From positions 1 through 64,000 of IMG/VR virus record IMGVR_UViG_3300003962_000026: 64,000 nucleotides of DNA. One strand, written 5' to 3'. This stretch comes from a virus (taxonomy: Duplodnaviria > Caudoviricetes). The notes beneath the pieces are model-generated. The model saw nothing but the letters and a program-made list of their open reading frames with translations, was not told where the DNA came from and made no database searches. The translations under genes and the position numbers were made by a program. Below, piece by piece: positions 1 through 64,000 of this stretch (positions are counted from its first letter, which is position 1; the number at the start of each line of letters is the position of its first letter).

Positions 1-79
1 CTTATCTCCTACCTAATAGGTAAACAAGAGAAGAAAGATAGAACTAAAGATAATTCCTGAACCTTTCTCCCAAGGTTAC

Positions 80-120
80 ACCCTGATTATAGAGTTAAAC
101 CTCTATTTTCAGGGTTTTTT
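80..120 (+). terminator. Hairpin with T-tract (terminator-like)
   Basis: ACCCTGA-TT-ATAGAG / CTCTAT-TT-TCAGGGT stem (7 bp + 2x2 UU/UU loop + 6 bp) followed by a T run. Confidence 0.45.
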
Positions 121-492
121 ATTGTTTTTATTGTTTTTATTCTCTTTTTGGCTGCTCTATCTACACTAGAAAAAGGAAAACAGAAAGTATAAGAAGTACC
201 TGAGAATAATTTATAAAGACAAAAGAAAAAGAAAACCCCCCAAAACTTAAACTCAAGTCGCCTACTCCATTTATGGGAAATAGGCTATTTACCTGTTCCA
301 ATAGGAGTGTTTACCTAAAGTTGCGGTGGTCTATATATCTCACATAGATTCACTATGGATATAAAAAGAAAAAGCCCACGAATCTCTTCGCAGGCTCTAT
401 ATCCAAAAGCCTGCTTGAGAGCTGGAGCCAATCAAGAGGTTAGGACTAAAATATTTTTTAACTAACCACCTAAGCTCCAGCTAAGTGATGTG

Positions 493-524
493 CAATGATA
501 AGTATTAACTTTTTAATTTTCAAA
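493..524 (-). promoter_or_regulatory. Bacteroidota-type sigma promoter (leftward)
   Basis: Minus strand TTTG(524-521)-N20-TATCATTG(500-493); one mismatch to the TTTG-N19-21-TAnnTTTG consensus. Confidence 0.4.
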
Positions 525-647
525 TTTATAACCAATTTCAGTGAAAGTGATTATAAATTATACTTCCTTGTTTATATTTTATACATTGCAAAGCAAAGAT
601 AGTAATAGTTTGTTCTTAAAAAAGAAAAAAATTGTTAAAAAGATAAC

Positions 648-1100
648 TTGAAGAATCCTACAAAAACTGAAGAAAGATACAACTACTTACTTAAAGTAGG
701 ACAAAGATTAGCTAAGAAATTGAGGGGCTCTGCCAGTCCTCCTGAGGTAAATTTGTTAAAACTACTAAAGAAATTGGATTATAAGTTTAAGTTTCAGTAT
801 CCTATAGTCTGTAGAAAGTCACATCTTTTCATTCTAGACTTCTATTTTCCAGAGTTGGAAGTAGGGATAGAAGTACAAAGTAAGCAATGGCATTCTACCA
901 AAGAGCAAAAAGCTAAAGATGCTAAAAAGAAAAGGTTAGTAAAGAAAGAAGGTGTAGAAATTTTATATCTTTACCCAAAACAGATAGATTTACTAACCTC
1001 AGAATCCTTACTTCAGATAATAAAGATAGCAGAATTAATAAAAGAAGAAAAACAAAAAACCAATGGAGGAAATTCAGATAACAAAGTCACAAATAGTTAA
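648..1100 (+). CDS. DUF559/Vsr-like PD-(D/E)XK endonuclease
   Basis: FQYPI...LDFYFPELEVGIEVQSKQWH...D...L..EGVEILYL pattern of DUF559 nucleases; TTG start. Confidence 0.6.
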   Translation: MKNPTKTEERYNYLLKVGQRLAKKLRGSASPPEVNLLKLLKKLDYKFKFQYPIVCRKSHLFILDFYFPELEVGIEVQSKQWHSTKEQKAKDAKKKRLVKKEGVEILYLYPKQIDLLTSESLLQIIKIAELIKEEKQKTNGGNSDNKVTNS

Positions 1101-1278
1101 TGTAGAACGTCCTTTTGGACGTGGTGAAAGACAGGTAATTGTCACTCAAAATGGTAAATACGATATTCTCAAAGAAGGAGAGGTATTTGTAACAAAAATA
1201 GATGATGTCTACATAGCATATAAAATATTAGAAAACGGATTAGTAGAACAACTTGATAAATTCTTTACATTAAAATAA
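1063..1278 (+). CDS. Hypothetical protein (71 aa)
   Basis: ORF overlapping upstream stop, phage-like composition. Confidence 0.55.
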   Translation: MEEIQITKSQIVNVERPFGRGERQVIVTQNGKYDILKEGEVFVTKIDDVYIAYKILENGLVEQLDKFFTLK

Positions 1279-1293
1279 CACACAATATACAAA

Positions 1294-2610
1294 ATGGTTG
1301 CATTTGGCTTACCTATAGCAGTAACAATTGATTCATCTCAAATCCTTGACATAAGAAATCAACTAGTTCTAGTAGATTCTTCTTCTGGTAATATAACTGT
1401 ACAGCTACCAAATATAGTATCTTTTTTTGGTTCAAGGTCAGCTACCCAAGCCTTCTGTTTTGAAATAAAGAAAATTTCTGCTGCAAATACTGTAACAATA
1501 GAATCGTCTGTACCAGGAGTTTTAATAGACGGAGCTGCATCTATTTCATTAACAGCACTTTATGAAGCAGTTAAGCTTGAATTTGATGGATATAACTGGT
1601 ACATTCTTGCAGATTCAGGTAATGTTCCAATACCATTCATAGCCTCCGTATCCGATACTAATACAGTAGACCTTACAGTAACAGGAACAACCCTGTCAGC
1701 AGATGTAAACTACCAGAATACAGCAACTATAAACCTTTCAGAAGATGCCTCAGGTCTCAAAGCTGACTTTGCATCTATGGATATATCTCAGTTTACTGGA
1801 GTATTAACTGAAACTCATGGTGGAACCAATCAAAATACATATACTACAGGAGATATTTTGTACGCTTCTAACACAAACGTACTCTCTAAACTACCCATAG
1901 GCTCAGAATCAGACGTACTTACTGTATCTAACGGAGTTCCAGCGTATTTACCAGCAGTAAATCCAAGTAGAAGATTAGTATGGTATCAGGAATTTATGGG
2001 GGTATTAAATGCTTCGGTAGCCTCACAAGCTACTTATTTCGATAAGGACTTTTTTGCACAAGGACTATCCGATACTGCTGTAAACATATCTACGAACTCG
2101 CTTGTTTTGAGCACAGGGACTTCATCTACAGGAGCTGTTTATGCAGGAAGCAGGCAGGTGTATTTGGGATTAGGAGAAGTAAAATACGAGGCAGTTGTAA
2201 AGATTCCAGTTCTTTCAGTACTTGCGCAGCGTTTTTATGTAAGGATAGGGTTGTTTAATACCAGAACAGTTGCTGGAAATACAAATGGAATATGGTTTGA
2301 GTACAAGGACGATGTAAATTCTGGAAACTGGACGATTAATACCATGTCAGCAAGCGCGCCAACATCGGCTAATACATCCACAGCCCCGGTAGCTGATACT
2401 TACGCGAGATACACGATAATAATTAACGCAGCGAACACTTTAGCCACATTTTATATAGATGGGGTATCTGTAGGCTCTATATCTACTACACTCCCCGCAT
2501 CGCTAACATCTTCTGCGCTAATAGGAATAGAAAAAACAGCAGGAGGAACAGCAAGGACTATTCAAGCCGATTACATGTATTTATCCATTACATTTACTAC
2601 GCCGAGATAA
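1294..2610 (+). CDS. Putative tail fibre / receptor-binding protein
   Basis: VDSSSGNITVQLP...IDGAASISL...DGYNWYIL and ETHGGTNQ..YTTGDILYAS..LPIG motifs typical of phage fibre proteins; beta-rich Thr/Ser/Gly C-terminal domain. Confidence 0.6.
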   Translation: MVAFGLPIAVTIDSSQILDIRNQLVLVDSSSGNITVQLPNIVSFFGSRSATQAFCFEIKKISAANTVTIESSVPGVLIDGAASISLTALYEAVKLEFDGYNWYILADSGNVPIPFIASVSDTNTVDLTVTGTTLSADVNYQNTATINLSEDASGLKADFASMDISQFTGVLTETHGGTNQNTYTTGDILYASNTNVLSKLPIGSESDVLTVSNGVPAYLPAVNPSRRLVWYQEFMGVLNASVASQATYFDKDFFAQGLSDTAVNISTNSLVLSTGTSSTGAVYAGSRQVYLGLGEVKYEAVVKIPVLSVLAQRFYVRIGLFNTRTVAGNTNGIWFEYKDDVNSGNWTINTMSASAPTSANTSTAPVADTYARYTIIINAANTLATFYIDGVSVGSISTTLPASLTSSALIGIEKTAGGTARTIQADYMYLSITFTTPR

Positions 2611-2633
2611 TTTGTTAATTTTTGTTAAATCTA

Positions 2634-2664
2634 TTGACAACTCTTTATATCTACCTTATATTTA
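2634..2664 (+). promoter_or_regulatory. Housekeeping-sigma promoter
   Basis: TTGACA(2634-2639)-N17-TATATT(2657-2662); also fits Bacteroidota TTG-N20-TATATTTA; upstream of ATG 2680. Confidence 0.55.
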
Positions 2665-2679
2665 CTAAAACAGATAATT

Positions 2680-3138
2680 ATGAAAGAAGATGATAAACCA
2701 TCACCTCCACCCTCAGAACCAATTAAACCCAAACCTACAAATGACAATAAACCATCCTTTGCATTTGAGGAACTTTTACTTGAGTTTATAGAAGAGATAA
2801 ACGGTGTTAAGTACTTAGCATTCAGGGTATCCGATAAATTCATTGTATCCATGCCTAAATTCTCCTATTATGAGTATCTGGATAATATCTTCACCCTTAG
2901 AGAAGAAGCTCAAAATGAAGGTAAAGAATGTATTTGTGATATATGCGAACCTGATTTTACAGAAATCCCAGAAGCCGATGCTAAACTTCATACCTTCAAA
3001 ATAACCAAAAATGAACAAGGGGATGAGGAAATAGATGAAACTACAGATAATATACCTTTCTATAGCATCTATAACCTGGTAGAAAACACCAAAGTTGCCT
3101 TTCATCCCAATCACGAAAATACTGATTCAAATGACTAA
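2680..3138 (+). CDS. Hypothetical protein (152 aa, Pro-rich N-terminus)
   Basis: ORF downstream of promoter, stop overlaps next start. Confidence 0.6.
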   Translation: MKEDDKPSPPPSEPIKPKPTNDNKPSFAFEELLLEFIEEINGVKYLAFRVSDKFIVSMPKFSYYEYLDNIFTLREEAQNEGKECICDICEPDFTEIPEADAKLHTFKITKNEQGDEEIDETTDNIPFYSIYNLVENTKVAFHPNHENTDSND

Positions 3139-3970
3139 AAAAATCATTGAAGATTTTCTACTCTCAAAAGCAGGGTATATTAAAAAAAATCCATTACTTG
3201 TAGCTAAAGCCTTATGGACAAATTCCTCCAATCACAATCGTCCTAAGAATGCTAAAGAGCTAAATAAAGAACTAGAGTGGATAAAGGAAATACAATCCAA
3301 CTTAAGAAAAGCTAAGAGTATAGAACAAGAAAGTTCAGATAATAATATTCTATCTATCTATCAAAGAATTGTAGATGAAAAGAACAGACCTAAGAAAGTA
3401 CTTCTTTTTGACCTCGAAGTATCCCCAAATCTGGTATTCTCCTGGAGAATAGGGTCTGAAGTCTCTCTTAGTACTGAAAATATAGTAAAAGAAAGGTCTA
3501 TTATATGCGTAGCTTATAAATGGTTAAATGACCCTAAGACCTACTGTATAGAATGGAATAAAGGTGATGATAAGGAATTACTTCAAAAGTTCTCAAAAAT
3601 AATAGAGTCTGCTGATATAGTACTTGGTCAAAATTCAGATTCATTCGATGTTAAATGGTTGAGAACCAGGTGTTTATATCACAGAATTCCACTATCTCCT
3701 AAGTTTAATCAAATTGATACCCTTAAGATAGCCAAAGCCCAGTTTAAATTTAACTCAAACAAACTTGACTATATGGCTAAATTCCTTGGACATGGAGGTA
3801 AAATAAAGACAGAATATGACTTATGGAAGAATATAACCCTTAACAACTGTAAGGCATCTATGTCTAAAATGGTTACCTACTGTAAGGAGGATGTAAATAT
3901 TCTGGAAAAGGTGTACTTAGATATGCAACCATATGCCCCACAAAAGAAGTTTAAATATACTATAAAGTGA
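3131..3970 (+). CDS. RNase H-like DEDD 3'-5' exonuclease
   Basis: LFDLEVS (ExoI), GQNSDSFDV (ExoII), IDTL, YCKEDV (ExoIII); start placed at ATG 3131 overlapping upstream stop rather than 3095. Confidence 0.75.
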   Translation: MTKKIIEDFLLSKAGYIKKNPLLVAKALWTNSSNHNRPKNAKELNKELEWIKEIQSNLRKAKSIEQESSDNNILSIYQRIVDEKNRPKKVLLFDLEVSPNLVFSWRIGSEVSLSTENIVKERSIICVAYKWLNDPKTYCIEWNKGDDKELLQKFSKIIESADIVLGQNSDSFDVKWLRTRCLYHRIPLSPKFNQIDTLKIAKAQFKFNSNKLDYMAKFLGHGGKIKTEYDLWKNITLNNCKASMSKMVTYCKEDVNILEKVYLDMQPYAPQKKFKYTIK

Positions 3971-4245
3971 TTAACAACAAGAAATATACAGACGAAATAG
4001 GGTCTACTTATCCTTATTATACCAAAAGTCATAATACTGACTTTCTCATAAAAATAGAAGAAGTGTGGGATAAAGAGGTATATAGTGGAACTTATACAGA
4101 ACCAATGTGGTTACAGTACAAAATAGCAGTAATTAAAGAAGGTGGTATTATAAAAGAAATACCTATTGGATTTAATTTAATTGGATATAATTTATATCAA
4201 GTTTTAGAAGAAGTATGGCGATGGAGTGTACATTTAAAATCTTAG
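3967..4245 (+). CDS. Hypothetical protein (92 aa)
   Basis: GTGA start/stop overlap with upstream gene. Confidence 0.55.
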   Translation: MINNKKYTDEIGSTYPYYTKSHNTDFLIKIEEVWDKEVYSGTYTEPMWLQYKIAVIKEGGIIKEIPIGFNLIGYNLYQVLEEVWRWSVHLKS

Positions 4246-4442
4246 GAGATACCCGTAAAATATACATAAACAACACCTTACATGTATATTTTAATGAACC
4301 AATTATAGCCTTCCAATCCTTTAAAATGGAAAATAACTGGTTCAAAATAGAATTCCTCCTAAAAGACACCACCCTTCTCGTGGAATATGATTCAGAAGAT
4401 AAATGGTTAGCTATTCTTAAACTATTAGATGAAAACTTATGA
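4215..4442 (+). CDS. Hypothetical protein (75 aa)
   Basis: ATGA coupling to next gene. Confidence 0.55.
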   Translation: MAMECTFKILGDTRKIYINNTLHVYFNEPIIAFQSFKMENNWFKIEFLLKDTTLLVEYDSEDKWLAILKLLDENL

Positions 4443-4699
4443 AAGAACGTACCAGAGAAGAATTATTAAAGTTAATAGAAGAACAATATAAAGACCCTCC
4501 TTTTTCTATAAAAAGGTATCAATGGGAGGAAAATGGAGAAAGTTATTCAGCTTGGGATATATCTACACCAGGGATGACATTACATACGGGAGATGGTGGA
4601 ATTATAGAATTTGTTAGAGTATTACAAGAAACATTTCAAGAAGAATTAAAAAATTTCAAATATGACCCAAACACAGACATACCCAGTAACCTTCTATAA
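4439..4699 (+). CDS. Hypothetical protein (86 aa)
   Basis: Coupled small ORF. Confidence 0.55.
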   Translation: MKERTREELLKLIEEQYKDPPFSIKRYQWEENGESYSAWDISTPGMTLHTGDGGIIEFVRVLQETFQEELKNFKYDPNTDIPSNLL

Positions 4700-4820
4700 A
4701 TCGTATGACATGGCTGAAGAAGGTCATTATCTCTTGTTTAAGGAAGAAACAGAAGATGGGTATAAATATACCTTAGAACCTATAAAAGAGCCTGTAATAG
4801 AAGATACACAAGTGTCCTAA
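4662..4820 (+). CDS. Small hypothetical protein (52 aa, not in ORF track)
   Basis: MTQTQTYPVTFYKSYDMAEEGHYLLF...; fills the gap before the hairpin. Confidence 0.45.
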   Translation: MTQTQTYPVTFYKSYDMAEEGHYLLFKEETEDGYKYTLEPIKEPVIEDTQVS

Positions 4821-4844
4821 ATAGTAGACATACATTAAATTCAC

Positions 4845-4882
4845 TGAAAATGGTTAGGAATTTCATTTCTAGCCATATTTCA
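4845..4882 (+). promoter_or_regulatory. Intergenic hairpin before tail module
   Basis: TGAAA-ATGGTTAGGAA / TTCTAGCCAT-ATTTCA imperfect inverted repeat. Confidence 0.35.
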
Positions 4883-4912
4883 TTTATATTAACACCTTAA
4901 TTATTAATTTAA

Positions 4913-5659
4913 ATGACTGTAAGACAATTTATATCTGATATTACAAACAACGTAAAAGCTCTATCCATAGATAGCTTTCTACCACCTAAATTAATACATA
5001 GTAAGACTAAATCTATAATAGCCAACTTCCTGAAAAAAGATGTGAATGCTAATCGAATGCTCTATAAAGTAGTAGAGGGATGGGTAGAGATAGAAGCCTT
5101 GCAAATGGAAGAAGTTCCTGTAACTACTTGTGACTTAGATACAAGGATATGTCAGAAACTTATGAAGTCAACTTTAAAGCTGCCAGCTATATATAGCTCT
5201 AAGTTTGGCCCTATGATTAAGCAAGCTATGTCAATTAACTTTGGAAATCAGTATAGTTTTATAGGTTCACCTTCTCAATGGAAGTCAATACAGAAGAGAA
5301 AGTACCAAGACCCAGACAAAAAGTATTTCTTCTTTATAGGAGATTATATCTATATTCCAATTAAAAATGCTGCTGAACCAAGCCCTGAAGTTATACGATT
5401 AGAAATATATCCACAGGATATGTTTGAAGTAAACGAATTCAAGAAAAAGATAAATACTTCAAATTGTAAAGATTGTAGTAACCAGGTAGATAATTGTCCA
5501 AAACTTCTTGATTATGAATTAGTTATACCATATTTCCTGGAAGATGATGTTAAAAAGGAAGTAGTAAACCAGCTAGCTCAGGTTAATTTAAAAGTCAGAA
5601 CAGATGACTCCCCTAACCTTGCTAGCAATAAAATAACAAATCCAACAAATATAGGATGA
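4913..5659 (+). CDS. Tail ring (tubular) protein, crAss-like
   Basis: Size and synteny (ring, IHF-like, ring, muzzle, cargo) as in crAss-like tail modules. Confidence 0.55.
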   Translation: MTVRQFISDITNNVKALSIDSFLPPKLIHSKTKSIIANFLKKDVNANRMLYKVVEGWVEIEALQMEEVPVTTCDLDTRICQKLMKSTLKLPAIYSSKFGPMIKQAMSINFGNQYSFIGSPSQWKSIQKRKYQDPDKKYFFFIGDYIYIPIKNAAEPSPEVIRLEIYPQDMFEVNEFKKKINTSNCKDCSNQVDNCPKLLDYELVIPYFLEDDVKKEVVNQLAQVNLKVRTDDSPNLASNKITNPTNIG

Positions 5660-6261
5660 AGCTAAAAACCAAAAAGGGAATTGTAAAAACAGGTACTAAA
5701 GAGAATGTATTTGATGAAGAATTATGTAACAAGATAAGAAAAAGACTACATCTCTCAAAGAAAGAACTTCCAGATTCACATATCAGAAAGGTAGTAAATC
5801 TATCTAATTCTGAGATAGGTAAGTGGATAATTGAGAATGCTGAAGGTTTTGTTGTAGAGGCTGATATGGGTGTTTTAGCCCCATCCAAACATATGCCAAA
5901 GGAACTCAGGGAAAATAAGGAAACAACTATAGATAAAATAACCTATGAAATTCCAGTATCTCCCCTAAGAAGAAAACAACTACTTGAAAGGTATAATATT
6001 GATATAGGTAGAAGGATTAATGGAAAGAAGTTGATTCTTCTTAAAGAAAAAATACCATTTATCAATCTACATAGCTATTTCTATACATTTCGATTAATGT
6101 GGTTCAATCATCGAAATTGCCCCATTAGGAAAGCAAGGTCTTATGAATTTAAACCTACGAGATTACTAAACAGGCTTTTCTTTATGTCAATTATAAATGG
6201 TAAGGATTATTATGAATGGAATTTCAATGATTTCTATTCCTATAAAGTAAAAGCAGAATAA
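5656..6261 (+). CDS. IHF/HU-like protein of crAss-like tail module
   Basis: Basic N-terminal helices then F....MG.L pattern; position between ring proteins. Confidence 0.5.
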   Translation: MKLKTKKGIVKTGTKENVFDEELCNKIRKRLHLSKKELPDSHIRKVVNLSNSEIGKWIIENAEGFVVEADMGVLAPSKHMPKELRENKETTIDKITYEIPVSPLRRKQLLERYNIDIGRRINGKKLILLKEKIPFINLHSYFYTFRLMWFNHRNCPIRKARSYEFKPTRLLNRLFFMSIINGKDYYEWNFNDFYSYKVKAE

Positions 6262-6287
6262 ATTTTAATAGTAATAAAAGTAATATT

Positions 6288-7205
6288 ATGGATTTCAATA
6301 TGATACCCTGTGATTCTATACTTGCACGATTAGAGGATGAATTTGCATCCTACCAGGCAAATGGATTACTTGATACAGGTAAACTACTAACTCAGATAGT
6401 GTGGTTCTCCCAACATATGGGAATAGCAGTATTTGGTCAGGAAGAGACTGTTTTACATTTAAAGAGTAATAAAGCCCAACTACCTTGTGATTTCTACTTA
6501 CTAGATTCTGCATGGTTATGTGACGCCAGACCTCAAAATACTATACTTAATTTTCAGTCTAAAATTCAAGTTTATACAGAAAAGGTATGTGAGGATGTAA
6601 TAAATCATGGTAATTGCTATCTACCAAATACAAATAACTTATACCCTGTATCTGTATCAGCATGTAATATGGATACTCCATTAACCAAAAGTACCATTAC
6701 AGAATACGTTGCTTCCCCTGATTCTCAATTAGTTACGTGGAATAATCCAATACTCCTTAAAATAAACAATAAGAAGTCTGTAGCTCCAAATTGTTCAAAA
6801 GACTGTCAATGTCTTTTCTCCAAATGTCCTGATGAGATATCTATAAAGAAGCAGGGAGATTCATTCTATCTCTACTCTACCCTGGAAAATCCCATCATAT
6901 ATGTAAAGTATTACTCTTACCCTATAGATAAGGAAACATCACTACCTCTAGTACCTGATGACCCTATTCTCCAGGAGGCTTTGTACTATCACCTGGCTTT
7001 CTATTTCCTGTCTTCTATATGGTTAAATGGAGATGATGTAAACTTAGAATCAAAAATCAAATTTTTAAGTGAAATGAAAAAGGAGAAGATGGGAGATGCT
7101 CTCTACTTATCAAAATTACCTAAATTTTCTACCATGATTAATACAGCCAGAAGAATAAGGTCAAAATGGGCGAGTTATGAAATTATGGGTTCACGACACT
7201 GGTAA
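6288..7205 (+). CDS. Tail ring (P22 gp4-like tubular) protein
   Basis: Immediately upstream of muzzle gene; LVPDDP..QEAL.Y-type motif. Confidence 0.55.
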   Translation: MDFNMIPCDSILARLEDEFASYQANGLLDTGKLLTQIVWFSQHMGIAVFGQEETVLHLKSNKAQLPCDFYLLDSAWLCDARPQNTILNFQSKIQVYTEKVCEDVINHGNCYLPNTNNLYPVSVSACNMDTPLTKSTITEYVASPDSQLVTWNNPILLKINNKKSVAPNCSKDCQCLFSKCPDEISIKKQGDSFYLYSTLENPIIYVKYYSYPIDKETSLPLVPDDPILQEALYYHLAFYFLSSIWLNGDDVNLESKIKFLSEMKKEKMGDALYLSKLPKFSTMINTARRIRSKWASYEIMGSRHW

Positions 7206-7213
7206 TATATAAA

Positions 7214-10200
7214 ATGGCAGATAATACACAAAATTCAGTTAATGTTCCTAAGATTGGAATGCAGCTTTGGAAGCATCCTCAGGATTTAGAGAATACTGAA
7301 TTTTCTCTACTTCTCAATGGTAATATTCAATCTTCAGTTGGTACTTTCATTAAAGTGTCAAATGAACATTCTAATTTGCTATGTTCAAGATTTAAGGAAG
7401 GATTTAAAGTAATAGGTATCTTACCCATAAATATACAGGAAAGAACTATTTACTTTCTGGTAAATCCAGAAACAAATGAATCAGAAATAGGTGAAATAAA
7501 GAATATTAGTTATAGTGATAAAAATGATATAGAAGTTTTCTGTAAAGAATGTAAAAATTCATCATTGCCTGATATCCCATTGGAGCAAGTAGAGCAGAAT
7601 GCTAATTGTACTTATTCCACTATTATATCAGCCTCGTGTCTTAACTTTTCCATAAACCATCCCATATCAGCAACTTACGAAATAGGAGTAGATGTTCTTT
7701 CAGGATTACCTAATTGCAATACTACAATCTTCTTTGCTGACGATTTAAATTCACGAAGATTCATAGATTTAGAAAATCCACCATACATACTTCTTGGTCA
7801 TGAAGATAATGACTGTAAAATACCAATCTATTCTAAAGACCTGGATTGCAATAAAATAAAAGTACAGAGAGATTATCAGGAATTATGTATATCTGCCACA
7901 GATATCACAACAGGAGGAGCTCTATCAGCAGGAGTATACCAATTTACCGGTGCGTATTCTACACCAATAGGAATTCCTATTACAGATTATTTTCTAGTCA
8001 CAAATCCAATACCACTATATAATAAACAGAGAACAATAACTATACAGACAGATTATCCTACAGATAAATCAATAAAATTACAGATATCAAATCTGGATAG
8101 TAAATTTTCACATTTTAATCTGGTAGTCCTAAAGACTATAAATCAAACAACTACTCCCTTTCTTATAGGCACCTTTCCTGTTCAATCTGACATTTTTTCC
8201 TATACTTATACAGGAAATAACTATGAAAATGAAGTACGATTAGATATAGCTGAAATACTCCGTAGGAGACCTATATACGATACTGCTAAAACAGTAATAA
8301 CAGCTAATAAACTGCTATTCTGGAAAGGTTTAAAAGAACAAAGGGAGATAAATCTACAACCTTCAGTAAATACCCTACATCCGTACTGGCAAACTGTACA
8401 GGCTCCTCAGGATTTTTACTCAGACTCTATAAATGCAACCAATGTAGGGTATTGTAGAGACGAGGTAGTCCCTCTTTCTATATATTTTAAATTCAATAAT
8501 GGATTTAAAACTGCTGATTTTCTTATATCGGGGAAAGATGCAGATTATTACCAGGTAAATTATTCTGTAGATGTAAATTCTACCTTCCCTACAAATTCTC
8601 CAAATGTACTACCTGTAAGTAACTGTGAGAATGTATATAGAGACAAATATTGGCAGATATACAATAGTGGATTTAAGATAGGTAATTCAAATTGCCCACC
8701 TCAAGGTAGAGGTAGTTGTTCATATACTCCTTACGAATATGGGGATTTTGCATATTGGGAGTCCTCCTTGACTTATCCAAATAATCCTGATGTATGGGGA
8801 GATTTATGTGGAAAACCTATAAGATATACTAAATTTCCAGATAACTGTATAACTCATATACATGATAATCCCACTGATAACAATTTTACAACCACTAATA
8901 ATATATATCCTATAGGTATTCTTATACCTATAGATGAAATAAAAAGAGTATTAAATGATGCTGTAGATAAAGGTCTTATTTCAGAACAGGAAAAACTACA
9001 GATAAATGGATATGGTATAAAAAGAGCAAACCGTAGGTCAAATAAATCTATTATAGCAAAAGGATTATTATATGATGTATGGAAAACTCCATTCCTGGAT
9101 GGAGATGGTAATATTTTACCAGACCAATCTATTCAATATTTTGCTAATTTTCCATATAATGATTTACATGATAATATCTTCCTTAACTCGATTAAAATAC
9201 CAAATGGTTCTCCACCCCCTACAAATATTCCAATACCAATACCACATCCATTTTCACCAACATTAGAAAATAACAGATATGTATTTCATAGTCCGAATAC
9301 ACACTTCAATCAACCATTACTTGGGTCTGAAATAAAGTTAGAAACAGTAGAATATGGGGTATCTAGAGGTCAATTTGTAAATGTTGATGACCACTCAGAA
9401 TATATCCTCTTAAAACAAGGAGGTTACACACTTGCCGGAATATTAGCTACATCAGAGGCCCTTTTAGAAGTTCTTATATCAGGAGGTAATCAAATTTCAG
9501 GGACAACAGTACCTAATGGTATTGTAATTGGGATAATAACCTCTTCTCTCAGTAATCTATTTATATATATTCAGCAATGGATTGATATTATAAAGAAATT
9601 AGGACAAAGAAGAAACTATGCATCCTATTATACATCAATAGGTAATTATTCAAATTATTGTTGTGTTACAAAACAGGAAGCTGTAAGATTTCAGTCCATT
9701 TTAACAAATGGATTATATCTTCAGCCTGGAAATATTCAATTTATAGAAAATTCTGAAAACATATACCTGAATAATGTCAGGAGAGAAAGTTCTGTATATT
9801 TATCTATAGCAGGAGATGATAAGAAATTTAAACCAGTGCAGTTTTTTTGCCCTCACGAAGATAATAGTAGAGTTAATTATCCTTCATGCATAGGGGCTAA
9901 CCAGCTTCCTAATCTTAATTCAAATATAGATAGTTCCATATCTTCATTTTATATTTCTATAAAAAATTATGTACCAGACCAATATGGCACACCAGACCAA
10001 ATAGAATGGTTAGATACAGGGTATTGTGGTAAAATAGAGTGGAATAACTCCTCTCAGGATACTGCCTGTGATACTATATTTGGAGGAGATACCTATATAA
10101 ATAAATTCTCTCATAAGATAAAATTCCCATTCTTCACCCAAGAAAGGGTTGGGTATGGGCCAGATGCAGATGTACAATACTCCCTATTAGGTAATGTAGG

Positions 10201-11971
10201 TAGTCCTGTATATTTCTTTGATACATTACAAGATTTTACAGGTGATGTATTTAGTAATATAGGAAATGCATTTAAAGCCCCATCTACCAATCTTAATTGT
10301 AGTGGTATAAATAGTATTTATCATAGAGGAACTGCCCTGTTATATTCCTATGGAATACCAAGTTATTTTTGCGAAAGTGATTATAATGTAGATTTAAGAT
10401 ATGGAGAGGATGAGTGGGTAAAGAATTTTTATCCTAATATAGGAGATTATAAAAAATGGACTCAAGAAAATACTGTTTCTATATCAAATGATAACTATTA
10501 TTTCTATAATCAGGATTACTCCAAACAAAACAGAGAGAATTTCTACTATACATTAAGGGATGATTTTGATAATTCAGGTATTTTATGTAGGTCTGAATAC
10601 CCTAATAGGGTAATATATTCACGAGAGGGAGTTCCTGGTTGGTTATCTTATTCAGCTAATGACTTCTTTGACTTTCCATTAGAAGACGGTGCAGTAATAG
10701 GTATAAATCCAATAGAACAGCAAGCAATATTAGTTAGACAGGAAAACTCATCCTCAGTATTTAATGCCTTTATTACAGTACAGACAGATTTAGCTGATGC
10801 TCAAATATCTACTGGGAACCTGTTTACAATTAAGCCAAGGCAGTATTTTAAGTCAGATTTAGGATTTGGCGGCTCTACTCATACAGCATTTACATCTACC
10901 CCATTTGGCCATTTTTTTGTGGATACTCAAAACCCCTCCATATTTCAGCTATCTAATGATAATCTTAGGGATATAACCAGAGGTAGGGAGGGGACAGATG
11001 TCAATGCTAAAGCATGGTTTAGAGAGAATTTGCCATTTTTTATATCTAAAGACTTCCCAGAAGTAGATATAGATAATGCATTTAAATACTTTGGTGTGTC
11101 TCTTTGTTGGGATAATAAGTTTGACCGTCTATTTATAACCAAAAAAGATGCACAATTACTACCCAAGTTTAAAGACTTGGTAACTTATGATTCTATAAAT
11201 ACAACCTTCTTTTATCAGAATTTACCAATAGAACCAACTGATTCCAGGTATTTTTGTGATAGGTCATGGACTATAGCATATTCTCCCATCACAGGAACAT
11301 TCCTATCATTCTACAGTTTCCACCCTAATTACTATGTATCTACTGAAGGGTATTTCCAGTCAGGGGTTAATTTTTCCAGTGATTCTTCTGAATATGGATT
11401 ATGGTCACATTTATTAACAAATCAATCATATCAGGTATTCTATGGTAAATTATATCCCTTTATAATAGAATATGCAACTAAAGACACCTTAAGGAATAAT
11501 TTCCTGGAGAATATCTCCTATCAAGCAGAGTTTAATAGATTTGAAGATAATTTGTCCTATTATCTGGACAATTCTAAAACTTTTAACAAAGCCTTGGTAT
11601 ATAATCAAAATCAGTCTACAGGTATTTTAAATCTTACAGTTCAACAAAAAAATAATCAATATCAACTTCTGCAATACCCTAAAGTCAACCAGTTTTCAAC
11701 TGATATACTTGTATCTAATATAGAAAATAACTGGAGATTTAACCAAGCCCTTATAGATATATCACAACATAATAATCAACCATTAATGATATATGAATGT
11801 GGGAAAGAGTTTAAGGACGTAAATCCAAAGTCTTTAAATTATACACCTCAATTTCTAAAAAATAAACTTAGGGGCGATTACTTCCAGGTGAGACTAATAA
11901 ATGACACTCTTTCTAACTATGCAATCATTACTAAATTCAATATAGCTAAACAAACTAATTCTAATACCTAA
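7214..11971 (+). CDS. Tail stabilisation / muzzle protein (P22 gp10-like), 1585 aa
   Basis: N-terminal SNEHSN..C..FKEGFKVIG, IFFADDLNSRRFIDL, FGGDTYI and C-terminal KLRGDYFQVRL patterns of crAss-like muzzle proteins; synteny. Confidence 0.7.
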   Translation: MADNTQNSVNVPKIGMQLWKHPQDLENTEFSLLLNGNIQSSVGTFIKVSNEHSNLLCSRFKEGFKVIGILPINIQERTIYFLVNPETNESEIGEIKNISYSDKNDIEVFCKECKNSSLPDIPLEQVEQNANCTYSTIISASCLNFSINHPISATYEIGVDVLSGLPNCNTTIFFADDLNSRRFIDLENPPYILLGHEDNDCKIPIYSKDLDCNKIKVQRDYQELCISATDITTGGALSAGVYQFTGAYSTPIGIPITDYFLVTNPIPLYNKQRTITIQTDYPTDKSIKLQISNLDSKFSHFNLVVLKTINQTTTPFLIGTFPVQSDIFSYTYTGNNYENEVRLDIAEILRRRPIYDTAKTVITANKLLFWKGLKEQREINLQPSVNTLHPYWQTVQAPQDFYSDSINATNVGYCRDEVVPLSIYFKFNNGFKTADFLISGKDADYYQVNYSVDVNSTFPTNSPNVLPVSNCENVYRDKYWQIYNSGFKIGNSNCPPQGRGSCSYTPYEYGDFAYWESSLTYPNNPDVWGDLCGKPIRYTKFPDNCITHIHDNPTDNNFTTTNNIYPIGILIPIDEIKRVLNDAVDKGLISEQEKLQINGYGIKRANRRSNKSIIAKGLLYDVWKTPFLDGDGNILPDQSIQYFANFPYNDLHDNIFLNSIKIPNGSPPPTNIPIPIPHPFSPTLENNRYVFHSPNTHFNQPLLGSEIKLETVEYGVSRGQFVNVDDHSEYILLKQGGYTLAGILATSEALLEVLISGGNQISGTTVPNGIVIGIITSSLSNLFIYIQQWIDIIKKLGQRRNYASYYTSIGNYSNYCCVTKQEAVRFQSILTNGLYLQPGNIQFIENSENIYLNNVRRESSVYLSIAGDDKKFKPVQFFCPHEDNSRVNYPSCIGANQLPNLNSNIDSSISSFYISIKNYVPDQYGTPDQIEWLDTGYCGKIEWNNSSQDTACDTIFGGDTYINKFSHKIKFPFFTQERVGYGPDADVQYSLLGNVGSPVYFFDTLQDFTGDVFSNIGNAFKAPSTNLNCSGINSIYHRGTALLYSYGIPSYFCESDYNVDLRYGEDEWVKNFYPNIGDYKKWTQENTVSISNDNYYFYNQDYSKQNRENFYYTLRDDFDNSGILCRSEYPNRVIYSREGVPGWLSYSANDFFDFPLEDGAVIGINPIEQQAILVRQENSSSVFNAFITVQTDLADAQISTGNLFTIKPRQYFKSDLGFGGSTHTAFTSTPFGHFFVDTQNPSIFQLSNDNLRDITRGREGTDVNAKAWFRENLPFFISKDFPEVDIDNAFKYFGVSLCWDNKFDRLFITKKDAQLLPKFKDLVTYDSINTTFFYQNLPIEPTDSRYFCDRSWTIAYSPITGTFLSFYSFHPNYYVSTEGYFQSGVNFSSDSSEYGLWSHLLTNQSYQVFYGKLYPFIIEYATKDTLRNNFLENISYQAEFNRFEDNLSYYLDNSKTFNKALVYNQNQSTGILNLTVQQKNNQYQLLQYPKVNQFSTDILVSNIENNWRFNQALIDISQHNNQPLMIYECGKEFKDVNPKSLNYTPQFLKNKLRGDYFQVRLINDTLSNYAIITKFNIAKQTNSNT

Positions 11972-11983
11972 ATTATTAAACTT

Positions 11984-14371
11984 ATGAAAAAAATAACACT
12001 TTTAGCCTTCTTCGTCTTTCTGTCCCGTTTACTGTTTGCAAATACAGTACCTACAGACAATACATTACTAATAGCTAAAACCCAGCTAGAAACTACTAAT
12101 GTTAAGTTAGTAGACACTAAATATGACTCTAAAGGAAATCCCCTATTCAGGATTTATAATAGAGAAATAAATGGTATAGCTACAGGCTTTATTATTATCT
12201 CTGCTGATAGTATATCTGAACCAATACTAGCCTATTCTAATGAATCAGGTTGGGTTGTAGGAGGAGATGATAATTTCCACAACTCTATTTATTGGTGGTC
12301 TCATGATAAACAAAAAGAGATATCTTTAGCTATAGCTAATAATGTAACACCTACTAAAGCTATCCTGGATGCCTGGAATAAAGCTTCTATAGTTACTACT
12401 TCATCTTCAAGAGCTACTTCTCAAGCAGACCTTCTAAAAGATAAATATAACCAAGGCCCCCCTTTTAATACTTTCTGCCCCAGAGATAGTTCTATTAATG
12501 GATATCCTTATGCACAAATAGGTTGTGTAGCTACAGTTGCTGGTCAAATGTCTAACTTTTTTAATTCTCCTTCCCAACTTACAGGTGGTTTAGTAACAAG
12601 GACTTATTGGGTTGCAGGTAAACAGTATACTACAACCTTTAATTGCGATACTATTAAATTTGACTGGAATAAAGTTCCTGATATAGTTAATTCTACTAAT
12701 TACCAGGAAATAGCCAGATTCTTTGCTGTATTTGGTAAGCTAGTTCAAATGGACTATAGTTATTGGAGTTCAGGGGCTTATGTATTTGCTTCAGGTTCAT
12801 ATCCTACAGCTCAAAAGGTATATATAGATAACTTAGGTTTTGACCCTAATTCTCTTAAGAAGATGATGAGGAATAGTACACCTGCTGATGTCTATCTAAC
12901 TACCATAAAGACTGAACTATCTACATATCAAAGACCTGTACAAATGGTAGGTTATAGTGGTGGATGGTCTGGACATACATGGGTAGCTGATGGATTTGAT
13001 GAAAATGACTACCTGCACATGAACTTTGGATGGGGTGGAGCTTATAATGGCTATTACAAAGTAACAGCAGTTACAGCAGCAGGATATAATTTTGTTGATA
13101 ATCAAGGTATTCTGTATGGCTTTAAACCTCTTGGAACACCTCAACCTACCTGTAACCCCACTACCCTAAAAACAACGTTAATATCAAATGCAGTTAATGT
13201 AACACTAAGCTGGAATACTTCCCCAGATGCTATATCTTACATCTTAGAATACAAGAAGAATAGTGATGCTACATGGACTACACTGAATACTACTAATACT
13301 TCACATACTCTATCAAATCTTCCATATTCAACAGCTTATACCTTTAAGGTTACATCTGTTTGTTCTATAGGAAATTCATTACCAGTAACTGGTATATTTA
13401 CTACAGGTAATACTCCTTGTGGAGTAGCTCCTTCTATACAAGTTACTAATGTTGATACAAGTGTAGCAACTATATTATGGGGAGTTGCAAGTGGAGCAAC
13501 CTCCTACAGTTTGCAATACAAGAAAAATACTGAATCTACATTTACTACTGTTTCTACTACTACCCCATCTGTAAAACTAACTAATCTAACTCCTTCTACT
13601 ACTTATAATGTAAGGATTACTACCAACTGTCAACAATCAAGTATTACTAGCTCCATATTTAGCTTTAATACCCTTACCCCTGCTCCTCCAGTACCTCAGG
13701 ATACTGTAGTTATTCCTTCAGCTTATTGTAAGATAAAGGGAAATAGTGCATTTGAGTATATCAAGTCAATTAATATAAATAATACTGTTGTAAATAGTGG
13801 AAATAATGGAGGTTATCTTGATTCTACTTCTCTTCTAATTCCTCTTTCTCCTACTACAAAGTTTGAATTTACCCCAGGGTATAAATTCTCCAACTATGTA
13901 GAATACTGGGCAGTTTACATTGATATAAATAAAGACAATGTATTCCAGACTAACGAAAGAGTTTACTTAAGCCCTTGGAAGAGTGGAATGCAGTTAGGAA
14001 CATTTACAGTACCTTCATTTGCTGGAACTACTACAATGAGAGTTATTATGAGTTTTAATGTACCCAATCCTTGTAGTATAAGTTATGGAGAAGCTGAAGA
14101 TTATATAGTTTCCTACTCATCTTTAAATGTATTAGAAAACTCCTTCCAATTACGAGTATTTCCTAATCCAGCTACTAATAACCTGACAATCAGCTACATA
14201 CCCACTTCACTTATAAATATCTATACTTCTAATGGTCAAGTGATTACATCCTTCACCCTAGAAAATGCAATACAGACTATAGATATATATGAATATCCTT
14301 CAGGTATTTATTTCCTTGAAGCCACTATAGAAGACAGAAAGCAAATTATCAAACTATTAATACAGAAATAA
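11984..14371 (+). CDS. Secreted C10 (streptopain/SpeB-like) cysteine protease with 2 FN3, GEVED and T9SS C-terminal sorting domain
   Basis: Sec signal MKKITLLAFFVFLSRLLFA; prodomain GFIIISADSISEPILAYS; IGCVATVAGQ (Cys181), GHTWVADG (His331), HMNFGWGG; two FN3 repeats; GEAEDY; VFPNPATNNLTI...YPSGIYFL...KLLIQK. Confidence 0.88.
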   Translation: MKKITLLAFFVFLSRLLFANTVPTDNTLLIAKTQLETTNVKLVDTKYDSKGNPLFRIYNREINGIATGFIIISADSISEPILAYSNESGWVVGGDDNFHNSIYWWSHDKQKEISLAIANNVTPTKAILDAWNKASIVTTSSSRATSQADLLKDKYNQGPPFNTFCPRDSSINGYPYAQIGCVATVAGQMSNFFNSPSQLTGGLVTRTYWVAGKQYTTTFNCDTIKFDWNKVPDIVNSTNYQEIARFFAVFGKLVQMDYSYWSSGAYVFASGSYPTAQKVYIDNLGFDPNSLKKMMRNSTPADVYLTTIKTELSTYQRPVQMVGYSGGWSGHTWVADGFDENDYLHMNFGWGGAYNGYYKVTAVTAAGYNFVDNQGILYGFKPLGTPQPTCNPTTLKTTLISNAVNVTLSWNTSPDAISYILEYKKNSDATWTTLNTTNTSHTLSNLPYSTAYTFKVTSVCSIGNSLPVTGIFTTGNTPCGVAPSIQVTNVDTSVATILWGVASGATSYSLQYKKNTESTFTTVSTTTPSVKLTNLTPSTTYNVRITTNCQQSSITSSIFSFNTLTPAPPVPQDTVVIPSAYCKIKGNSAFEYIKSININNTVVNSGNNGGYLDSTSLLIPLSPTTKFEFTPGYKFSNYVEYWAVYIDINKDNVFQTNERVYLSPWKSGMQLGTFTVPSFAGTTTMRVIMSFNVPNPCSISYGEAEDYIVSYSSLNVLENSFQLRVFPNPATNNLTISYIPTSLINIYTSNGQVITSFTLENAIQTIDIYEYPSGIYFLEATIEDRKQIIKLLIQK

Positions 14372-14373
14372 TC

Positions 14374-14808
14374 ATGGAAACAAAAATCAATCCCTTTGCC
14401 CCTAAAGCAAAACTTACTATAAAATCAACTTCAATCTCTATAGAGCAGTTTGCAGGTTGCTTAATGACAATGGCAGTAGTACTACACAAACATCATCTTA
14501 AAGTAACAGGTGTAGGCTCTTACGCAGCTCATAAAGCCCTAAACTCTCTATATGATGCCCTACCTGGCTATGCAGATTCTTTCATAGAAACCTATCAAGG
14601 CTACTATGGTAAACTACTGACAAACTATACTTCTATGGATGAAGCTCCTTATCTTGCTATGACACCTCTGGAAGCAGTAACATGGCTTCTTAAGTACGTA
14701 GAAGACTCCAGGACTATCTTTGGCTCTAATTCCATGCTACAAAATAAAGTTGATGAACTCCTGGCTGAAATCTCATCTGCTAAATATAAGCTCACATTCC
14801 TAAGTTAA
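14374..14808 (+). CDS. Ferritin/Dps-like four-helix protein (DUF5856-like)
   Basis: HKHHLKVTG.GSYAAHKALNSLYDAL..YADSFIETYQG and LQNKVDELL..I.SAKYKLTFL. Confidence 0.7.
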   Translation: METKINPFAPKAKLTIKSTSISIEQFAGCLMTMAVVLHKHHLKVTGVGSYAAHKALNSLYDALPGYADSFIETYQGYYGKLLTNYTSMDEAPYLAMTPLEAVTWLLKYVEDSRTIFGSNSMLQNKVDELLAEISSAKYKLTFLS

Positions 14809-14812
14809 TCTT

Positions 14813-17800
14813 ATGAAGATTAAGAAAAAGAAGATAAAATCATATCAGAAAGGGGGACAAAATCCCCCTATCTATACTTCTGAATCTAAACCTACAACTA
14901 AAGATAGTTTAGATTTGTATAATAATAGTTTACAGGTACTAAATTATTATAGAAAAAGAAAATATAAAGAGGATAATCCTGTATATGGAGAACAAAAATA
15001 TTTTAAAAGCTATGCTGAAGATGATTTAGGGCTATTTGAGGACTTCAACAGAGAAAAAACTATAACTTATCCTAATAGTAAAGGTTCTCACTCTACTGGA
15101 AGTATCCCTTTAGCTTTATATCATCAAAATATAGATACAAATAAATATAAACAAAGAGAATCAGCTAATCTAATACTAGATACAAGAGCTCCAATGCCTT
15201 TGTACGATAGGAGAATAGTACCTACAGCTAGATATACCTTTACAAATACTGATATTGATGACCCTCTTAGTGGAGATTATGTACAGATAAGCGGTTATGA
15301 CCCCATAGCTGTTAAACCATCCCACATGAAAACTAAACAAGATTGGGAAATCTTGGAAAAAAGATATGGTACTAAACAACCAGTTCAACCAGTAATATAT
15401 AAACCAGAGGATAAATGGAGAAAAGAGTATAATGAGAAACATCCTCCAATTTATTTAAATAATTCAAAAGACCCAAGAATAGGACAATATAATAAAGAAG
15501 GTAATCAGTATTTATATAGTAAACCAAAAGAACAACCTTTAACCCCAATTAAACAAAAACCTCTTGAACTGCTATCTACCAGTACTCCTCAAGATATAGT
15601 AGACTTAAATCTAACTACTCAAGGAGTTGGCCCTCAATTAGAGCCTGGTACTTATTTTACAAGAAAAAGACAATCTCAGGAAGAGGGACAAGGTAAATAT
15701 GATTATTTTGATAAGAAGACAGGTAAGTTAATTACTACCTTTAAAAATGGAGGAACTACTAATCCCCTAGAAGGAGACCTTATTTCTAAAGTTCTAATGG
15801 AAAGAAACAGAGATAAGAAGTTCGTACAAAGAGCTTTTAATCCTCAGGATTATCCTATGCAGTATAATCCAGATGGTACAGTTTCTACCCATCTAATGGC
15901 TTGGGGAACAGATGATGAAGGGCAAGCTTGGATGTATCCTACTATCTTTAATCCAGAAAATGAGGCTATAAAAGTACCAAATCAGTATGCAGATTACATA
16001 TCCTCAACAGGATATAAGAATGTTACTAATGTTAAAGAAGAAAATGATATAGAAATGAAGAAATCAGGTGGTAAAATTCATATTAAAAAAGCTAATGTTG
16101 GGAAGTTCACAACTTCTGCAAAAAAAGCAGGTCAATCTGTACAGGAACATGCGCATTCAGTAATGAAAGACCCAAATGCTACTCCTTTACAAAAGAAGAG
16201 GGCTAACTTTGCCATTCAAGCTAAGAAGTGGCATAAGAAAGCTGATGGAGGAATCCAACAAAGCAGGCAAGAATTTGCAGAGAATACGAATTTTGGTATA
16301 ATTTCACCCAGTCAGGGGGTAAATCCAAACCACCCCAACTGGTGGTTAACAAGTCCTGGAGCAGCATGGGGGCAATTTACTTCTAAAACAGACCCCGTCC
16401 AAATGGCTAAAAATAAGCTAAAAATAATGAATGACCCAGGCTCAAATGTTTTCGGAGTAGCCACAGGAGCTGCTGCTACTGGAGTAGCATTTAAAATGGG
16501 CGGTAAGCTTAAGAAATATTATGCTGAAGATGGATTAGAACTCCCCGAACAACAGTCTATGTTTGGGAGTAATGGATTACTTTATGATAATTCAGTAATG
16601 GAAACCCCATACTACACACAAGCCCCGGAAGTATATAATATAAATATGCCAGAGTATCAATATATGCAAAATCCTCAAGTAACCCCAGGTCTTGCAGATG
16701 AACAAAATTCTCCTGATAATAAACTTCCACCAAATAAAAACTCACAACCACAAGGTAAGCAACAGTCAAAACCAACCCCTATGATTGGGCCAACTAATAA
16801 TTACTTCCTAAAAGCTGCAAATATGGCTACTGTAGGTGGAGCTGCTGCTAATACAAATTCTGTTTTGAATCTATCTAAAGGAATATTCGATGTTATTGGT
16901 TCTGTAAAACAGAATAAATACATTAAATCTTACGAAAGAGATAGATTATTCAATCAAAAGGAAGGTGCAACCAAAGACCCATTTTCTACTTATTATACAG
17001 ATGATGTATATGGACAATCTAAGAATCCTTTAATTTTTGAATATGGGGGAGTAAATCAATTCAAAACTCCAAGAGATATGTCAAATTCTGAACTTGAGAA
17101 TCTTGAAGTAATTCAAACCCCCGAAGGGCTTTCAGGTACAGTTAATGGGAATACTCATGCATCAGGTGGTATTCCAATGAATCTCCCTCCTGAAACTAAA
17201 ATCTTTTCTGAAAAATTAAAAATAGATTTAGGTGGTAAAAAGAAATCATTTGCCAAGATAGCTAAGAAGTATTCTACAGAAAAGGATTTTAAAAACCTAG
17301 ATAGTAAATTCAGCGATAAAGTCAATAGAGAAACTTCAGAAATGAATATTCAAATGAAAACCAATAAGTTAGATGAACTTTTCAATGTGCAGGAAGCAAT
17401 GAAACTATCGGGAGAATTTGGTACAAAAGTAGCAAAAGATACTAGAGAACAAATGGAAAATGGAGGTATTTTAAAATATCCTAATGGAGGTAAGAAAGGA
17501 AAAAGACTTGCTGGAACATCAAATATAGGAGAAGATAACTTCAAAGGTGACTTAAATGCTGTATATCAGAATGCTAAAATTCTTGGGTACACTGGCCCTA
17601 AGGATATATCCTCTCTTCAAAAATGGCAATCTACACAAGACCCAAGGTTGATATCTGATTACATGTTGAGGGTTAAGCCTAATAATAAAGCTATTGAATA
17701 CTGGAAAGAAAATTATAGTTCTACAGAACCAATAGATATGATGAAAATGACCCCTGAGGAAAGAGTTATGGTATTTAATGATAATTTATGGGACTATAGG

Positions 17801-18580
17801 TTTCCTAAATCATCTCCTATACCATACTCTGGTATACCAACAGAACTATCAGCATCTACCCCACACTTAAGTAATAATTTTAATTACACTTCTCCCTATA
17901 GTGGAAATGTAAATAACGCATCACAAATAGAATTTATACCCTTACCGATGCCTCGAATCTATGATAGGGAGCCTCTACATACATCCCAATTAAGACCAAA
18001 TCTGATTAATTATAGGTCTCCTGATATAGAACCTCAATTAAATGAGATTAACAGGACTACACGTTCACTTTCAAGATACCTACCTACTACACCAACAGGA
18101 GTATCTCAAAGGGCTCAGTTCCAGGGTAATGCTTTAAATGCTATAAATCAGGCATTTGGTAACTATTTCAATACTGTACAACAAGGTAAAATAGGAGTAG
18201 ACCAATTCAATGCACAAGCCAGGGGAAATGTAGACCAAATTAATCTAAGTGAAAGGAATAGATTTTTAGACCAGATTCAACGTAGAGAAGGTAATATAGA
18301 TACTTTCAAAAGGGCTGATAGAGAAAGAGATTTGCAAAATTACTATAATGCTAATCAATACCCCAATTCAGCCAATTATATCAACCAAACATTTAATCCT
18401 AGTGCTAATTATCAAGGTAATATCCCCTTAGCAGGAATTAGCAACTTTAACCCACTTATTCCTACGGATGACCAAACTATAACAGTTACTTATGATAAAA
18501 ATGGTAATATTGTAAATAAGAAAGTCACTCAAAAGAAATGGGGTGGTAAAATCAAACCTAAATTAGGAAAAAAGAAATAA
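14813..18580 (+). CDS. Internal virion cargo protein (1255 aa)
   Basis: First large gene after muzzle; GNTHASGGIP motif, IHIKK..GKFT...KRANFA..AKKWH module, repeated xxGG motifs. Confidence 0.6.
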   Translation: MKIKKKKIKSYQKGGQNPPIYTSESKPTTKDSLDLYNNSLQVLNYYRKRKYKEDNPVYGEQKYFKSYAEDDLGLFEDFNREKTITYPNSKGSHSTGSIPLALYHQNIDTNKYKQRESANLILDTRAPMPLYDRRIVPTARYTFTNTDIDDPLSGDYVQISGYDPIAVKPSHMKTKQDWEILEKRYGTKQPVQPVIYKPEDKWRKEYNEKHPPIYLNNSKDPRIGQYNKEGNQYLYSKPKEQPLTPIKQKPLELLSTSTPQDIVDLNLTTQGVGPQLEPGTYFTRKRQSQEEGQGKYDYFDKKTGKLITTFKNGGTTNPLEGDLISKVLMERNRDKKFVQRAFNPQDYPMQYNPDGTVSTHLMAWGTDDEGQAWMYPTIFNPENEAIKVPNQYADYISSTGYKNVTNVKEENDIEMKKSGGKIHIKKANVGKFTTSAKKAGQSVQEHAHSVMKDPNATPLQKKRANFAIQAKKWHKKADGGIQQSRQEFAENTNFGIISPSQGVNPNHPNWWLTSPGAAWGQFTSKTDPVQMAKNKLKIMNDPGSNVFGVATGAAATGVAFKMGGKLKKYYAEDGLELPEQQSMFGSNGLLYDNSVMETPYYTQAPEVYNINMPEYQYMQNPQVTPGLADEQNSPDNKLPPNKNSQPQGKQQSKPTPMIGPTNNYFLKAANMATVGGAAANTNSVLNLSKGIFDVIGSVKQNKYIKSYERDRLFNQKEGATKDPFSTYYTDDVYGQSKNPLIFEYGGVNQFKTPRDMSNSELENLEVIQTPEGLSGTVNGNTHASGGIPMNLPPETKIFSEKLKIDLGGKKKSFAKIAKKYSTEKDFKNLDSKFSDKVNRETSEMNIQMKTNKLDELFNVQEAMKLSGEFGTKVAKDTREQMENGGILKYPNGGKKGKRLAGTSNIGEDNFKGDLNAVYQNAKILGYTGPKDISSLQKWQSTQDPRLISDYMLRVKPNNKAIEYWKENYSSTEPIDMMKMTPEERVMVFNDNLWDYRFPKSSPIPYSGIPTELSASTPHLSNNFNYTSPYSGNVNNASQIEFIPLPMPRIYDREPLHTSQLRPNLINYRSPDIEPQLNEINRTTRSLSRYLPTTPTGVSQRAQFQGNALNAINQAFGNYFNTVQQGKIGVDQFNAQARGNVDQINLSERNRFLDQIQRREGNIDTFKRADRERDLQNYYNANQYPNSANYINQTFNPSANYQGNIPLAGISNFNPLIPTDDQTITVTYDKNGNIVNKKVTQKKWGGKIKPKLGKKK

Positions 18581-18609
18581 ATTACTATATTTACATTTAA
18601 ACAATACTT

Positions 18610-20187
18610 ATGGCTACTACTCCTTATTCGCGCGATGTCAAACTAGCTGAATGGAAAGAACCAATTCCCCTTGACCTTTTGTATAAAGGAGCTATTCAGA
18701 AGGAAGGTAATATCCAACAAGGTTTAACAAGAATTAACAATCAGTTAGACCAATTTGCTAATTTACCTACCTTACCAGGAGCAGACAGTGAAATAAAGAC
18801 TAAACTACTTGATGATATGAAACAAAAGATATCACAGATAGCTTTGTCTGATTTATCCTCTCCAGCAGCGCAGTCTCAAATTAATTCTTATATATCTTCA
18901 GTAACCAATAATCCTGACCTACAAAATGTAGTCAGGAGGGGTATGGATTATCAACAAGCTAATAAGAAGTATAAAGAATTAACAGAAAAGGGTGAATATA
19001 TAGCTCCCTGGAATATGCAGAAGATTAATAAGTATAACGATTATATAAACAACTATTCTACTCAAGGTAAATATCTTAGGGATTTTGACTTCTCAGGTGA
19101 TATATATAAATCTCCAGACATTAACAAAGAGATATCAGACCTTACAAAACTTGTAGGAGAACAATATAATATTGATATAAATAAACTAGGTCATGATATA
19201 GTATACAAAGAGAAAAACGCTGATAAATTATACCAGGGAATTATGTCTATGATGTCACCTGAAGCCAAGGCTGAGTTTCGACGTAAGTTTGACTATAACT
19301 TTGGGAATCAAGACCTCTACCCCCTGAGAGCTACAGAATTCCAAAAAGATTATGATACAGCTTCTAATTTATCTCAGGAATATGCTTCTATAGGAGATAC
19401 TAAAAATGCTGAATATTGGGCTAACCAGGCCAGGAATGCAAGAGCTGCTATAGAATCAGAAACTCCTCAATCAGCCAGGGAATTCTACGTAAATAAGCAT
19501 TTCAAAGAATATATTCAAAAAGTTGCAGATGCTGCTGCATATAAAGAAATTCAACAGTTTCAGCAAAATCATGCATATAATGCAGCTACTGACCTTTATT
19601 ATAAGAAGCAGGAAATAGATTATAGAAACTCCAATAAGCTACAAACTATTCAAAATCAAGCTCTTAAATCTTTCTATTCCAGGTATTACACAGTTACAGG
19701 ACAAATGCCAGTAGATGAAAATGGTAATTTCATACCTGTACAAGAACTTCCTGATATACCATCTCTCACAGACCTTAAACAAAAAGCTCAATCTGCACAG
19801 AAGAAGGAGAAGGGTGAAAAAACTTTAGATAATGTATTATCTGATTTAGAATATGGTATTACTACAACTAACGACCAGCAAGTTCTGGAAAGTTTAATTA
19901 AAAATAGAAAGATAGAACTTGGTCTATCTCCTTCTGCAACTCCAGAAAATATAAAATTTGAAGATGGTAAAGTTAAATTTACAGATACTAATGGCTGGAA
20001 TAAAGATTATGAATTCACCCCTTCTGAACTAAAAGCTAAACTAAAAGGTGAATCTACTCCTACTACATTTGGTTTAGAAATAAGAGAAGATGCCCTAAAT
20101 GCTTACGCACAACAATATTACGAAGGAGATGTTAATAAATTAACTAAAAAAGACCTAGATTACCTAAAAACCAAGTTTCCTAAATAA
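18610..20187 (+). CDS. Internal virion cargo protein (525 aa)
   Basis: Helical protein directly upstream of the RNAP gene, TAATG coupling. Confidence 0.55.
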   Translation: MATTPYSRDVKLAEWKEPIPLDLLYKGAIQKEGNIQQGLTRINNQLDQFANLPTLPGADSEIKTKLLDDMKQKISQIALSDLSSPAAQSQINSYISSVTNNPDLQNVVRRGMDYQQANKKYKELTEKGEYIAPWNMQKINKYNDYINNYSTQGKYLRDFDFSGDIYKSPDINKEISDLTKLVGEQYNIDINKLGHDIVYKEKNADKLYQGIMSMMSPEAKAEFRRKFDYNFGNQDLYPLRATEFQKDYDTASNLSQEYASIGDTKNAEYWANQARNARAAIESETPQSAREFYVNKHFKEYIQKVADAAAYKEIQQFQQNHAYNAATDLYYKKQEIDYRNSNKLQTIQNQALKSFYSRYYTVTGQMPVDENGNFIPVQELPDIPSLTDLKQKAQSAQKKEKGEKTLDNVLSDLEYGITTTNDQQVLESLIKNRKIELGLSPSATPENIKFEDGKVKFTDTNGWNKDYEFTPSELKAKLKGESTPTTFGLEIREDALNAYAQQYYEGDVNKLTKKDLDYLKTKFPK

Positions 20188-23100
20188 TGGCTGATAATAA
20201 TAAATTTGACTTTACCGATGCTCCTGCAAAAGCTACTACAAGTACATTTGATTTTTCAGATGCACCTATAGTATTAGAAAAAATTCAACCAGAAGTTCCA
20301 GCAGGGCCGTATAAACCTATAAAAAGTATAGATAACTCTTTTAAAGTGGATGTATTTGGAACTAAGCTTATTTTACCAAGAACACCCTCTGCCAAGGCTG
20401 AATCTGAACCAATAGTAACACAAGATAAAAATAAGTCCCTATTTAATGCTAATCTAAAAGAATTAGGAATAGATGAATCAATTTTAAATGATGATTCTAA
20501 TAGGGGAATCTTCTATCAAAATAGAATTACAGAGAAGTTTAATAATGATTTAGCAATTTTAAAACAATCTACTCCTGATGAAATAGCTGATTTTATTCAA
20601 GTTAAAAAACAAAATCTATCAAATGCTCAAAAAAGAGAAAAAGAAATTGTTGATTCTACTCCTCCTACACAAGATTTCTTTGGAAAAGCTCCTCATAAAA
20701 TAGCAGGAGACCAAATAAACCAAATAAATAAGGAATATGAAACTATATATAATGGACTGACCGAACTAGGTAAAGAAGCAGCTTTTGAAGCTAGTCCTTA
20801 TATGTATAAAGATATTGATACTTGGATAACTAAATCTACTCAAGAAATAATATCAAATGCTTCTCAAGTAGGTAATGACATACAAAATATAGGTGATAAT
20901 TATCAACGAAACTTATATAAAGTTAAAGCAGATGCAAATATTAATGGTGCCAAATATGATAAACTTTATAAGGAACAATTAGCTTACACAGGATTACAAT
21001 CAGAAATATATGCAGCATCAAAAGATATAACTTTAATACAGGAGCAATTAAATAATTCCATACAAGAAATTGATTCTCTTCAAAATGAATTAATAAAAGA
21101 CCCTGGGAATAAAGCTATAATTATTCAAATGCAGGATATTTTAGATAAAGAAGTTAAACCTCTACAAGCAGATATAGATAAAAGACAGCTTTTTGTTAAA
21201 AAACTATCAGAAGCTACTTTTGAACTACCAGAATTTGCAGAAAGATTGTCTTATCAAGATAAAATTGATGAAGATTATGAAAAATATGTAAAATCTCCAG
21301 TATTTAGTACTGAATTTTTAGGAGGAGGTTCTATTTATGCCATTAAAGGATTATCTAATAGATTATTAAATTCTGTAGTAGGAGCATCTTTAGTGGCTGA
21401 AGATTTACAAAAGAAATTAGGTCTTCAATCACTATCTCAAGAAGAGATGGCTATAGGCATGGCAAATCTTTCTTCTATAGGAGACCCTATGAAGTTACCT
21501 ACTAAATTTAAAGAAGGAACTATAGTTAAATTTGATAAAGAGGGAAACTTTGAAGGTATAAATTGGGACATTGCCTTTCCAATGACATTACAAACAACAG
21601 GTGAAACTCTTATAATGAGTGCTATAGGTGCTCCCTATGCAGCTACAGGTACTACTATTGGAGAATTTGCAGGATTATATTTAGGAGCAAGTGCTGTATT
21701 TGGAGGAGATATTCTAAAACAAGAGCTAGAGAAAGGTCTTTCTATAAATGAAGCTATGGCTGTAACAGGTCTAAGATTAGGGGCCGAAGCAGGTACAGAG
21801 ATGTTTAACTTAATAGAATTTATACCATTCAATGGTATAACTAAGACTGGTTCCAAACTAACTAAATCAGCTTATAGAGACTTTATTGGTAAAAACTATC
21901 AAAAGTTATTTCCTAAATTAAAGTCTATGGGAGTAGATATTTTAAAAGTTTTATATCAAGGAGGTAAGAATGTCGGATATGAAACTATAGAGGAATTAAT
22001 GTCCGATTTAGCTAATTATGGTATTGACCAAGCTATTATAAACAACATTAAATCAGATTATAAAAGTGATAATACCCTTTCCTTACAAAATGAAATAAAC
22101 ACTGCCCTCACCACAGCCCTTACAATGCTGCCGATGGCAGGGTATGCAGGTATTGCAGAAGTAAAAAATGACAAACAAGCTGCTACTATAAGATATACTG
22201 CATCTCAAATGCCTAAATTATTCCTAACTAATCTAAAAGATAATTTAGATAAGGGTCTTATCACAGAAGATTTTTATAATACTGGTAAAAAAGAAGTAGA
22301 AACAATAGATAATATTTATACTACCAATAAAGATAGAATAGAATCTGTAGATAAAAACTTAAAATCTTCATACTTAAATGCCCTATATGAACAAAGAGAT
22401 TTAACAGAAAAAGCTTCTTTAGAAACAGATGTAAAAAAGAAAGAAGCACTTTTATCTCAATTAGAAAATAAAACTAAAGAGGTATTGAGATATACTCTTG
22501 AAGCCAATAAAAACCTAAATTTAACACCTATAGAAAAACAGCAAAAAGCTGAAAAAATAGTTAAGCAAAATCTTAAAGATTTTGTTTCAGAGGAAGAACT
22601 AAAGCAAGCTTCTATTTCTGATTTACAAGTTGCTACTACAGTGTTAGAAGAAGTAATCAATAATCCCATATCTCCTAAAATAAAAGAAGAAGCTATTTCG
22701 TATCTTGAAGTTATTAACAATGAAATAATAAAAAAACAAGAATTAGCTCAAAAGCAAAAAGAAGTTTCTCAATATGAACTAGAGAAGCAAGAAATCCCAA
22801 CCCTGTCTAAAACTGATTTAGAGGCGAAACAAAGCTCTCTTTTATCAAGAGAGGACTTATCTGAGTCTGAGCAAGAAGAGCTCTATAATCTCATCTCTGA
22901 CCAAATACAGGCTATAGATGAGGAAGCTTCCAATATACCGTTCAATAATACTGTCTACAAAAAAGGACAGTGGATTAAATCCAAAGACCATGAAGGTGTA
23001 TATCAAGTAGATTCCATTACACCCGAAGGTAAGCTCCTTGTTAAATTTGCAGATGGCTCACAGGAAATTGCTATTTCTGAAGGTACTGAAATAACTCCCG

Positions 23101-26100
23101 TATCTGATGAAGAAGCTCGTCAAATACTACAACCTAAAGACTCTTTTATAGAAGAAACACCTAAAACTACGACATCCTCTACCATAGATATAGAAGCTAA
23201 AAAAGCTGATATTGAAAGAAGAAGATTAATAGAGTTAGAAGGAGTTCCCTTTAATCCTGAAAATAGAGAATTTCAAAGAGTAAATGCTAAATATAATGCA
23301 GAGTTAGCAGCTTTAGAAACTCCAGTTACACAGGAAACTCTTATCATTCCTGAAAAACCTATAGAAGAAGTAAGACAGGAAGTCACGAAACAAGCTGAAA
23401 CAGAAACTAAGTCTCAGGAAAAGAAAGCTAAAGAAGTAGCTACTTTCCAGGCTAAAAGAAGTGCAGATGGTATAGTAGGAACTATAGGTCAGACTTCCAG
23501 ACTAGTTAATGGTGTTGAGGTAAGAGATACTGACCCTGCTGTTATCAGATGGGATAATACTTTAACTAACCTGCATAATCTATCTATAGAGGAAGCTAAA
23601 CCCCTTTCTGAACTAGGTTATTACGTTAAAGTAGTCTCAGGTGAAGAATTACCCGAATCAGCTAAAAGGGCTCTAACCATACAATGGGAACAGGGTCAAT
23701 TGCCTGAACAACTTTCAGGTAAACAGAAAATCCCCACTAAACAAGATATAAAGAATACCAGGGTAGTTATAATAACCAATTCTAAAGGTGAATTTCTACA
23801 TTTTGACCAATCAGGTAATAAGACAACTCAGGATAAAGGAGAAATAGCTCATGGAGCTTTACCTCTGGTCTTTGAAAAGAATGGTAAATTAGAACTATCC
23901 AAAGATTCTATAAAGGTTAGAGAAAATCTCCCACAACAAGACATCCAAAGAGCTCTCTCAAGACTACAGAATATAAGACACAATCCTAACAGAGTTTATG
24001 AAATATCCCGTATATCTGATGGATGGAATAGTGATTTGGATAAAAGTAGAGAATTGCCATTATCTGAACAATCTATAGATTCTTATGCTATAAACATACC
24101 TCAAACTGATGTAGACACTATAAAAAAGGGTGAAGCTTATATACAGCTTAATAGTACCACTTCTAAGATAGTTCCTGTAAGAAGTAAGATTGGAGAAGAT
24201 TTAGCTACCTTAATAGCTGACTTCGTTACTAATAACCCTCAGGATTGGAATGCATTTAATGAATCAGTGGAGGTCATATTTTATAATCTTAGAGAGAAGA
24301 GGGACAAATCACCCTCTGAACTATATATAGACTATAAGAATAAACAATTCCTATCTAAAGGAAAACCAATATCCAAAGAAGAGTTTATTACCAGACTATC
24401 CAGTATTCCCATTAATATATCTAATAAACTTGCATATGGTAATGTTATAAATAACAATAGCAGGATATTAGTACCATTTAGAGAAGATAATCAAGTTAAA
24501 TTCAGATTAGAAGGTTATAAATCCTTCCTATCTAACTTCTTATCTATCACTATACCTACAGAAAGAGTTAATAGGTATTTAGAGCTAGGTTCGGAAGTAT
24601 CTGAAACTCCTCAGGTAGACCAACCGGAAATCCCTAAATCAGAACCTAAGGAAGAAGAGATAAAAGAAACTCCTGTAAAGAATATACCTAAGAAGAAAAG
24701 AGAGGTCAAACCTTTAGACCTTGAAGAAGATAGTGACCTAAATGAAGACTTCTTGGCCAGGGCTAAATACGGAGAAGTTATTAAAACTACACCAGAACAG
24801 GAAAAAGAAGCTGAAGAATGGTTTAATACTCATCCTCTTAGAAAGTATATAACTTTCAGGGATTTTAGGAATATTATTAATTCTGATGCTTTTGCCACAT
24901 ACAGAAATGCTATAGTTACTTTATGGAAAGGTGGTAAATTTACTGATACTTACGAGGAAATGTGGCATGTATTCAGCCAATTAACCCTTACTAAAAGACA
25001 GAAACTTAAGCTGTATAATGAACTTTTACCACTCCCAGAGGGTCAAAAAGCAATCTCTGATTGGGCAGCCAGAAAAAAAATAGACGTTAAATCCCTATCT
25101 CAGTTAGAGAAATACAAAGCTATTGAAGAGCTTATAGGTTCAGACTTCCTTAAATATGTTAATTCTGGACAGAAGCTCATTCTAAATCGTAGACCAGAAA
25201 GAAATACTATATTCAGACAGCTCTTCAATTACTTAAAAGAATTGGTTACAGGGAGAGTATCCCTACAAACCTACTATGAAAGACTTTATACAGGTAATAT
25301 AAATAAGTACCTCAATCAGCTTAATTCAGATAATGCTTTCTTTGGCAATCTAAATAGACGAATAGAAGGTAAAGATGGTAGAATCCTATCTATATCTGAG
25401 ACTAAAGATATGATGGGAGCCTTGGATAGGTCTATAGCTTCATTATTTGAAGCTAATCCCTCTATCAATATAAATAGACTATTCACTGAAAAAGGTGCCT
25501 TAAATAAGCTTTATAATCGTGTAAATAGAGAGCTATATAATCAGAATGCTCTTGGTACTCAAATGTATAATGATTTAGTAGATGAGTATACCAAAACAGG
25601 CGATGAAGAGACTCTAACCAGACTAAATGAATTAGGTCAAACAGTTGATAATCTGTCCTTTATAGTAGACAATTGGGAAGAAGTAAAGAACTATCATAAA
25701 ACTAATTCATATTATCTTAGGTTATCCAAAGAAATCATAGATGATTCTGATGATGTAGAAGATACACCTGAACAAATATATGATAGAGAAGATGGAATTT
25801 CTTCAAGAGAAGATGCCTCTTATAGAATACTATTTACTATAGCTTCTTTACCTAAATATATTAATAAAGAAGCAATTCCTAATCAATTTATACCTATTCA
25901 GTTTACCAAGAAGGGTAAAGAAGTAAAAGATTGGGTTAATCCTGATATAGTAGATTTTGATAGGACATGGAATCTACTATCCAAAGAGCTCCAAGGTATA
26001 AGGAATTATGACCAAATATGGGATAAATTAGGTACATTATCAGAAAGGAATCCCGAATTCCAACAACTTATATCAAAGTTACCTAATCCTACAAAGGAAT

Positions 26101-29100
26101 TAACTAGTGACGAACTAGCCCTCAAAACAAGATTTGTACAAGACCTATCTAAACCTCTAGTCCCTCAATGGAAAGTAACATTCTCTCTAACTGAAGACGG
26201 TAAGCTTATAGCCAATACCTTTAAGTCAGGAGCTACAGTAATTTCCAGAATAAGGTCTAATTTTTATTTCCTATTCCAGGAAAGACCTTCTGGTGAATTT
26301 GTAACCTTAAATCCAGAAAGTAATCAAAATGAACTTAATATTCCTAAAATCTTAGAGGAATTCAAGAAATTCAGATTATTTGGTAAATCAGCTTCAAAAA
26401 ATGAAAGATTAAGATTCTTACAAACCATAGGATTTGAATTTTCTCCTAACACAATTGCTAATTTAGATGATATTATAGACCCTAAACAGGTATCTACTAA
26501 AGATTCTATTCAATATATTTATGAAGCCTTAGAGCAATGGAATACCAATATTAAAGATATAGCACTTGCAGACCCTCTAAGACAATTATCTACTAAGTCA
26601 ATTACAGATAAAGATGGCTCTATTTTATTCTCAGGAGTAAAATCAGATATAGATAGACTTCTATCTAAAGAAGCTGAATTTAATGATGATTATTATTCAG
26701 ATAATATACAGAATGCTAACGGAGATAATGTCTACCAGATAGAAAGATGGTCTCTACAGACCGTCATGTTCTCCCTTCTCAATGACTTTACTTCATATCC
26801 TACATATCAAGACTTAATAAATTCTCCTCTTGGTTATATATTTAACATAGTTAATAACCCTGATGCTAATAATATCTATATGAATTCAATGTTTAATCTC
26901 TCTACAGGAGAGAGAAGACTTGATTCTAAGGGTAATCCTATACAAATTCAACTTATTAACGAAGATGGTCTTGAGGTACAAGGTACTGAAAATCAAGGTA
27001 CTAAGACAGTTCAACTTACACGTTCTGATAAATTCCTGCAAGACTTCAATTCCCTACTTACTTCAGGTATAAAAGAGCATGTAAGATATGGGGATAAGAA
27101 TTCAGCCAAAGGTACTCTTTTCACCAACTTTATAAATGATTCAGGTCAGAATACAGGTTTTCTACCTGTACCTATACAACACTTTAATAATTCAATTGTA
27201 CCCAATAGTGCTAAAACTATACTAAAGAATATCCTAATATCTGAATTAACAAGGTCTAAAGACAGATTGCAAGGTATTAATACCAATATAGCTAACTTGG
27301 GTAAAAATACTAAAGAACTAGGATTCTTCGATGCTATAACTAAAGGTGAATTAGAGAATAAACTCTTAAAAGAACTTGAAACTAAAACTCCTGAACAAGT
27401 AGTCATAGATAATAATCAAGCTATTAATACAGCTATAGATAAATACTTTGAAGCTCAGGTTAAACTAAATACTAAAGAACTCAACTCTATACCTCTGGAA
27501 GATGCTCAAAAGGTAGCATCTAATCTTAACATTTCTACTGAAACTGCTCTTAGAGCTTATACAGTAAATTCATGGATTCTCAATGCAGAACACATAAGAC
27601 TTCTCTTTGGAGATGTAAGGTTTTATGATGCTAAATCTGAAAAAGAGATTATTACCAAGAAGGAACCTTTCAAGAGATTCAGTAAGGGTACATCTACAGG
27701 ATTAACATTTCTAAATGATGCACAAACAAACACAGCTTTGTCTAACCTATTCCCAAGATTACTGGCTAAGAAGTTTGGTGTTTCTACTTCAGAAACAGGT
27801 ATAATTCAATCAGTTATCTTTAATGAAGATGAGAGAACATCAAATTATCTAAAAGCTTATCATGACTATTGGTTTAAAGTAGCTAAGAAGTCAGCAAAAG
27901 AAGCCGATTCCTTGGTAAAACCATTCAAGAATATGAAAATTGGAGATGGTCAAGGGTGGATAACTCTGGATGAATACCGTTCCTTAAAGCTAAGAGAGGG
28001 TTCTGACCATTGGACAAATGAACATGAGGAATTATACAGGAGAGCTGTAGAGGGTAAATTAGGAGATTATGAATCTTTATTAAGATTTAATACCCTATTC
28101 TCAGTAGTTAAAGTAAGATATACAGGATGGACTAAAGACCAGAATAATGGAAAAGCTGTTCCTGTAGACTATAAATTCTCCCTACTACCCCTACTTCCTG
28201 AGGCTATTCTTGGAACCCCATTCCAACAAATACATGAAAATCTCATAAAACAAGGTGTAGGAATAGCTTTATTTCAATCAGGCTCTAAACATTCAGCAGT
28301 TCTAAATCCTGATGGTAAGTATAATCCTTTCTACGCAGATGAATCCAAAACTGTCCCATATACTGGGCAGTATACTACTAATCCTATACATTACGAATTC
28401 TTATTTGATGTTCTTAATGTAGAGCCTGAATTCAAAGATGAAGTAAGATTCTCCACCCAGCTTAGAAAACTTCTATTCTCTAATCAGTTTGATAATGGAG
28501 TACCTGAAGATTATACTAAAAAGGATTGGGAAAAACTATCAGAATCTGAGAAAGAGAAAGCTTCCCCTATTTACAAGTCTTTCAAGAATGTACAGAGGAT
28601 TATAGAAGCTCAGGTAGACCTTGAGAAACAGAATCTTATATCTATTCTAGGAGCTAAATTTAATGCTGACACTAATACTTATATCTTAGATGAGCAGAAG
28701 TTCTCAGAACTACTTGAAGATGAACTACTTAAGAGAAATTTACCAGACAATGTAATAGAATCTATTAAAGTAGTAGATGGTAAATTTAAATATCCTCTTG
28801 ATGCCTCAGTAGTAAGACAAACCTTAGAAACTGTAGCACTGTCTATTATAGACAACAGACTTAGGAAGCAAAAATCCTTTGGAGAATCTACAGTAATGGC
28901 TTCTTCTGCTGGTATGGAGACCCAAACATTTACCAAACCAACTACCGAAGAGTTGGAAAAATATGGATTTCCAACTAATGGACAAGCTTTTTATCAGTAT
29001 TTAGGAAGAACTTTGAAGAATGGACTTAAGGTAACTTCAGCTCAAAAAGTAAAGCTATCTATAGGAATGGGTGACTTTAAGAAACTATTAAATCTTAAAT

Positions 29101-32100
29101 CAGAGGAGGGTAAAGTTTTCACAAGCTATCCAAATCCCCTGGCTGAACTAAACAAACATTTAAAAAATGATAAATGGTTAGATTCCAATAATCATAGAGA
29201 GATGATATCTATTACAGGTGTAAAAATACCTGTACAAGGTCATAATTCTATGGAATTTATGGAAATCATAGAATTCCTACCTGAAGGTACTACAGCTTTG
29301 ATAGTAGCACCTGAACTTGTAGCTAAATCTGGTGGTGACTTTGACGTGGATAAACTTTCCACTTTATTCCCATCACTTTTCATAGATGCTAATGGAGACC
29401 CTAAACTCTATACAGAACTATCTGATAGCCAGATAGATGCTAAATATCAGGAGTTAAAAAATCAAATAGATATTCTTCCAGGTGATAAAGCGTCCGAAGA
29501 AACCCAACAAGCTGTAGATAAACTAATAGGTAACATCTTTGGCTTCTCGGTGGCTTCAGAAATTAAAACCCTGCTTCTTGAGTCCATTAACAAAGATTCT
29601 CTACCATCCAAAAACTCTTTTAGAAGAATATTTAAGAAAGCTGCTCTCTCTAATTCCATGAATCAGGAAATAAGGTCTGTACTGGAACAATCTTCAAACT
29701 TTGGTAACTTAATGCAGCCAAATGATACAGATATGTTTGAACCTTATGCAGATGTTCTTCGTAAAGCTAAATTAGGTCAAACAAGGAATTACTGGTCTGA
29801 TATACTTACAACGAAGGAGAATCTTAATCAATTAGCATCTTCCTGGGGCTCAAGAGCTTCTCTTGGTATAGGTGCTGTAGCCAATACTTTCTTTGCCCAA
29901 ATGCAGGGAGTTGGTATGTACTTAGAGCCTACTTACAATAAATTCTTTGGTGATAAAGTAACCGTTAAGAAGACAATTATGAGACTTCCTCATAATACTA
30001 TTCATGGTAATATATCTATTTCTTCTAAATATGATTGGAGAAAGAATGCCGGTAAAGCAGGATACAACACCATATCTGAAGCTATATCTCAACTTATGAA
30101 TGGTTGGGTAGATGCTGCTAAGAAAGATTGGGTGTATTACATCAACGGCATCAAGGAGATAGCCCCTACTCAATTATATATGTTGATGGTAGGTATTGAT
30201 AATGAAACTATGGCTTCTTTCACCAATCAACCCATCATAGATGACTATATCACATCCCTAAAATCCATTAAATCCCTATCAGTTAAGCTTTTTAATCCTG
30301 ACCTGTATAATTCCTCTAAAAAACAAGCTTTAGTAGATACATTTAGAAAGTATTTACCTTGGAAAGATGGTAAATATACCATAAATAAGAAGGAATATCT
30401 TCTTTCTAATATAGATGAGGAGATTTACTTCCTTAGAAAAGCTGTTTCTGATATATCAGGCTCCAAAGAATTCACCCATATTTGGAATAATGATTATCTT
30501 GCACCTATAGCAAAGAGAGAGCAAAAACCTACAGGATTAGAGCAAGCTATGATTTTAACACATTTCCTGGAATTACAAGACCAGGGAAATGTAATGACTA
30601 ATTTACAACAAGCTCTAACTGCCGATAGAGCTAAACCAGCTTTTATCTATGCCTCTAACATGAGAAAAGCAAGGATTAATGATGTTAAACAACAAGGTTT
30701 ATTCCCTAATTCAAAAATTGATGCCCTTTCAGAAAATACTACTGTATCAGCTTTCAATTCACAAGAGCATGGTATTGATACTTTTATCAACCAACTATTT
30801 GGCTCTTCAGTCTTTAAATTGACCAATAATCCTAATTTTAACAAGTTTATTGAATCTAAGTGGAAAAGTGACCCGGATTTACCTTTCGCAGAGAAGTATG
30901 AAATGGAAGAGGATTGGTTCAAAACTATAAAGAATGACTTTATACAGTTTCTATATCAAAACTATGTACATAAGCCTAATTCCACAGAACTAGTAGCAGA
31001 TAAGGTTCTAAATCTAATGAAGAAAAAAAGAGGCCCGGATTCTAATCTTGCTTCTCAATTAAAGCACATTCTAGCCACTTATCCTGAAGTTGTTAAAACT
31101 ACTACTCTTCTTCAACAACTAGTGATAGATAGCTCTAAAACAGAGAATTTAACCAATATTAAGCTAAAGAAAGATAATGTAGACAGAGACCTGGCAAATC
31201 TTCTGACCTCTGATTTCCAGAAGCTCTTAAATTTCTCGGAATTATCCTCAGAAGATAATCTTATCATACAGCAATTTGCCCAAAATTTAGCTCATTTTGG
31301 CTTTATTCAGTCAGGTTTAAATAAATCACCTCTCTATTTTACTAATATTATACCTCAGGAAACCTATGCTTATAACATAGCTTCGATAATAGATGAATGG
31401 TCTAATCTACTGTCTAACTCCCCAGAAAAAGTACTTTCTGACCTGGAGAAGTTTTATAACCTGTTTAAACAGAATAATGCTTATAAATTCTATAATGTTG
31501 AATATGATATAGATGAAATGGGAGCTATATTTCCTAATATTACAGCAGTACCAGAGCCAAATAGACGTAAGTTGTACCAAACTTCTGTTCTGGACGAAGT
31601 AGGGGATAAGAAACAATTAAAAGCTGCCAGTGAAAGAGTTATCCAGGAAAAGGCAAAACAAGCATTACTAAATAAAGTGTCTACTTATGACTACAAATCT
31701 GTTAAAGCTAACGAAAATCCTAAAACACTATACATATACGAAACCAATCCTTCAGATACGGGAGTGGCAGGTAATGGAATTATCAAAGGTAATCCTTCAA
31801 ATCCTTATCCTAATACCCAGGGAATTCCAATTAAATTAAAAGCTTCCTCTAAAGAAGATGCTTACATGTCCGATGTTAATCTTGAATTCAACAAACTTAT
31901 TATAGATGGAGCAATTGATAAGATTAAACAGAAATCTACTGAATATACTTCTGTACAATTTCCACAGGAAGGATTCAACACTGAAACCTCAAAACTCAAG
32001 GAAAAAGCACCACTCACCTTCACTTATTTATCTGAAAAACTTGCACAAGAATTTAATTTTATAGATATTAGTGCCACATTTACACCAGATAATACAATTC

Positions 32101-32177
32101 CTAACCAGCTAGATGATAATTCAGATAACAAAATATCAGGAGAAACTAGTGAAGGAAAAGATAATTTTTGTCCCTAA
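20187..32177 (+). CDS. Virion-packaged DNA-dependent RNA polymerase polyprotein (3996 aa)
   Basis: Catalytic GGDFDVDKL (D3051; nt 29337-29351), DGQGWIT, FQSGSK, FSTQLRKL, KIPVQG..S motifs as in the phi14:2 gp66 family; degenerate zincin EEMWH; DIEAKKADIERRR...NAKYNAELAALE segment. Confidence 0.9.
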   Translation: MADNNKFDFTDAPAKATTSTFDFSDAPIVLEKIQPEVPAGPYKPIKSIDNSFKVDVFGTKLILPRTPSAKAESEPIVTQDKNKSLFNANLKELGIDESILNDDSNRGIFYQNRITEKFNNDLAILKQSTPDEIADFIQVKKQNLSNAQKREKEIVDSTPPTQDFFGKAPHKIAGDQINQINKEYETIYNGLTELGKEAAFEASPYMYKDIDTWITKSTQEIISNASQVGNDIQNIGDNYQRNLYKVKADANINGAKYDKLYKEQLAYTGLQSEIYAASKDITLIQEQLNNSIQEIDSLQNELIKDPGNKAIIIQMQDILDKEVKPLQADIDKRQLFVKKLSEATFELPEFAERLSYQDKIDEDYEKYVKSPVFSTEFLGGGSIYAIKGLSNRLLNSVVGASLVAEDLQKKLGLQSLSQEEMAIGMANLSSIGDPMKLPTKFKEGTIVKFDKEGNFEGINWDIAFPMTLQTTGETLIMSAIGAPYAATGTTIGEFAGLYLGASAVFGGDILKQELEKGLSINEAMAVTGLRLGAEAGTEMFNLIEFIPFNGITKTGSKLTKSAYRDFIGKNYQKLFPKLKSMGVDILKVLYQGGKNVGYETIEELMSDLANYGIDQAIINNIKSDYKSDNTLSLQNEINTALTTALTMLPMAGYAGIAEVKNDKQAATIRYTASQMPKLFLTNLKDNLDKGLITEDFYNTGKKEVETIDNIYTTNKDRIESVDKNLKSSYLNALYEQRDLTEKASLETDVKKKEALLSQLENKTKEVLRYTLEANKNLNLTPIEKQQKAEKIVKQNLKDFVSEEELKQASISDLQVATTVLEEVINNPISPKIKEEAISYLEVINNEIIKKQELAQKQKEVSQYELEKQEIPTLSKTDLEAKQSSLLSREDLSESEQEELYNLISDQIQAIDEEASNIPFNNTVYKKGQWIKSKDHEGVYQVDSITPEGKLLVKFADGSQEIAISEGTEITPVSDEEARQILQPKDSFIEETPKTTTSSTIDIEAKKADIERRRLIELEGVPFNPENREFQRVNAKYNAELAALETPVTQETLIIPEKPIEEVRQEVTKQAETETKSQEKKAKEVATFQAKRSADGIVGTIGQTSRLVNGVEVRDTDPAVIRWDNTLTNLHNLSIEEAKPLSELGYYVKVVSGEELPESAKRALTIQWEQGQLPEQLSGKQKIPTKQDIKNTRVVIITNSKGEFLHFDQSGNKTTQDKGEIAHGALPLVFEKNGKLELSKDSIKVRENLPQQDIQRALSRLQNIRHNPNRVYEISRISDGWNSDLDKSRELPLSEQSIDSYAINIPQTDVDTIKKGEAYIQLNSTTSKIVPVRSKIGEDLATLIADFVTNNPQDWNAFNESVEVIFYNLREKRDKSPSELYIDYKNKQFLSKGKPISKEEFITRLSSIPINISNKLAYGNVINNNSRILVPFREDNQVKFRLEGYKSFLSNFLSITIPTERVNRYLELGSEVSETPQVDQPEIPKSEPKEEEIKETPVKNIPKKKREVKPLDLEEDSDLNEDFLARAKYGEVIKTTPEQEKEAEEWFNTHPLRKYITFRDFRNIINSDAFATYRNAIVTLWKGGKFTDTYEEMWHVFSQLTLTKRQKLKLYNELLPLPEGQKAISDWAARKKIDVKSLSQLEKYKAIEELIGSDFLKYVNSGQKLILNRRPERNTIFRQLFNYLKELVTGRVSLQTYYERLYTGNINKYLNQLNSDNAFFGNLNRRIEGKDGRILSISETKDMMGALDRSIASLFEANPSININRLFTEKGALNKLYNRVNRELYNQNALGTQMYNDLVDEYTKTGDEETLTRLNELGQTVDNLSFIVDNWEEVKNYHKTNSYYLRLSKEIIDDSDDVEDTPEQIYDREDGISSREDASYRILFTIASLPKYINKEAIPNQFIPIQFTKKGKEVKDWVNPDIVDFDRTWNLLSKELQGIRNYDQIWDKLGTLSERNPEFQQLISKLPNPTKELTSDELALKTRFVQDLSKPLVPQWKVTFSLTEDGKLIANTFKSGATVISRIRSNFYFLFQERPSGEFVTLNPESNQNELNIPKILEEFKKFRLFGKSASKNERLRFLQTIGFEFSPNTIANLDDIIDPKQVSTKDSIQYIYEALEQWNTNIKDIALADPLRQLSTKSITDKDGSILFSGVKSDIDRLLSKEAEFNDDYYSDNIQNANGDNVYQIERWSLQTVMFSLLNDFTSYPTYQDLINSPLGYIFNIVNNPDANNIYMNSMFNLSTGERRLDSKGNPIQIQLINEDGLEVQGTENQGTKTVQLTRSDKFLQDFNSLLTSGIKEHVRYGDKNSAKGTLFTNFINDSGQNTGFLPVPIQHFNNSIVPNSAKTILKNILISELTRSKDRLQGINTNIANLGKNTKELGFFDAITKGELENKLLKELETKTPEQVVIDNNQAINTAIDKYFEAQVKLNTKELNSIPLEDAQKVASNLNISTETALRAYTVNSWILNAEHIRLLFGDVRFYDAKSEKEIITKKEPFKRFSKGTSTGLTFLNDAQTNTALSNLFPRLLAKKFGVSTSETGIIQSVIFNEDERTSNYLKAYHDYWFKVAKKSAKEADSLVKPFKNMKIGDGQGWITLDEYRSLKLREGSDHWTNEHEELYRRAVEGKLGDYESLLRFNTLFSVVKVRYTGWTKDQNNGKAVPVDYKFSLLPLLPEAILGTPFQQIHENLIKQGVGIALFQSGSKHSAVLNPDGKYNPFYADESKTVPYTGQYTTNPIHYEFLFDVLNVEPEFKDEVRFSTQLRKLLFSNQFDNGVPEDYTKKDWEKLSESEKEKASPIYKSFKNVQRIIEAQVDLEKQNLISILGAKFNADTNTYILDEQKFSELLEDELLKRNLPDNVIESIKVVDGKFKYPLDASVVRQTLETVALSIIDNRLRKQKSFGESTVMASSAGMETQTFTKPTTEELEKYGFPTNGQAFYQYLGRTLKNGLKVTSAQKVKLSIGMGDFKKLLNLKSEEGKVFTSYPNPLAELNKHLKNDKWLDSNNHREMISITGVKIPVQGHNSMEFMEIIEFLPEGTTALIVAPELVAKSGGDFDVDKLSTLFPSLFIDANGDPKLYTELSDSQIDAKYQELKNQIDILPGDKASEETQQAVDKLIGNIFGFSVASEIKTLLLESINKDSLPSKNSFRRIFKKAALSNSMNQEIRSVLEQSSNFGNLMQPNDTDMFEPYADVLRKAKLGQTRNYWSDILTTKENLNQLASSWGSRASLGIGAVANTFFAQMQGVGMYLEPTYNKFFGDKVTVKKTIMRLPHNTIHGNISISSKYDWRKNAGKAGYNTISEAISQLMNGWVDAAKKDWVYYINGIKEIAPTQLYMLMVGIDNETMASFTNQPIIDDYITSLKSIKSLSVKLFNPDLYNSSKKQALVDTFRKYLPWKDGKYTINKKEYLLSNIDEEIYFLRKAVSDISGSKEFTHIWNNDYLAPIAKREQKPTGLEQAMILTHFLELQDQGNVMTNLQQALTADRAKPAFIYASNMRKARINDVKQQGLFPNSKIDALSENTTVSAFNSQEHGIDTFINQLFGSSVFKLTNNPNFNKFIESKWKSDPDLPFAEKYEMEEDWFKTIKNDFIQFLYQNYVHKPNSTELVADKVLNLMKKKRGPDSNLASQLKHILATYPEVVKTTTLLQQLVIDSSKTENLTNIKLKKDNVDRDLANLLTSDFQKLLNFSELSSEDNLIIQQFAQNLAHFGFIQSGLNKSPLYFTNIIPQETYAYNIASIIDEWSNLLSNSPEKVLSDLEKFYNLFKQNNAYKFYNVEYDIDEMGAIFPNITAVPEPNRRKLYQTSVLDEVGDKKQLKAASERVIQEKAKQALLNKVSTYDYKSVKANENPKTLYIYETNPSDTGVAGNGIIKGNPSNPYPNTQGIPIKLKASSKEDAYMSDVNLEFNKLIIDGAIDKIKQKSTEYTSVQFPQEGFNTETSKLKEKAPLTFTYLSEKLAQEFNFIDISATFTPDNTIPNQLDDNSDNKISGETSEGKDNFCP

Positions 32178-32191
32178 TTAATTGATAATCA

Positions 32192-35100
32192 ATGGCATGT
32201 CCAACAAGACCCTATATAGTTAATGCTGTTTCTGACCCTTTAGAACAGGACAGATTAAACAAAATTCATGACCAGATTGGTGCTGAAGCAGTTGAATCCA
32301 AATTATTTAGAAATGAGGATAATAAACTCATGCTCCTAAAGAACAAATTCAGGGAAGGAACTGCTTTCATATCCCGCATTAATCAAAAATATGGTAAGAT
32401 TGTAGCTTCTTTACCTAAAGTACAAGGATTTAGACATAAACTACAAGTTAATACTTTACCTCTACAATCAGGTAAACAAGAAGTTCTGTTTTCTGAAAAT
32501 ATCAATTACCCAAGAGAATTATCTCAAGAAGCTATAGATAAATTAAATTCTTTTATGCTTTTTGAAGATAAAGATAAATTATGCTCAAGAGGTATTTGTA
32601 ATTATACTGCCCAAGTAGCCACAAATAAATTAACTGAAGTTGGTTTAAAACCATTTCCTAATGCTACAGGAAGTGCAATTTCAGTTACTGTTAAATCTCC
32701 CTTGGGTAATTATAATATAGAGCATTTTATAGCAGCCGTAGCATTAGGAAATGGTATATATGTATATGATATGCCACAAAATGAATATATATCAGATACG
32801 GCATTTGGTGAAGCTCTTGTAAATTTAAAAGCAACATTTAAACCAAGATTAATTCCATTAACTAAGGATGAAATAAAAGCTAATTATAATTTAACAGATG
32901 AAGAATCTTTAAGATTTATAAGAAGTGTATTAAATACACCCAAAACTAATATTAATCCTTCTTTTGAAGATTATATAAAAGATAACATTATAAATGGACA
33001 AGATTACATAAATGAATTAAGACAAGAAATAAAAGATGGTGGATTATTAGCATCATCTCTTGAGGAATATAAAAAAAGAGAAAAAGATGAAGAAAATGCT
33101 AGAGAGTTAATAAAACAAACAGAATTCAAAAGAAAGTTAACTAGAGATGAGGTAGAAAAAGTTGAAAAGCTACTAGAAACCAAACTTAAACTACGAACTC
33201 GCGAGTATATACCAAAAACAAAAGAAGCCTTTTATCTAAAAGACTTAATACAAAATGTAGTAGGAAAAACCTCATTTAAGTATAATTACGAAGAAGGATT
33301 AAATACGGTACTAGATAAACTTGAGATATTTTTAAAAACAGATAATTTTATTAATGAAATATGGTATAATTATCAAAATGAAAAATCAAATCTTGAATCA
33401 ATTGATAAGCAATTAGATTTAGCTTTCAGTGACCGTAGATTAATGTTAGGATTTTTAAAAAATGCTAAAATAGATGGTATAGATAAAACCATAGAGAAAT
33501 ATGATTCACATCAAAAATATACAATAAGAACATTACTAGGACAAAAGAATTTGGATGGGTATAAATCTGAATCCCAAAAATATTTCTTATTACAAAAATA
33601 TTTCAGTGATATTAATAATTATATTAATTTAGGTAGAAATTTAAAAGAAGAGGAAAGTGATAAAATATCAACATTATTTAGATATAAGTTTATTGCAAGT
33701 AAAAAGGTTGAAAAAGCCAGAACTGTTCTAAATTTCTTAAAAATAGCTGACTTTGATACAGAATATATTTACAGAGTTATATCAAATGAAGCCAGGAGAC
33801 AATATAATTATTTTAAAGGTAAAAACATCCAATTTTCTCAAGCCGAAATAAATTACCAATTAAGAGCTGCTTTAGCCCTTGAATCTCCTAAAGTAAGACA
33901 ACCTAAATCCAACCCCCAAGGTTTCTATAATGACCTTCAAAAACAAGGTTTACCTAAAGACCAAATAGATATTATTAAATCCCTATCTCCTGAAACTAAG
34001 ACAAAAGAAGAACTCCTAACTGACCTGTTAGCTAATTATAGTTTTACAGTGGAAGTGCAGACTGCTAAACAAGCAATAGGAAGATGGACTCAGGATGAAT
34101 TTGAAAGGAATAATTACTTTGCAACTGAAGATACTTATGATACTCAATTTAATTATAATGGTTATCTTTATAGTAATAATCCAAGAGCAGACTACCCAAG
34201 TAGAGTTAAGTTACAAAACTTTGGAAATACAAATTCTTATGAAAGAATAACTGAGGAAGAATATAATAGAGTTAAATCTTTATACTTACAGGAAAGTGCT
34301 CCAAATAGTTCAGATTATGCTAACCTAACTGTACCTGGATGGAAAGAAGGAAGTTATAAAGAATTAAAAACCCAAACCCCTCAAATTATACCTTCAATTA
34401 AAGCTCACGCTCAATTTGCAGATGATAACACAATTGCTTGGAGTAGGGTGGCCGATACAGATAATAAAACTAAATATACTGATTCCAAAGGTAATACATT
34501 TACCATAGATAAAGGATTAATTTCATTTGAAGAGCAATCTGATTTATTTCAGAAAGGTAGAGAAAAAGACTATTTGGTATTACCAGATATAAAGTTTACA
34601 TTTAATGGAGATACTTATGACGTTCCTGAGGATTTAAATAATGATAATATTCATGAGGGTTATACAAAAAATGGAAATTCTATACCTGAAAAAGAATATT
34701 TTAGTGCTAAAGAGCAATGGGGTAAATTACAATTTAAAGAAAATGTCTTCTTACAACTACTAAACAAAGACTCAAACTGGGTAAGATTCAAACTTCAATC
34801 TACAATACAATTTGCAGCTAAAAATGGATATGAAACTGTATTATTCCCTACAGGGGATACTGCTAGTAAGGTAGAAGGACATACTACATTAGAGGAGTTC
34901 AAAAGACAGAAAGAAGAGAGGATTAAACAACTTGAAGAAAATATTATAGAAGACAATGAAAGTTTAAAGGGATTAAAAAATTCATATTTTGAAAAAGATG
35001 AATATGGACATATTTATCTGCATCATGGAAATACAAAGACTTTTTTTGGAGATTCAAAAGATGAAGAAAGAAAAAAAGCAACTATTAGAAGTAAGGAAAG

Positions 35101-38100
35101 AGAATTAAAAAATAGATTAGATTCTAATGAAAATGAATTAGAACAACTTAAATCTGAATTAGAAAGAATAGAAACTGAAGGATTTGCAGCTCTAAGACCT
35201 ATATGGAAATTCTATGAAGAAACAGTAGGCAATACTCTTAAGAAACTATATGGTAAAGAGAATGTAGAAAGAATAAAGGATGAATATGGTAATGAGTGGT
35301 GGTCGTTAGACACTAAGAATGAAAAGATTCCTATACTATTATCAAATGCTATCTCTAAAGTTACACCTGAGCAACTACGGTCTTATAATACTAAAATATC
35401 CACTTATTTTGGAGATAATGGAGAATTAGTACCTAAATCTAGTGATTTACTGAAACTAATAGCTAATGATGGAACATACCTAGGTATAGCAGCTCTTAAA
35501 TTCTTAGATAAGCTATCTAATGATGTGAATATCAAACTATTATCTATATCTGAAGCTGCTGAATACCTTAGAAAAGAAGGTAATGTATCTCAGGCTAAAG
35601 ATATGTTAGATGGTAAATATTCAGGTTTTTACAGTCCTAATTCTAATGAAATAATCATAGTAGATAGACCTAATAATTTCCTAGATGCTACTATAATACA
35701 TGAAATAGGACATGCAATAACCTGGGAATACCTAAGAAGTAATAATAAAGCTAAAAAAGAGTTTGTAGCACTATTAAACCAGATAAAAAAGACAGCCCCT
35801 GAAGAATTTACTACTAAGTACAGTTATCAATTACAGAATCCAGATGAGTTCTTTTCAGCACTATCTAATAAGAACTTTATAAAAGACTTATCCTCCCTAC
35901 CCTCAGTTAATATACCAGGTAATAACCTATGGCAAGATATAAAAGATTGGTTATCAACTGTTTGGAATAGTATATTTGGCTCAGATAGAACCTTACTTGA
36001 TGATTACCTTACAGTAGTTTCTAATGTACTAGAAGAATCTTCTATATATGTACCATCCGAAGAGTTATCAGCAGTTGAACCAGCTTTTGCACCTATAGAA
36101 GATTTTCAACAAGAAGCTGATAAAATAACGGAAGAGTTAAAAAATGTAACAAATACATCTGAAATAGTTAAATCTGTAGATAGATATTACAAACTAATAT
36201 CTAAACAGATAAAGACCATACTTGATAAAAGAAATACCTCTTATGATAGGCAAAGAGCTACTCTAAGAGATGAAAATGAATCACTTAGACTAGTTTCCCA
36301 GCAAAGTATTCTATCCAAAGCTAATAAGATGGCCGAAGATGTAGAAGGTATAGCTAAAAGAGCAAGAGCATTGGCAACAGGTTTAGTTCAGATTAATTAT
36401 TTATTAGACTTAGTTGAAGAAGATATTACTGAAATCCTCAAAGATGAAGCTAATGCCATACAAAATATAGGCACTCTTCAGAGTTATTTAATCACAACTA
36501 AAGAATGGGGTATATTTTTAGGAGAAGTGAGAGAATTCTTCCAACAAGGAAATCCATCTCTCAGAAGCCTTATATCTAATGCAGAAGGTAAAATCAGAGA
36601 TATTGAGAATAATGTTATTAAAAATGATAAATCTGGATTAGTTCAAGCACTAAAACCTATATTATCTGTAGCAGGTAATAAGTTTATTACAGAATTTGCT
36701 GTTCAGGAAATGAAATCTCTGGAAACAAGACTGAATAATGCTTTAAGGAGCAATAATACCCAAAGGGTAGCTGAAACCAGGGAATCTATGAGAGCTTTAG
36801 AAAGGCTTGTAGATAGACTTGATTTTGAAAATAATAGAGAGATTCTTGACACAATAGAGGGGAAGACAGCAGACACTAATGCATTATCTATATGGATAGA
36901 ATCTTTCAGAGATAGTCCTGATTTTGGAATATCCTCATTAGCTACATATCTTAGAAACAACTTAGATGATGTAGATGCTGAGACTTTTCCTATATTAAAG
37001 GATTATGAATTAGAGATAGCTCCTTTTATAGATATTTTAGGTGGTAGATTTGACCCAGCTTCTATATCCAATCTTATAACTGTAGAAGAAGATATGATAG
37101 ATAAAGATGGTAATGAATACAAAGAGTTAGTACTACTTAATCCATCTAAAGGAGCTTATAAAGAGAAACAAAGACTTCAAAATATAGCAACTACTCTGAA
37201 GAATGACCTTAAAAATGCTAAGGGTAAACCTGAGGAAAAGGAAATACGAGAATTCTACAGACAGGCTAGAAGAAATTTACTTCAGCACCAGTTAGATTAT
37301 TGGCACCTTCCCTTGAAATCTAAATTTTATGAGAAGTATACTTTATATGATGATGAAATAGGACATGAATTAAAAGAGGATGCCGATGAAATACTTGATG
37401 ATATATCAGATATTCAAGATATAGCACTAGCTGCTCAAAGAGACCTTACACCTGAAGAGGAAGAATTAATAGATATTCGGTGGAAAGAATATACTATGTT
37501 AGGCAATTTGAATAATATAGACGGAACTCCTAAAACAGGAGTAGAGCTACTCAAGGCTGAAAGAATGCGGGAAATAAGAGCTTTGAATAGAGAGATTTAT
37601 GATTGGATTCCTAATATAGCCAAATTTGAGAGAGATAGGGCATTAGCTGTACAAGATATAATAGATTTAGGAAAAATTCCAGGAACACCTGAATATACAG
37701 AAGACCTGGGAAAATGGGAATTAGCTAATACAAGAACTGTAATTAAAGATTCGTGGTATAAAGAAAGAGATATTAAATATAGGGAAATTGGTATACTCCT
37801 ACGAAGAGCAGGGGATGAAGAAAGTGCTAAGTTTTTCAAAGAATCGTGGGATGAAATTAAAGGTTTAACCTATGGACTTAGGGATGAAGATAATCAACCT
37901 ATAGGTATATATGTACAGGAAAAGGGAGCTGAAAGGATTAAATCAGCTTTAGAGGCTCAGGAAGTATTTAAGCAAGATTTAAGAAATAAATCATCCCTTA
38001 CAGATGAGGAAAATGAAGAATTATTACAACTTGAAAATAAGAATAAATTTTCTACACTTACATCAGCAGAAAAGACAAGAATAAATGAGCTATATAACAA

Positions 38101-40708
38101 ACAAAAGGTTGGTAAATTAACTGAAAAAGATAAAAAAACTCTTGGGAGATTATTTGCAGAATTAGCAGAACTACAAACTAAAGCTCCTACAGAATACTAT
38201 GTTGATGCATTTAACCAAATTTCACAAAAATATGGAGTGACAATAGATAACAATGCTCAATTAATAGATGGTAATTCTTTGGTAGATATACTTGACTCTT
38301 TAAAGCTTCAGGAATTATTAACTCATGATGATTTCTCTAAATGGTTTAACTTAAATCATTATCAGGTTCTTAAATGGAATCCAGCTACTTTACAGATGGA
38401 GAATAAGTGGCAAAGAACTTACCAATGGAATAGAATTATACCTACAGACTCAAAATATTATGAAACTACCAAGTTGTCAGATGGGACAATATTACCAGGA
38501 GTTCCTGCCAGAAAATACTCTTATAGGAAAGTAAAAGATGAATTTATAATTGAACCTATAGTTGGAAAGAATGTAGATAATAGAGGAAATAATCTACCTA
38601 AAACTATTCAAGATGGTGCAAAAGATGCTGCATATACAAATCCTGAATATACCAGACTTAAAAATAGTAATAATCCAAAAGATAAGGCTCTATTTGGATT
38701 ACTTGAAACACACAAAAAATTTACATTATTAGCTCAAGAGGGGCTTCCTGAAAATAAGAAACTATGGCTAACAGTACCTAAAGTTAAAAAGACTACAGGT
38801 GAGAGAAATATTGAAATGATTGCTAATACCACTTCTCTACCAGCATTATTAAAAAATAGAATAAAATCATGGTGGGATTCTAATAATGAATTTGAATCAG
38901 GAACAGGTAACTTTCAGCAGAAAGAAACAAGTGATATCATAAGATATGGTACAGATGTGAACATGCTACCTATGAAATATACAGGTAAGTTAGATGCATC
39001 TGATACTTCAAGAGATTTATTTAGGTCTATATCTAAATATCTCTATGCTGCCAGAACTAATATAAAACTTGCTGAAATTTCACCTGTAACTAATGCTCTG
39101 GAAAGAGTAATCACACAGTCCGAAATTAAAAAGAAAAATACGAATCCTGAAATTGAAGAAACTAACAGGGCTAAAGCTATCAGATTTCTAATTAATAGAG
39201 AAATTAAAGGTAAAGAAAAAGCGAGAGAGTTGGGTACTTTTGGTGAAGTAGTAGCAAGACTGGGAACCAGTTTAGGTTATACAGCATTTATAAGATTTGG
39301 TTATCCTTCATCCATAGCTAACGTAATACAAGGTATCTGGCAAGGTTTTTTAGATGCGGGAAATGGAAGATTTTCTAAATCTCAATTCTCAAAAGCTCTT
39401 CTTTATACATTACCTAAACAATTAGTACCCTCTATTTGGGTAGATTATGGTAAAAATGAACTAGGGGTACAATCCTTATATGGACAAATGATAGATTTAT
39501 GGGAGCCTTTGCAAGGTATAGAGTATGAAAATATAGTAGGTGAAAAACTATCTGCAACTAAGGTAAAAGACCTTGTAGGATTAAACTTTGCTCTTAATCA
39601 TAGGGCTTGGGGTGAATTCATAATTCAATCCACTCCTTGGTTAGCTTTGATGGATGCTACTAAGATAGAACAAACTTTACCTGATAAGTCTAAAAAGACA
39701 ATCTCCTTGTGGGAGATGTATGAATTAGACTCAAAAGGTATTATTAAACTAAAAGATGGAGTTCCTAAGGAATGGGATTTTAATGGTGCTAAATTTAAAG
39801 AAACTAAAGCAGAAGCTCAGAAGATAAATAGTAGAGTACAAGGTAATATGGCTAAGAAGGATGCTCCAATGGCAGCTAAATTTACTACATATAACCTAGT
39901 TTTATTCTTAAATAGATGGTTTGTAGAACCTGCTATTAATAGGTGGGCAGCAGACCAAGTATCTGTTAAAACCAATATCTTAAGACTTACAGCAGGGGCT
40001 GTAGCAGGTACATTAGCTGCTGGAGCTTTAATTAACCTAAGTCCTATAATTGCTATTCCAGTAGGACTTAAAGTAGCTTATTCTATAGGAGCTAAGATTA
40101 AATCAATACCTAGATTTAATGTAAGAACAGGATATCAATGGGGATGGAACATGTCCATGTTAAATGCTCTATCTAAATATCAGGAGAATGGTATTAAATC
40201 GTGGGATTTATTAACAGATGAGGAAAAGAGAGGATTAATCAGAAATCTTAACCAACTAACAGCAGTGCTTGTACTTGAAATGATATTAATGTCAATAGGG
40301 TTAGGTGGAGGAGATGATGATAAAAAGAAGAAGGAAATACTAGCTAATATGTCACCAGAGCAAAAAATGCTAGTTTATCAATTAATGAGGCAACAAGTAG
40401 AAATTGAAACTTTTGATAATTTACCACAGTACTTCTTTCTAGGTGATAACTTAGCTATCTATCAAGGTACTAAAAAGTGGACACAGTTGATGAGATTAGC
40501 CACTAAAGATTTAGGACACTTAATCTATGGAGAAGAATTGGAAAAATATAAAAGACAAACTGGCTCTATAAAACCCGGAACCTCTAAAACTTATGTTCAA
40601 TTTATGAGAGCTACTGGACTACAAGGTATATCTAATACTTTTGATGACCAGGATTTAGCTGAATTCGTAAAGAATTACGATTCTAATATACGCAGTAAGG
40701 GAAATTAA
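32192..40708 (+). CDS. Large polyvalent ejected cargo protein (2838 aa) with zincin domain
   Basis: IIHEIGH (H1170) plus DEFF; EEQSDLFQ and AAKNGYETVLFPTG polyvalent-protein motifs; C-terminal hydrophobic segments. Confidence 0.7.
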   Translation: MACPTRPYIVNAVSDPLEQDRLNKIHDQIGAEAVESKLFRNEDNKLMLLKNKFREGTAFISRINQKYGKIVASLPKVQGFRHKLQVNTLPLQSGKQEVLFSENINYPRELSQEAIDKLNSFMLFEDKDKLCSRGICNYTAQVATNKLTEVGLKPFPNATGSAISVTVKSPLGNYNIEHFIAAVALGNGIYVYDMPQNEYISDTAFGEALVNLKATFKPRLIPLTKDEIKANYNLTDEESLRFIRSVLNTPKTNINPSFEDYIKDNIINGQDYINELRQEIKDGGLLASSLEEYKKREKDEENARELIKQTEFKRKLTRDEVEKVEKLLETKLKLRTREYIPKTKEAFYLKDLIQNVVGKTSFKYNYEEGLNTVLDKLEIFLKTDNFINEIWYNYQNEKSNLESIDKQLDLAFSDRRLMLGFLKNAKIDGIDKTIEKYDSHQKYTIRTLLGQKNLDGYKSESQKYFLLQKYFSDINNYINLGRNLKEEESDKISTLFRYKFIASKKVEKARTVLNFLKIADFDTEYIYRVISNEARRQYNYFKGKNIQFSQAEINYQLRAALALESPKVRQPKSNPQGFYNDLQKQGLPKDQIDIIKSLSPETKTKEELLTDLLANYSFTVEVQTAKQAIGRWTQDEFERNNYFATEDTYDTQFNYNGYLYSNNPRADYPSRVKLQNFGNTNSYERITEEEYNRVKSLYLQESAPNSSDYANLTVPGWKEGSYKELKTQTPQIIPSIKAHAQFADDNTIAWSRVADTDNKTKYTDSKGNTFTIDKGLISFEEQSDLFQKGREKDYLVLPDIKFTFNGDTYDVPEDLNNDNIHEGYTKNGNSIPEKEYFSAKEQWGKLQFKENVFLQLLNKDSNWVRFKLQSTIQFAAKNGYETVLFPTGDTASKVEGHTTLEEFKRQKEERIKQLEENIIEDNESLKGLKNSYFEKDEYGHIYLHHGNTKTFFGDSKDEERKKATIRSKERELKNRLDSNENELEQLKSELERIETEGFAALRPIWKFYEETVGNTLKKLYGKENVERIKDEYGNEWWSLDTKNEKIPILLSNAISKVTPEQLRSYNTKISTYFGDNGELVPKSSDLLKLIANDGTYLGIAALKFLDKLSNDVNIKLLSISEAAEYLRKEGNVSQAKDMLDGKYSGFYSPNSNEIIIVDRPNNFLDATIIHEIGHAITWEYLRSNNKAKKEFVALLNQIKKTAPEEFTTKYSYQLQNPDEFFSALSNKNFIKDLSSLPSVNIPGNNLWQDIKDWLSTVWNSIFGSDRTLLDDYLTVVSNVLEESSIYVPSEELSAVEPAFAPIEDFQQEADKITEELKNVTNTSEIVKSVDRYYKLISKQIKTILDKRNTSYDRQRATLRDENESLRLVSQQSILSKANKMAEDVEGIAKRARALATGLVQINYLLDLVEEDITEILKDEANAIQNIGTLQSYLITTKEWGIFLGEVREFFQQGNPSLRSLISNAEGKIRDIENNVIKNDKSGLVQALKPILSVAGNKFITEFAVQEMKSLETRLNNALRSNNTQRVAETRESMRALERLVDRLDFENNREILDTIEGKTADTNALSIWIESFRDSPDFGISSLATYLRNNLDDVDAETFPILKDYELEIAPFIDILGGRFDPASISNLITVEEDMIDKDGNEYKELVLLNPSKGAYKEKQRLQNIATTLKNDLKNAKGKPEEKEIREFYRQARRNLLQHQLDYWHLPLKSKFYEKYTLYDDEIGHELKEDADEILDDISDIQDIALAAQRDLTPEEEELIDIRWKEYTMLGNLNNIDGTPKTGVELLKAERMREIRALNREIYDWIPNIAKFERDRALAVQDIIDLGKIPGTPEYTEDLGKWELANTRTVIKDSWYKERDIKYREIGILLRRAGDEESAKFFKESWDEIKGLTYGLRDEDNQPIGIYVQEKGAERIKSALEAQEVFKQDLRNKSSLTDEENEELLQLENKNKFSTLTSAEKTRINELYNKQKVGKLTEKDKKTLGRLFAELAELQTKAPTEYYVDAFNQISQKYGVTIDNNAQLIDGNSLVDILDSLKLQELLTHDDFSKWFNLNHYQVLKWNPATLQMENKWQRTYQWNRIIPTDSKYYETTKLSDGTILPGVPARKYSYRKVKDEFIIEPIVGKNVDNRGNNLPKTIQDGAKDAAYTNPEYTRLKNSNNPKDKALFGLLETHKKFTLLAQEGLPENKKLWLTVPKVKKTTGERNIEMIANTTSLPALLKNRIKSWWDSNNEFESGTGNFQQKETSDIIRYGTDVNMLPMKYTGKLDASDTSRDLFRSISKYLYAARTNIKLAEISPVTNALERVITQSEIKKKNTNPEIEETNRAKAIRFLINREIKGKEKARELGTFGEVVARLGTSLGYTAFIRFGYPSSIANVIQGIWQGFLDAGNGRFSKSQFSKALLYTLPKQLVPSIWVDYGKNELGVQSLYGQMIDLWEPLQGIEYENIVGEKLSATKVKDLVGLNFALNHRAWGEFIIQSTPWLALMDATKIEQTLPDKSKKTISLWEMYELDSKGIIKLKDGVPKEWDFNGAKFKETKAEAQKINSRVQGNMAKKDAPMAAKFTTYNLVLFLNRWFVEPAINRWAADQVSVKTNILRLTAGAVAGTLAAGALINLSPIIAIPVGLKVAYSIGAKIKSIPRFNVRTGYQWGWNMSMLNALSKYQENGIKSWDLLTDEEKRGLIRNLNQLTAVLVLEMILMSIGLGGGDDDKKKKEILANMSPEQKMLVYQLMRQQVEIETFDNLPQYFFLGDNLAIYQGTKKWTQLMRLATKDLGHLIYGEELEKYKRQTGSIKPGTSKTYVQFMRATGLQGISNTFDDQDLAEFVKNYDSNIRSKGN

Positions 40709-40935
40709 GCACTTTTAGGCTCATTTTCACCCCTAAAGCTTAAATCTATCTTATTATCTATAATCAGGTCTTTAAACTCATTTAAATCAATTTCTACCAT
40801 ATAGGTAGGATTATAGTCAGGGGCTTTATCAGTGAATCCCCAACCTTGTTGTAAATACCAATTATTATCTTTGATGAGAAAATAGCATAATGTATCTAAT
40901 TTCCCTTTCTTTTCTTTTTTGAAGTATTTTATCAT
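40705..40935 (-). CDS. Hypothetical protein (76 aa)
   Basis: Convergent ORF whose stop overlaps the cargo gene stop; aromatic-rich globular composition. Confidence 0.55.
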   Translation of the reverse strand: MIKYFKKEKKGKLDTLCYFLIKDNNWYLQQGWGFTDKAPDYNPTYMVEIDLNEFKDLIIDNKIDLSFRGENEPKSA

Positions 40936-41047
40936 GAAGTAAAGATAAGTATTTATACTCCTTTAAAGAGTTAAAATTTGTTAATGAATTTTAAATTGTC
41001 CAAACTTTTCATCTTATTTGCATTATTAACTAAATAAAAAGTATAAA

Positions 41048-41317
41048 ATGGAAGCAAACAAACCAGAAGCAAACAAACCAGAAGCAATTAAGCAAACAAT
41101 TGGAAATTACCGCGTAGGTATTAATTTTAACCCATCAGGAGATGATAAAGTAGGAACAATAAAATATAAATCAGCAGAAATCATTGATTTTCTTTCTGAA
41201 CTTATGAAAGAAGCTACAGATGGCGAAGTAAAACGTTGTTATGCCGAAGCAATGACTACTTATGAAAATGCAGCAATGTGGGCCGTAAAAGCAATTACTA
41301 AACAAAATTATAACTAA
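41048..41317 (+). CDS. Acb2/Tad1-hairpin-like protein (candidate immune-signal sponge)
   Basis: YRVGINFNPS...IKYKSAEIID...RCYAEAMTTYENAAMWAVKAIT helical hairpin with the A.T..E.A.MW motif. Confidence 0.55.
   Translation: MEANKPEANKPEAIKQTIGNYRVGINFNPSGDDKVGTIKYKSAEIIDFLSELMKEATDGEVKRCYAEAMTTYENAAMWAVKAITKQNYN
41051..41087 (+). repeat. 15-bp tandem repeat (EANKP x2.5)
   Basis: GAAGCAAACAAACCA GAAGCAAACAAACCA GAAGCAA. Confidence 0.8.
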
Positions 41318-41319
41318 TT

Positions 41320-41682
41320 ATGACAGAAGAAAAAACAACAACAGCAGCAGAACAACCAGATATCCTGGGATTTGTAGGACATCCTAAGTATTTCCATCAA
41401 ATATCCCATGAACAATTAAATCTTATAAAAAAGGCTTTGGAGCCCTTTGCCTACGTAAATGCCATTATAACTAATTTAGAACAAATAGCTCAGTCTAATG
41501 GAGGTCTTCTTCCATTTACAAAGGAAGATTGTGAATATAGGGATGAAAAACAACCAGATGGTTCAACTATATCTAAACCCTATAAAGTAAAGAATGATTT
41601 CTGGGATAAGCATAAACCTAAAGAAGAAACATCAAAATCTCTAATTCTAAACAAAGAAGGTAAACCTGTAACAACTAATTAA
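41320..41682 (+). CDS. Hypothetical protein (120 aa)
   Basis: Co-oriented, 2-nt spacing. Confidence 0.6.
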   Translation: MTEEKTTTAAEQPDILGFVGHPKYFHQISHEQLNLIKKALEPFAYVNAIITNLEQIAQSNGGLLPFTKEDCEYRDEKQPDGSTISKPYKVKNDFWDKHKPKEETSKSLILNKEGKPVTTN

Positions 41683-41684
41683 AT

Positions 41685-41981
41685 ATGGAAGAAAAAGAAA
41701 AAGAAAAAGAAGATTATAAAATAAGTGTAGAAGATACTGCAAAAATATCTAAATTAGATGAAGCAAATTCTATTTCTTGGAATCAAAAACCATATTATGC
41801 TGGAAAGCTGTCAGGATTTAAAGATGCTAATGAAAAAGCAATGTATGATAAAATGCTAAAGAATCATCTGAAAGGTAATTCACAGTTCCTGCATGGGTAT
41901 AAGTTTGTAAATGAAGGAGATAAAGGTAAATGGGTAGAAAATTGGGTTCAGGTTCTTAGGTCAGAAACACAAGTACTATAA
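41685..41981 (+). CDS. Hypothetical protein (98 aa)
   Basis: Co-oriented, 2-nt spacing, followed by terminator. Confidence 0.6.
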   Translation: MEEKEKEKEDYKISVEDTAKISKLDEANSISWNQKPYYAGKLSGFKDANEKAMYDKMLKNHLKGNSQFLHGYKFVNEGDKGKWVENWVQVLRSETQVL

Positions 41982-42010
41982 GATAGTATCTTCGACAAGG
42001 GATGTAAATT

Positions 42011-42045
42011 GGGACAGACTTAAAAATCTGTCCCTTTTTATTTTT
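42011..42045 (+). terminator. Intrinsic terminator at the convergence of the two gene blocks
   Basis: GGGACAGA / TCTGTCCC stem then TTTTTATTTTT. Confidence 0.75.
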
Positions 42046-43324
42046 AGTCTTCTATAACAACCTCAGGAATAGGTATTATGTACTTACCTTTATAAACATC
42101 CTTTAACTTATTCTTAATCTCATTTTTAAAGTTCCAAGCTAATATTAACAAGTAATCAGGAGGATTATTTATTAACTCCTGCATTGGAACTATAGGTATA
42201 CCTGTACCAGGACTAAATTTACCTTGTTTTTCAGGAGTATCATCTACTATATAATCTATCATAGTATGGTCTAATTCAGCTACATTTAACAGCGTATTGC
42301 CTTTTGCAGAAGCACCAAAAGCAGCTACTTTCTTACTTATATTCTTGAAAAACTGGACTGAACCCTTAAGATGAAGAAAGTTCATAATAACCCTCTTATT
42401 CCAATCTGTATACTTTTCTATACTATTATACCCTTCTTTTTCTTCTTTATCCAAGTATTGTTGTACAGAGCTTTCTACTTCCCTATTGCTATAATCATGA
42501 GTTATAGTTACCCTAACAGTGCCACAATGAATATCAAAATGCTCTACAGATATTATCTTTAGCCCTGTTTCATCACATAGCTTCTTTAGAGGTGTAATAC
42601 CTAAATAAGCACTATGCTCGTGATAAATTGTAGGATATTCCAATCCTTCCATGTGGTCAATAAGATATGGGAATTCTAAAATAATAACTCCATTATATCC
42701 TAATACCAGCTTACAAGCTAGCAAGAAATCTCTAGGGTTCTCTATGTGAGCGAATACGTTTGTACCAGTAATTACTTGGGCTTTACCATAAGTTATTAAA
42801 GCTTGCATCGCTGTATTAATACTTAATGGTTCATCGTATACAGGAATTCCCTTTTCTCTACATATAGCACAGAGGTTTTTGGATGGGTCTATACCCAATA
42901 CTCTTATTCCAGGTATTTGCCTCTTAACCTCCTCTAATAATGTACAATCATTTGACCCAATATCTATCATAAAATCACCAGAGCTACCAGTAACTAATTG
43001 ATATTTCTCTCCAAATCCAGAAATCATTTCTTTACAATGATTCAAATACCCCTGAGATATGCCGGATTTATATACATAATGACTAAAAAGAATTCTATAA
43101 TCAACCACTTCTGATAGTTGATTTAAACTACAATCGTGGCAGAATAATACCTTAAGAGGATATCTGTCCATACTCAGAGCCTCTTCTTTACTACTAGCTA
43201 AATTGTTAGCTAAAGGTAAATCTCCAAGATTAATATATTCCTCTAGATGATTTTTACCACATATCCTACATTTGGTAACTGTTTTTGACTTTTGTGTAAT
43301 TTGGTCTGTTTTGTTATTTCCCAT
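42044..43324 (-). CDS. SAM-dependent NDP-sugar C-methyltransferase (TcaB9/EryBIII-like architecture)
   Basis: CRICG..LGDLPLAN...FCHDC Zn site, DIGSND, NVFAH, YHEH, FGASAKGNTLLN, DDTPEKQGKF.PGT.IPI. Confidence 0.85.
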   Translation of the reverse strand: MGNNKTDQITQKSKTVTKCRICGKNHLEEYINLGDLPLANNLASSKEEALSMDRYPLKVLFCHDCSLNQLSEVVDYRILFSHYVYKSGISQGYLNHCKEMISGFGEKYQLVTGSSGDFMIDIGSNDCTLLEEVKRQIPGIRVLGIDPSKNLCAICREKGIPVYDEPLSINTAMQALITYGKAQVITGTNVFAHIENPRDFLLACKLVLGYNGVIILEFPYLIDHMEGLEYPTIYHEHSAYLGITPLKKLCDETGLKIISVEHFDIHCGTVRVTITHDYSNREVESSVQQYLDKEEKEGYNSIEKYTDWNKRVIMNFLHLKGSVQFFKNISKKVAAFGASAKGNTLLNVAELDHTMIDYIVDDTPEKQGKFSPGTGIPIVPMQELINNPPDYLLILAWNFKNEIKNKLKDVYKGKYIIPIPEVVIED

Positions 43325-43913
43325 TTTCTTGATTTGATTTTAAATATTCTATCATTGATTCTAAAGTTTTAATACTATCCTTTACCATCCCTAAAGCTCG
43401 ATTACAATTATCACAAAGTAAACCTCTAACTTTATTAGTTTCATGATTATGGTCTATGTGTAAAATTCTATCTCTGTTATCAATTCCCGGAAGACCGCAA
43501 CATTTACACATTCCATCCTGCTCTATCAGCATATTTTCATAATCTTCCATTGTAATTCCATATTCTCTTTTAAGATAATTTTTTCTATATTTAGCCTTAT
43601 TCTCTAAGAGATAACCCTTTCTCCAATCTTTAATTTTATCCCTATTTTCTATACTATAGAGTTTAGCCCTGGCTGCTATCTTTTCCTTATTCTTGGCTTC
43701 GTACCCTTTCCTTTGAGCTTTTATTTTTTCTTTATTCTTCTTATAATATTCTCTTGAATAAGCATTGCGGGACTCCTTGTTTTCTTCATAACTCTTTTTG
43801 TTCAAAGCTTTTACTTTTTCAGGATGTCTTTGGTAATATAGTCTAGAATCTCTTCTACTTCTTTCCTTATCCCTTTCTTTTCTTTCCTCTTCTGTTAATT
43901 TACTTCTTGGCAT
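43314..43913 (-). CDS. Endonuclease VII-family (His-Cys/HNH) free-standing endonuclease
   Basis: YGIT..DY..ML..QDG.CKCC...HIDHNH....RGLLCDNCNRALG. Confidence 0.85.
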   Translation of the reverse strand: MPRSKLTEEERKERDKERSRRDSRLYYQRHPEKVKALNKKSYEENKESRNAYSREYYKKNKEKIKAQRKGYEAKNKEKIAARAKLYSIENRDKIKDWRKGYLLENKAKYRKNYLKREYGITMEDYENMLIEQDGMCKCCGLPGIDNRDRILHIDHNHETNKVRGLLCDNCNRALGMVKDSIKTLESMIEYLKSNQENGK

Positions 43914-43920
43914 TCTATTA

Positions 43921-44058
43921 TTAAATTTTATTTTTATTGATTAGAATCTCTACAGTACCACCTACTTTCTTACCTTCTAGTTCAAATTGAGTAGTCCAAC
44001 CACCTATTACATCAAACATTGAAGCTTTACTTGCTTCTTTACCTACTTTTATATTCAT
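43921..44058 (-). CDS. Small ORF (45 aa, not in ORF track)
   Basis: MNIKVGKEASKASMFDVIGGWTTQFELEGKKVGGTVEILINKNKI; fills the gap between GT2 and endonuclease genes. Confidence 0.45.
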   Translation of the reverse strand: MNIKVGKEASKASMFDVIGGWTTQFELEGKKVGGTVEILINKNKI

Positions 44059-44067
44059 ATTTAACTT

Positions 44068-45339
44068 TTACACATGTACAAAGTGACATCCTTTTACCTC
44101 CTTAAATGATTTAGCTCCAAATCTATCTATTATACTTTTGAAAAATGTCCAGTCGCTGGAATGGGACATGTCATTCCATCCTATTTCACAGGCTATATCC
44201 TTCTTAAGAACTACTCCACCACAATCTACAAATCCTAGCTGCAATTTAGTATTCATTATCCCAAATCTATAAGTCCCATCTGGTTGATTAGACATATAAC
44301 CATGTACAAACTGGGAAAAATAAGTAGCAATAGCACTTGGGTTTAATTTAAAGACCTTCAAAGCTTCCTCTAGGGCAATAGGACTGTAGAAATTATCATC
44401 GTTGCTAATTACTATATAATCAGTATTTTGAGCAATCCTACCTTCTTTAATCTCGTTTAAGTAGAATTTTCTTAGAGGGTGGCCATAATTACCTAATCTT
44501 ACAGGATGCTCTATATAAGTTATCCTTTCATCATCTATGGCATTTATTACTCTCCGTAGATTAGTAGTATTTATACCATCATGACATAAGATTAATTCCC
44601 AGTTTTCATGGGTTTGATTAATTAAAGAGCTTATAATTTGAGGATATCTGTTATATATAGGGCATATGAATGTAACTTTATCTATACCTTTAGTAAGGAA
44701 TCCAAACTTTTCATTAAATTCATTCCATCTGTTTAAATGTAATCTATTTCCTAAATCCCATATAGGAGATGTTCTTAAATCACATATTTGGACAGCTTCC
44801 AAACCCATTGCTTTAATTTGATTTAATAGAGTGTCCTTACCCCTATGCTCAAATAGGTAGCAGTCTTGCTTAGTTAACATGGGATTCCTGGGAAATATTA
44901 ATCTTCTACTTACATCCTTGGTTATACAGAAACCTGTAGTTCTTATATGTAATTTTACCTCTTTTGATATTTCCATACAAGTACACCCTACTCCCGCACT
45001 GAATTTATCCAGAAACTTCTGTATAAAATCCTTATCCATAGGTATGGAATCGTCAGCACACCAAATAAGTTTATCCCAACTATTATTAAAACCTGATAAT
45101 CTTTCCCTGCAAATATCCTGTAATGCACCTATATCCAAACCCCTATTAATCCTTGGTATATATTTTACCCCATACTTATTACATAGAGCTCTGAAAGGAG
45201 CACAATCACCTATTTTATCATAGTTATGAATTATTACCAGTTCACCACTCTTTTGACATTTATCCCAACACTTTAACCAACGCTCAATGTTTAGCAACCT
45301 ATTATATACGCAGACAGCTACAATTACTTTCTCATTCAT
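44068..45339 (-). CDS. Tandem two-domain GT-A (GT2-like) glycosyltransferase
   Basis: VAVCVYNR...WCADD and FICPIYNR...WELILCHDG...VISNDDN. Confidence 0.8.
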   Translation of the reverse strand: MNEKVIVAVCVYNRLLNIERWLKCWDKCQKSGELVIIHNYDKIGDCAPFRALCNKYGVKYIPRINRGLDIGALQDICRERLSGFNNSWDKLIWCADDSIPMDKDFIQKFLDKFSAGVGCTCMEISKEVKLHIRTTGFCITKDVSRRLIFPRNPMLTKQDCYLFEHRGKDTLLNQIKAMGLEAVQICDLRTSPIWDLGNRLHLNRWNEFNEKFGFLTKGIDKVTFICPIYNRYPQIISSLINQTHENWELILCHDGINTTNLRRVINAIDDERITYIEHPVRLGNYGHPLRKFYLNEIKEGRIAQNTDYIVISNDDNFYSPIALEEALKVFKLNPSAIATYFSQFVHGYMSNQPDGTYRFGIMNTKLQLGFVDCGGVVLKKDIACEIGWNDMSHSSDWTFFKSIIDRFGAKSFKEVKGCHFVHV

Positions 45340-45341
45340 AT

Positions 45342-45983
45342 CTAAACTACTCCCTCCATAACAGCTTTCTTTATGTCTTTATTTCTCTTTTCATCTGTTT
45401 TATTATATTCTTCAGACCAAAGAACTTCAACTAAAGACCTTAAATTTTCAATTCTTTCTTCGTAGTAACTATCATCCCTGTTTTGCTTACCGAGTTTTTC
45501 ACCTATCTCTTTAAGATTACCTTCTTTCAGAAAGTACTTTATCCATTTATAGTAATCTCCTACCTTATCAGCTACACAAAGACCTCTTAATTCCTTTTCT
45601 ACATAAATCCTACTACCAATTACCACTACATCTTTACAACTGGCTTCAGCTATCTTTAGGCTACTTTTAACCCAATTCTGGCTATTATCTTCCAAAGGAG
45701 CTAATAATATAGAAATGTCATCATATATCTCCATATAATCATGAACCCCCTTAGCAGGAATTGTAACTACTTCCATATCTCTGTGAGAATCGGTAAACAT
45801 TTTAAGAATTTGTTCCCAATTTTTATCTCCTTTAACATATCCTCCTACTACAAATCTACACTTCTGTCTTATCTCTTGGTCACAAGCCATTTTCTTAATA
45901 ACTCCTTTTAAAGTTAAAAGGTCTGGTAAATGTGAAATGGAATGACATATTCCAATACTAATTTTTTCTGAATATTCTATCAT
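45342..45983 (-). CDS. GT-B glycosyltransferase, C-terminal Rossmann half
   Basis: IGICHSISHLPDL...LLAPLEDNSQNWVKSSLKIAEA, a GT4-like donor-binding motif. Confidence 0.75.
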   Translation of the reverse strand: MIEYSEKISIGICHSISHLPDLLTLKGVIKKMACDQEIRQKCRFVVGGYVKGDKNWEQILKMFTDSHRDMEVVTIPAKGVHDYMEIYDDISILLAPLEDNSQNWVKSSLKIAEASCKDVVVIGSRIYVEKELRGLCVADKVGDYYKWIKYFLKEGNLKEIGEKLGKQNRDDSYYEERIENLRSLVEVLWSEEYNKTDEKRNKDIKKAVMEGVV

Positions 45984-46857
45984 AATAAAGTTTGTTGTAA
46001 TGTTTTGTACATAATCCTAATCCTCTATGCGGTTCTCCACAAATATAACACTTTTTATCTTTAAAATCTTTAACTTTGTCAAATTTCTCCTTCTTTCTTT
46101 TCAAGTAAATCGTTGCATCCTTGTATAAATATTCTCTGATTTTCTTTAGTTGAGAATTTCCTCCGTAACTTAACATTAATATATTTGGCTTTTGACAAGC
46201 CTGTTTATACATCTTTGTTCTATCTAAACCACACTCCTTCATTAGTATTTCTTGTATTTTCTCCATTAAAGTAACGTTTCCCATAAAAGCAATTCTGTAT
46301 CTCTCAGAGTTTTTACCCATGTTTTTAAATATACTACCATCTCCATCAAATACTCCCCTTATGAAATGTGACCAATACTGCTCTTCAATAGGAGGAAAGT
46401 AAGTATAATGACTTTTAGCAGGAATTACTCCTAATTTACCTAAATCATAAACCAACTTTTTTGAAGTAAGACTTAGTCTATATAGTAGTTTATGATGAGG
46501 TTTTGCACTAGATTTTCTTATTATTTTTAAAGTACTAGTTGATTTGGTGTATTTTAAAAACATTTCTAAAATATAACAATCTTCTTCTTGTAAAGCTATA
46601 CGTAAAGAGCTATTGTAAACATTACCATCTGCAACTATAAGACCTAAAAAATAAGCTTTAGCTTCGGAGTCAATAACCTCGAAAAAATCTTGATTAAAGA
46701 AGTCTAATCTTCTTTTAGGGCATCTGAAGGTTATATTATACTTTTTTAACAAATTTAAGACAGTTTGGCTGCAAACTGAAAATTTTTCAGCACATTTTAT
46801 AGAACTATTTCCTAAAATGTAATAATTTATAATTTCTTGCTCCTTTTCTTTTGTCAT
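45958..46857 (-). mobile_element. LAGLIDADG homing endonuclease inserted inside the GT-B gene
   Basis: YFLGLIVADG and FIRGVFDGDG motifs, N-terminal HTH, C-terminal CxxC..GLC..HY. Confidence 0.88.
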
Positions 46858-46858
46858 A

Positions 46859-47368
46859 TTACTTCTTCACAAATTGACCTTGTCCATATGGTAAAAAATT
46901 ATAACTTATTTGTACGAATGGATTTAATTTAAGAAACTCAGATGCAAGATGGGGAGAACTCGTTACAACTGCATCTGCACAGCTAACACTTTTAATCATC
47001 CAATCTCTTATATAGCTCCTTATTCCTGGTTGATTTTTGTAAGTGGGGTTATTGGGAGCAGGTATTCCATCATCGAAATCTTGTATCCATTTACAATTGT
47101 ACTTTTCCTTCCAATTTGTTAAATCAGAGACATAATTATGTAATATCCAAGTAGTATAGATAATATCATATTTTTTGAAATGTTCTTCAGTTAATACGTA
47201 ATTACCCTTTTCGCAAGTCTCAAACTCTACTTCTAATTCATGGGAAACTTCATCTATCATTACTATTTTTCCATTTAGATGGCTTAACGGAAGCTCAACA
47301 CGATGATACCTCGTTCCTGACCCCTCTTGAATTAAACCTAAAATCCTTATTTTACCTGTTTCTTTCAT
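46859..47368 (-). CDS. GT-B glycosyltransferase, N-terminal half
   Basis: SGTRYHRVELPL, QDFDD, ADAVVTSSPHLA...YNFLP; likely start ATG 47368 (TAATG coupling). Confidence 0.75.
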   Translation of the reverse strand: MKETGKIRILGLIQEGSGTRYHRVELPLSHLNGKIVMIDEVSHELEVEFETCEKGNYVLTEEHFKKYDIIYTTWILHNYVSDLTNWKEKYNCKWIQDFDDGIPAPNNPTYKNQPGIRSYIRDWMIKSVSCADAVVTSSPHLASEFLKLNPFVQISYNFLPYGQGQFVKK

Positions 47369-47841
47369 TATTTCCAATTATTTATACAATTATAGATATA
47401 TTCCTCACTTAAATCATCTTTGATTACTACACTACTACCAAAACCATCCTGGTCATTGAATCTTAAAGTATATTTTCCCTTTTCCTAATCAAGATATATT
47501 GTTTCACTTTGGTCAGCATTATCCAACATATCCTTTATTCTCCATGACTTATAAGCTTCATCTAAATTCCTTGTAAATGGTCTTCCAAACTCTTTTTCTA
47601 ACCACTCATGCAGTTTTACTACGTTCTCTCCCCACTTTTCCAAGAATCTAGCCTTCTTTCTTTCTCCCTCCTCTCTCAATCCTTTCTGGAGCCTTTCATA
47701 GGTTTCTAGCTGCTCTGGAGTTAATTCTATACCCATAACTTCCATTAATCCTAGATATGATAACTGCCCCATTTGAATAGTAAATTCATTTCCTTCTTTT
47801 ATCTGTTGGTATACTCCTCCTTTTATTTCTTTTTTACTCAT
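47368..47841 (-). CDS. Hypothetical protein (118 aa to TAG at 47485; 157 aa if TAG read through)
   Basis: Frame stays open after the TAG until the TAA overlapping the next ATG. Confidence 0.55.
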
Positions 47842-48053
47842 ATTTTCTCTATTTTGTTTCCATCTTTATCTAATTCGTAAGGAGGAGTAAATTCAAAAGT
47901 AAAAAATTTCTCAATAGTAGTATTTGCATAACCATAAGGACTATCAGTACAAACTTTACCATTTTCATAAGTGTATTCTATAAATCCTTCCTTATTAGCT
48001 CTTATAAACTTTAAAGTAGAATTTTCCTTAAATATTTTCCTAATCTCTTCCAT
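47838..48053 (-). CDS. Hypothetical protein (71 aa)
   Basis: ATGA coupling. Confidence 0.55.
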   Translation of the reverse strand: MEEIRKIFKENSTLKFIRANKEGFIEYTYENGKVCTDSPYGYANTTIEKFFTFEFTPPYELDKDGNKIEKI

Positions 48054-48055
48054 TC

Positions 48056-48277
48056 CTAATCCATTGTGTGAACTGAATCCATATCTGATTTCTTATCTTC
48101 TCTTATACTTATTGTAAATTCTGGATAAGTAGGACTAAATGGCCCAGTAAGAAAGATACCTTCTCCATCACCTATCATTACAGCAGGTCTGAAACCATAT
48201 TTTCTAAAACTCTCATCATTAATCTTATCTACAATTCTTTGAACTTTCTCTTTATTTCCCATATTTTTCTCTTGCAT
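48056..48277 (-). CDS. Hypothetical protein (73 aa)
   Basis: Tightly packed operon ORF. Confidence 0.5.
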   Translation of the reverse strand: MQEKNMGNKEKVQRIVDKINDESFRKYGFRPAVMIGDGEGIFLTGPFSPTYPEFTISIREDKKSDMDSVHTMD

Positions 48278-48770
48278 TAACTATTGCCTCTTTATGATTT
48301 TTCTTAGGATGCCCCGACTCTTTTTCTGAATGACAGCCAAGACAGCACAAATATAGGTTATTTTCTTCAAATGCAAGTTCTGGATGCTTTGATTTTAAAA
48401 TTAAATGGTCTACCCAAGCTGTGCTAAACTCTCCATATAACCTACTTCCACAAGCCCAACAGTTCTTATTTTCCTGCTTTAAGTACCAATTATACATAAA
48501 TTCATGTAATTCCTTGGTTTTTATGCTCTTCTCAGCATTTTTAAGCTTCTGTTTTTCCGAAATCTTATTTATAGCCTTTTTAGAGCGTTTTAAGACACTT
48601 TTACCCTTTTTAAGGCTACCACCCTTTTTTTTCATTTTAGCGCCTAAAACAGGCTTAAAACCACTAGATTTTAAAGATTTAGGGGGAAATACCATTCTAT
48701 AGTGCATAGAACAGTATTCCTTACCCCAGATTTTACCATTACATCCCTCAAATTTACACTTTTTTAACAT
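48252..48770 (-). CDS. HNH/NinG-like endonuclease with N-terminal Zn finger
   Basis: CWACG...VDHLILKSKHPELAF..NNL..CCLGCH; N-terminal CKFEGC..KIWGKEYCSMHY; start placed at ATG 48770. Confidence 0.7.
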   Translation of the reverse strand: MLKKCKFEGCNGKIWGKEYCSMHYRMVFPPKSLKSSGFKPVLGAKMKKKGGSLKKGKSVLKRSKKAINKISEKQKLKNAEKSIKTKELHEFMYNWYLKQENKNCWACGSRLYGEFSTAWVDHLILKSKHPELAFEENNLYLCCLGCHSEKESGHPKKNHKEAIVNAREKYGK

Positions 48771-49029
48771 ATTCTTCAGTCCCAAGATTCCAACATATAC
48801 AACTAATTTCATACCCACTATTCATAGTTTCTCTTTGTATCTGGTTAAAGGTATTAGTTAAATCATCACTATTCTGTAAAGTTACATTACAGTTCACACA
48901 ATAATGACTACTTGAATTCTTACCTATACCCCTACTAGCTAAGTTTGAACATAAGGTCTTTAACTTTGAAAGTTCTTCATTCTTGTTAATATACAGTAAT
49001 ATCCTGGGTAATTGTCCTTTAGGTTTCAT
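48754..49029 (-). CDS. Hypothetical protein (91 aa)
   Basis: TAATG coupling to upstream gene. Confidence 0.5.
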   Translation of the reverse strand: MKPKGQLPRILLYINKNEELSKLKTLCSNLASRGIGKNSSSHYCVNCNVTLQNSDDLTNTFNQIQRETMNSGYEISCICWNLGTEEYVKKV

Positions 49030-49412
49030 TATTTCAATATTTTACTTAAATCAGCAGGAGAATAATTATCCCCTTTTAATAGTTTACCATCCCCCCTGTA
49101 CTGAGGTTTCCCATCCTTACCTAATTTGCTTAGATTGCTCCTTTGGACTTCATCAAAACATTCTTCTATTTTATCCTGTAGACCAAATGCTAAAATAGTT
49201 CCATAAGTAACATATAGTAAATCACATAGCTCCTTAGCTACTTTTTCTATACTATCACAATCTAAAATCTCTTCAGCTACTTCTTTATATTCTTCAAATA
49301 TAAGCTTTTCTCTTAGAGAAATAACACTTTCTTCAGGAATACTGACCTTATCTGCATAATATATATTAAACTTCTTGTGAAATTCCTTAACTTGGTTTAT
49401 CTGTTTCAACAT
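49029..49412 (-). CDS. MazG-like / PRA-PH-like nucleotide pyrophosphohydrolase
   Basis: LIFEEYKE...KELCDLLYVTYG...EVQRSNLSKL..DGK...R.DGKLLKG.NY. Confidence 0.85.
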   Translation of the reverse strand: MLKQINQVKEFHKKFNIYYADKVSIPEESVISLREKLIFEEYKEVAEEILDCDSIEKVAKELCDLLYVTYGTILAFGLQDKIEECFDEVQRSNLSKLGKDGKPQYRGDGKLLKGDNYSPADLSKILK

Positions 49413-49647
49413 TATAATTATCCTTTGTAATTGTTAAATAATCAGCTTGTCCACCCATTCTATCTCCATAAATTATTTGAAATTCTGAATTACAAGCAGT
49501 GCATAATCTATCAGTACCCCAACTAGCGTAATCCTGTTTGTCTATCTTTTTATTGTATTGATAAGAAGCTCCGCAAATAGGACAATCATATTCGTGATAA
49601 AATATCATTTCCTGATACTGTATCTCCTCTCCCGTTCTATTTTTCAT
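49387..49647 (-). CDS. Zn-ribbon protein (86 aa)
   Basis: CPIC...CTAC. Confidence 0.55.
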   Translation of the reverse strand: MKNRTGEEIQYQEMIFYHEYDCPICGASYQYNKKIDKQDYASWGTDRLCTACNSEFQIIYGDRMGGQADYLTITKDNYNVETDKPS

Positions 49648-49864
49648 TTTCTAAATGTTTTATAAGTTTCTCTAAATACCAACGACATTTACGAACATCT
49701 TCTAAACCCTTCTTATGAGGATACCTATGTAAATATTTTACAATATTACCTACACATACAGCCTCTATACCTGTTTTTCCATGAGTTACAGCTTCTATAC
49801 AATCTATAGCTTCTATTTTAGCTTGTTTATAATGCTGAGGTTCTATAGGATTGCTTTCCATCAC
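49637..49864 (-). CDS. DUF3310 (SaV-like) protein
   Basis: PQHY...IEAIDCIE...GNIVKYLHRY.HK.GLEDVRKCRWYL. Confidence 0.85.
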   Translation of the reverse strand: MMESNPIEPQHYKQAKIEAIDCIEAVTHGKTGIEAVCVGNIVKYLHRYPHKKGLEDVRKCRWYLEKLIKHLENEK

Positions 49865-49986
49865 TTCTTATGATTTTTAGTTGCTAAATTAACTATCTTT
49901 TCATATACATCCATTGGGATATGATAATAAATCTTACCTATCCACACAGATTTATATTCTTTTAACTCTTTCTTAGTCTGTTTCAT
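49861..49986 (-). CDS. Small hypothetical protein (41 aa, not in ORF track)
   Basis: Overlaps both neighbours; fills the gap. Confidence 0.4.
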   Translation of the reverse strand: MKQTKKELKEYKSVWIGKIYYHIPMDVYEKIVNLATKNHKK

Positions 49987-50557
49987 TTTCTATATATTTA
50001 TCGTAATATTTAAATACCTCCTCTAATTGTTTTTCGTCCTTTATAAAGAAACACCAATCATCTTTTGCTACTTCCTTTTCAATAACATCTATTTTAAAGG
50101 TTTTAGGTTCAAAAGGAAATGATTTAACATATTGTCTACTTCTAATCCTACTTCCATCAGGTAAGTAACCATATCCACTCCAACCATGACCTTTCTGATT
50201 TACCCAAACTATAGCATCTAAATAGTAGCATTTACCATTTCCTAGCTTAAATAGAGCACTGCATCTATTATTTTGATATAACTCCCCTTCCATACTATTT
50301 TCTGTCACATTAATCCACTCTTCCTCTATTCCCATAATAGGACAAATAGGCTTCTGTAAACATAGCTTTTGAATAGTTTGAGATATAGCACTGGCTACAT
50401 ATGGAGCTGAACCACCACTTTGCCCAGAATTACCAAACTTCTCACATAAAGCTAATATTTCAGGTATGAATTCTTCTACTACAGGTCTATTATTCTTCTC
50501 TGAAGACTTAACTAATATGTCTAATTCCCTTTCTGCAAATGTTTTTGTATAACTCAT
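49973..50557 (-). CDS. Conserved-type phage hypothetical protein (194 aa)
   Basis: FGNSGQSGGSA motif; TAATG coupling. Confidence 0.6.
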   Translation of the reverse strand: MSYTKTFAERELDILVKSSEKNNRPVVEEFIPEILALCEKFGNSGQSGGSAPYVASAISQTIQKLCLQKPICPIMGIEEEWINVTENSMEGELYQNNRCSALFKLGNGKCYYLDAIVWVNQKGHGWSGYGYLPDGSRIRSRQYVKSFPFEPKTFKIDVIEKEVAKDDWCFFIKDEKQLEEVFKYYDKYIENETD

Positions 50558-51177
50558 TATTTCCTTATTTTATCTTTTAACAATTCCCAGTCTAGCTCTT
50601 CCTCATCTGGATTAGGAGGACTATCTAATTCAGCATCATCATCTAATATCACATCCAATTCTGTCTCTATTTTCCTTCTTAATTCACTACTTTTAGTAAC
50701 TATACTGTACTCTCTGCTCTTTTCTCCTTGGTTATTAACAAAGTACTCTCTTTTAGCTATAGGTAGCATTTTACTATATTCTCCCCTCTCAAATATCTCT
50801 TTTAAACCTTTATATTTAGGGTGTATGGCAAATTCTATACAAATAGCAAGTACATCTAGGTCATATTCTAAAACATATCCAGGTTCAGTAAGATATACAT
50901 CTCTGAATCTATCCCACTTTTTAAAAGCGTCTAAACTTGGCGTAAAAAGCATAATAAGGTTGTTTTCATCATACTTTTCCATATATCCTCTATCTCTTAG
51001 ATAAATGTCTTGGAACCCAAAAAAGAGAAAAACTTCAAAAGCACTATTCCACCTTCTTATATCTATCTTCATATATTTTGAGGGAGAAAGACATAAACTA
51101 GGCATCATGAATAAAGTAGTTCTATTATTCTTTCTATTCATCATTTGTAAATCTCTTATACTCTTTGTAATGTTCAT
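50557..51177 (-). CDS. Hypothetical protein, crAss-like (about 195-206 aa)
   Basis: TTLFMMP...GF..IY..D...LF.P...GEYSK pattern; start probably near 51144. Confidence 0.55.
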   Translation of the reverse strand: MNITKSIRDLQMMNRKNNRTTLFMMPSLCLSPSKYMKIDIRRWNSAFEVFLFFGFQDIYLRDRGYMEKYDENNLIMLFTPSLDAFKKWDRFRDVYLTEPGYVLEYDLDVLAICIEFAIHPKYKGLKEIFERGEYSKMLPIAKREYFVNNQGEKSREYSIVTKSSELRRKIETELDVILDDDAELDSPPNPDEEELDWELLKDKIRK

Positions 51178-52216
51178 AACAAAACCCTAAGCCCCAATGT
51201 TTTTTATTACATTTTTTACATTTATCTGTAATTATTGTTTTAACTGTATCCATTTTATTCTTTTTTCTTATTAGAAATAAATCTTCACAATCTTCATATA
51301 ACCATTTTCTTATTTTAGATATTTGATAGTTACCTCCCCATCTTATAGTTACTATGCCATCGCTGTAATTTTTTAAAATCATTGTTTTATTGTTATGTAA
51401 ATTACACTTTTTAATTAATATATGTTTTATACTGTCTAATAAATCAATATATCCTGTAATAGAAAACACTGGTTGATTATTAAAATTTGAAAATGTTATA
51501 CATCCATCTCCATCAAACACTCCTCGTATAAAATGGCTATGAAACTCTTCTGGGATGTTTGGAAAACAGGCATGATAAGTTTTATTTCTGTCAACACCTA
51601 ACTTAGCAATAGATTTAGCTAATTTAATAGAAGTTAGACTTAAACGATATTGAACTTTATGGGTAGATTTCTTTGGAATAACTTTACGTAAATTACCCAA
51701 GTAACCAATTTCCTTTGCAAGTTTCTCTAAAATATATCTATCTTCTTCCTGTAATGATATAACTAAAGATTTACCACTATTAGAGCCATCAGCCATTAAA
51801 AGTCCTAAAAAATAAGCTTTAGATGTACTGTTTATAATACTGAAGTAATCTTCATTAAAGAAGAATTTTCTAGGAGTGCGTTCTTTTATTACAATCTTAT
51901 TTTGCGTTAATACCATTTTTACACTACCTTGGTTGCTACCAACAATTCTAGCTACTTCTCTCACAGATATATCTTCTTCTAAATAAAGCCTAACTATTTC
52001 GGCCCTTATTTTATCAGGTATTTTGTCATAATCTTTGAATTTTTTTATTATAACACCCCCCAATCTGAGAATTCTTAAAATAGAGGTAGGTGTACATTTA
52101 TATTTTTTTGAAAGAAAAATAGAGCTTTTTCCACTTAAATATAAAGTTTTTATATCTTCCTTATATTGATTAAGTCTACTGTATCTACGAATTACATTAT
52201 TAGAAGCTCTTTTCAT
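51134..52216 (-). mobile_element. LAGLIDADG homing endonuclease (paralogue of 45958-46857)
   Basis: YFLGLLMADG and FIRGVFDGDG; two N-terminal HTH-like repeats; C-terminal CKKC..HWGLGFCYEHY. Confidence 0.88.
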
Positions 52217-52431
52217 TAAAAAAGACTAGGTTGTATAAAAATTTTATATTTGACCAATAATAATAACATCTCAGGATGGATTAAAATATCATTATTGCAA
52301 AGTATAATAACGTTTTGTTCAGCAATATATCTAGCCTCATTACCAAAATTACTCTTTAATATCTCCTTAATCTCTTGTTTATCCTTTCCATTAGGCTTCC
52401 TTGAAGCTGTTTTCTCATCATTTATATTCAT
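52216..52431 (-). CDS. Hypothetical protein (71 aa)
   Basis: Coupled small ORF. Confidence 0.5.
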   Translation of the reverse strand: MNINDEKTASRKPNGKDKQEIKEILKSNFGNEARYIAEQNVIILCNNDILIHPEMLLLLVKYKIFIQPSLF

Positions 52432-52622
52432 ACTATTTCAATGTTAAATTGTTTAGCAATTTCTAATACTTCATTTGGAATTTCATCTCCAGTTTCAAGA
52501 TTTATTAATCTTATTTTACCAGCTTGTTTTGATATTATAAGTTTCATAATATCCCTCAATGCCTTATTTTCTTCAAATAATTGCTTCTCGTATTCTGTCA
52601 TAAACTTCTTATTTTTATTCAT
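52428..52622 (-). CDS. Hypothetical protein (64 aa)
   Basis: Coupled small ORF. Confidence 0.5.
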   Translation of the reverse strand: MNKNKKFMTEYEKQLFEENKALRDIMKLIISKQAGKIRLINLETGDEIPNEVLEIAKQFNIEIV

Positions 52623-52845
52623 TTTCTATCAATTTAACTTTATAAGTATATCCTCTCCTATCATAAAATCCTAAACTAAGATAAAACAATACAACCATAT
52701 ACCAAGGATGTTGTTTAGGTAATGATAGAACTCTTAAATTTTTACTACCACAGTAGGTTAAAACATCATTTCTTTTGACAAATCCATCTGCATCTTCACT
52801 TAACTTTAGTTCAAATGGCTTATTATCTAGCTCTGGTTTATTCAT
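52615..52845 (-). CDS. Hypothetical protein (76 aa)
   Basis: TAATG coupling to recA. Confidence 0.5.
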   Translation of the reverse strand: MNKPELDNKPFELKLSEDADGFVKRNDVLTYCGSKNLRVLSLPKQHPWYMVVLFYLSLGFYDRRGYTYKVKLIENE

Positions 52846-53864
52846 TATACCTCTTTTAAACCTTCTAATACTTTTATCTTTATCTCCTCCAGTAAATCTG
52901 GATTATCCTTAAGGAAGTTATCTAATTGCTTTTCTCCTACTCCTAACTTAACGTCTCCGTAGCTATAAGTATTACCTTGTTTGGTGATTAAACCTTGTTC
53001 TATAGCTAGATTAGTTATTTCATATTGAGGAACTACTCCTTTACCAAATTCTACGTAATATTCAGCAGTCAAATATGGATTTGAAAATTTATTCTTAGTT
53101 ACCTTAGCTTTTACTACTATACCATGTACACCATCATTATCTTTATCTAAGGACTTAGATAGTTCTATTTTCATTGCCGTGTAATACTTTAAGCTTTCTC
53201 CACCACTCTCGACATAAGGATTACCATAGCCACCGATATTAATTCTGTACTGATTTAACAGTACCAATCCACAGTCTGACCTCAATAATTTAGCTGTAAT
53301 AAGTCTAAATCCCTGACTTAACATCCTGCTTAATTTACCTATACCAGCAGTATCAGCTCCCTGAAACTCACTTTTAGGAGTTAAAGCAGCTATACTATCT
53401 ACTCCTATAACTCCAAACTCATTAGTTTCTATAAGCTCTGCACAAATATTCAGCCATTCCTCACCACTTATTTCTTCAGCTTTTAACTTGCTTGCGTTAA
53501 TTATATATAAATTGTTTAAATCTACCCCTATATTTCCAGCATATTTCAAATCTAATGTACCTTCTATATCTAAAAATGCACAAGGTTTACCACTCTTTTT
53601 CTGTTCTTCTCTAATTATATGTAGTAGTAAAGTAGTCTTACTTGCCTGATTCAAACCTACTATTTGAGTTATTTTACCACCTTTTGGTATACCCCCTATC
53701 CCAGTGGCTAAGTCTAAAGTTAAACTACCAGTACTAGTAACTTCTGTAACTGTATCAAAAGTATCTGCTTTAACTATACTACCCTTTCCAAACCTCTCCT
53801 CTAAAGCTTGCATTTTTTCTAAAAATTCACTGTTTTCTTCTGTTTTTGCCTGTTTCTTTGCCAT
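52845..53864 (-). CDS. recA: RecA recombinase
   Basis: STGSLTLDLATGIGGIPKG, variant P-loop GLNQASKTT, AFLDIEGTLD, VDSIAAL, LNQYR, GGESLKYY, KVTKNK. Confidence 0.95.
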   Translation of the reverse strand: MAKKQAKTEENSEFLEKMQALEERFGKGSIVKADTFDTVTEVTSTGSLTLDLATGIGGIPKGGKITQIVGLNQASKTTLLLHIIREEQKKSGKPCAFLDIEGTLDLKYAGNIGVDLNNLYIINASKLKAEEISGEEWLNICAELIETNEFGVIGVDSIAALTPKSEFQGADTAGIGKLSRMLSQGFRLITAKLLRSDCGLVLLNQYRINIGGYGNPYVESGGESLKYYTAMKIELSKSLDKDNDGVHGIVVKAKVTKNKFSNPYLTAEYYVEFGKGVVPQYEITNLAIEQGLITKQGNTYSYGDVKLGVGEKQLDNFLKDNPDLLEEIKIKVLEGLKEV

Positions 53865-53884
53865 TTATATCTTTATTTAGTCTA

Positions 53885-53916
53885 CAAATATAAAGAAAAG
53901 GAGACTCTTTTACAAA
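53885..53916 (-). promoter_or_regulatory. Bacteroidota consensus promoter upstream of recA
   Basis: TTTG-N20-TATATTTG, exact match to TTTG-N19-21-TAnnTTTG. Confidence 0.7.
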
Positions 53917-53926
53917 TCTCCTTTTC
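53895..53926 (-). terminator. Intrinsic terminator after vWA gene, overlapping the recA promoter
   Basis: GAAAAGGAGA / TCTCCTTTTC inverted repeat. Confidence 0.6.
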
Positions 53927-53950
53927 CTATACCCTTTTTATTTTTGTTAA

Positions 53951-54700
53951 TTAATCGTTACTAAAGAATCCATCATTTTTAACTACTCCTGTACTTACGT
54001 AGCTTGTAGACCTCACTGACCTGGCTCTTGTTATATTCTTAAATACATTCTGAGTTCCAATATCAGTAGCCATATAATTCATTGAGTTTGAAGCAAATAT
54101 ACCAATACTATCAGCTACAGCTTTAACAGACTTCTCACTACCAGAACCTATATAATTAATAGTCCAGTTATATACAGTTTTCATTTTCTCAATAAGATTC
54201 TTTATATCTTGTTGATTGTAATTTCTTGAGTTATTCTCCTCACCATCTGTAAGTATGGATATAGTAACACTAATATCTTTATTATCTATGTTATCTCCAA
54301 GATATTCTGTCATTTGATGAATACCATGACCAATAGCATCGTATAAAGCTGTCATTCCACCAGGTCTATAATTATAGTCATTTAAAGTACCTACTTCTAC
54401 GCAAGGAGTATTAAGATACGTATCTTTTATAGTTCCATAGCTACTGAATTCAATTAAAGAACAATAAGAGGGAACTTTAGTATCTTCATAAACCTTTTTA
54501 ATACCACCTATAAGCTCATTAAAGCCATTCATAGTAGCTTGTTTAATACTATTCATAGAGCTACTTTTATCTAAGATAAACATATCATAGATAGCCAGGT
54601 TCTTATTTGTTGCCTTCTTTACCTTCTTTTTTACTGTAGTTTTCTTACCTTTTGAAGTAAATCTACCATTCTTATCTCTTACGTTATAATAATTTTCCAT
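53951..54700 (-). CDS. von Willebrand factor A domain protein
   Basis: MIDAS DKSSSM, PGGMTALYDAIG, ILTDGEEN. Confidence 0.85.
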   Translation of the reverse strand: MENYYNVRDKNGRFTSKGKKTTVKKKVKKATNKNLAIYDMFILDKSSSMNSIKQATMNGFNELIGGIKKVYEDTKVPSYCSLIEFSSYGTIKDTYLNTPCVEVGTLNDYNYRPGGMTALYDAIGHGIHQMTEYLGDNIDNKDISVTISILTDGEENNSRNYNQQDIKNLIEKMKTVYNWTINYIGSGSEKSVKAVADSIGIFASNSMNYMATDIGTQNVFKNITRARSVRSTSYVSTGVVKNDGFFSND

Positions 54701-54708
54701 TGTTTTTA

Positions 54709-55149
54709 TTATTTTTTAAGTGTATATTTAATCCCTTTAGATATAACCATATTTAAAGTTCTATGGTCTACTTGTCGCATTGGATGTCCTGAAGTAACTT
54801 TTAAGTCATAAACATTACTTCTACCCATCTTAGGTTCTGAGCCTACTAAATGACCTACTATAGTTCTATCAGCACCATCAGCTTTCACAAAGTCTGCTGT
54901 AAATACAGAATCTCCTACATTTTCAAGTACTTCTACCATTTCTGTACGTGAAACTTTCTTTACTTCATCAAATTGAGAAGCACTCTTCAAACTCTTTTCA
55001 ATCAAATCCTTACCCCGCATAGTAAAATTATTACCAAACTGGTCTTTTACCTGAATTTCTCCAGCTCCCTCATTCTTTCCTGTAACTGTAAGATAATAAG
55101 TCCCACTTAATACTTCCCCTACTGCAATCTTTTTAAATTCTGTTGTCAT
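54709..55149 (-). CDS. Hypothetical protein (146 aa)
   Basis: Downstream of a consensus promoter; F.K.DG..R motif. Confidence 0.6.
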   Translation of the reverse strand: MTTEFKKIAVGEVLSGTYYLTVTGKNEGAGEIQVKDQFGNNFTMRGKDLIEKSLKSASQFDEVKKVSRTEMVEVLENVGDSVFTADFVKADGADRTIVGHLVGSEPKMGRSNVYDLKVTSGHPMRQVDHRTLNMVISKGIKYTLKK

Positions 55150-55172
55150 TTTTTATTGTTTTAATTTGTTTA

Positions 55173-55203
55173 CAAATATAACTAATTAGTCTTTAATTTC
55201 AAA
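55173..55203 (-). promoter_or_regulatory. Bacteroidota consensus promoter
   Basis: TTTG-N19-TATATTTG. Confidence 0.7.
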
Positions 55204-55256
55204 ATAGAATATGCAAGTCTACATTTCTCTTTTGCTACTTTAGAATCATTTTTCCT
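55182..55256 (-). pseudogene. Stranded relic 3' end of the 5'-3' exonuclease gene
   Basis: RKNDSKVAKEKCRLAYSILKLKTN* aligns without gaps to exonuclease QYNGQEVAKDLLKKTYKLLKLHNI. Confidence 0.55.
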
Positions 55257-55814
55257 TTAAAAATTCCAAGCTTTCCCCGTTAGAATTTTCCATATATGTC
55301 TATAGTCTACATTATATAAACTGGCTATCTTTGAACTTTTCATTCCATTCTTACTTAATTGTTTTATTTCTTCCACTTTTATGAAGTCTAACTTCACTCT
55401 ACTAGATGGGTGTTTATTTTTAAATGTATGTCTTGTATTCTCAATTTTTGTACTCCACTCCAAATTCCAGTCATTGTTATTTGTCTTGTTGCCATCAATG
55501 TGATTAACTTCTGGTTTATTCTCAGGGTTTGGAATAAATGCTTGAGCTACTAATCTGTGAACTTTGTAACTATATAATTTACCTTTATTGTTGGTTATAG
55601 TTGTTAATATATAACCATTCACTTTATCAAAACGTAATTTTCTTATTATTTCTTTGGTAATAAACCAAAAATTATGGTAATTATTAAATTTTTTACGAGG
55701 GAGAGCTTTTAATCTACCTTTATTGCTTATTTGATACAAATTTTCATATCCTTCAATATCTTTCCAGATTTCCCCCTCAATATTTTTAAGGCTTACATTT
55801 TTCCAATATTCCAT
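55257..55814 (-). mobile_element. NUMOD4-HNH homing endonuclease
   Basis: EIWKDIEGYE.LYQISNKGR (NUMOD4); HRLVAQAFIPNP...VNHIDGNKTNN...NLEW. Confidence 0.92.
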
Positions 55815-55931
55815 AAAATAAAAAAGGTCTCAAACTCAAGTGTTTATGTAGTTATCCTGCGATAATACCTTGAGAATGAGACCAATAAGTTGTAAATAGT
55901 AAAGAATAACCACATAAACAGTACAAATATA
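55815..55931 (-). promoter_or_regulatory. Promoter plus A-B-A'-B' structured leader of the HNH gene
   Basis: TATATTTG at 55931-55924; A 55919-55906 pairs with A' 55855-55842; B 55883-55869 pairs with B' 55840-55826. Confidence 0.65.
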
Positions 55932-55936
55932 CTAAA

Positions 55937-56740
55937 TTATTTGATATCTAGGTTGTCATAAAAGTCAATTTCTTCTATATTATGTAATTTTAGTAATTTA
56001 TAAGTCTTTTTAAGTAAATCTTTAGCAACTTCTTGTCCATTATATTGGATATACGTTTCATAAATTCTTCTTACAAATTGATAGTTACTCATACCTAAAG
56101 ACACAATTTTAGAAGCTTTCTTTGGCCCTAGACCCTTATTTACTTTAACATTATCGCCAGCGTCCCCTGTAAGAACCTTCAAAGCTAGATGTAAACGACT
56201 TTCATCCTCTGTCATATAAGACCATTCCTGCTTTACGTAGTTATAATGAATTCCGGGAATGCTTTTTAAGTCTTCATCTATACCACATATAATGGCTTCA
56301 AAATTAAGCTTTTTACTTATAGTATAGATTACATCATCTGCTTCTCCTATGGGTGCTTCATAAGCATAATGGTGATTAACTAGATAGTTATGCAGGTGTC
56401 CTACTATAGGTAAAGGTTCTTCTCTATTCTGCTTATATGTCTCCAGAATCTTCTTTCTAAAGTTGTTTTTACCCTTAACACACATGAAAATACCAGATAT
56501 ATCATAGTGCTCCTCTATAGCGTTAAGAATCTTAAATACCCATTCAGTTACTATACCCTCAGCTATTCCATACTCAGTTTCTGTATATTCAGGTTTCTTA
56601 TTACCTTCTTCATCCTTACCTGTATAAGCACAAATGAAGGAAAGGCTATCTGCGTCAATAATAACAACCTTTCCCTCTTTTTGCTCTTTATTCTGAGGAG
56701 GATTAAAGCTACTTCTCTTATAATCTGACCTACTTGCCAT
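55937..56740 (-). CDS. 5'-3' exonuclease / RNase H (FEN/T7 gp6-like)
   Basis: IIDADSL, KGKNNFRK...YKQNR, EADD, DEDL, GDAGDN, GLGPKKA. Confidence 0.88.
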   Translation of the reverse strand: MASRSDYKRSSFNPPQNKEQKEGKVVIIDADSLSFICAYTGKDEEGNKKPEYTETEYGIAEGIVTEWVFKILNAIEEHYDISGIFMCVKGKNNFRKKILETYKQNREEPLPIVGHLHNYLVNHHYAYEAPIGEADDVIYTISKKLNFEAIICGIDEDLKSIPGIHYNYVKQEWSYMTEDESRLHLALKVLTGDAGDNVKVNKGLGPKKASKIVSLGMSNYQFVRRIYETYIQYNGQEVAKDLLKKTYKLLKLHNIEEIDFYDNLDIK

Positions 56741-56874
56741 TATGTTCTTACTATAACAATTTTAATAAAAAGGAATGCATATCTAGTTCTTTTGAACCCC
56801 GGAATGTCAAATTCATTATCTATAAAAGGTATCAAATTCCATGTTAATGGTGTTATTTCTAATCTTATTTTCAT
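56740..56874 (-). CDS. Small hypothetical protein (44 aa, not in ORF track)
   Basis: TAATG coupling to the exonuclease. Confidence 0.4.
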   Translation of the reverse strand: MKIRLEITPLTWNLIPFIDNEFDIPGFKRTRYAFLFIKIVIVRT

Positions 56875-56877
56875 ATT

Positions 56878-57054
56878 TTAATCATTTAAACAGTCATTTA
56901 TAATTTTATTCTGTAGCCTATAGAAGTAATCCTTTTCTACCAAAGATACACTTCCATCTTCTTCTACCTGGTTATAGTAGGGAGTTTCCCTGAATTCATT
57001 CTTAAGACATACTATAATTTGTTCTGCTAATGCTTTCTTTTCCAGTTCTGTCAT
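56878..57054 (-). CDS. Small hypothetical protein (58 aa, not in ORF track)
   Basis: MTELEKKALAEQ...; fills gap. Confidence 0.45.
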   Translation of the reverse strand: MTELEKKALAEQIIVCLKNEFRETPYYNQVEEDGSVSLVEKDYFYRLQNKIINDCLND

Positions 57055-57060
57055 ATTTTT

Positions 57061-57276
57061 CTAACATTTAATTTCTTCTATTTCTCTATCTATATCTTTA
57101 ATTTTCTTCTCTATATCCTTCTTAGCCATTTGGATATACTTCTCATTTGTATCTTTAGATACTCCTTCTAATTCTATATTATACCTATGTGATAACTGTA
57201 GTACTTCAAGATTATCAGTATATCCAGACCTTAACTTAAGTAAATCAGCTACCTTTTCTGCTATTTCTTTCTTCAT
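57061..57276 (-). CDS. Hypothetical coiled-coil protein (71 aa)
   Basis: ATGA coupling. Confidence 0.5.
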   Translation of the reverse strand: MKKEIAEKVADLLKLRSGYTDNLEVLQLSHRYNIELEGVSKDTNEKYIQMAKKDIEKKIKDIDREIEEIKC

Positions 57277-57461
57277 TCCTTATCTTTTAAAAATCCTTCA
57301 ATTTTACCTGATTCAAATTGAGCCCTTACTTCAGTATGAAAATCTTCATAAACAGCTTCATCTATAAACTTCTTTACCCCTATTAATAATTCTTTAGCCC
57401 TTTTATAATTATTAATCAGAGCTATAATTTCTGGATTATCTGTATACAATATTATACTCAT
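57273..57461 (-). CDS. Hypothetical protein (62 aa)
   Basis: ATGA coupling. Confidence 0.5.
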   Translation of the reverse strand: MSIILYTDNPEIIALINNYKRAKELLIGVKKFIDEAVYEDFHTEVRAQFESGKIEGFLKDKE

Positions 57462-57610
57462 TTTTCTATTGTTTTTAGAAACTGTTCTACCTGTCTATTA
57501 TTCTGTACATCTTTTAATAGCTCTATAGCTTTAGGATAGTAAACTTTAACTATTTTCTCTTCTAACTCCTTCTTTTCCTGTATTTTGCTCCAACTCTTAG
57601 GATAATCCAT
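57458..57610 (-). CDS. Small hypothetical protein (50 aa, not in ORF track)
   Basis: MDYPKSWSKIQEKK...; overlaps both neighbours. Confidence 0.45.
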   Translation of the reverse strand: MDYPKSWSKIQEKKELEEKIVKVYYPKAIELLKDVQNNRQVEQFLKTIEK

Positions 57611-58013
57611 AACTTTCTAATATTTCTTTCTCGCGACTAATAATTTCGTCCTCTAGTACACTTCGATATAATGGGGATATACCTATCTGGGTTTGTAATA
57701 TAGCATAAATATGGTCAATATCCAAGTCCTTTATAAGAACATACTGGGTTTCAGGTAATCTGTTACCTTCTTTATCATAATTCTTTCCCCATTCCATTAC
57801 AGCTCTTCGCGTTTCATGTTTACCGTCATCGTAAACTGTTAAATCTTCATAAGGTATAGTATTTACACTTCTTCTGAAATACATATCATTACCACCATCT
57901 GTCATGTATACCTCTCCATTTTTATCTGTGTGTATCTGGAAATCATGTCTATACCTTGAGTGTAAAACTGTACCATCTGGAGTTCTTATACTATTACGTA
58001 AAACTTTTCTCAT
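57597..58013 (-). CDS. Conserved-type phage hypothetical protein (138 aa)
   Basis: N.I.TPDG..L.S..RHD...H.D.NG..Y..DGG motif. Confidence 0.6.
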   Translation of the reverse strand: MRKVLRNSIRTPDGTVLHSRYRHDFQIHTDKNGEVYMTDGGNDMYFRRSVNTIPYEDLTVYDDGKHETRRAVMEWGKNYDKEGNRLPETQYVLIKDLDIDHIYAILQTQIGISPLYRSVLEDEIISREKEILESYGLS

Positions 58014-58591
58014 ATTGCTAAATATTGTTCTAAACTTCTTGTTTTGAAATTAAACTTTCTATCCTTTCCTTTACTAGTTTTGAGTAAGGTTTTTGGCATA
58101 AAAGTCTTTGAAAATAAGTCATCATTCTTAACTACCTGACAAAATATCCCATACTTTGCCCAAAGCCATTTAATATTTAAAGTTGCTAACCTTGTCATAT
58201 TGTTAAAGTCAAATGAAGGTTTTGATTCTATATAGCTGATTCCCAATTCATTACAGATAAAATAGTTATTCCACTTATATCCAAATTGGGTACAGAATTT
58301 TTTAACCCCTTTATCCTCCCAATGAATTTCAAAGTCCAAATTAAAACTGTGCCCGTGTAATATAGTCTCTGTTTTTGGTCTACTTTTAGTTTTGAGTTGT
58401 TCTACATAATTATTAACCAAACTATCACTTAATAAGTAGCTTTGACCTCTTTTGAATTCTTTTATAAACCCATTATCTTTCAATTCCTGCCAATAATGGC
58501 ACATATAAATTTCTCCGGGTGAATCGCAAGGTATCTGGTTAAAATATACAGGCTCCCTAGTTTTTGGTTTATTCTTTTTTTTTGATTTCAT
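58010..58591 (-). CDS. PD-(D/E)XK nuclease (possible resolvase)
   Basis: SFNLDFEI...YIESKP catalytic pattern; DSPGE helix. Confidence 0.6.
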   Translation of the reverse strand: MKSKKKNKPKTREPVYFNQIPCDSPGEIYMCHYWQELKDNGFIKEFKRGQSYLLSDSLVNNYVEQLKTKSRPKTETILHGHSFNLDFEIHWEDKGVKKFCTQFGYKWNNYFICNELGISYIESKPSFDFNNMTRLATLNIKWLWAKYGIFCQVVKNDDLFSKTFMPKTLLKTSKGKDRKFNFKTRSLEQYLAI

Positions 58592-58592
58592 C

Positions 58593-59327
58593 TTATTTTC
58601 TTTTTAATTCCCATCTGAACCCACCAGCAACTCTAAAGGGGTATTTTGGATTATAGCTATTTTGTATTTTTTTAAGGTCTATGTTTAATTCATCGCTGGC
58701 TAATCTGGCAGATTCCCATTCTTTTATAAAATTTCCGTCTAAATCTTTTTGAATCACTTTATTAGAATTTGATAATGATACTTTTTTATTATGTTCTTCA
58801 GATTTAGGTTTACCTTTAAGAGGACTGGGTAAATTTTTTCTTTTAGATGGTTTTCTTGGAAAAGTTAATTTTACACTATCTGATATTTTCTTTCTTGTTT
58901 CATCTGAATGAATTTTACCAGTCATTGGATTTATATACCCTTCTTGATATTTTCTTTTTTGTACTTCTTTTTGAAGATTTATGGTTTCTTGTGACATACC
59001 AGGATTAAGATATGGGCCTGTAGGTGCTATATTATACCCATATTCCCTATTATGTGTATTTAGCATATTCGCCCACCAATTTTCCATTGATGGTAAAAAC
59101 TCTCTTTCATATTCTTCTAATATTTCAAATTCAAAATTTTTGTCACCATACTTATTAAAAGAGTTTTGAAGATATTTATTACTGTGCGAATTATTTAATA
59201 GTTGTCTTCTATGCTCATACATTCTACTAATTGCATTTGCTGAATAACCTACTATTGCCTTTTTATCTATAGCATTACTTATAATATAGATTGCTGAAAC
59301 ATCATTTTTAAGTCTTCTTCTACCCAT
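58593..59327 (-). mobile_element. GIY-YIG homing endonuclease with NUMOD3/NUMOD1 tails
   Basis: AIY..SN...IVGYS...R..EH...H.N..LQ.SFNKYG..NFEFEILE, E, GYN; HSDETRKKIS and VIQKDLDGNFIKEWES. Confidence 0.88.
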
Positions 59328-59470
59328 AATAAATACAAAAGCCTCAAATTCAGGTGCTTACGTCATCTACTCTTGATAGATAACCCTGAAAATGAGGCTT
59401 TAAAAAGTTTGTTAATATTGTAGATGACATAAGCATTACAATTATACGTAAACTTTTTCACATTTCCAAA
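59328..59470 (-). promoter_or_regulatory. Promoter plus A-B-A'-B' structured leader of the GIY-YIG gene
   Basis: TTTG-N20-TATAATTG; A 59434-59420 pairs with A' 59370-59356; B 59401-59385 pairs with B' 59354-59338. Confidence 0.7.
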
Positions 59471-59556
59471 TTCGTAAGTTTGAACTTATCACAAGGAATT
59501 CCGTTAAAATATACTGGTTCTCTTACTTTAGGTTTATTTCTATCCTTTTTACTCAT
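59458..59556 (-). pseudogene. Stranded relic 5' end of the PD-(D/E)XK nuclease gene
   Basis: MSKKDRNKPKVREPVYFNGIPCD(KFKLTNLEM*) vs MKSKKKNKPKTREPVYFNQIPCD at 58591. Confidence 0.85.
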
Positions 59557-59563
59557 ATCATAT

Positions 59564-59803
59564 TTATTTCTTTTTATAATGTATTCTACATAAACCCTTA
59601 GAGAAAGCTCTTTTACTACACTATTTACAAGCTACAAATTCTCTCTTTCTTCTATGGGCAAATGTTCTGTATCTGTCCTTCTTTTTAATTAGTTCTACTA
59701 CTTCTTTTACTTTAGGTAAACCTCTTTTAACAATTATTTGTCTATGGATATCCTGGATGTAGCAAATACCCCAATCATTGAACCTTTCTTTAAATGTAGC
59801 CAT
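59564..59803 (-). CDS. Small Zn-finger protein (79 aa with internal TAG at 59621-59623)
   Basis: ...VAC-K-TAG-CSKRAFSKGLCRIHYKKK-TAA. Confidence 0.6.
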
Positions 59804-59805
59804 TT

Positions 59806-59955
59806 TTACTCTTTTAGGTAATCAAATCCTTCTATTATACCTCTTACATAACCTTCAAAGTTCTTATCCCTACCATCATTAGTATTATCACTTTTAACCT
59901 TATCCTCAAGCAAAGATACATAATATTCTTCTATTTCCTGTTCTTTCTTTAACAT
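59806..59955 (-). CDS. Small hypothetical protein (49 aa, not in ORF track)
   Basis: MLKKEQEIEEYY...; fills gap. Confidence 0.45.
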   Translation of the reverse strand: MLKKEQEIEEYYVSLLEDKVKSDNTNDGRDKNFEGYVRGIIEGFDYLKE

Positions 59956-59967
59956 AAGGTTATTATT

Positions 59968-60441
59968 TTATGTTGGATTTTGTATTTCATGTTCTTTTTC
60001 TTTCATAAATTGTTTAAATCTATTCCAGGTTTCCAAATTTTTTTTATTTTTAACAAATGATTTAGTAAATCTCATCCTCTGCCTAGCAGGTATTCTCCAA
60101 TTCTTATCCCCTGTATAGGCTATTAGGTATGTAGTTATAGTTTTTCCGGTCTCTACCCCTATTTTATAGAATAGATTCTTAGCTAAAACATAACTATGTT
60201 TTCTGTTACTATGTTGTCCTTTTACATCTAATCCTGTAAATTCTTCTACAAGAGCAGCTATTTCTTTAACTTTGGCTTCATTTTGTTCTAAATTACACAG
60301 GCTTCTCTTTAAATCGTAGATTTTTACTGATAGTTTTCCTGTTTTTTTACCTTTTTGTTTTCCTTCTATCCTTCTTTTAGTATAATTAGCTATTCTTTGC
60401 TGAAGAGAATTCTTATTGCGACTATCCCACTTTCTTATCAT
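59968..60441 (-). CDS. Hypothetical basic protein (157 aa)
   Basis: Lys-rich ORF downstream of terminator. Confidence 0.55.
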   Translation of the reverse strand: MIRKWDSRNKNSLQQRIANYTKRRIEGKQKGKKTGKLSVKIYDLKRSLCNLEQNEAKVKEIAALVEEFTGLDVKGQHSNRKHSYVLAKNLFYKIGVETGKTITTYLIAYTGDKNWRIPARQRMRFTKSFVKNKKNLETWNRFKQFMKEKEHEIQNPT

Positions 60442-60454
60442 AATAAATAATAAA

Positions 60455-60491
60455 AAGCTACCTGCAAAGGTATATACTCTACAGGTAGCTT
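60455..60491 (-). terminator. Intrinsic terminator after rIIB
   Basis: AAGCTACCTG / CAGGTAGCTT stem followed on the minus strand by TTTATT. Confidence 0.65.
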
Positions 60492-60506
60492 GTTTGTTTA
60501 AAATTG

Positions 60507-61772
60507 TTAAATGTTTACTACTCTTTTTCTTAGTTTATCTGTAATATTCTCTACTTCTTTGATAGTTAAATCACTTGTAGCTTCGGATATACTAACAGTA
60601 GCAAGACTTTTAGCTTTTAGAGATTCTTCAAGTTCTTCTATACTACTATTGTGATAACTTTCATCAAAATCATGAATAAAACAGTCTGATACATGACTCC
60701 CCTCATTTTCATGTATACCTACTATAAACATTTCACTTACCCTCATTTTACCCATATCATTTTCAGGTACAGTGATTGTCTTACTAGGATTTACAAGAAC
60801 TACTAAAGGTGTATCCCCATAACTACTATAATTGTAATTTACAGCAGCAGCGTGTATACCACCAGCATGACAGACATCAGCTCTCAAATCTACCTTCTCT
60901 TCTGGAATACTGTATATCTCCCCTATCTTAATTCTAATACTTTTATCATGACTAGAAGTATATATATTCTCTTCCATATCAGGGATTTTCTTGTAGAGGT
61001 CATCTAAATTACCTAAATAAGAGTTATTATTTCCACGTATGTCTATATGTTCAATAGAATATCCATTATCATTAAAAACCCGGTAATTTTTAGGACTTTT
61101 CTTCCAACTCTTAACTTTTAACCAGTTTTTACTAACAAATTCTATTAGTTCCTGATTCTCGTTTAAAGATACACATCTACGATAGAGAACTAAATTACCT
61201 AAAGAAGTTATTCTTACATCGTTCTTTTTAACAAACTTAAGTAACTGTTCCCTACTTTGTTCCAGAGGATTTAACATTAATTTCAAAGCAAACATTTTTA
61301 AAGACTTAAATTCATTATCAGAATTCCAATTCCATTCCTTAGATAAAATCTCCAGAAAAGCCCCTACAATAATATTAGGAATAGCTATATTCTTAATTCC
61401 AGTAAAGTATAGCCTATCACCTACTACTTCAAAATCTGATAAATTTTCAAATAATCCAAGATATCCAGGAACAATCTTATCTTCTTCATAAGATATTGTT
61501 TCTTTTATAGGTTCTATAGGTTTTAAGAGCTTAATAATCAAATCTCTGTCACTAGCTACCTTAATTCTTTCTGCAATGTCTGGCTCTACATTACCAGAAA
61601 GTATTTCATCATCTTTAAGAATAATTGTGATACTTTTAGTCCCTGGATTATAAATCATCTTTTGGATAATCTTATCATCCTTTAATCTATCTTCTAACTC
61701 TTTATTTTTCTTTTCTAATTCTTCTACTTTACCCCAGTTCAGAGCATTGAGTATTTTTCCAAATATTTTCAT
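60507..61772 (-). CDS. rIIB: rIIB-like protein
   Basis: F..KL.LNP...L..F...IT..G..V.YR, C..GGIH, VLVNP...VP..D.GKMRV; adjacent to rIIA. Confidence 0.75.
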   Translation of the reverse strand: MKIFGKILNALNWGKVEELEKKNKELEDRLKDDKIIQKMIYNPGTKSITIILKDDEILSGNVEPDIAERIKVASDRDLIIKLLKPIEPIKETISYEEDKIVPGYLGLFENLSDFEVVGDRLYFTGIKNIAIPNIIVGAFLEILSKEWNWNSDNEFKSLKMFALKLMLNPLEQSREQLLKFVKKNDVRITSLGNLVLYRRCVSLNENQELIEFVSKNWLKVKSWKKSPKNYRVFNDNGYSIEHIDIRGNNNSYLGNLDDLYKKIPDMEENIYTSSHDKSIRIKIGEIYSIPEEKVDLRADVCHAGGIHAAAVNYNYSSYGDTPLVVLVNPSKTITVPENDMGKMRVSEMFIVGIHENEGSHVSDCFIHDFDESYHNSSIEELEESLKAKSLATVSISEATSDLTIKEVENITDKLRKRVVNI

Positions 61773-61773
61773 T

Positions 61774-64000
61774 TTATGTCTTTTTAACTAGTTCGTAATC
61801 TTCAAACTTTCCAGCATATAATTTCTTAAACAGTAACATCTGAGCTATTACTCTATTATAACTCTTCTTTTCTTCTTCATTCCATCCATTAGGTTTTTGC
61901 AAAGTTACTAAAAAATCAAAGGTTTCCAGCTCCTTTTTCACTTTCTTATAAATAGGATAGATTTCCATATCATAATACTCACCTTCTTTAGCTAACTCCT
62001 CTATGGCTGTGACTACTCTTTCATCAGCAGTGTATGAATAACCATTCTTTCTCCTATATTCTTGCAGTACTTCCAGGTCTTTATCTAAAGTTTTTATACA
62101 ATCTTTAATGATGTCTCTTTTACTATACAGTACATCATGGTAAGTATCTTCTAAATCTTTAATTAACCAAGTGGTAGCTATTCTCCTAAAAGGCTTTGAT
62201 TTTTCACTAATAAATTGTTTCATACTTTTAAAATTATGTAATTTTGGTATTCTTGTAAACTCCCTTGCTCCTATTAAACATACTTTAATATTACTTTTAA
62301 CTGTGATTTTAGCTAATTCCTTGGCCTCATTTATATCATATTGTCCAGTAAAATAGACAAATAAGCTCGATTGTCTTCCTAAATCTTCTAACTTAAAAGT
62401 CTTCTTTTCAAACACAATCTTATTACCTAAACCCTCTCTACCTACAGATAAAGTAACTTCATCCTTTTGCTTGTTTAAGACTTTATAATTATTGTCTCCA
62501 GGAGTTCTATTTAGAGCTTGTAATCTCTTTTTTTCTTCTACAAATTCTGCAAACTCCTTTGTATTTTTTACTTTAGTTTCATCTATAAGTAGTCCAATTA
62601 ATTCTGATTCTATCTTTTGAAACTCTTTTATTCTATCTCTCCATGTATCCTTTGGATATAAGGATAATTCAAGTATGTGAACATAGGAGTTGTATATCTG
62701 ATTTTTCCCCTTAAGCGTTCTTTTATTTGATAAAGTGCAGAAAATTACATCTCTACCATACTTCTTAATAAGAAATTCTTTTATGTTACCTTTTGGTGCC
62801 CCATCAGTAAGTACAGCTTTACCCTTTTCAAATAATACCCAATTTGAGAGTTCTTTGTAAATTCTCTTGGTTTTGTATGTGCCATACTTATCATAGTAAG
62901 AAACTATCTCATATTCAAATAAGAAAGACTTTAACTTCTCCTTATAATACTTACCATCCTGAAACTTAAGACCTTGAACTATAGGCTCTTTTACACTTAA
63001 AGAGCTATATTCCAGTAAGCTATTGATTTTTAGGTCATGTTCTCCAATCTTAACTCTTTTTTCATGATTATTAAGAAAAGGATATGCATCTACAAATGTA
63101 GTATAACTTCCAACAGTACTATTATACTTATTTACAAACCAATCAGCTACTAGTTTAATCTTAGCTTTAACAGTCTTTATAGTACTCTCATTCCATATTA
63201 AAGATTCCCTACTTGGAGTTGGACATAAACCTTCAGAAAGACTAAATCTTAAAGCAATTGGGATATGTATATTCTGTATACCTAACTTCTCAAAATCTAT
63301 CTTATAGTATACATCTTTTAAGCATAAATGAAGAAGATGGTTGCTATTATTATCAGAATGTTGCCAATTCTCACTTCTTATAATATTATTCTCCTGTAAA
63401 ACTCCATCTATATAAAGAGTTACAGTATCATAATAAGCTAGTTTCTGTATGGCTTTATTTTGAAAATTACCCTCCTCACTCCATCCATTTAATCCTATTT
63501 CACATATAACTCCATTCTCCAGACTTGTATTTTTTTCAGAAATAAGGTCGTATTCCATAAATTCCTCACCTTGATAAGCTAGAAATACACACTCCTTCCC
63601 ATCCTTTCTACAAGTAAAAGTGGCACTTCTTTCTAAAGCCATAAATGACTTCATTCCGAGACCAAAACTACCGATATAATCATTAGAGCCTGTCTTTGTA
63701 GAAGTTAGGTAAGACATACAGATATTTTCAAAATCCTCTCTACTTAATCCTATACCCTTATCTTCTACTGAAAATTTATTATCCTCTATTTTAACAATTA
63801 CAGGATTTTCTAGAGGGTCTTTACCAGCCTGAACCATTGAATCTACAGCATTATTAACCCATTCTACAATTACCGCACTTACTGGGTCACTATATAAACC
63901 TTTAGTTAGCAAATATTGCAACTTAGCCATTTCTGCCTGATTAATAGTAGCTTTCTTACTTGTTTCAAATCCTATTTTCTCTACATCATTTTGTTCTTTA
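61774..64000 (-). CDS. rIIA: rIIA-like GHKL ATPase-domain protein (5' end beyond window)
   Basis: LYSDP..A.IVEWVNNAVDS, VEDKGIGLS, STK..SNDYIGSFGLGMKS; frame is open from 63999 to the annotated ATG 63930. Confidence 0.8.
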   Translation of the reverse strand, partial: KEQNDVEKIGFETSKKATINQAEMAKLQYLLTKGLYSDPVSAVIVEWVNNAVDSMVQAGKDPLENPVIVKIEDNKFSVEDKGIGLSREDFENICMSYLTSTKTGSNDYIGSFGLGMKSFMALERSATFTCRKDGKECVFLAYQGEEFMEYDLISEKNTSLENGVICEIGLNGWSEEGNFQNKAIQKLAYYDTVTLYIDGVLQENNIIRSENWQHSDNNSNHLLHLCLKDVYYKIDFEKLGIQNIHIPIALRFSLSEGLCPTPSRESLIWNESTIKTVKAKIKLVADWFVNKYNSTVGSYTTFVDAYPFLNNHEKRVKIGEHDLKINSLLEYSSLSVKEPIVQGLKFQDGKYYKEKLKSFLFEYEIVSYYDKYGTYKTKRIYKELSNWVLFEKGKAVLTDGAPKGNIKEFLIKKYGRDVIFCTLSNKRTLKGKNQIYNSYVHILELSLYPKDTWRDRIKEFQKIESELIGLLIDETKVKNTKEFAEFVEEKKRLQALNRTPGDNNYKVLNKQKDEVTLSVGREGLGNKIVFEKKTFKLEDLGRQSSLFVYFTGQYDINEAKELAKITVKSNIKVCLIGAREFTRIPKLHNFKSMKQFISEKSKPFRRIATTWLIKDLEDTYHDVLYSKRDIIKDCIKTLDKDLEVLQEYRRKNGYSYTADERVVTAIEELAKEGEYYDMEIYPIYKKVKKELETFDFLVTLQKPNGWNEEEKKSYNRVIAQMLLFKKLYAGKFEDYELVKKT

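Follow-up and report, generated by a model that had tools for sequence, protein, structure and literature searches.

The locus studied here raises the question of how endonuclease genes can invade the coding genes of a phage and still leave these genes whole. The window, a stretch of 64,000 nucleotides, comes from an uncultured contig that is 61% complete (the genome searched is 76 kb). From 42 to 64 kb every gene is on the minus strand, as are all features described below. The region is the phage's module for replication and recombination, and the host of this uncultured phage is probably a member of Bacteroidota; an assignment to Crassvirales was not confirmed. Pfam searches place five endonuclease genes within 45342-59556: LAGLIDADG-1 (45958-46857; LAGLIDADG_3, 299 aa with two LAGLIDADG motifs), a candidate free-standing HNH gene (HNH-1, 48252-48818), LAGLIDADG-2 (51134-52216; 360 aa), a NUMOD4 plus HNH_3 gene (55257-55814; 185 aa, E 6e-12 and 4e-9) and a GIY-YIG plus NUMOD3 gene (58593-59327; 244 aa). 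The two LAGLIDADG genes are paralogues, 41% identical, and the HNH_3 and GIY-YIG domains each have a single match in the genome, in the genes just named. Endonuclease-free relatives are known for each locus. The original prediction had read the region as three ways of invading a gene without splicing, namely replacement of a 5' end by the GIY-YIG gene, of a 3' end by an HNH gene, and splitting at a domain boundary by a LAGLIDADG gene. The anatomy of all three is borne out.

The GIY-YIG gene, whose homologues are 39-42% identical to it, stops one nucleotide before the start of p193 (58010-58591), a conserved phage gene without assigned function that has 31 homologues. By reading of the sequence, codons 1-23 of p193 (58523-58591) are the working copy of a duplicated 5' end. 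The other copy lies upstream of the endonuclease gene, i.e. on the far side of the cassette from p193, as a 32-codon open reading frame (59458-59556) whose codons 1-23 (59488-59556) match p193. Searching the whole 76-kb genome with p193 retrieves this relic at 59485-59553 (E 1.2e-6, 70% identity, residues 2-24), and shuffling of the flank gives p<0.002. The homology ends past the Asp-23 codon; the rest of the relic frame enters the cassette promoter, from whose conserved part the homology is separated by about 17 nt without assignment. Relic and working start differ at 12 of 51 nucleotides, yet share 15 of 17 residues, with six synonymous codon changes against two replacements, and none of 200,000 random-substitution simulations retained as many residues. 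Hence, each of the two p193 starts was coding sequence in its own lineage while they diverged, and the mainly synonymous differences favour the import of a diverged gene start over a local duplication. When both are aligned by reading with the nearest endonuclease-free homologue (P0002), the relic matches 17 of 24 residues and the working start 12 of 24; the MSKKDR start is identical in the relic and P0002. The p193 homologues of three related contigs (L004, L006 and L019) have no endonuclease gene upstream.

The second duplication concerns the 3' end of a 5'-3' (flap) exonuclease gene (55937-56740), identified by Pfam 5_3_exonuc_N and the family alignment. The working copy of this end (55937-56041) comprises the last ~35 codons of the gene plus a box after the stop. 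The relic (55182-55256) sits behind the NUMOD4-HNH gene and in its frame; it consists of ~19-22 codons and a TAG, after which comes, at 55173-55180, the -7 promoter box belonging to the next gene. Plain pairwise alignment gives the relic no significance, since it ranks about seventh among non-self matches in the genome. A family profile was also built from 12 exonuclease homologues, without the window's own protein, using the last 45 alignment columns at the C-terminus. This profile ranks 55185-55256 second in the genome with an E value of 1.1e-4, the next match being at 0.19, and the flank shuffle test gives p=0.002. The nearest exonuclease homologues are closer to the working tail than to the relic. 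Ordinary genes directly follow the homologue P0033 and the copy in L019.

Both cassettes carry the same RNA leader, as had been predicted. This leader is real, and it is the freshest result of our analysis. Copy 1 (59328-59470) precedes the ATG of the GIY-YIG gene (59325-59327) and copy 2 (55815-55934) that of the HNH gene (55812-55814). They are 78-81% identical across ~125 nt and are the only two in the genome. Each runs from a Bacteroidota-type -7 box through two interleaved helices, A-A' (16-18 bp) and B-B' (13-17 bp), to a U-tract and the AUG. In copy 1 the promoter has a -33-like element, TTTGGAAAT, at about 59461-59470 and a -7 box at 59439-59446; helix A pairs 59420-59435 with 59355-59370 and helix B pairs 59385-59401 with 59338-59354. 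In copy 2 the -7 box is at 55924-55931, and the helices pair 55904-55920 with 55841-55857 (A) and 55869-55883 with 55826-55840 (B). A degenerate copy of A nearby, A*, is an alternative partner of A', and its pairing together with B-B' makes one long terminator-like hairpin. Among six distinct sequences and 27 pairs, all 162 cells are paired; none of 500 shuffles scored as high, and slid controls had 30-41% of cells paired. Eleven pairs changed on both sides, eight of them in A-A', and four cells are G-U pairs, so that the structure is specific to the sense strand. The lowest-energy fold of all six sequences contains B-B' and an inner hairpin that uses A'. A full pseudoknot seems sterically doubtful because only 0-2 nt separate A' from B'.

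The leader has no match in Rfam. Matches to its model have E values of 1e-20 to 1e-27 (L016, L017, L018, L019 twice, and L022); outside this genome we count four metagenome loci with the leader, and in addition one variant. Each of these matches runs up to the ATG of either a GIY-YIG gene or a Cys-rich open reading frame without assigned function. The variant, in L021, keeps the A-B-A'-B' layout with a different sequence and precedes a homologous GIY-YIG gene. As part of the explanation that we favour with reasonable confidence, the leader would act as a two-state attenuator or insulator, holding endonuclease expression low or setting its timing, and would be a module that moves along with various endonuclease genes. 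The closest known arrangement is that of I-TevI/II/III, segB, mobE and segF in T4-type phages, which have regulatory hairpins, late promoters and internal terminators (PMC2988022). There, as in the window, the endonuclease gene has its own promoter beside a stable RNA fold that lies immediately before the start codon, and terminators limit read-through, the rationale being that the endonuclease is made at a low level or late. Unlike the T4-type single hairpin, the present leader has two interleaved helices and an alternative partner. It lacks a Shine-Dalgarno sequence to sequester, its structure stops ~10-13 nt before the AUG, and a single leader is common to unrelated endonuclease families on different phages.

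One might speculate that the leader is not a switch at all. It could be a block insulating the gene and serving recombination, like the PeSLs of T4-like phages, which are composite promoter-terminator motifs (PMC2839356, PMC4122927), or a processing site of RNase III type. The leader indeed combines a promoter box with a stem-loop and U-tract, and like a PeSL it is a short conserved block bordering mobile or variable genes. The -7 box of the HNH cassette coincides with the duplicated host promoter box, as if it were a recombination point, and PeSLs are described as mediating modular exchange (PMC4122927). The long irregular hairpin would also suit RNase III. Yet A-A' lies outside the terminator hairpin, spans ~65 nt and has eight compensatory pairs, none of which a plain terminator needs, and A and A* both co-vary with A'. 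Unlike a PeSL, the leader runs ~125 nt from promoter to structure with a strongly covarying long-range helix, and it occurs only twice per genome and only at endonuclease genes, whereas PeSLs are described as recurrent in hyperplastic regions (PMC4122927). We thus regard a non-switch role as rather unlikely. We found no obvious promoter for p193 and the genes after it. Strong termination within the leader would thus cut off their transcription, which speaks for termination that is weak or regulated, or else for a different function of the leader.

How would such cassettes spread? In our explanation, which taken as a whole we hold to be probable, five free-standing homing endonuclease genes colonised the module, and two of them form 'mobile ORF / gene hybrid' cassettes. 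The GIY-YIG and NUMOD4-HNH cassettes each sit within the end of a host gene; a diverged copy of that end on the gene side keeps the gene whole, and the displaced end would remain beyond the cassette as a short relic. The endonuclease would cut cassette-less alleles near the boundary of the duplicated segment, and repair would copy the cassette, with the gene body serving as one homology arm and the relic plus adjoining flank as the other. The diverged working end may protect the invaded allele from renewed cutting. Both homing and this immunity are inferred. Among the relatives, 55-75% identical at the protein level for the nearest, none is close enough for an empty site to be defined to the exact DNA junction.

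Gene-end replacement of this sort belongs to a kind already known. In fungal mitochondria, mORFs create gene hybrids in atp6 of Allomyces macrogynus and in atp6, atp9, cox2 and nad3 of Glomus (PMC3630166). A LAGLIDADG or GIY-YIG gene lies between a diverged joined end and the native end left downstream, the differences between the two ends are largely synonymous, and this layout has been taken to reflect horizontal import by homing (PMC3630166). The window likewise has an endonuclease gene between a diverged working end and a relic end, with largely synonymous differences. It differs in belonging to a phage and not an organelle, and in endonuclease genes that are not fused in frame to the host gene but start from a promoter and structured leader of their own. 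The 5' case is moreover a mirror image, with the relic upstream and the new start downstream, and in the 3' case the direction of replacement is putative.

Alternatively, the relics might be scars of single illegitimate recombination events, in which a foreign phage piece (an endonuclease gene with the end of a neighbouring gene) was joined into a break, one side without homology. The units as seen would then never have homed, and the duplicated ends would play no part in mobility. Of the eight leader-bearing cassettes examined, six lack relics, the exceptions being the two in the window; the same junctions were found in no second genome, and the ~17 unassigned nucleotides before the GIY-YIG cassette promoter would also suit a scar. 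This is at odds with a layout that is present at two sites less than 4 kb apart, with endonucleases of unrelated families, and that is an established mobile form in fungal mitochondria (PMC3630166). Furthermore, both relics remain open and in register, which implies either recent events or relics that have been maintained. Overall, we find the scar explanation unlikely. An in-place tandem duplication around the inserted gene, with the outer copy decaying and nothing imported, fits the 3' relic, which is less family-like than the working tail, as decay predicts. It is very improbable given the 5' pair, where neutral decay would not produce the mostly synonymous changes described above and where the start shared with the nearest relative is in the relic, not the working copy. 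Finally, an assembly chimera of endonuclease-plus and endonuclease-minus strains, conceivable in an incomplete metagenomic contig, is extremely improbable, since the copies are ~76% identical, exact matches of about a dozen bases are too short for a k-mer join, and two such joins would be needed, both within an open reading frame and both beside an endonuclease gene.

Even so, the features of the mobile cassettes do not form one obligate design. The leader-bearing cassettes of L017, L018 and L022 are plain intergenic insertions lacking relics, and three related GIY-YIG genes (L023-L025) lack the leader. The original prediction of a class of self-repairing, self-regulated cassettes is thus partly supported: its anatomy and leader stand, while leader and terminus replacement are separable.

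The third mode of invasion dispenses with duplication. LAGLIDADG-1 is inserted in the inter-domain linker of a GT-B-like glycosyltransferase, between two Rossmann-like halves. The N-terminal half (46859-47368) aligns with residues 1-164 of the intact 587-aa homologue P0112 (47% identity, E 1e-44) and the C-terminal half (45342-45983) with its residues 175-371 (45%, E 9e-56). Both match PHROG 7162 collinearly (positions 9-131 and 146-306), and the halves are collinear in intact homologues of 335-590 aa. Both junctions are clean. The N-terminal half ends its native sequence at ..GQGQF, followed by the extra residues VKK and a stop, one nucleotide before the ATG of LAGLIDADG-1; the C-terminal half starts at an ATG within the final 26 nt of the endonuclease gene, so that two extra residues, MI, precede the native sequence, which picks up again at EY. 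Rfam searches of the split gene found neither a group I intron nor any other family. LAGLIDADG-1 thus gives the first half its stop and, inside its own 3' end, the second half its start, and the glycosyltransferase is presumably made, and functional, as two polypeptides. Gene splitting, too, has a precedent: in Aeromonas phage Aeh1 the HNH gene mobE splits nrdA into nrdA-a and nrdA-b (PMC3045599; mentioned in PMC10448857). In both phages a free-standing endonuclease gene cuts a coding gene into two frames without intron or intein and leaves short insertion-made tails at the break. Here the endonuclease is a LAGLIDADG and not an HNH, the target is a glycosyltransferase cut in its linker, the tails have just three and two residues, and the two-piece enzyme is putative. 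In phage T4, mobA is described as forming a mobile cassette together with the bypass element of gene 60 (bioRxiv 10.1101/2022.08.31.505936). An endonuclease gene there also moves with a cis element preserving the function of the disrupted host gene; unlike ribosome bypass, which acts in translation, compensation in the window would act at the DNA level, through a spare end or stop and start signals.

The two remaining genes are ordinary intergenic insertions. HNH-1 has a Pfam HNH match just under the cut-off (E 4e-4), and its flanks show no relic (p 0.1-0.37) and no leader. LAGLIDADG-2 also lacks a leader and a relic in its flanks; in the related contig L004 homologues of the adjoining 71-aa and 206-aa genes lie side by side, with a 66-nt spacer and no endonuclease, and the insertion point in the window coincides exactly with the stop codon of the 71-aa gene.

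In one phage genome, free-standing endonuclease genes have settled within coding sequence without the help of introns or inteins: two cassettes bring a replacement gene end and one re-punctuates a gene into two ORFs. The record is 75,947 bases long, is rated 61% complete and includes the window as its bases 1-64000. All genes at 42-64 kb lie on the minus strand, and the replication and recombination module of this region encodes rIIA- and rIIB-like proteins, a 5'-3' flap exonuclease, RecA, MazG-like and Tad3-like proteins, endonuclease VII and glycosyltransferases. Pfam identified five endonuclease genes, all on the minus strand: LAGLIDADG-1 (45958-46857), HNH-1 (48252-48818, a weak HNH), LAGLIDADG-2 (51134-52216), a NUMOD4+HNH_3 gene (55257-55814, hereafter the HNH cassette) and a GIY-YIG+NUMOD3 gene (58593-59327). 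Four of the five are at or above the Pfam cut-off or, for the GIY-YIG domain, just under it; HNH-1, the fifth, is just under. LAGLIDADG-1 and LAGLIDADG-2 are paralogues with 41% identity.

All five ORFs are uninterrupted, each with its own start and stop codons, and no Rfam 15 family matches the 64 kb at the gathering threshold or 55750-59650 at E<=1. By these measures the genes are neither embedded in introns nor fused in frame as inteins. Endonuclease-free homologous loci exist for p193, the gene next to the GIY-YIG cassette (in L004, L006 and L019, three other metagenome loci), and for the exonuclease gene next to the HNH cassette (in L019 and in the contig of P0033, its closest homologue). 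Endonuclease-free homologues are also found for the glycosyltransferase (the intact P0112 and others) and for a pair of genes of 71 and 206 aa (L004). There is thus presence/absence polymorphism at shared loci among relatives, with junctions that are not base-precise since the relatives are distant. In total the 76 kb contain at least seven endonuclease elements. Outside the window, a 659-aa DnaB-like primase/helicase (72227-74206 of the genome, minus strand) carries a LAGLIDADG intein, with Hom_end and LAGLIDADG_3 domains at residues ~271-365; a homologue in L016 matches residues 1-68 and 406-657 contiguously and is thus an intein-free allele. Hence classical protein splicing is a route taken in this genome too. 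Immediately downstream of the helicase gene sits a free-standing LAGLIDADG_2 gene (71310-72203, minus strand; 297 aa; Pfam E 7e-31).

The phage has no close relatives among GenBank phages or in IMG/VR; in a large protein collection the nearest homologue of p193 has 75% identity and that of the exonuclease 55%. In a DNA search of 54700-59900 against GenBank phages the sole match was the HNH gene, in unrelated phages. IMG/VR single-protein locus searches with p193, the exonuclease and the GIY-YIG protein gave no matches, and three large virion-region ORFs had no match in PHROGs. The membership of Crassvirales assumed in the original prediction was not confirmed: protein searches against GenBank phages gave no crAss-like relatives, the one exception in the GenBank phage searches being an HNH DNA match to the uncultured phage 'cr271_1'. 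The TAnnTTTG boxes before genes and the two giant ORFs of the genome (3996 and 2838 aa) are consistent with a Bacteroidota phage.

The clearest sequence duplication concerns the 5' end of p193 (58010-58591, minus strand), whose start lies 1 nt past the GIY-YIG stop. Upstream of the GIY-YIG cassette there is a relic of this start, a 32-codon ORF (59556-59458) whose first 23 codons match p193 codons 1-23; a p193 search of the whole genome finds it with E 1.2e-6. Flank shuffles for this pair and for the 3' pair discussed below gave p<=0.002. Over codons 7-23 the relic and the working start differ at 12 of 51 bases yet share 15 of 17 residues, and at six codons the change is only synonymous; in 200,000 simulations with 12 random substitutions, none kept 15 of the 17 residues. 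Such mostly synonymous divergence implies that both starts diverged under coding selection, in different phage lineages. The synonymous pattern argues for the import of a foreign start rather than for a decaying local duplication. An assembly chimera is unlikely, because exact runs between the copies reach only about a dozen bases. The relic begins with MSKKDR, identical to the start of the nearest p193 homologue, P0002, which it matches at 17 of 24 positions (12 of 24 for the working start, both counted by eye); the P0002 locus, L004, has no endonuclease gene upstream. Homology ends after the Asp-23 codon of the relic, and its later codons run into a conserved -33-like TTTGGAAAT element. This element is common to three other cassettes (L017, L018 and L019b), where it also lies upstream of the leader described below, and is thus a cassette promoter and not a gene remnant.

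Two minor observations touch this locus. p193 has no Pfam or PHROG match; a distant homologue, P0029, carries PF06356, which may point to the fold or function of p193. And upstream of the relic, a 60-aa gene stops at a TAG whose readthrough would continue a CxxC...GLCxxHY-type zinc motif, as found at the end of both LAGLIDADG proteins (site at 59564-59640, minus strand).

At the exonuclease gene it is the 3' end that is duplicated. The HNH stop is followed in frame by some 20 codons similar to the C-terminus of the exonuclease, and the TATATTTGTA box after the stop of this relic is the box found after the working exonuclease stop. Pairwise alignment alone is not convincing: in a plain Smith-Waterman scan of the genome the relic did not reach significance. 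A profile built from the C-terminal 45 alignment columns of 12 homologues, the window's own protein excluded, ranks the relic second among 3,533 six-frame genome segments (E 1.1e-4; next match 0.19); the flank shuffle for this relic gave p=0.002. In the homologous loci of P0033 and L019 the exonuclease is directly followed by ordinary genes, with no endonuclease. The working tail scores above the relic against all homologues, and from this tail comparison one cannot tell which of the two ends is the native one. The duplicated segment takes in the promoter box of the next gene, so the cassette may have recombined at this box; the putative boundary at this locus falls near exonuclease codon 233. 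At both the 5' and the 3' locus, diverged copies of a gene end stand on either side of an endonuclease gene, and one of the two copies is joined to the gene body.

LAGLIDADG-1 has split a glycosyltransferase gene. The ORF upstream of it aligns to residues 1-164 of P0112 (47% identity, E 1e-44) and the ORF downstream to residues 175-371 (45% identity, E 9e-56). P0112 is an intact homologue of 587 aa; relative to it the halves are collinear and without overlap, with the endonuclease gene between them. They match positions 9-131 and 146-306 of PHROG 7162, and in many further homologues (335-590 aa) the matching stretch begins near residue 150-180. At the end of the first half, the native ..GQGQF is followed by VKK and a stop; a single base separates this stop from the endonuclease ATG. 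The second half starts from an ATG within the final 26 nt of the endonuclease gene and so gains MI ahead of the native EY... These junctions leave no space for an intron, and there is no Rfam match. The two halves may work as a two-piece enzyme. The original prediction of three splicing-free layouts of invasion within 14 kb is thus confirmed by the 5' relic (E 1.2e-6), the 3' profile (E 1.1e-4) and the halves collinear with P0112.

Around the split gene (44068-47368, minus strand), the closest intact homologues, of ~570-590 aa, extend about 210 residues further at the C-terminus than the protein of this phage, and the neighbouring gene encodes an unrelated 423-aa GT2-family protein. On L024 (188-2405), a contig with a related GIY-YIG gene, two rIIB-matching ORFs (244 and 203 aa) flank a 288-aa ORF, which may be another gene split by insertion; there, a 143-aa SegE-like GIY-YIG fragment follows the intact GIY-YIG gene.

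The remaining two endonuclease genes, LAGLIDADG-2 and HNH-1, have neither a relic in flank tests nor a leader in the genome search. LAGLIDADG-2 begins on the stop codon of the 71-aa gene; in L004 the homologues of this gene and of the next one are neighbours, with a 66-nt spacer between them. An apparent overlap of the 206-aa gene with LAGLIDADG-2 vanishes if the former starts at Met-24/25, as its L004 homologue suggests.

Over the ~125 nt that precede the GIY-YIG and the HNH start codon, the two replacement cassettes share a leader (78-81% identity). These are the only two copies in the 76-kb genome, both before endonuclease genes, and the leader has no Rfam match even at E<=1. To look for it elsewhere, we scanned metagenome contigs with a leader pattern and then with covariance models, and found it in L017, L019b, L022 and a locus present in three contigs (L016, L018 and L019a). 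L022 was reached independently, through a GIY-YIG homologue, and was left out of model building. Matches elsewhere have E 1e-20 to 1e-27 and every one ends at the ATG of an ORF, which is one of three different GIY-YIG genes (one frameshifted in L016) or a truncated Cys-rich ORF of unknown type. Pattern scans of IMG/VR gave no matches, and the one match in a scan of GTDB genomes (L020) was due to chance: it falls within a bacterial gene, and the model does not recognise it. At 2487-3145 of L018, directly downstream of the leader and GIY-YIG cassette, there is a 202-aa gene, in place of which L016 and L019 carry no more than ~52 nt. Apart from this the flanks agree at 92-99% identity, revealing an indel hot spot beside the endonuclease gene.

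Both window leaders fold well below shuffled controls (z -4.6). Two interleaved helices, A-A' (16 column pairs) and B-B' (11), are paired in 162 of 162 cells over six distinct sequences. Changes on both sides affect eleven pairs, of which eight belong to helix A and three to helix B. No shuffle out of 500 reached any of the covariation measures, and slid controls pair at 30-41%. The predicted leader sequence common to both replacement cassettes is thus confirmed by identity and by covariation in six sequences, and its role may be regulatory. Four cells hold G-U pairs, which make the fold specific to the sense strand and so counter a DNA-level cruciform or a protein site. A remnant of a group I intron, which the A-B-A'-B' layout might recall, was dropped: there is no Rfam match, and in our reading helix lengths and spacings are unlike those of P3/P7. 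The model has no match in L021, L023, L024 or L025. Before the homologous GIY-YIG gene of L021, inspection reveals the leader architecture in largely different sequence (-7 box, A, B, A' abutting B' directly, U-rich stretch, AUG), and upstream of the GIY-YIG genes of the other three there is at most a plain promoter box.

The fold of lowest energy is of one kind in all six aligned sequences: B-B' encloses a hairpin formed by the distal half of A' and A*, a degenerate copy of A close by; forcing A-A' costs 0.5 to 20 kcal/mol. A' can partner A (16-18 bp) or A* (8-10 bp) in all six, a conserved and mutually exclusive alternative pairing, and in all members B-B', a G+C-containing stem, is directly followed by a U-tract. 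With two conserved partners for A', the leader looks like a two-state element. The B-B' stem with its U-tract looks like an intrinsic terminator, and we doubt that both long helices coexist, given the 0-2 nt between A' and B'. Such a terminator cannot be tight because p193 and the genes after it are without obvious promoters of their own. Our best guess is that the leader is an attenuator or insulator limiting or timing endonuclease expression, as T4-type endonuclease genes are known to be kept in check (PMC2988022). The leader may instead be a promoter-terminator recombination module of the PeSL kind (PMC4122927) or an RNase III-type processing site; unlike PeSLs, which have many copies per genome and border all kinds of variable genes, it has two copies in 76 kb. 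Returning to the attenuator or insulator, we tentatively propose, with rather less than even confidence, that the leader represents an undescribed class of cis-regulatory RNA for homing endonuclease cassettes of Bacteroidota-type phages. It would switch between A-A' and a terminator-like A*-A'/B-B' state, set the timing or amount of expression and move as a module between unrelated endonuclease families; together with spare gene ends or stop and start signals, it would let cassettes live in coding genes without splicing. This conserved and strongly covarying leader RNA is the part of the system that appears to be new.

Are leader and terminus replacement parts of one design? The leader-bearing cassettes of L017, L018 and L022 lie between genes, and no relics accompany them. 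Relic tests were negative for LAGLIDADG-2, HNH-1, L017, L018, L019a and L022; a possible MN(K/R)I relic spotted by eye upstream of the L017 cassette failed the test. Conversely, three related GIY-YIG genes (L023-L025) lack the leader, and LAGLIDADG-1, which splits its gene, has neither leader nor relic. The leader is a module separate from terminus replacement, and the features are not one design. Terminus replacement seems to appear where the insertion point lies within coding sequence. The proposed single class of self-repairing, self-regulated cassettes is therefore partly supported: it stands in its anatomy, that of known designs with a 5' variant, and fails in its unity, since leader and relics are separable. 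At the other leader-bearing loci tested there were no relics. We infer that the cassettes home and that the working copies are immune to cleavage.

These layouts have precedents. In fungal mitochondria 3'-end replacement is well documented: the native end persists as a relic beyond a LAGLIDADG or GIY-YIG ORF, and the divergence is mostly synonymous (PMC3630166). The likeness to these mORF gene hybrids lies in the two diverged copies of a gene end around an endonuclease gene and in the mostly synonymous 5' pair; the differences are that the host here is a phage and that one replacement is at the 5' end. In the limited library of literature that we searched, we found no description of terminus replacement in phages or of its 5' mirror form. 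The split glycosyltransferase is the situation of phage Aeh1, where the free-standing mobE splits nrdA (PMC3045599). The predicted class is made up of known designs in phage form, one of them as a 5' variant. Endonuclease-fragmented genes are a routine problem for phage pangenome tools (PMC8351571), and short relics or split genes beside endonuclease genes will be annotated wrongly as tiny ORFs, truncated genes or paralogues. The leader offers a testable handle on endonuclease gene regulation in phages of hosts without Shine-Dalgarno-led initiation, and a search model for further cassettes.

The same region holds other genes worth recording. A homologue of the Tad3 family, inhibitors of type I Thoeris (49973-50557, minus strand; Pfam E 7e-23), and a MazG/PRA-PH-like pyrophosphohydrolase (49029-49412, minus strand) lie in one operon. 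No window ORF scanned with Pfam matched dGTP_diPhyd_N (PF18909), a domain of proteins encoded in the corresponding module of L006 (9089-9964) and of the P0033 contig; the L006 gene adjoins a GIY-YIG gene.

Follow-up and report, generated by a model that had tools for sequence, protein, structure and literature searches.

Directly behind the stop codon of an HNH endonuclease gene in this uncultured phage lie the last 24 codons of a 5'-3' exonuclease gene, while the complete exonuclease gene of the locus stands on the other side of the endonuclease gene. In our judgment there is about an even chance that the locus is the fossil of one-sided homing by this free-standing HNH endonuclease. Phage genomes are shaped to a large extent by free-standing homing endonucleases, but the earlier moves of these genes can seldom be read from the sequence. 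The readable trace here consists of a stranded gene end, a breakpoint at a domain boundary in the host gene, and a leader common to other nuclease genes. The window (the whole 64,000-nucleotide stretch that was analysed, part of a 75.9-kb uncultured virus record) carries, in minus-strand order, the exonuclease, a TATATTTGTA box, the leader, the HNH gene, the exonuclease relic, a second TATATTTGTA box, a gene for a 146-amino-acid protein, a VWA-like gene and recA. Every gene of the region is on the minus strand.

The inserted endonuclease gene and its leader

The gene downstream of the relic (54709..55149, minus strand; 146 amino acids, no Pfam family) served as the anchor in the search for nuclease-free alleles. 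Its protein is 83% identical to that of locus L007, 69% to that of L008, and 66% to that of L009, and in all three loci the exonuclease stop is followed by a promoter box and then by the same downstream gene within 39 to 57 nt. In the window, 787 nt including the HNH gene lie between the two genes. A blastn comparison of the window with L007 aligned 56167-55974 (69.6% identity) and 55180-53959 (72.3%) and nothing between them, so that homology to this nuclease-free locus ends at 55974 and begins again precisely where the second box does, at 55180. Because the exonuclease directly precedes the downstream gene in the three nuclease-free loci, the HNH gene is, by this comparison, an insertion relative to its nuclease-free relatives. 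No HNH gene was found after the exonuclease in any of 93 related exonuclease loci. A blastn search of a phage collection of 50,697 records returned no relative of the locus and only generic HNH-core matches, and related-locus scans using a single exonuclease protein gave no match. Scans of metagenome and viral collections with an alignment of the downstream gene gave no closer relative than L007, and none of the searches found a donor-like genome for the cassette. The fractions of identical codons across the insert (0.58 to 0.64, versus 0.41 to 0.61 in distant pairs) indicate saturated synonymous sites, and the relative ages of the two sides are therefore not readable.

The 146-amino-acid gene and the VWA-like gene that follows it (about 250 amino acids; window 53951-55149, minus strand, for both) occur together as a conserved pair in many uncultured phages. 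Neither can be assigned clearly to a Pfam family, the only signal being a weak VWA match, and the upstream neighbour of the pair varies in L007, L009, L011, L012, and L014. Other endonuclease genes occur around the same exonuclease-recA block in further relatives (L003 to L006, 3536-3991 and 1177-2199; L002, 2418-2843). These relatives have a small HNH-like gene immediately 5' of the exonuclease, a LAGLIDADG gene adjoining an rIIB-like gene, and a SegE-type GIY-YIG gene.

The HNH gene (55257..55814, minus strand) is intact and encodes a free-standing endonuclease of 185 amino acids with NUMOD4 and HNH_3 domains (Pfam, 46.1 and 36.4 bits, both above the cutoff; the HNH_3 profile was covered from position 1 to 46 of 46). 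The protein ends like the enzyme of the relative L009, which indicates that the open reading frame is complete and that the relic begins right after its stop. We had considered that the last HNH codons came from exonuclease sequence, with which they share K-A-W codons, and dropped this idea, as the L009 enzyme ends likewise. In the search for a close relative or donor of the HNH gene, the best full-length match was about 45% identical.

A leader of 107 nt (55815..55921, minus strand) precedes the HNH gene. It is predicted to fold into a two-tier hairpin (about 55826-55883), which is followed by a U-rich spacer and the ATG; the fold has an energy of -27.5 kcal/mol and a z score of -4.0. A simple terminator scan does not flag this hairpin, as the loop limit of the scan is too small. 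The leader of a GIY-YIG gene (59328-59457) is homologous to the HNH leader in sequence and in fold (z score of -5.4), and a covariance model of the leader picked out only these two leaders in the window. In a set of 95 loci, the model found L141, which was part of the training set, and L009, which was not (64.5 bits). The L009 match lies directly 5' of that phage's own NUMOD4-HNH gene, whose product is 33% identical to the window HNH protein. In L141, an exonuclease end of the type that we call Y (P0019; see below) is followed by the same hairpin-leader architecture and then by a new open reading frame cut by the contig end; a degenerate pattern scan to extend this frame gave no match. These comparisons of sequence and predicted fold show that the leader belongs to a mobile cassette common to other endonuclease genes. 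The HNH gene has its own expression signals, is sporadic among the relatives, and has a leader common to two other endonuclease genes.

In this leader family, a promoter box is followed by a two-tier hairpin that has a 2x2 internal loop, and a U-rich spacer then leads to the ATG. The leader stands 5' of four different endonuclease-type open reading frames in three phages (window 55815-55936 and 59328-59457, minus strand; L009 5068-5199; L141 1026-1147). A weak third match in the window (60439-60539, minus strand; 20.3 bits, E value of 0.66) lies directly upstream of an adjoining 157-amino-acid open reading frame of no known family (60441..59968). The GIY-YIG gene, which also has a NUMOD3 domain (59327..58593, minus strand), is 3 kb away from the HNH gene and is preceded by a 32-codon open reading frame (59556..59458). 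The first 23 codons of this short frame duplicate the start of a 193-amino-acid gene that begins at 58591, 2 nt past the GIY-YIG stop, and this arrangement mirrors that of the HNH case. For a 172-amino-acid open reading frame after the L140 exonuclease, the profile did not confirm a seeming resemblance to the downstream gene.

The exonuclease end behind the endonuclease gene

The HNH stop is at 55259-55257, and the same frame stays open for 24 codons and ends with a TAG at 55184-55182. The preliminary description had aligned these codons without gaps to the tail of the exonuclease, with 7 of 15 core positions identical, and this alignment is confirmed: compared with the current tail (56047-55976), 8 of the 24 residues are identical, including 7 of 15 in the core. 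We scored every stop-to-stop peptide in all six frames with a 44-position C-terminus profile made from 21 relatives, the window's own exonuclease being left out. The relic obtained 20.0 bits (E value of 4.6e-5) and was aligned to the correct profile positions. It ranked first after the real gene among the 2248 six-frame peptides of the window, the next peptide having 8.2 bits. In a null set of 25,214 six-frame peptides from 138 related loci, no stray peptide scored above 10.5 bits, and the sole exception was a true exonuclease end cut at a contig edge. Moreover, all four tail positions that are invariant or nearly so in the family (A239, L249, K251, and L252; alignment A1) are retained. The profile scores thus confirm that the relic (55182..55256, minus strand) is a genuine 5'-3' exonuclease C-terminus, consisting of the last 24 codons and the stop of a non-Y exonuclease gene and having no start codon of its own.

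The relic looks like the tail of another lineage. Its DNA is only 54% identical to that of the current tail (31 of 57 bases), which makes the two tails old relatives rather than a recent duplicate, and a local DNA alignment of the two was not significant (24 versus a shuffle mean of 21.9). Scored against profiles of the tail types, the relic reached 24.5 bits with S-type, 17.8 with W-type, and 11.8 with Y-type tails; the current tail reached 44 bits with Y-type, 10.5 with W-type, and 6.4 with S-type tails. The best W tail is 46% identical to the relic. A search for its exact parent gave none; the best tails are only 60 to 65% identical in DNA, which suggests that the parent is unsampled. According to the preliminary description, nuclease-free relatives should end like the relic. 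This did not hold for L007, which is only 72% identical to the window in DNA and therefore a weak allele for comparison: its exonuclease matches the current tail at 18 of 28 positions and the relic at 6 of 24. The same description had coupled an ending of the current type with a chance match of the relic; L007 does have such an ending, and the chance match is excluded by the profile. The more distant allele, L008, has a non-Y tail, with which the relic shares 10 identical residues and the current tail 9.

Promoter elements surround both tails. Box A, TATATTTGTA (55922..55931, minus strand), lies 5 nt past the exonuclease stop and fits the Bacteroidota -7 consensus TAnnTTTG; no -33 TTTG was found at the proper distance from it. 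The putative promoter B of the downstream gene (55171..55203, minus strand) has a -33 TTTG at 55203-55200, a 19-nt spacer, and a -7 box at 55180-55173, which extends to 55171 as the second TATATTTGTA box (55180..55171). There are three exact copies of TATATTTGTA in the 64 kb (53883-53892, 55171-55180, and 55922-55931, minus strand), all within 2 kb, on the coding strand, and each before a gene. One-mismatch variants elsewhere in the window occur at chance frequency (28 versus 22.5 expected). The full pattern of TTTG, 18 to 21 nt and TAnnTTTG occurs four times in the window, including promoter B and the recA promoter. The relic's codons for the conserved I-L-K-L motif contain the -33 TTTG of promoter B, and in the nuclease-free L009 the -33 element is likewise inside the exonuclease 3' end. 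Deletion of the stub would therefore be expected to remove the promoter. The insert is flanked by near-identical 19-nt repeats (55922-55940 and 55171-55189) that comprise the stop, TTAG and the 10-nt box.

Mosaic structure of the exonuclease

The exonuclease gene itself (55937..56740, minus strand) encodes an intact FEN-like protein of 267 amino acids, as judged from Pfam, its homologues and an AlphaFold model. The match to PF02739 is above the cutoff (39.6 bits), and that to PF01367, the H3TH family, is below it (22.3 bits). We collected about 21 to 22 homologues, 36 to 55% identical, and the gene aligns over its full length with 21 of them. The catalytic Asp columns are invariant among the homologues, and the invariant residues are D29, D31, E133, D135, D136, D155, D157, D193, and D196. 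The model has a mean pLDDT of 90.3, with tail helices at residues 236-250 (pLDDT of about 96) and 255-262. The part of the current tail that is homologous to the relic (55976..56047, minus strand; by alignment, model and profiles) corresponds to the first of these helices. As the displaced segment is a confidently modelled helix, a truncated gene would probably fail. The host gene was, as the preliminary description had stated, kept intact beside the cassette: the exonuclease has its full length and is followed by the promoter box, the leader, the intact HNH gene, and the displaced tail.

Two segments of this protein differ in their relationships. Residues 101-170 (56231..56440, minus strand) form a body segment that resembles the W clade (P0006 to P0017), and residues 171-267 (55937..56230, minus strand) form a Y-type H3TH C-terminal module, which is the candidate donor tract. 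In a sliding comparison, identity over residues 101 to about 170 or 180 is 0.54 to 0.69 to W versus 0.40 to 0.48 to Y proteins, and from residue 171 onward it is 0.50 to 0.66 to Y versus 0.18 to 0.35 to W proteins. The W-like stretch is absent from the other Y proteins. In a tree of residues 101-170, the window exonuclease groups with W, with a support of only 80/48, and monophyly of Y is rejected (p-AU of 0.00014, or 0.004 with the three closest proteins). In a tree of residues 171-255, the Y clade has a support of 89/80, and a placement of the window protein with W is rejected (p-AU of 0.004). Both trees rest on short segments (70 and 85 columns), and the Y and W groups were named after the alignments had been inspected. 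A tree of the whole body gave a polytomy around the window exonuclease, and only the segment trees were informative. By the conflict between the trees, the left breakpoint falls at about residue 170 (roughly nt 56215-56245), where the nuclease domain meets the H3TH domain; the Y module starts at this boundary in the model, with a strand at residues 172-176 and a helix at 178-191. Identity, trees and model together show that the exonuclease is a mosaic with its breakpoint at a domain boundary. The insertion proposed in the preliminary description is real, and the size of about 790 bp given there is probably too short, since the phylogenetic incongruence points to a donor tract of probably about 975 bp.

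The Y-type module occurs on at least three body lineages. In P0007, the body groups with non-Y proteins (99/99) and the C-terminal module with Y proteins (96/89), and the similarity of the P0019 tail to other Y tails exceeds what the body of P0019 would predict by 2.4 to 3.8 standard deviations. These two cases, together with the conflict between the segments and the position of the breakpoint at a domain boundary, indicate that the Y-type C-terminal domain has passed from one exonuclease lineage to another. In the window, this domain ends in an endonuclease cassette, behind which the non-Y stub lies.

Origin of the locus and comparison with known systems

We favour one-sided homing because a single homing event can account at once for the mosaic, for the insertion and for the stub. 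The donor phage would have had the promoter box, the hairpin leader and the HNH gene just 3' of an exonuclease with a Y-type H3TH domain. Upon co-infection, a recipient exonuclease with a non-Y C-terminal domain would have been cut about 24 codons before its stop, the likely site being the W-K-N/G-D codons. The upstream broken end would have been repaired from the donor by homologous recombination, with the crossover probably in the conserved stretch coding for IPGIHYNY (residues 165-170), and the whole of the donor's C-terminal domain would have been copied in the repair, together with the stop, the promoter box, the leader and the HNH gene. The downstream broken end, with no homology past the HNH gene, would have been joined illegitimately right after the HNH stop. 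The exonuclease would have stayed intact, with an end that is presumably resistant to cleavage, and the last 24 codons of the recipient would have been left stranded. This stub would have been retained because it holds the -33 element and the spacer of the next gene's promoter. In this scheme, the place of the cut, the nature of the donor, the sequence of the steps and the resistance of a Y-type end to cleavage are all inferred. The finding that the relic is non-Y while the current tail of the mosaic exonuclease is strongly Y counts for homing, as do the lack of the insert in L007, L008, and L009, the occurrence of the Y-type module on several bodies, the return of the leader behind a Y-type end in L141, the mobility of the leader, the -33 element inside the relic, and the fungal parallel described below. 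Several points count against it: L007, the closest nuclease-free allele, has a Y-type long tail before the downstream gene, the relic scores higher with the distant S tails than with the W clade that the upstream body resembles, the tree segments are short and their groups were named after inspection, the W placement has low support, and neither a close HNH relative nor a donor-like genome turned up in the searches.

Alternatively, and in our opinion somewhat improbably, the relic may be a passenger. In that case the whole present exonuclease with its Y-type end would be native, and the mosaic would result from earlier unrelated recombination. A unit of leader, HNH gene, foreign exonuclease tail and stop would have been acquired afterwards from a different phage, with short promoter boxes as the recombining sequences. 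The relic would have been made in the cassette's earlier host by the replacement mechanism and would travel as the downstream flank of the cassette. The Y-type long tail directly before the promoter box in L007, which is the closest relative on the downstream side (83%), and the near-identical 19-nt repeats around the insert fit this explanation better than they fit homing. Also in its favour are the resemblance to the intergenic region of L007 that appears when the stretches to the left of box A and to the right of box B are taken together, the similar nucleotide identity to L007 before and after the insert (69.6% and 72.3%), and the best fit of the relic to the distant S tail group. However, it requires two extra events, namely an earlier formation of the mosaic and an earlier replacement in an unsampled donor with the same architecture, and crossovers within 10 to 19 nt of homology. 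It also leaves unexplained why the Y-type module is found on unrelated bodies and why the nuclease leader appears again in L141. Furthermore, the succession of relic, stop, box and downstream gene has the look of a natural gene end without interruption, like the one in L009.

It is very unlikely that the exonuclease 3' end and promoter were duplicated in tandem in situ, with the HNH gene inserted between the copies and the unused copy decaying. The same stop-TTAG-box arrangement follows both copies, and the relic, downstream of the HNH stop, has no start codon, as a duplication would have it. However, the copies share only 54% of their bases, and after the LKL motif there are 3 residues in the relic and 15 in the current tail. 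The departures of the relic match other family members (the AKEK and R-L-x-Y positions) and all invariant positions are kept, which is the pattern of two lineages under selection and not of a decaying copy. That an AT-rich, lysine-rich intergenic frame resembles an exonuclease tail by chance is scarcely credible: the stretch is only 24 codons of low complexity and its DNA-level alignment is not significant, but the profile match (E value of 4.6e-5 against the six-frame peptides of the window) is at the correct positions and has no counterpart among the 25,214 control peptides, and the stop at the family-typical distance is followed by the family-typical promoter arrangement.

Under either of the two leading explanations, homing in place or a passenger relic, the stub shows that a cassette of this kind once entered an exonuclease 3' end and that a replacement end was needed. 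The earlier interpretation, that the HNH cassette supplied a new 3' end to the exonuclease it invaded, is only partly supported. By the comparison with L007, which corresponds to the standard test in mitochondrial hybrids, the current tail looks native. If one-sided homing did take place, a whole domain can be exchanged by phage homing among genes that are only distantly related, the two broken ends can be repaired in different ways, one homologously and the other illegitimately, and a dead gene fragment that also serves as a promoter can be kept for that reason. The window HNH enzyme and non-Y exonuclease 3' ends can be named as a candidate enzyme-target pair. A further and more doubtful idea is that the Y-type H3TH domain is a cleavage-resistant allele that has been driven through unrelated phage exonucleases by cassettes that share the leader, with stubs being kept only where they overlap a promoter. 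If this were true, it would amount to a domain-sized gene drive, and the GIY-YIG case 3 kb away would be a second self-repairing cassette under one regulatory module.

In T-even phages, free-standing seg and mob endonucleases, such as SegF, SegG, and MobE, carry out intronless homing. This normally involves homology on both sides and leaves no stub. The window resembles these systems in having a free-standing nuclease gene between conserved genes, in the presumed cleavage within the neighbouring gene of nuclease-free phages with co-conversion of the flanks, and, by analogy, in an expression that may be restrained by RNA structure before the start codon. It differs in that the far side is proposed to have been joined without homology, with a relic left behind, and in its promoters, which are of the Bacteroidota consensus and not of the T4 middle or late type. 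The domain pair of the window HNH protein is that of the I-HmuI-like NUMOD4-HNH_3 enzymes of Bacillus, Lactococcus, and Enterococcus phages. Its core has 70 to 80% DNA similarity to many annotated phage HNH genes, but over the full length its best relative is only that about 45% identical protein. No description of this architecture in phages was found in the literature searched.

The closest likeness in architecture is to the mORF 'gene hybrids' of fungal mitochondria, which have been described for atp6, atp9, cox2, and nad3 of Glomus sp. (Beaudet et al. 2013, PMC3630166) and for atp6 of Allomyces macrogynus (Paquin et al. 1994, as cited in PMC3630166). In the hybrids and in the window the order is the same, with a gene core, a foreign in-frame C-terminus, an endonuclease open reading frame and the displaced C-terminus, and the two C-termini are strongly diverged in DNA and conserved in protein (PMC3630166). 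The window has the 3' insertion, the complete upstream C-terminus, the displaced downstream copy, and the incongruent inserted C-terminus of such hybrids, and by this analogy it has the architecture that results when a replacement gene end is supplied by an endonuclease cassette. There are several differences from the hybrids. The host is a phage and not an organelle, and the HNH gene has its own promoter box and hairpin leader instead of being fused in frame. The replaced tract is apparently a whole protein domain (about 97 codons), the downstream copy does not match the nuclease-free relative (L007), and part of the next gene's promoter overlaps with the relic. If the one-sided homing that we favour is the correct explanation, a mechanism documented mainly in fungal mitochondria would extend to phages.

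Follow-up and report, generated by a model that had tools for sequence, protein, structure and literature searches.

Two homing endonuclease genes in the window (the whole 64,000-nt stretch of phage DNA that was analysed) are each preceded by the same type of promoter and by a predicted folded RNA leader of roughly 105 bases, although the nucleases themselves are unrelated. All genes in this region are on the minus strand. The first gene (55257-55814, 185 aa) encodes an HNH_3 + NUMOD4 enzyme, and the second (58593-59327, 244 aa) a GIY-YIG + NUMOD3 enzyme. The phage's own genome (75,947 bp) holds exactly these two copies of the leader.

Architecture of the two leaders

Both leaders start with a Bacteroidota-type -7 box, TATATTTG (55931-55924) in the HNH copy and TATAATTG (59446-59439) in the GIY copy. 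The latter also has a -33 TTTG element (59470-59467), which is missing in the HNH copy, where the same box type as that found upstream of short-leader genes of this phage at 55180 and 53892 stands alone. Strand A begins 4 nt after the -7 box and therefore probably forms the 5' end of the transcript. Reading the 131-nt and 133-nt leaders 5' to 3', A starts at offset 27 in both, B at 63 (HNH) and 62 (GIY), A' at 91 in both, and B' at 106 (HNH) and 107 (GIY). In the HNH leader, A (GTTTATGTGGTTAT, 14 nt) is at 55906-55919, B (GGTCTCA TT CTCAAG) at 55869-55883, A' (ATAACTACATAAAC) at 55842-55855 and B' (CTTGAG TT TGAGACC) at 55826-55840, followed by a U-rich spacer, TTTTTTATTTT (55815-55825), before the ATG at 55814. 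In the GIY leader, A (GCTTATGTCATCTAC, 15 nt) is at 59420-59434, B (AGCCTCA TT TTCAGG) at 59385-59399, A' (GTAGATGACGTAAGC) at 59356-59370 and B' (CCTGAA TT TGAGGCT) at 59340-59354, followed by the U-rich spacer TTTGTATTTATT (59328-59339) before the ATG at 59327.

In both copies, A:A' is fully complementary with one G-U, B:B' consists of 7 bp, a 2x2 UU/UU loop and 6 bp, and a single nucleotide (A) separates A' from B'. The shared geometry described in the initial annotation is therefore confirmed, with two small corrections, that is, the A-to-B gap is 22 and 20 nt (rather than 18-22) and the spacer before the ATG is 11 and 12 nt (rather than 10-11). The two copies are only 59% identical and differ at about six pairs of A:A' and four pairs of B:B', always in a compensatory way. 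Both fold far better than shuffled sequence (z = -5.2 and -4.6, with 0 of 200 shuffles folding as well).

The start region of the nuclease genes is also unusual for this phage, whose ordinary genes have A-rich leaders of 20-23 nt. Across 45 long ORFs the 12 nt before the ATG average 49% A, and only the two nuclease genes and one gene that sits just after a terminator have at least 9 T in those 12 nt. In the HNH copy, as in most family members, position -3 is U rather than the usual A.

A family of covarying leaders

The design is not a product of chance, since we found 15 distinct leaders with the same order of parts on 12 contigs, including other uncultured phages. Of these, 14 lie before HNH-NUMOD4, HNH-AP2, GIY-YIG-NUMOD or Seg-like GIY-YIG genes. 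The downstream gene is recognised as a homing endonuclease by Pfam or PHROGs for 12 leaders, two (L119 and L125; L numbers designate leaders from other contigs) are called GIY-YIG from the N-terminal motif only, and one gene is cut by a contig end. The -33 and -7 elements are conserved, and the gap from the -7 box to the first G of A is exactly 4 nt in 14 of 15 leaders.

Both helices covary. In a MAFFT alignment of nine sequences, A:A' is 100% paired with 8 of 15 pairs changed on both sides, while B:B' is 96% paired with 5 of 14 pairs changed on both sides, values that no shuffle out of 500 reaches (slid controls give 31-47% paired). Part of the sequence conservation reflects how members were found, since the search pattern fixed proximal A' and B'. 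In a model-based alignment of 12 sequences, A:A' is paired in 180 of 180 cells, with 11 of 15 pairs changed on both sides. A match to an already described Rfam motif had been named in the initial annotation as a finding that would refute it, but covariance-model searches of Rfam 15 (including int-alpA RF02996, HEARO RF02033, group I introns and small ribozymes) returned only chance hairpin matches of 20 bits or less, against cut-offs of 40-105 bits. There was no match to int-alpA or HEARO (structured RNAs found next to mobile-element genes) even at E up to 10 on the leaders alone.

A third segment that probably competes for A'

A further segment, A*, missed by the initial annotation, lies between B and A'. 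It copies distal A with C-to-U changes and pairs with distal A'. In the GIY leader, A* (TTATCTAT, 59376-59383) equals distal A (TCATCTAC) with two C-to-T changes and pairs with distal A' over 8 bp with 2 G-U. In the HNH leader, A* (TTATC, 55861-55865) forms only a local 5-bp hairpin with GATAA (the first four bases of A' plus the G before it), which is weaker than the 8 bp seen in most family members. The A*:A' helix (8 pairs) is 91.7% paired with six pairs changed on both sides, and RNAalifold predicts it on its own. Seven of nine leaders have an 8-bp A* hairpin, which is matched by only 0.2-2.3% of shuffles. However, A* is weak or absent in some members, with 5 bp in the HNH copy and in L125, an unrelated mini-hairpin in the second L136 copy and none in L028. 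Since the differences between A* and distal A give G-U pairs, they fit only the sense-strand RNA.

This finding bears on the initial interpretation, which is partly supported. What is supported is that this is a real, covarying sense-strand RNA element with its own promoter, absent from Rfam 15, that travels with homing endonuclease genes of different families. By contrast, the proposal that A:A' and B:B' are alternatives because of the 1-nt A'-B' gap is not supported as stated, since the two helices share no nucleotide. The interleaved order of a pseudoknot is present, and an A'-B' junction of 0-2 nt (14 of 15 leaders; 5 nt in L028) cannot cross a 15-bp stem 1, which excludes the classical H-type geometry. 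It does not exclude a coaxial stack in which A'-B' is the continuous strand, which would need a first loop of about 14 nt or more and a second of about 8 nt or more; observed values, without any 3D test, are 15-32 and 11-20 nt, just long enough. The alternative that the sequences support is A versus A* competing for distal A', two mutually exclusive helices that both covary, and the two nested states lie within 0-7 kcal/mol of each other in most members.

What the leader might do

Our preferred explanation, held with moderate confidence, is that each nuclease gene is preceded by a portable expression module, that is, a Bacteroidota-type promoter (-33 TTTG, -7 TAnnTTTG) followed by a cis-acting two-state leader that starts at or next to the predicted transcription start. 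In the closed state, A' would pair locally with A* on top of the long B:B' hairpin, directly followed by the U-rich tract and the AUG. In the clamped state, the very 5' end of the transcript (A) would take all 15 nt of A' and displace A*, while B:B' may or may not persist, as a strained pseudoknot. Most likely, the closed hairpin plus U-tract would work as a leaky intrinsic terminator and/or block ribosome loading on an unusually U-rich start region, with the A/A* competition setting the fraction of transcripts that yield nuclease. The effect would be to keep a potentially harmful enzyme at a low dose, while the cassette can be dropped into any phage gene neighbourhood. While the helices, their covariation, the promoter linkage, the association with nuclease genes and the modularity of the leader are established by our analysis, the transcription start, termination at the U-tract or start-site occlusion, and which state is 'on' are inferred from sequence alone.

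The terminator or occluding reading of B:B' put forward in the initial annotation is plausible. A GC-containing lower stem of 6-9 bp is followed directly by a U-rich tail in 14 of 15 leaders, most strongly in the 10 of the window's own subfamily (a simple terminator scan does not list it because the loop exceeds 8 nt). However, L065 lacks a U-tract (its tail is AACTATATATGTT), and in subfamilies 2 and 3 the tract is interrupted. Moreover, A:A' takes only the apical A*:A' extension of the hairpin and removes no strand of the terminator-like stem proper, and thus need not prevent B:B' thermodynamically. B:B' alone is -13 to -25 kcal/mol, and B:B' plus the A:A' duplex sums to -36 to -47 kcal/mol before any pseudoknot penalty. 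Finally, an efficient terminator would also silence the gene that follows the GIY nuclease 1 nt after its stop (58591), so any termination must be partial.

This need for read-through would suit a pure translational throttle, in which the stable hairpin ending 9-16 nt before the AUG, together with the U-rich, non-optimal start region, would lower ribosome loading in a host without Shine-Dalgarno pairing, the A/A* choice would tune hairpin stability and downstream genes would stay transcribed. We consider this possible but unlikely. T-even precedents exist, including a hairpin just upstream of the start in seg43(25) (PMC2988022), but the AUG and the 9-16 nt before it are unpaired in the consensus fold, no pairing over the AUG is supported by covariation, and a U-tract directly after a GC-rich stem looks more like a terminator. 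An effect of a hairpin at -10 to -25 on initiation in Bacteroidota would, on present evidence, have to be assumed.

The summed energies make the pseudoknot the global minimum if it is sterically allowed, which raises the more doubtful possibility that A:A' stacked on B:B' buries the 5' triphosphate end and protects the nuclease mRNA from 5'-end-dependent decay, A* being only a folding intermediate. The invariant 4-nt spacing to A (14 of 15 leaders) would suit this view, and the short A'-B' junction favours coaxial stacking. 5'-terminal stems are known to protect bacterial mRNAs only when almost no unpaired nucleotides precede them. However, stabilising the mRNA of a selfish nuclease runs against the general trend to limit such genes, this reading does not explain why A* covaries or is kept weaker than A by G-U pairs, and the first loop (15-16 nt in the L119 group) is barely long enough to span about 30 stacked pairs.

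Possible upstream ORFs of uncertain status are found at 55844-55915 in the HNH leader (AUG inside A, followed by 23 codons, stop inside A') and at 59350-59430 in the GIY leader (AUG inside A, followed by 26 codons, stop inside B'). All 10 subfamily-1 leaders have an AUG at nt 5-7 of the predicted transcript, opening 21-36 codons with no stop in the first 20 (the other two frames usually carry 1-3 stops), while shuffles give an open frame in only 18-33% of cases per sequence, although the sequences are related and the joint probability is therefore overstated. In nine leaders the stop lies in A' or at the start of B'. This suggests leader-peptide attenuation, in which a ribosome would first occupy A, then melt B, A* and A' and stop next to B', blocking the terminator and allowing read-through or re-initiation at the nuclease AUG. 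We consider this improbable, since the ORF is absent in L065 and L028, is arranged differently in L033, L018a and L018b, would start only 4 nt from the predicted 5' end, and conserves neither its peptide nor its frame across the conserved B.

Still less probable is a small RNA gene, although a complete promoter is followed about 95 nt later by a terminator-like hairpin and U-tract, which could yield a stable RNA of about 105 nt with a function of its own (the nuclease being merely expressed by read-through), for which the copy-specific variable sequence in distal A/A' could be an address. The element is always glued to a nuclease start codon 9-16 nt away, the variable segment is fully self-complementary within the same RNA and there are only one or two copies per genome.

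Related systems and modularity

In T-even phages (I-TevI, I-TevII, I-TevIII, segB, Aeh1 mobE, and seg43(25) of Aeromonas phage 25), a cis-acting RNA hairpin also lies directly before a homing endonuclease ORF, is linked to a dedicated promoter and is thought to restrict nuclease synthesis (PMC2988022). In seg43(25) the hairpin sits just upstream of the start without covering it, as B:B' does here. However, T-even hairpins sequester a Shine-Dalgarno site and their late promoter lies inside the hairpin, so that late transcripts lack one arm, whereas here there is no Shine-Dalgarno site, the start codon is unpaired and the -33 and -7 boxes lie upstream of A, with all four strands downstream of the predicted start (no TAnnTTTG box occurs inside the leader; TGAnTTTG in B' lacks the A). 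In addition, there is a second long-range helix to the 5' end and a competing decoy strand, and one homologous leader serves several nuclease families. In T4 mobE, a free-standing nuclease gene, a hairpin plus poly(U) at the 5' end was shown to terminate 30-50% of transcripts, is present only in phages that carry the nuclease and is read as a dose limiter (PMC2790892). This is a simple hairpin of 9 bp with a 4-nt loop located inside the coding region of a gene that has no promoter of its own, with no alternative pairing and no pairing to the 5' end. Terminator/antiterminator attenuators and riboswitch expression platforms share with the present leaders two mutually exclusive helices using one strand, a hairpin plus U-tract and alternative states close in energy, but here the competing helix overlaps only the apical extension of the terminator-like hairpin, not its base, and there is no conserved ligand-pocket-like unpaired core.

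PeSL (promoter-early stem-loop) cassettes of T4-type phages are small composite units of promoter plus stem-loop, associated with mobile or variable ORFs, that serve as recombination points for shuffling modules (PMC2839356, PMC4122927). In a PeSL, the stem-loop terminates incoming transcription and was not reported as part of the downstream gene's leader, and these elements are many per genome, GGGG/CCCC-type, sigma-70 dependent and associated with ORFans rather than with nucleases. Here, the structure lies between promoter and ORF, with two copies in 76 kb, both before nuclease genes. The leader is nevertheless modular, since L119 is about 84% identical in DNA to L120 and L121 through the leader, after which homology stops exactly at the ATG and the two nucleases are only 26% identical. 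That the leader is nothing more than a DNA-level patch of homology for swapping nuclease ORFs, its inverted repeats being by-products, is very unlikely, since three-strand covariation with G-U-only differences is a signature of sense-strand RNA (on the other strand, the 9 G-U cells of A*:A' and the 8 of A:A' would be mismatches) and the variable distal arms reduce homology rather than preserve it. The two window copies appear to have arrived independently, since they are closer to leaders from other genomes than to each other, and the GIY cassette is flanked by a duplicate of the first 23 codons of its target gene.

Leader anatomy and recurrence

All genes of the region lie on the minus strand, including an ORF at 55257-55814 that encodes an HNH_3 + NUMOD4 protein and an ORF at 58593-59327 that encodes a GIY-YIG + NUMOD3 protein. 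Read 5' to 3', the two upstream regions (55945 down to 55815, and 59460 down to 59328) have the geometry reported in the initial annotation, that is, a -7 box (TATATTTG or TATAATTG), 4 nt, strand A (14 or 15 nt), 22 or 20 nt, strand B, 13 or 14 nt, strand A' (the full complement of A with one G-U), a single A, strand B', and a U-rich spacer of 11 or 12 nt followed by the ATG. B:B' consists in both copies of 7 bp, a UU/UU internal loop and then 6 bp. The two copies are only 59% identical, and where their helices differ, they differ on both sides. Both leaders fold much better than shuffled sequences (z = -5.2 and -4.6), and the 75,947-bp record that holds the window has just these two copies. 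The anatomy described initially is right.

This is more than chance, because the element recurs elsewhere. The two best GIY-YIG homologues with long contigs carry it, the leader on contig L034 being clearly homologous and that on L033 strongly diverged in sequence but with the same order of parts. Other members came from (i) a topology scan of nuclease loci, which added contigs L065 and L018, (ii) a junction pattern, which added L119, L120 and L121 from IMG/VR, and L125, L129 (the same element as in L135 and L136) and L132 from metagenomes, and (iii) a covariance model, run on retrieved loci only, which added a second copy in L136, a second copy in L018, and L028. This makes 15 distinct leaders on 12 contigs. 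In a plain MAFFT alignment of the nine closest leaders, A:A' is 100% paired with 8 of 15 pairs changed on both sides, while B:B' is 96% paired with 5 of 14 pairs changed on both sides. No shuffle out of 500 reaches these values, and sliding the partner by 1-3 columns drops pairing to 31-47%. With 12 sequences, A:A' is paired in 180 of 180 cells and 11 of its 15 pairs change on both sides (that alignment was fitted to the model, but the MAFFT result says the same). Although part of the sequence conservation of proximal A' and of B' comes from the search pattern, the covariation in distal A/A' does not.

Many other candidates were discarded. A strict two-part DNA pattern in IMG/VR gave only a chance hit inside a coding region (L003). 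Our loose topology scanner gave many chance hits with 9-10-bp arms, and only hits with longer arms directly before nuclease genes held up, while L054 looked similar but is a Shine-Dalgarno-type leader of another design. Nine of 17 metagenome hits, all ten new hits of the last IMG/VR pattern and all four hits in bacterial genomes were chance matches. The element is not universal for this nuclease clade, since three further GIY-YIG homologues (L116, L117 and L118) have plain short leaders, and no cultured phage in GenBank carries it by blastn. Single-protein searches of IMG/VR for relatives of the GIY nuclease and of the exonuclease found nothing (the phage has no close relative), and neither nuclease has a homologue above 59% local identity (about 45% over the full length) among 5.8 billion proteins.

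A third strand competes for A'

The minimum-energy fold of each leader is not A:A' but an extended hairpin, in which B:B' is topped by a small hairpin between the segment just after B (here called A*), which the initial annotation missed, and the distal half of A'. A* is a degenerate copy of distal A, as seen in the GIY copy (A TCATCTAC, A* TTATCTAT), in L132 (A TTCTACAC, A* TTTTACAT) and in L034 (A TTTCACAT, A* TTTTACAT). The differences are C to T, so A* pairs with A' through G-U where A pairs through G-C. Seven of nine subfamily-1 leaders (the window's own subfamily) have an uninterrupted 8-bp A*:A' helix, which only 0.2-2.3% of shuffled segments match. Across the alignment this helix is 91.7% paired with 6 of 8 pairs changed on both sides, and RNAalifold predicts it without prompting. 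There are exceptions, since A* is only 5 bp in the HNH copy and in L125, the second L136 copy has an unrelated mini-hairpin there, and in L028 A' sits in the middle of the loop.

Three strands therefore track one another, and A and A* compete for A'. The switch between A:A' and B:B' proposed initially is not supported as stated, and this model needs to be replaced by A versus A* competing for A'. The G-U pairs (8 cells in A:A' and 9 in A*:A') would be mismatches on the other strand, and the folding molecule is therefore the sense RNA.

Energies and geometry

With A blocked, the closed state scores -20 to -33 kcal/mol, whereas with A:A' enforced in a nested model the score is -20 to -29 kcal/mol, and the two states lie within 0-7 kcal/mol of each other in most members. 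B:B' alone plus the A:A' duplex sums to -36 to -47 kcal/mol (L028 apart, in which A was not detected by our procedure). If the two helices can coexist, the pseudoknot would be the global minimum. The steric argument made initially against a full pseudoknot holds for the classical H-type arrangement, because a loop of 0-2 nt cannot cross a 15-bp stem. It does not, however, exclude a stack in which A'-B' is the continuous strand and the transcript's 5' end abuts the 3' end of B. Such an arrangement needs about 14 nt or more in loop 1 and about 8 nt or more in loop 2, and the observed values are 15-32 and 11-20 nt (tight in the L119 group). A 5'-end clamp for stability is one rival reading of the element. 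Pairing of loop 1 with the spacer and AUG appears in single-sequence folds, but has no support in the consensus fold.

Promoter and start region

Fourteen of 15 leaders have TAnnTT(T)G or TAnnTTTA exactly 4 nt before the first G of A, and most also have TTTG or TTG 17-23 nt (mostly 19-22) further upstream, which is the Bacteroidota promoter type, although the HNH copy lacks the -33 element. The fixed 4-nt spacing suggests, by inference only, that A is the very 5' end of the transcript. Ordinary promoters of this phage (55180 and 53892) use the same -7 box but have A-rich leaders of 20-23 nt. Across 45 long ORFs, the 12 nt before the ATG average 49% A and 34% T, and only the two nuclease genes and the gene at 60441, which directly follows a canonical terminator, have at least 9 T there. 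An internal promoter in B' (TGAnTTTG) was considered but dropped, because the conserved A of the TA is missing.

An unexpected observation is that all ten subfamily-1 leaders (the two of the window, with the frame at 59350-59430 and 55844-55915 on the minus strand, and those of L034, L119-L121, L125, L129, L132 and the second L136 copy) have an AUG at nt 5-7 of the predicted transcript, inside strand A. It opens a frame of 21-36 codons that ends in A' or B' and has no stop in the first 20 codons, while the other two frames usually hold one to three, and shuffles give an open frame in 18-33% of cases per sequence. This raises the possibility of a leader peptide, which we rank low but worth a test, since the ORF is missing in L065 and L028, and neither the peptides nor the frame across B are conserved.

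Association with nuclease genes and modularity

Every complete downstream gene looks like a homing endonuclease, by Pfam or PHROGs for 12 leaders and by the N-terminal GIY-YIG motif alone for L119 and L125. The architectures are (i) HNH_3+NUMOD4 in the window, after the first L018 copy and in L028, (ii) HNH_3+AP2 after the second L018 copy, (iii) GIY-YIG with NUMOD1/3 in the window, L034, L033, L065, L129 and L132, (iv) Seg-like GIY-YIG in L119 and L125, and (v) a GIY-like protein with an AP2-type tail in L120 and L121. The gene after the second L136 copy is cut by the contig end and has only weak NinG-like zinc-finger hits. No extra copies of the leader were found in the five IMG/VR records that hold members.

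The leader moves with, and is exchanged between, nuclease genes. L119 (minus strand) is about 84% identical in DNA to L120 and L121 from at least 480 nt (about 1.1 kb against L120) upstream through the leader, but the homology stops exactly at the ATG. These syntenic phage fragments carry two different GIY-type nucleases (197 aa and about 240 aa, 26% identical) behind a leader that is 87-96% identical between them, and in L120 the nuclease sits just before a ThyX gene. A rival reading is that the element is merely a DNA homology patch. In the window, the 32-codon ORF just upstream of the GIY leader (59460-59558, minus strand, compared with 58496-58594, minus strand) repeats, at about 70% DNA identity, the first 23 codons of the 193-aa gene that follows the GIY nuclease. 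The whole cassette (promoter, leader, nuclease, new 5' end of the target gene) therefore looks like a homing insertion that left the old 5' end behind. The frame after the HNH stop (55182-55256, minus strand) reads VAKEKCRLAYSILKL, which resembles the exonuclease tail VAKDLLKKTYKLLKL at the end of 55937-56740 (minus strand), suggesting that the HNH cassette brought a replacement 3' end for the exonuclease gene.

Comparison with known elements

Rfam 15 gives nothing for the window region, for six other member loci, or for the two leaders searched alone with the laxest filters. The only matches are long-hairpin microRNA-type chance hits far below threshold, with no int-alpA, no HEARO, no intron and no ribozyme. 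Ribozyme readings (HDV-like, group I fragment) were dropped because, besides the lack of an Rfam hit, there is no room for a catalytic J4/2 strand between A' and B' and the helices are too long. Full-text literature searches found no description of the element, and a 2023 catalogue of over ten thousand candidate viral RNAs (PMC10690425) does not discuss nuclease leaders in its text, the tables not having been searched. PeSL cassettes of T4-type phages share the idea of a mobile unit of promoter plus stem-loop, but there the stem-loop is read as a terminator for incoming transcription, and the cassettes are many per genome around ORFans.

Probable function and significance

This is a real RNA family that is not in the catalogues, and it is tightly and modularly tied to homing endonuclease cassettes of phages with Bacteroidota-type promoters. 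While this much rests on the sequences, the functional output, including any termination or hindrance of translation, is inferred by analogy. Most likely, the element is a cis-acting, two-state leader that limits nuclease expression, in which the closed hairpin (B:B' plus A*:A') followed by the U-tract would be a leaky terminator and/or a barrier next to a poor, U-rich start region, and capture of A' by the 5'-terminal A would be the other state. There are precedents, since T4 mobE carries a weak intrinsic terminator at its 5' end with 30-50% termination, found only in phages that have mobE (PMC2790892), and I-TevI to I-TevIII, segB and Aeh1 mobE use start-site hairpins (PMC2988022). Against a strong terminator, the gene after the GIY nuclease starts 1 nt after its stop and needs the same transcript, and L065 has no U-tract. 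Against a simple antiterminator role for A, it does not touch B or B'. Control of translation only and a small RNA are further rival readings.

A more adventurous possibility, which we consider unlikely although it is compatible with the evidence, is that the leader is a self-contained two-state riboregulator that reads the state of its own 5' end. In this view, A:A' would form cleanly only when A is the free, untranslated 5' terminus of a transcript made from the cassette's own promoter, which would change the fate of the hairpin and U-tract (read-through, translation or stability), whereas read-through transcripts from host genes, or transcripts whose upstream ORF is being translated, would stay in the A*-closed state. 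The copy-specific 'address' in distal A/A*/A' would keep several cassettes in one genome from cross-pairing. This would be a new kind of portable insulator, letting selfish genes plug into any operon of phages whose hosts lack Shine-Dalgarno-based control.

The wider interest of this leader stems from the fact that free-standing homing endonuclease genes must be expressed enough to spread, yet not so much that they harm the phage or disturb neighbouring genes. The known solutions come almost entirely from T4-like phages and rely on Shine-Dalgarno sequestration. Here, a single homologous RNA module serves at least four nuclease architectures, in phages whose promoters point to Bacteroidota hosts, where translation starts without Shine-Dalgarno pairing. 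Its design, with three strands covarying for one partner (one of them deliberately weakened by G-U pairs) and a fixed promoter spacing, makes it a well-defined and directly testable candidate for a new regulatory RNA class, and possibly a compact expression-control part for Bacteroidota genetics. The element further marks nuclease cassettes and their borders in uncultured phage genomes.

Other features of the loci

In both L018 copies (2737-3426 and 5129-5740), the whole leader is open in frame with the nuclease, from an ATG upstream of the leader and again from an AUG at transcript nt 17-19. A gene caller would therefore predict N-terminal extensions of 50-62 residues, but these look like non-protein sequence. 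The short metagenome contig L124 (26-46, minus strand) repeats the L121 leader, but after B' it continues with the reverse complement of its own loop region, which looks like a fold-back assembly artefact at a contig end. In the window, the canonical terminator hairpin at 60455-60491 (minus strand), before the ATG at 60441, carries a -7-type box (TACCTTTG) in its loop and 3' arm, and the next gene starts 13 nt after the stem. This is a compact terminator/promoter unit whose own transcripts would lack the 5' arm, and a similar terminator-then-promoter unit lies at 53893-53928.

Follow-up and report, generated by a model that had tools for sequence, protein, structure and literature searches.

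The window analysed here is the first 64 kb (64,000 nucleotides) of the 75.9-kb IMG/VR record IMGVR_UViG_3300003962_000026, a metagenome-assembled contig of a virus from the Caudoviricetes with a completeness of 61% according to CheckV. All genes near the locus considered below are encoded on the minus strand, and rIIA-like and rIIB-like genes are located upstream of it on the same strand. Comparison of the region with 50,697 phage records by blastn yielded no match at the DNA level. Reading the minus strand from 60200 to 57800, we observe the following features:

59803-59621, minus strand: ORF of 60 aa, the first in order
59556-59458, minus strand: relic ORF of 32 aa, from the ORF listing
59556-59488, minus strand: 23-codon apparent relic of the start of the resident gene, with an ATG of its own in apparently native upstream context, duplicating codons 1-23 of the gene at 58591
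59487-59458, minus strand: junction and non-homologous tail of the relic ORF, nine codons and TGA; homology to endonuclease-free alleles stops at 59487
59469-59441, minus strand: candidate promoter-like site TTGGAA-N17-TATAAT, the best-scoring site in the region
59437-59328, minus strand: structured 5' leader, identified by folding and by homology to the leader of an HNH gene
59327-58593, minus strand: predicted GIY-YIG/NUMOD3 homing endonuclease gene, 244 aa, intact and free-standing, assigned via Pfam and PHROG
58591-58523, minus strand: putative replacement start, the first 23 codons of the working gene, delimited by alignment to the relic
58591-58010, minus strand: target gene, 193 aa, predicted TnsA-like PD-(D/E)XK-fold protein, according to homologues and predicted structure

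The relic ORF and the 244-aa ORF are separated by 130 non-coding bases, and the ATG of the working gene starts 1 nt past the stop codon of the endonuclease gene. The span 59487-58523 comprises 965 bp and holds the promoter-like site, the leader, the endonuclease gene, and the new gene start. Upstream of the relic, the TAG of the 60-aa ORF falls between Cys-x-x-Cys-like residues (window 59564-59640, minus strand), and the frame past this TAG stays open until a TAA located 7 nt before the relic ATG.

The endonuclease, its leader, and the target protein

The 244-aa protein matches Pfam NUMOD3 above the cut-off (E 4e-6), so that a C-terminal DNA-binding module of this type is present; Pfam GIY-YIG, with E 2.8e-4 and 21.6 bits, falls just under the curated cut-off of 22.6, and the match to PHROG 314 "homing endonuclease" has E 2.8e-29. 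Residues Y14, G27, R35, H39, E82, and N99, invariant among the endonuclease relatives (alignment A5), are all intact here. By these matches, the protein is a predicted GIY-YIG + NUMOD3 homing endonuclease, I-TevI/Seg-like. No second genome carrying this particular endonuclease was found in the databases searched, the best relatives being 39–42% identical, and the same databases yielded neither a donor nor a sister endonuclease-plus allele of the locus; the 14-member alignment of the endonucleases was too diverse to serve as a search query. In the contig of the closest endonuclease relative (L009, 39% identity), interleaved stems precede the ATG of the endonuclease gene (L009:3874-4000) and a member of the target family lies 3.4 kb downstream of it (8126-8725); the comparison of the two flanks of the gene reveals no relic there.

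The promoter-like site TTGGAA-N17-TATAAT scores 10 out of 12 and is a candidate, as the number of such sites in the region is not above that in shuffled sequences. Its second hexamer overlaps TATAATTG, which we take to resemble the TAnnTTTG -7 box of the Bacteroidota. Boxes of the TATAWTTG form are seen before several genes (window 55171-55186, 55922-55937, and 59437-59452, minus strand); presumably they, too, resemble the Bacteroidota TAnnTTTG -7 element and may hint at the host phylum. A 16-nt motif of the promoter region has 30 matches in the window against 9.2 expected, and is unspecific, given the three mismatches allowed.

In the predicted fold of the leader (minimum free energy -32.4 kcal/mol, z -5.4), a long hairpin spans about 59401-59338, and a U-run comes after it, immediately ahead of the endonuclease ATG; in an alternative pairing, the upstream arm 59434-59420 pairs with 59370-59356. 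A homologous leader is located at 55922-55812 (minus strand), before an HNH endonuclease gene at 55814-55257. Each of the two is about 115 nt long, and their consensus comprises 15 pairs, four of them compensatory. The GIY-YIG and HNH genes are unrelated, yet each has a promoter-like box, a long hairpin, and a U-run before its ATG. The covariance model of the leader detects these two copies and no other in the 350 kb searched (the window and 47 other loci); in particular, it does not find the leader of L009, considered as a further copy, and the likeness of the latter is in layout only. A terminator scan called no terminators, the loop of the leader hairpin exceeding its 8-nt limit. By analogy with T4 endonuclease genes, a role of the leader in limiting expression of the endonuclease is plausible.

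Pfam yields no hit for the 193-aa target protein itself; weak matches to TnsA_N and DUF1064 occur in some members of its family. The protein has about 30 homologues (31 in alignment A1). The single-protein search of IMG/VR with the target yielded no relatives, whereas the alignment-based search did yield family loci. TnsA is the top, though middling, match of the AlphaFold2 model (pLDDT 91.5) according to Foldseek, with probability 0.92 and E 0.05 and no PDB match at E <= 0.001, and according to VIA-align (Z 7.2, rmsd 4.1, 126 aligned residues), where PD-(D/E)XK nucleases dominate the rows below. No meaningful match resulted from searching PDB sequences with a profile. In the members inspected (alignment A1), E122 and K124 are invariant, E27 is nearly so, and position 86 is occupied by D or E. 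The preliminary description of the locus, made from the DNA sequence, had called the target a nuclease; the predicted TnsA-like PD-(D/E)XK fold together with the conserved E...D/E...ExK pattern makes this plausible, and, as judged from the model, the 193-aa protein is likely a nuclease.

The two copies of the gene start

The 23 codons of the relic align in register with the start of the working gene: 10 codons are identical, seven are synonymous, and six are non-synonymous, with 48 out of 69 nucleotides the same. The preliminary description had reported the positions of the relic ORF (59556-59458) and the working start (58591), 15 identical residues out of 17 in codons 7-23, different synonymous codons in six of these 15 (CCT/CCA, AGA/AGG, GAA/GAG, CCA/CCT, ATT/ATA, TGT/TGC), and the loss of similarity after the GAT codon (59490-59488 in the relic, 58525-58523 in the working gene). 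The coordinates and counts are exact, the codon-by-codon recount gives the same numbers, and past the GAT codon the next 30 nt match at only eight positions. The longest identical run common to both copies is 12 nt. The junction after D23 directly precedes the conserved D-S-x-G-E motif; this is where the protein becomes ordered and where homology across the whole family sets in.

The similarity of the copies is hardly accidental. In the protein search of the whole 75.9-kb record, the relic is the only second hit (E 1.2e-6), and local alignment of one flank of the endonuclease gene to the other yields a score of 98, first among 75 endonuclease loci. Reversed sequences, used as the null for this score, have mean 39.8, standard deviation 6.3, and maximum 66; thus, the match is far above chance.

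The reading frame of the relic is intact. According to the Nei–Gojobori method, pS is 0.82 and pN is 0.19 (Fisher p 4.7e-5), that is, silent sites are saturated and replacement sites are conserved, which implies that both copies have been under protein constraint for nearly all their divergence. Judging by these substitutions, the two copies diverged as working alleles in separate phage lineages and not via local duplication. The synonymous differences had been described earlier as a recoding; they are not a special design, since saturated pS with low pN is ordinary divergence between alleles of long-separated phages.

The closest homologue of the target, P0002 (75% amino acid identity), is encoded on two Logan contigs, L004 and L005. 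There the target gene is single and uninterrupted, with no endonuclease gene beside it, and the contigs are partly syntenic with the window: one downstream gene is 54% identical and one upstream gene 29% identical. Both copies from the window map to the same stretch of L004: the relic with 19 upstream bases (59575-59487) matches L004 5986-6073, and the working gene (58566-58086) matches L004 6029-6509. The relic had been explained by a 965-bp unit interrupting the gene after codon 23, and the endonuclease-free orthologue in L004 and L005 is indeed continuous at that point. At the junction itself, for which a comparison with an endonuclease-free allele had been suggested, the relic is identical to L004 over ATT CCT TGT GAT A and departs from it afterwards; the corresponding sequence of the working copy is CAG ATA CCT TGC GAT TCA CCC, including an AGT-to-TCA serine switch. 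Relatives retaining both copies in the absence of the endonuclease had been named as the outcome that would speak against the insertion; a second copy is present in none of the 70 other family loci lacking an adjacent endonuclease gene. The occurrence of the endonuclease at this locus is patchy: it is absent from L004, L005, and these 70 further family loci, and one more locus (L101, see below) has a different one.

The relic is similar to the L004 orthologue at the protein level (blastp E 1.6e-7): its first six residues are those of L004, and the stretch encoding GIPCD is identical as well. Over the first six codons, 16 out of 18 nucleotides of the relic coincide with L004, compared to 10 out of 18 for the working start; over the last 11 codons, the counts are 28 and 25 out of 33, respectively. 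This nearness to L004, measured on the few sites of 23 codons, points to the relic as the resident copy. Identity to L004, profiled in sliding steps along the window gene, shows no foreign-to-native boundary, L004 being too distant for this (70% nucleotide identity).

Duplicated gene ends at other loci

Two surveys of IMG/VR loci were carried out. In the endonuclease survey (80 loci with relatives of the endonuclease fetched, 75 usable), 600 nt upstream of each endonuclease gene were compared with 600 nt downstream at the protein level; in the target-family survey (80 loci fetched, 71 usable), each gene start was compared with the 2 kb upstream. The former, a search for short protein-level duplications flanking endonuclease genes of the kind that the preliminary description had proposed, singled out, in addition to the window, L086, with a score of 78. 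Two further matches, L072 (score 62) and L058 (65), were rejected, as their alignments cross stop codons and the scores are within the null range. In the target-family survey, 70 out of 71 loci were at the null level (maximum 44), and L101 scored 92.

In L101 (IMGVR_UViG_3300046804_004458), the layout of a 5'-end replacement is seen at 1642-2569:

1642-1713: relic of 24 codons, from the comparison of the gene start with the upstream region
1768-2532: HNH/EndoVII-like ORF, 254 aa, PHROG E 1.5e-10

The 254-aa ORF matches PHROGs "endonuclease," "endonuclease VII," and "HNH endonuclease." The full target gene starts at 2498, overlapping the endonuclease ORF by 35 nt, and only about 50 nt at the locus are non-coding. 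Compared with the endonuclease-free relatives L102 and L103, the relic retains 22 out of 24 residues and 59 out of 72 nucleotides, and the working start only 47 out of 72 nucleotides. The gene in L101 is 58–71% identical to that in L102 over the first about 70 nt, and then at once 82–93% identical; over the same first stretch, L102 and L095 are 80–87% identical. This jump of identity at the end of the relic implies that the working start is foreign and the gene body is native. By its predicted genes and alignments, L101 is an independent case of the same layout in the same gene family: unrelated endonuclease families in the window and in L101 occupy one gene family seven codons apart.

In L086 (93-1139), it is the 3' end of a gene that is duplicated. 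A distant GIY-YIG gene sits between the terminase-like and portal-like genes, and beyond it the final 22 codons of the terminase-like gene recur; each copy terminates in a stop codon, and pS is about 1, with pN 0.28. On the evidence of the alignment, this is a 3'-end version of gene-end replacement. The same endonuclease gene with its upstream non-coding stretch occurs in L080 (2873-3728) at 95% nucleotide identity, with flanks that differ from those in L086 and with no relic.

A 24-aa frame right after the HNH gene in the window (55185-55256, minus strand) resembles the C-terminal end of 5'-3' exonucleases, and a gene of the exonuclease family is located at 56740-55937. With the HMM of this family, constructed without the window's own protein, the 24-aa frame is the second best of 2,967 six-frame fragments (E 0.053), its alignment covering positions 241-260 of the 270 in the profile. 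The flank-to-flank test gives no match of the frame to the tail of the resident exonuclease (score 40, equal to the null mean), and the IMG/VR search yielded no close relatives of the window exonuclease. At the HNH locus, this genome probably contains a 3'-end replacement, a weaker case than the GIY-YIG one.

Proposed origin of the presumed hybrid gene and its relation to known systems

The reading that we regard as probable is that repair of an endonuclease-triggered break imported the endonuclease gene together with a foreign 5' end of the target gene, while the resident start was left behind as the relic. The donor would be another phage, with a diverged allele of the target gene and, immediately 5' of it, the endonuclease gene. 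The enzyme would have cut the endonuclease-free resident allele near codons 23-24, just before the DSxGE motif, and the break would have been repaired from the donor: on the 3' side, via homology in the gene body, with copying leftwards through the donor's first 23 codons, the endonuclease gene, the leader, and the promoter; on the 5' side, by joining the new DNA at or next to the break. The latter join may have been illegitimate, because the upstream genes differ, or may have used as a homology arm a relic already present in the donor. The outcome would be a hybrid gene consisting of a foreign start and the body, with no need for splicing, and the resident 23-codon start stranded upstream. 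The ORF of this presumed hybrid gene is intact and of full length, with the conserved residues present.

The polarity could also be the reverse, with the working start native and the relic and the endonuclease gene brought from a donor and inserted upstream. As the phage has no close relatives, where each copy came from is deduced from short comparisons, and the A-rich sequence immediately preceding the relic carries little information, which leaves some room for this variant. However, L004 resembles the relic and not the working start, both in the first six residues (16 of 18 nucleotides) and in the identical GIPCD stretch; in L101 the native-like copy is clearly the relic and the outlier is the working start; and the distance between the endonuclease stop and the working ATG, 1 nt in the window and a 35-nt overlap in L101, indicates that these travel together. 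We thus consider the reversed polarity unlikely. A local tandem duplication of the gene start with subsequent divergence, the endonuclease gene being inserted between the copies or unrelated to them, would be in line with short direct duplications arising by replication slippage. A dead copy, however, is expected to gain replacement changes and stops as fast as silent ones, contrary to the observed pS 0.82 and pN 0.19; the copies in L101 and L086 show the same pattern, and the relic in L101 matches other genomes better than its own neighbour copy. Such a history seems to us extremely improbable.

Very little weight should likewise be given to a group I intron carrying the endonuclease gene; on this view, splicing would join the relic, as exon 1, to the gene body, and the internal start would be there by accident. 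It is true that the relic ends in T, as required at a group I 5' splice site, that group I introns of phages often harbour GIY-YIG genes, and that the leader has interleaved pairings. Still, the Rfam search of 57500-60500 gave no family, intron or other, at E <= 1; the non-coding DNA amounts to only about 130 nt, and in the L101 equivalent to about 50 nt; the base before the proposed 3' junction (58523) is T and not the required G; the same leader precedes an HNH gene placed between genes; and the complete in-frame start makes splicing unnecessary. The earlier suggestion that the gene is kept without splicing agrees with this: the working ORF is of full length, there is no group I intron signal, and there is no room for such an intron. 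Since the source is a metagenome-assembled contig that is 61% complete according to CheckV, one may also think of an assembly artefact, a chimera of two strain variants. But the longest common run of 12 nt is too short for a k-mer join, the junction lies outside that run, and L101 and L086 have the same architecture in independent assemblies from other samples, making an artefact a far-fetched explanation.

Under import of the foreign gene start by break repair, the enzyme encoded at the locus presumably made the cut, and the cut site may have been at about codon 23. GIY-YIG enzymes can cut at a distance from the insertion point; hence, the site of cleavage may be other than the junction. The new allele may be protected from cleavage by the sequence differences near the junction. 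Once formed, the relic can act as a left homology arm, so that the 965-bp unit could home as one piece, and it may now be mobile in this form. The tight or overlapping arrangement of the endonuclease stop and the new start implies that those two parts must travel together, and only that; the data fit a one-off scar and an established cassette alike.

Among known systems, the closest are gene hybrids formed by mobile endonuclease ORFs (mORFs) in fungal mitochondria (PMC3630166, where Paquin et al. 1994 is cited). Examples are atp6 in Allomyces macrogynus and atp6, atp9, cox2, and nad3 in Glomus sp.; as proposed for the window, the endonuclease ORF brings a foreign gene end with it, a duplicate of this end, the native one, stays behind nearby, and splicing is not needed (PMC3630166). 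In the fungal hybrids, the native copy closely resembles endonuclease-free relatives, and the inserted copy is 64–81% identical at the nucleotide level with a highly similar protein (PMC3630166). The mORF-type layout, in which a gene end and its diverged duplicate in the same orientation flank an endonuclease gene, is found in the window. The differences are that mORFs replace 3' ends, often with the ORF fused in frame, and are mostly LAGLIDADG genes of organelles, whereas in the window a GIY-YIG gene of a T4-like phage is associated with a 5' end that includes the start codon, and the endonuclease gene, unlike the often-fused mORFs, stands apart and is preceded by a promoter-like site and a leader of its own.

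The free-standing endonucleases SegF, SegG, and MobE of T-even phages ("intronless homing") are similar in that the GIY-YIG/NUMOD endonuclease gene lies between genes and presumably its product cuts the neighbour in genomes without the endonuclease; they are likewise inherited with flanking DNA, and one-sided homology leads to illegitimate junctions (PMC2988022, PMC2790892). For T4 intron homing, one-sided, illegitimate break repair with microhomology junctions is attributed to Parker et al. 1999 in the summary given in PMC2988022. In contrast to the window, the T4 genes occupy clean intergenic positions and flanking markers are co-converted, and we found in the literature no description of a stranded duplicate of the target 5' end for T4 endonucleases. 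In HEG-islands of ICP1-like phages, small genes beside endonuclease genes are fragments of neighbouring essential genes, suggested as possible recombination substrates (Barth et al., 2023; PMC10055350). The authors mention these fragments, recognised through nucleotide homology, only briefly, and describe no end replacement, junction mapping, or native/foreign assignment (PMC10055350). A limited literature search revealed no description of a 5'-end replacement including the start codon in a phage protein gene.

Besides introns and inteins, gene-end replacement would be a third route for a homing endonuclease gene to enter a coding gene without destroying it, in this instance in a phage and at the gene start. 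One gene family has been hit by endonucleases of two unrelated families at nearly the same spot, just before its first conserved motif. Relics of this kind may account for some of the tiny orphan ORFs beside phage endonuclease genes, flag hybrid genes resulting from exchange between distant phages, and serve as a pointer to likely cleavage sites readable from the genome itself. A broader generalization, that 5'-end-replacing endonuclease cassettes are a recurrent, self-contained class of splice-free invaders of phage genes, with the relic as the upstream homology arm, is offered tentatively, and we consider it somewhat less probable than its opposite. If it is true, the whole unit, comprising the promoter, the endonuclease gene, and the new start, would home precisely into coding sequence, as introns do, and the ends of relics would record the cut sites of endonucleases, readable from genomes at scale.
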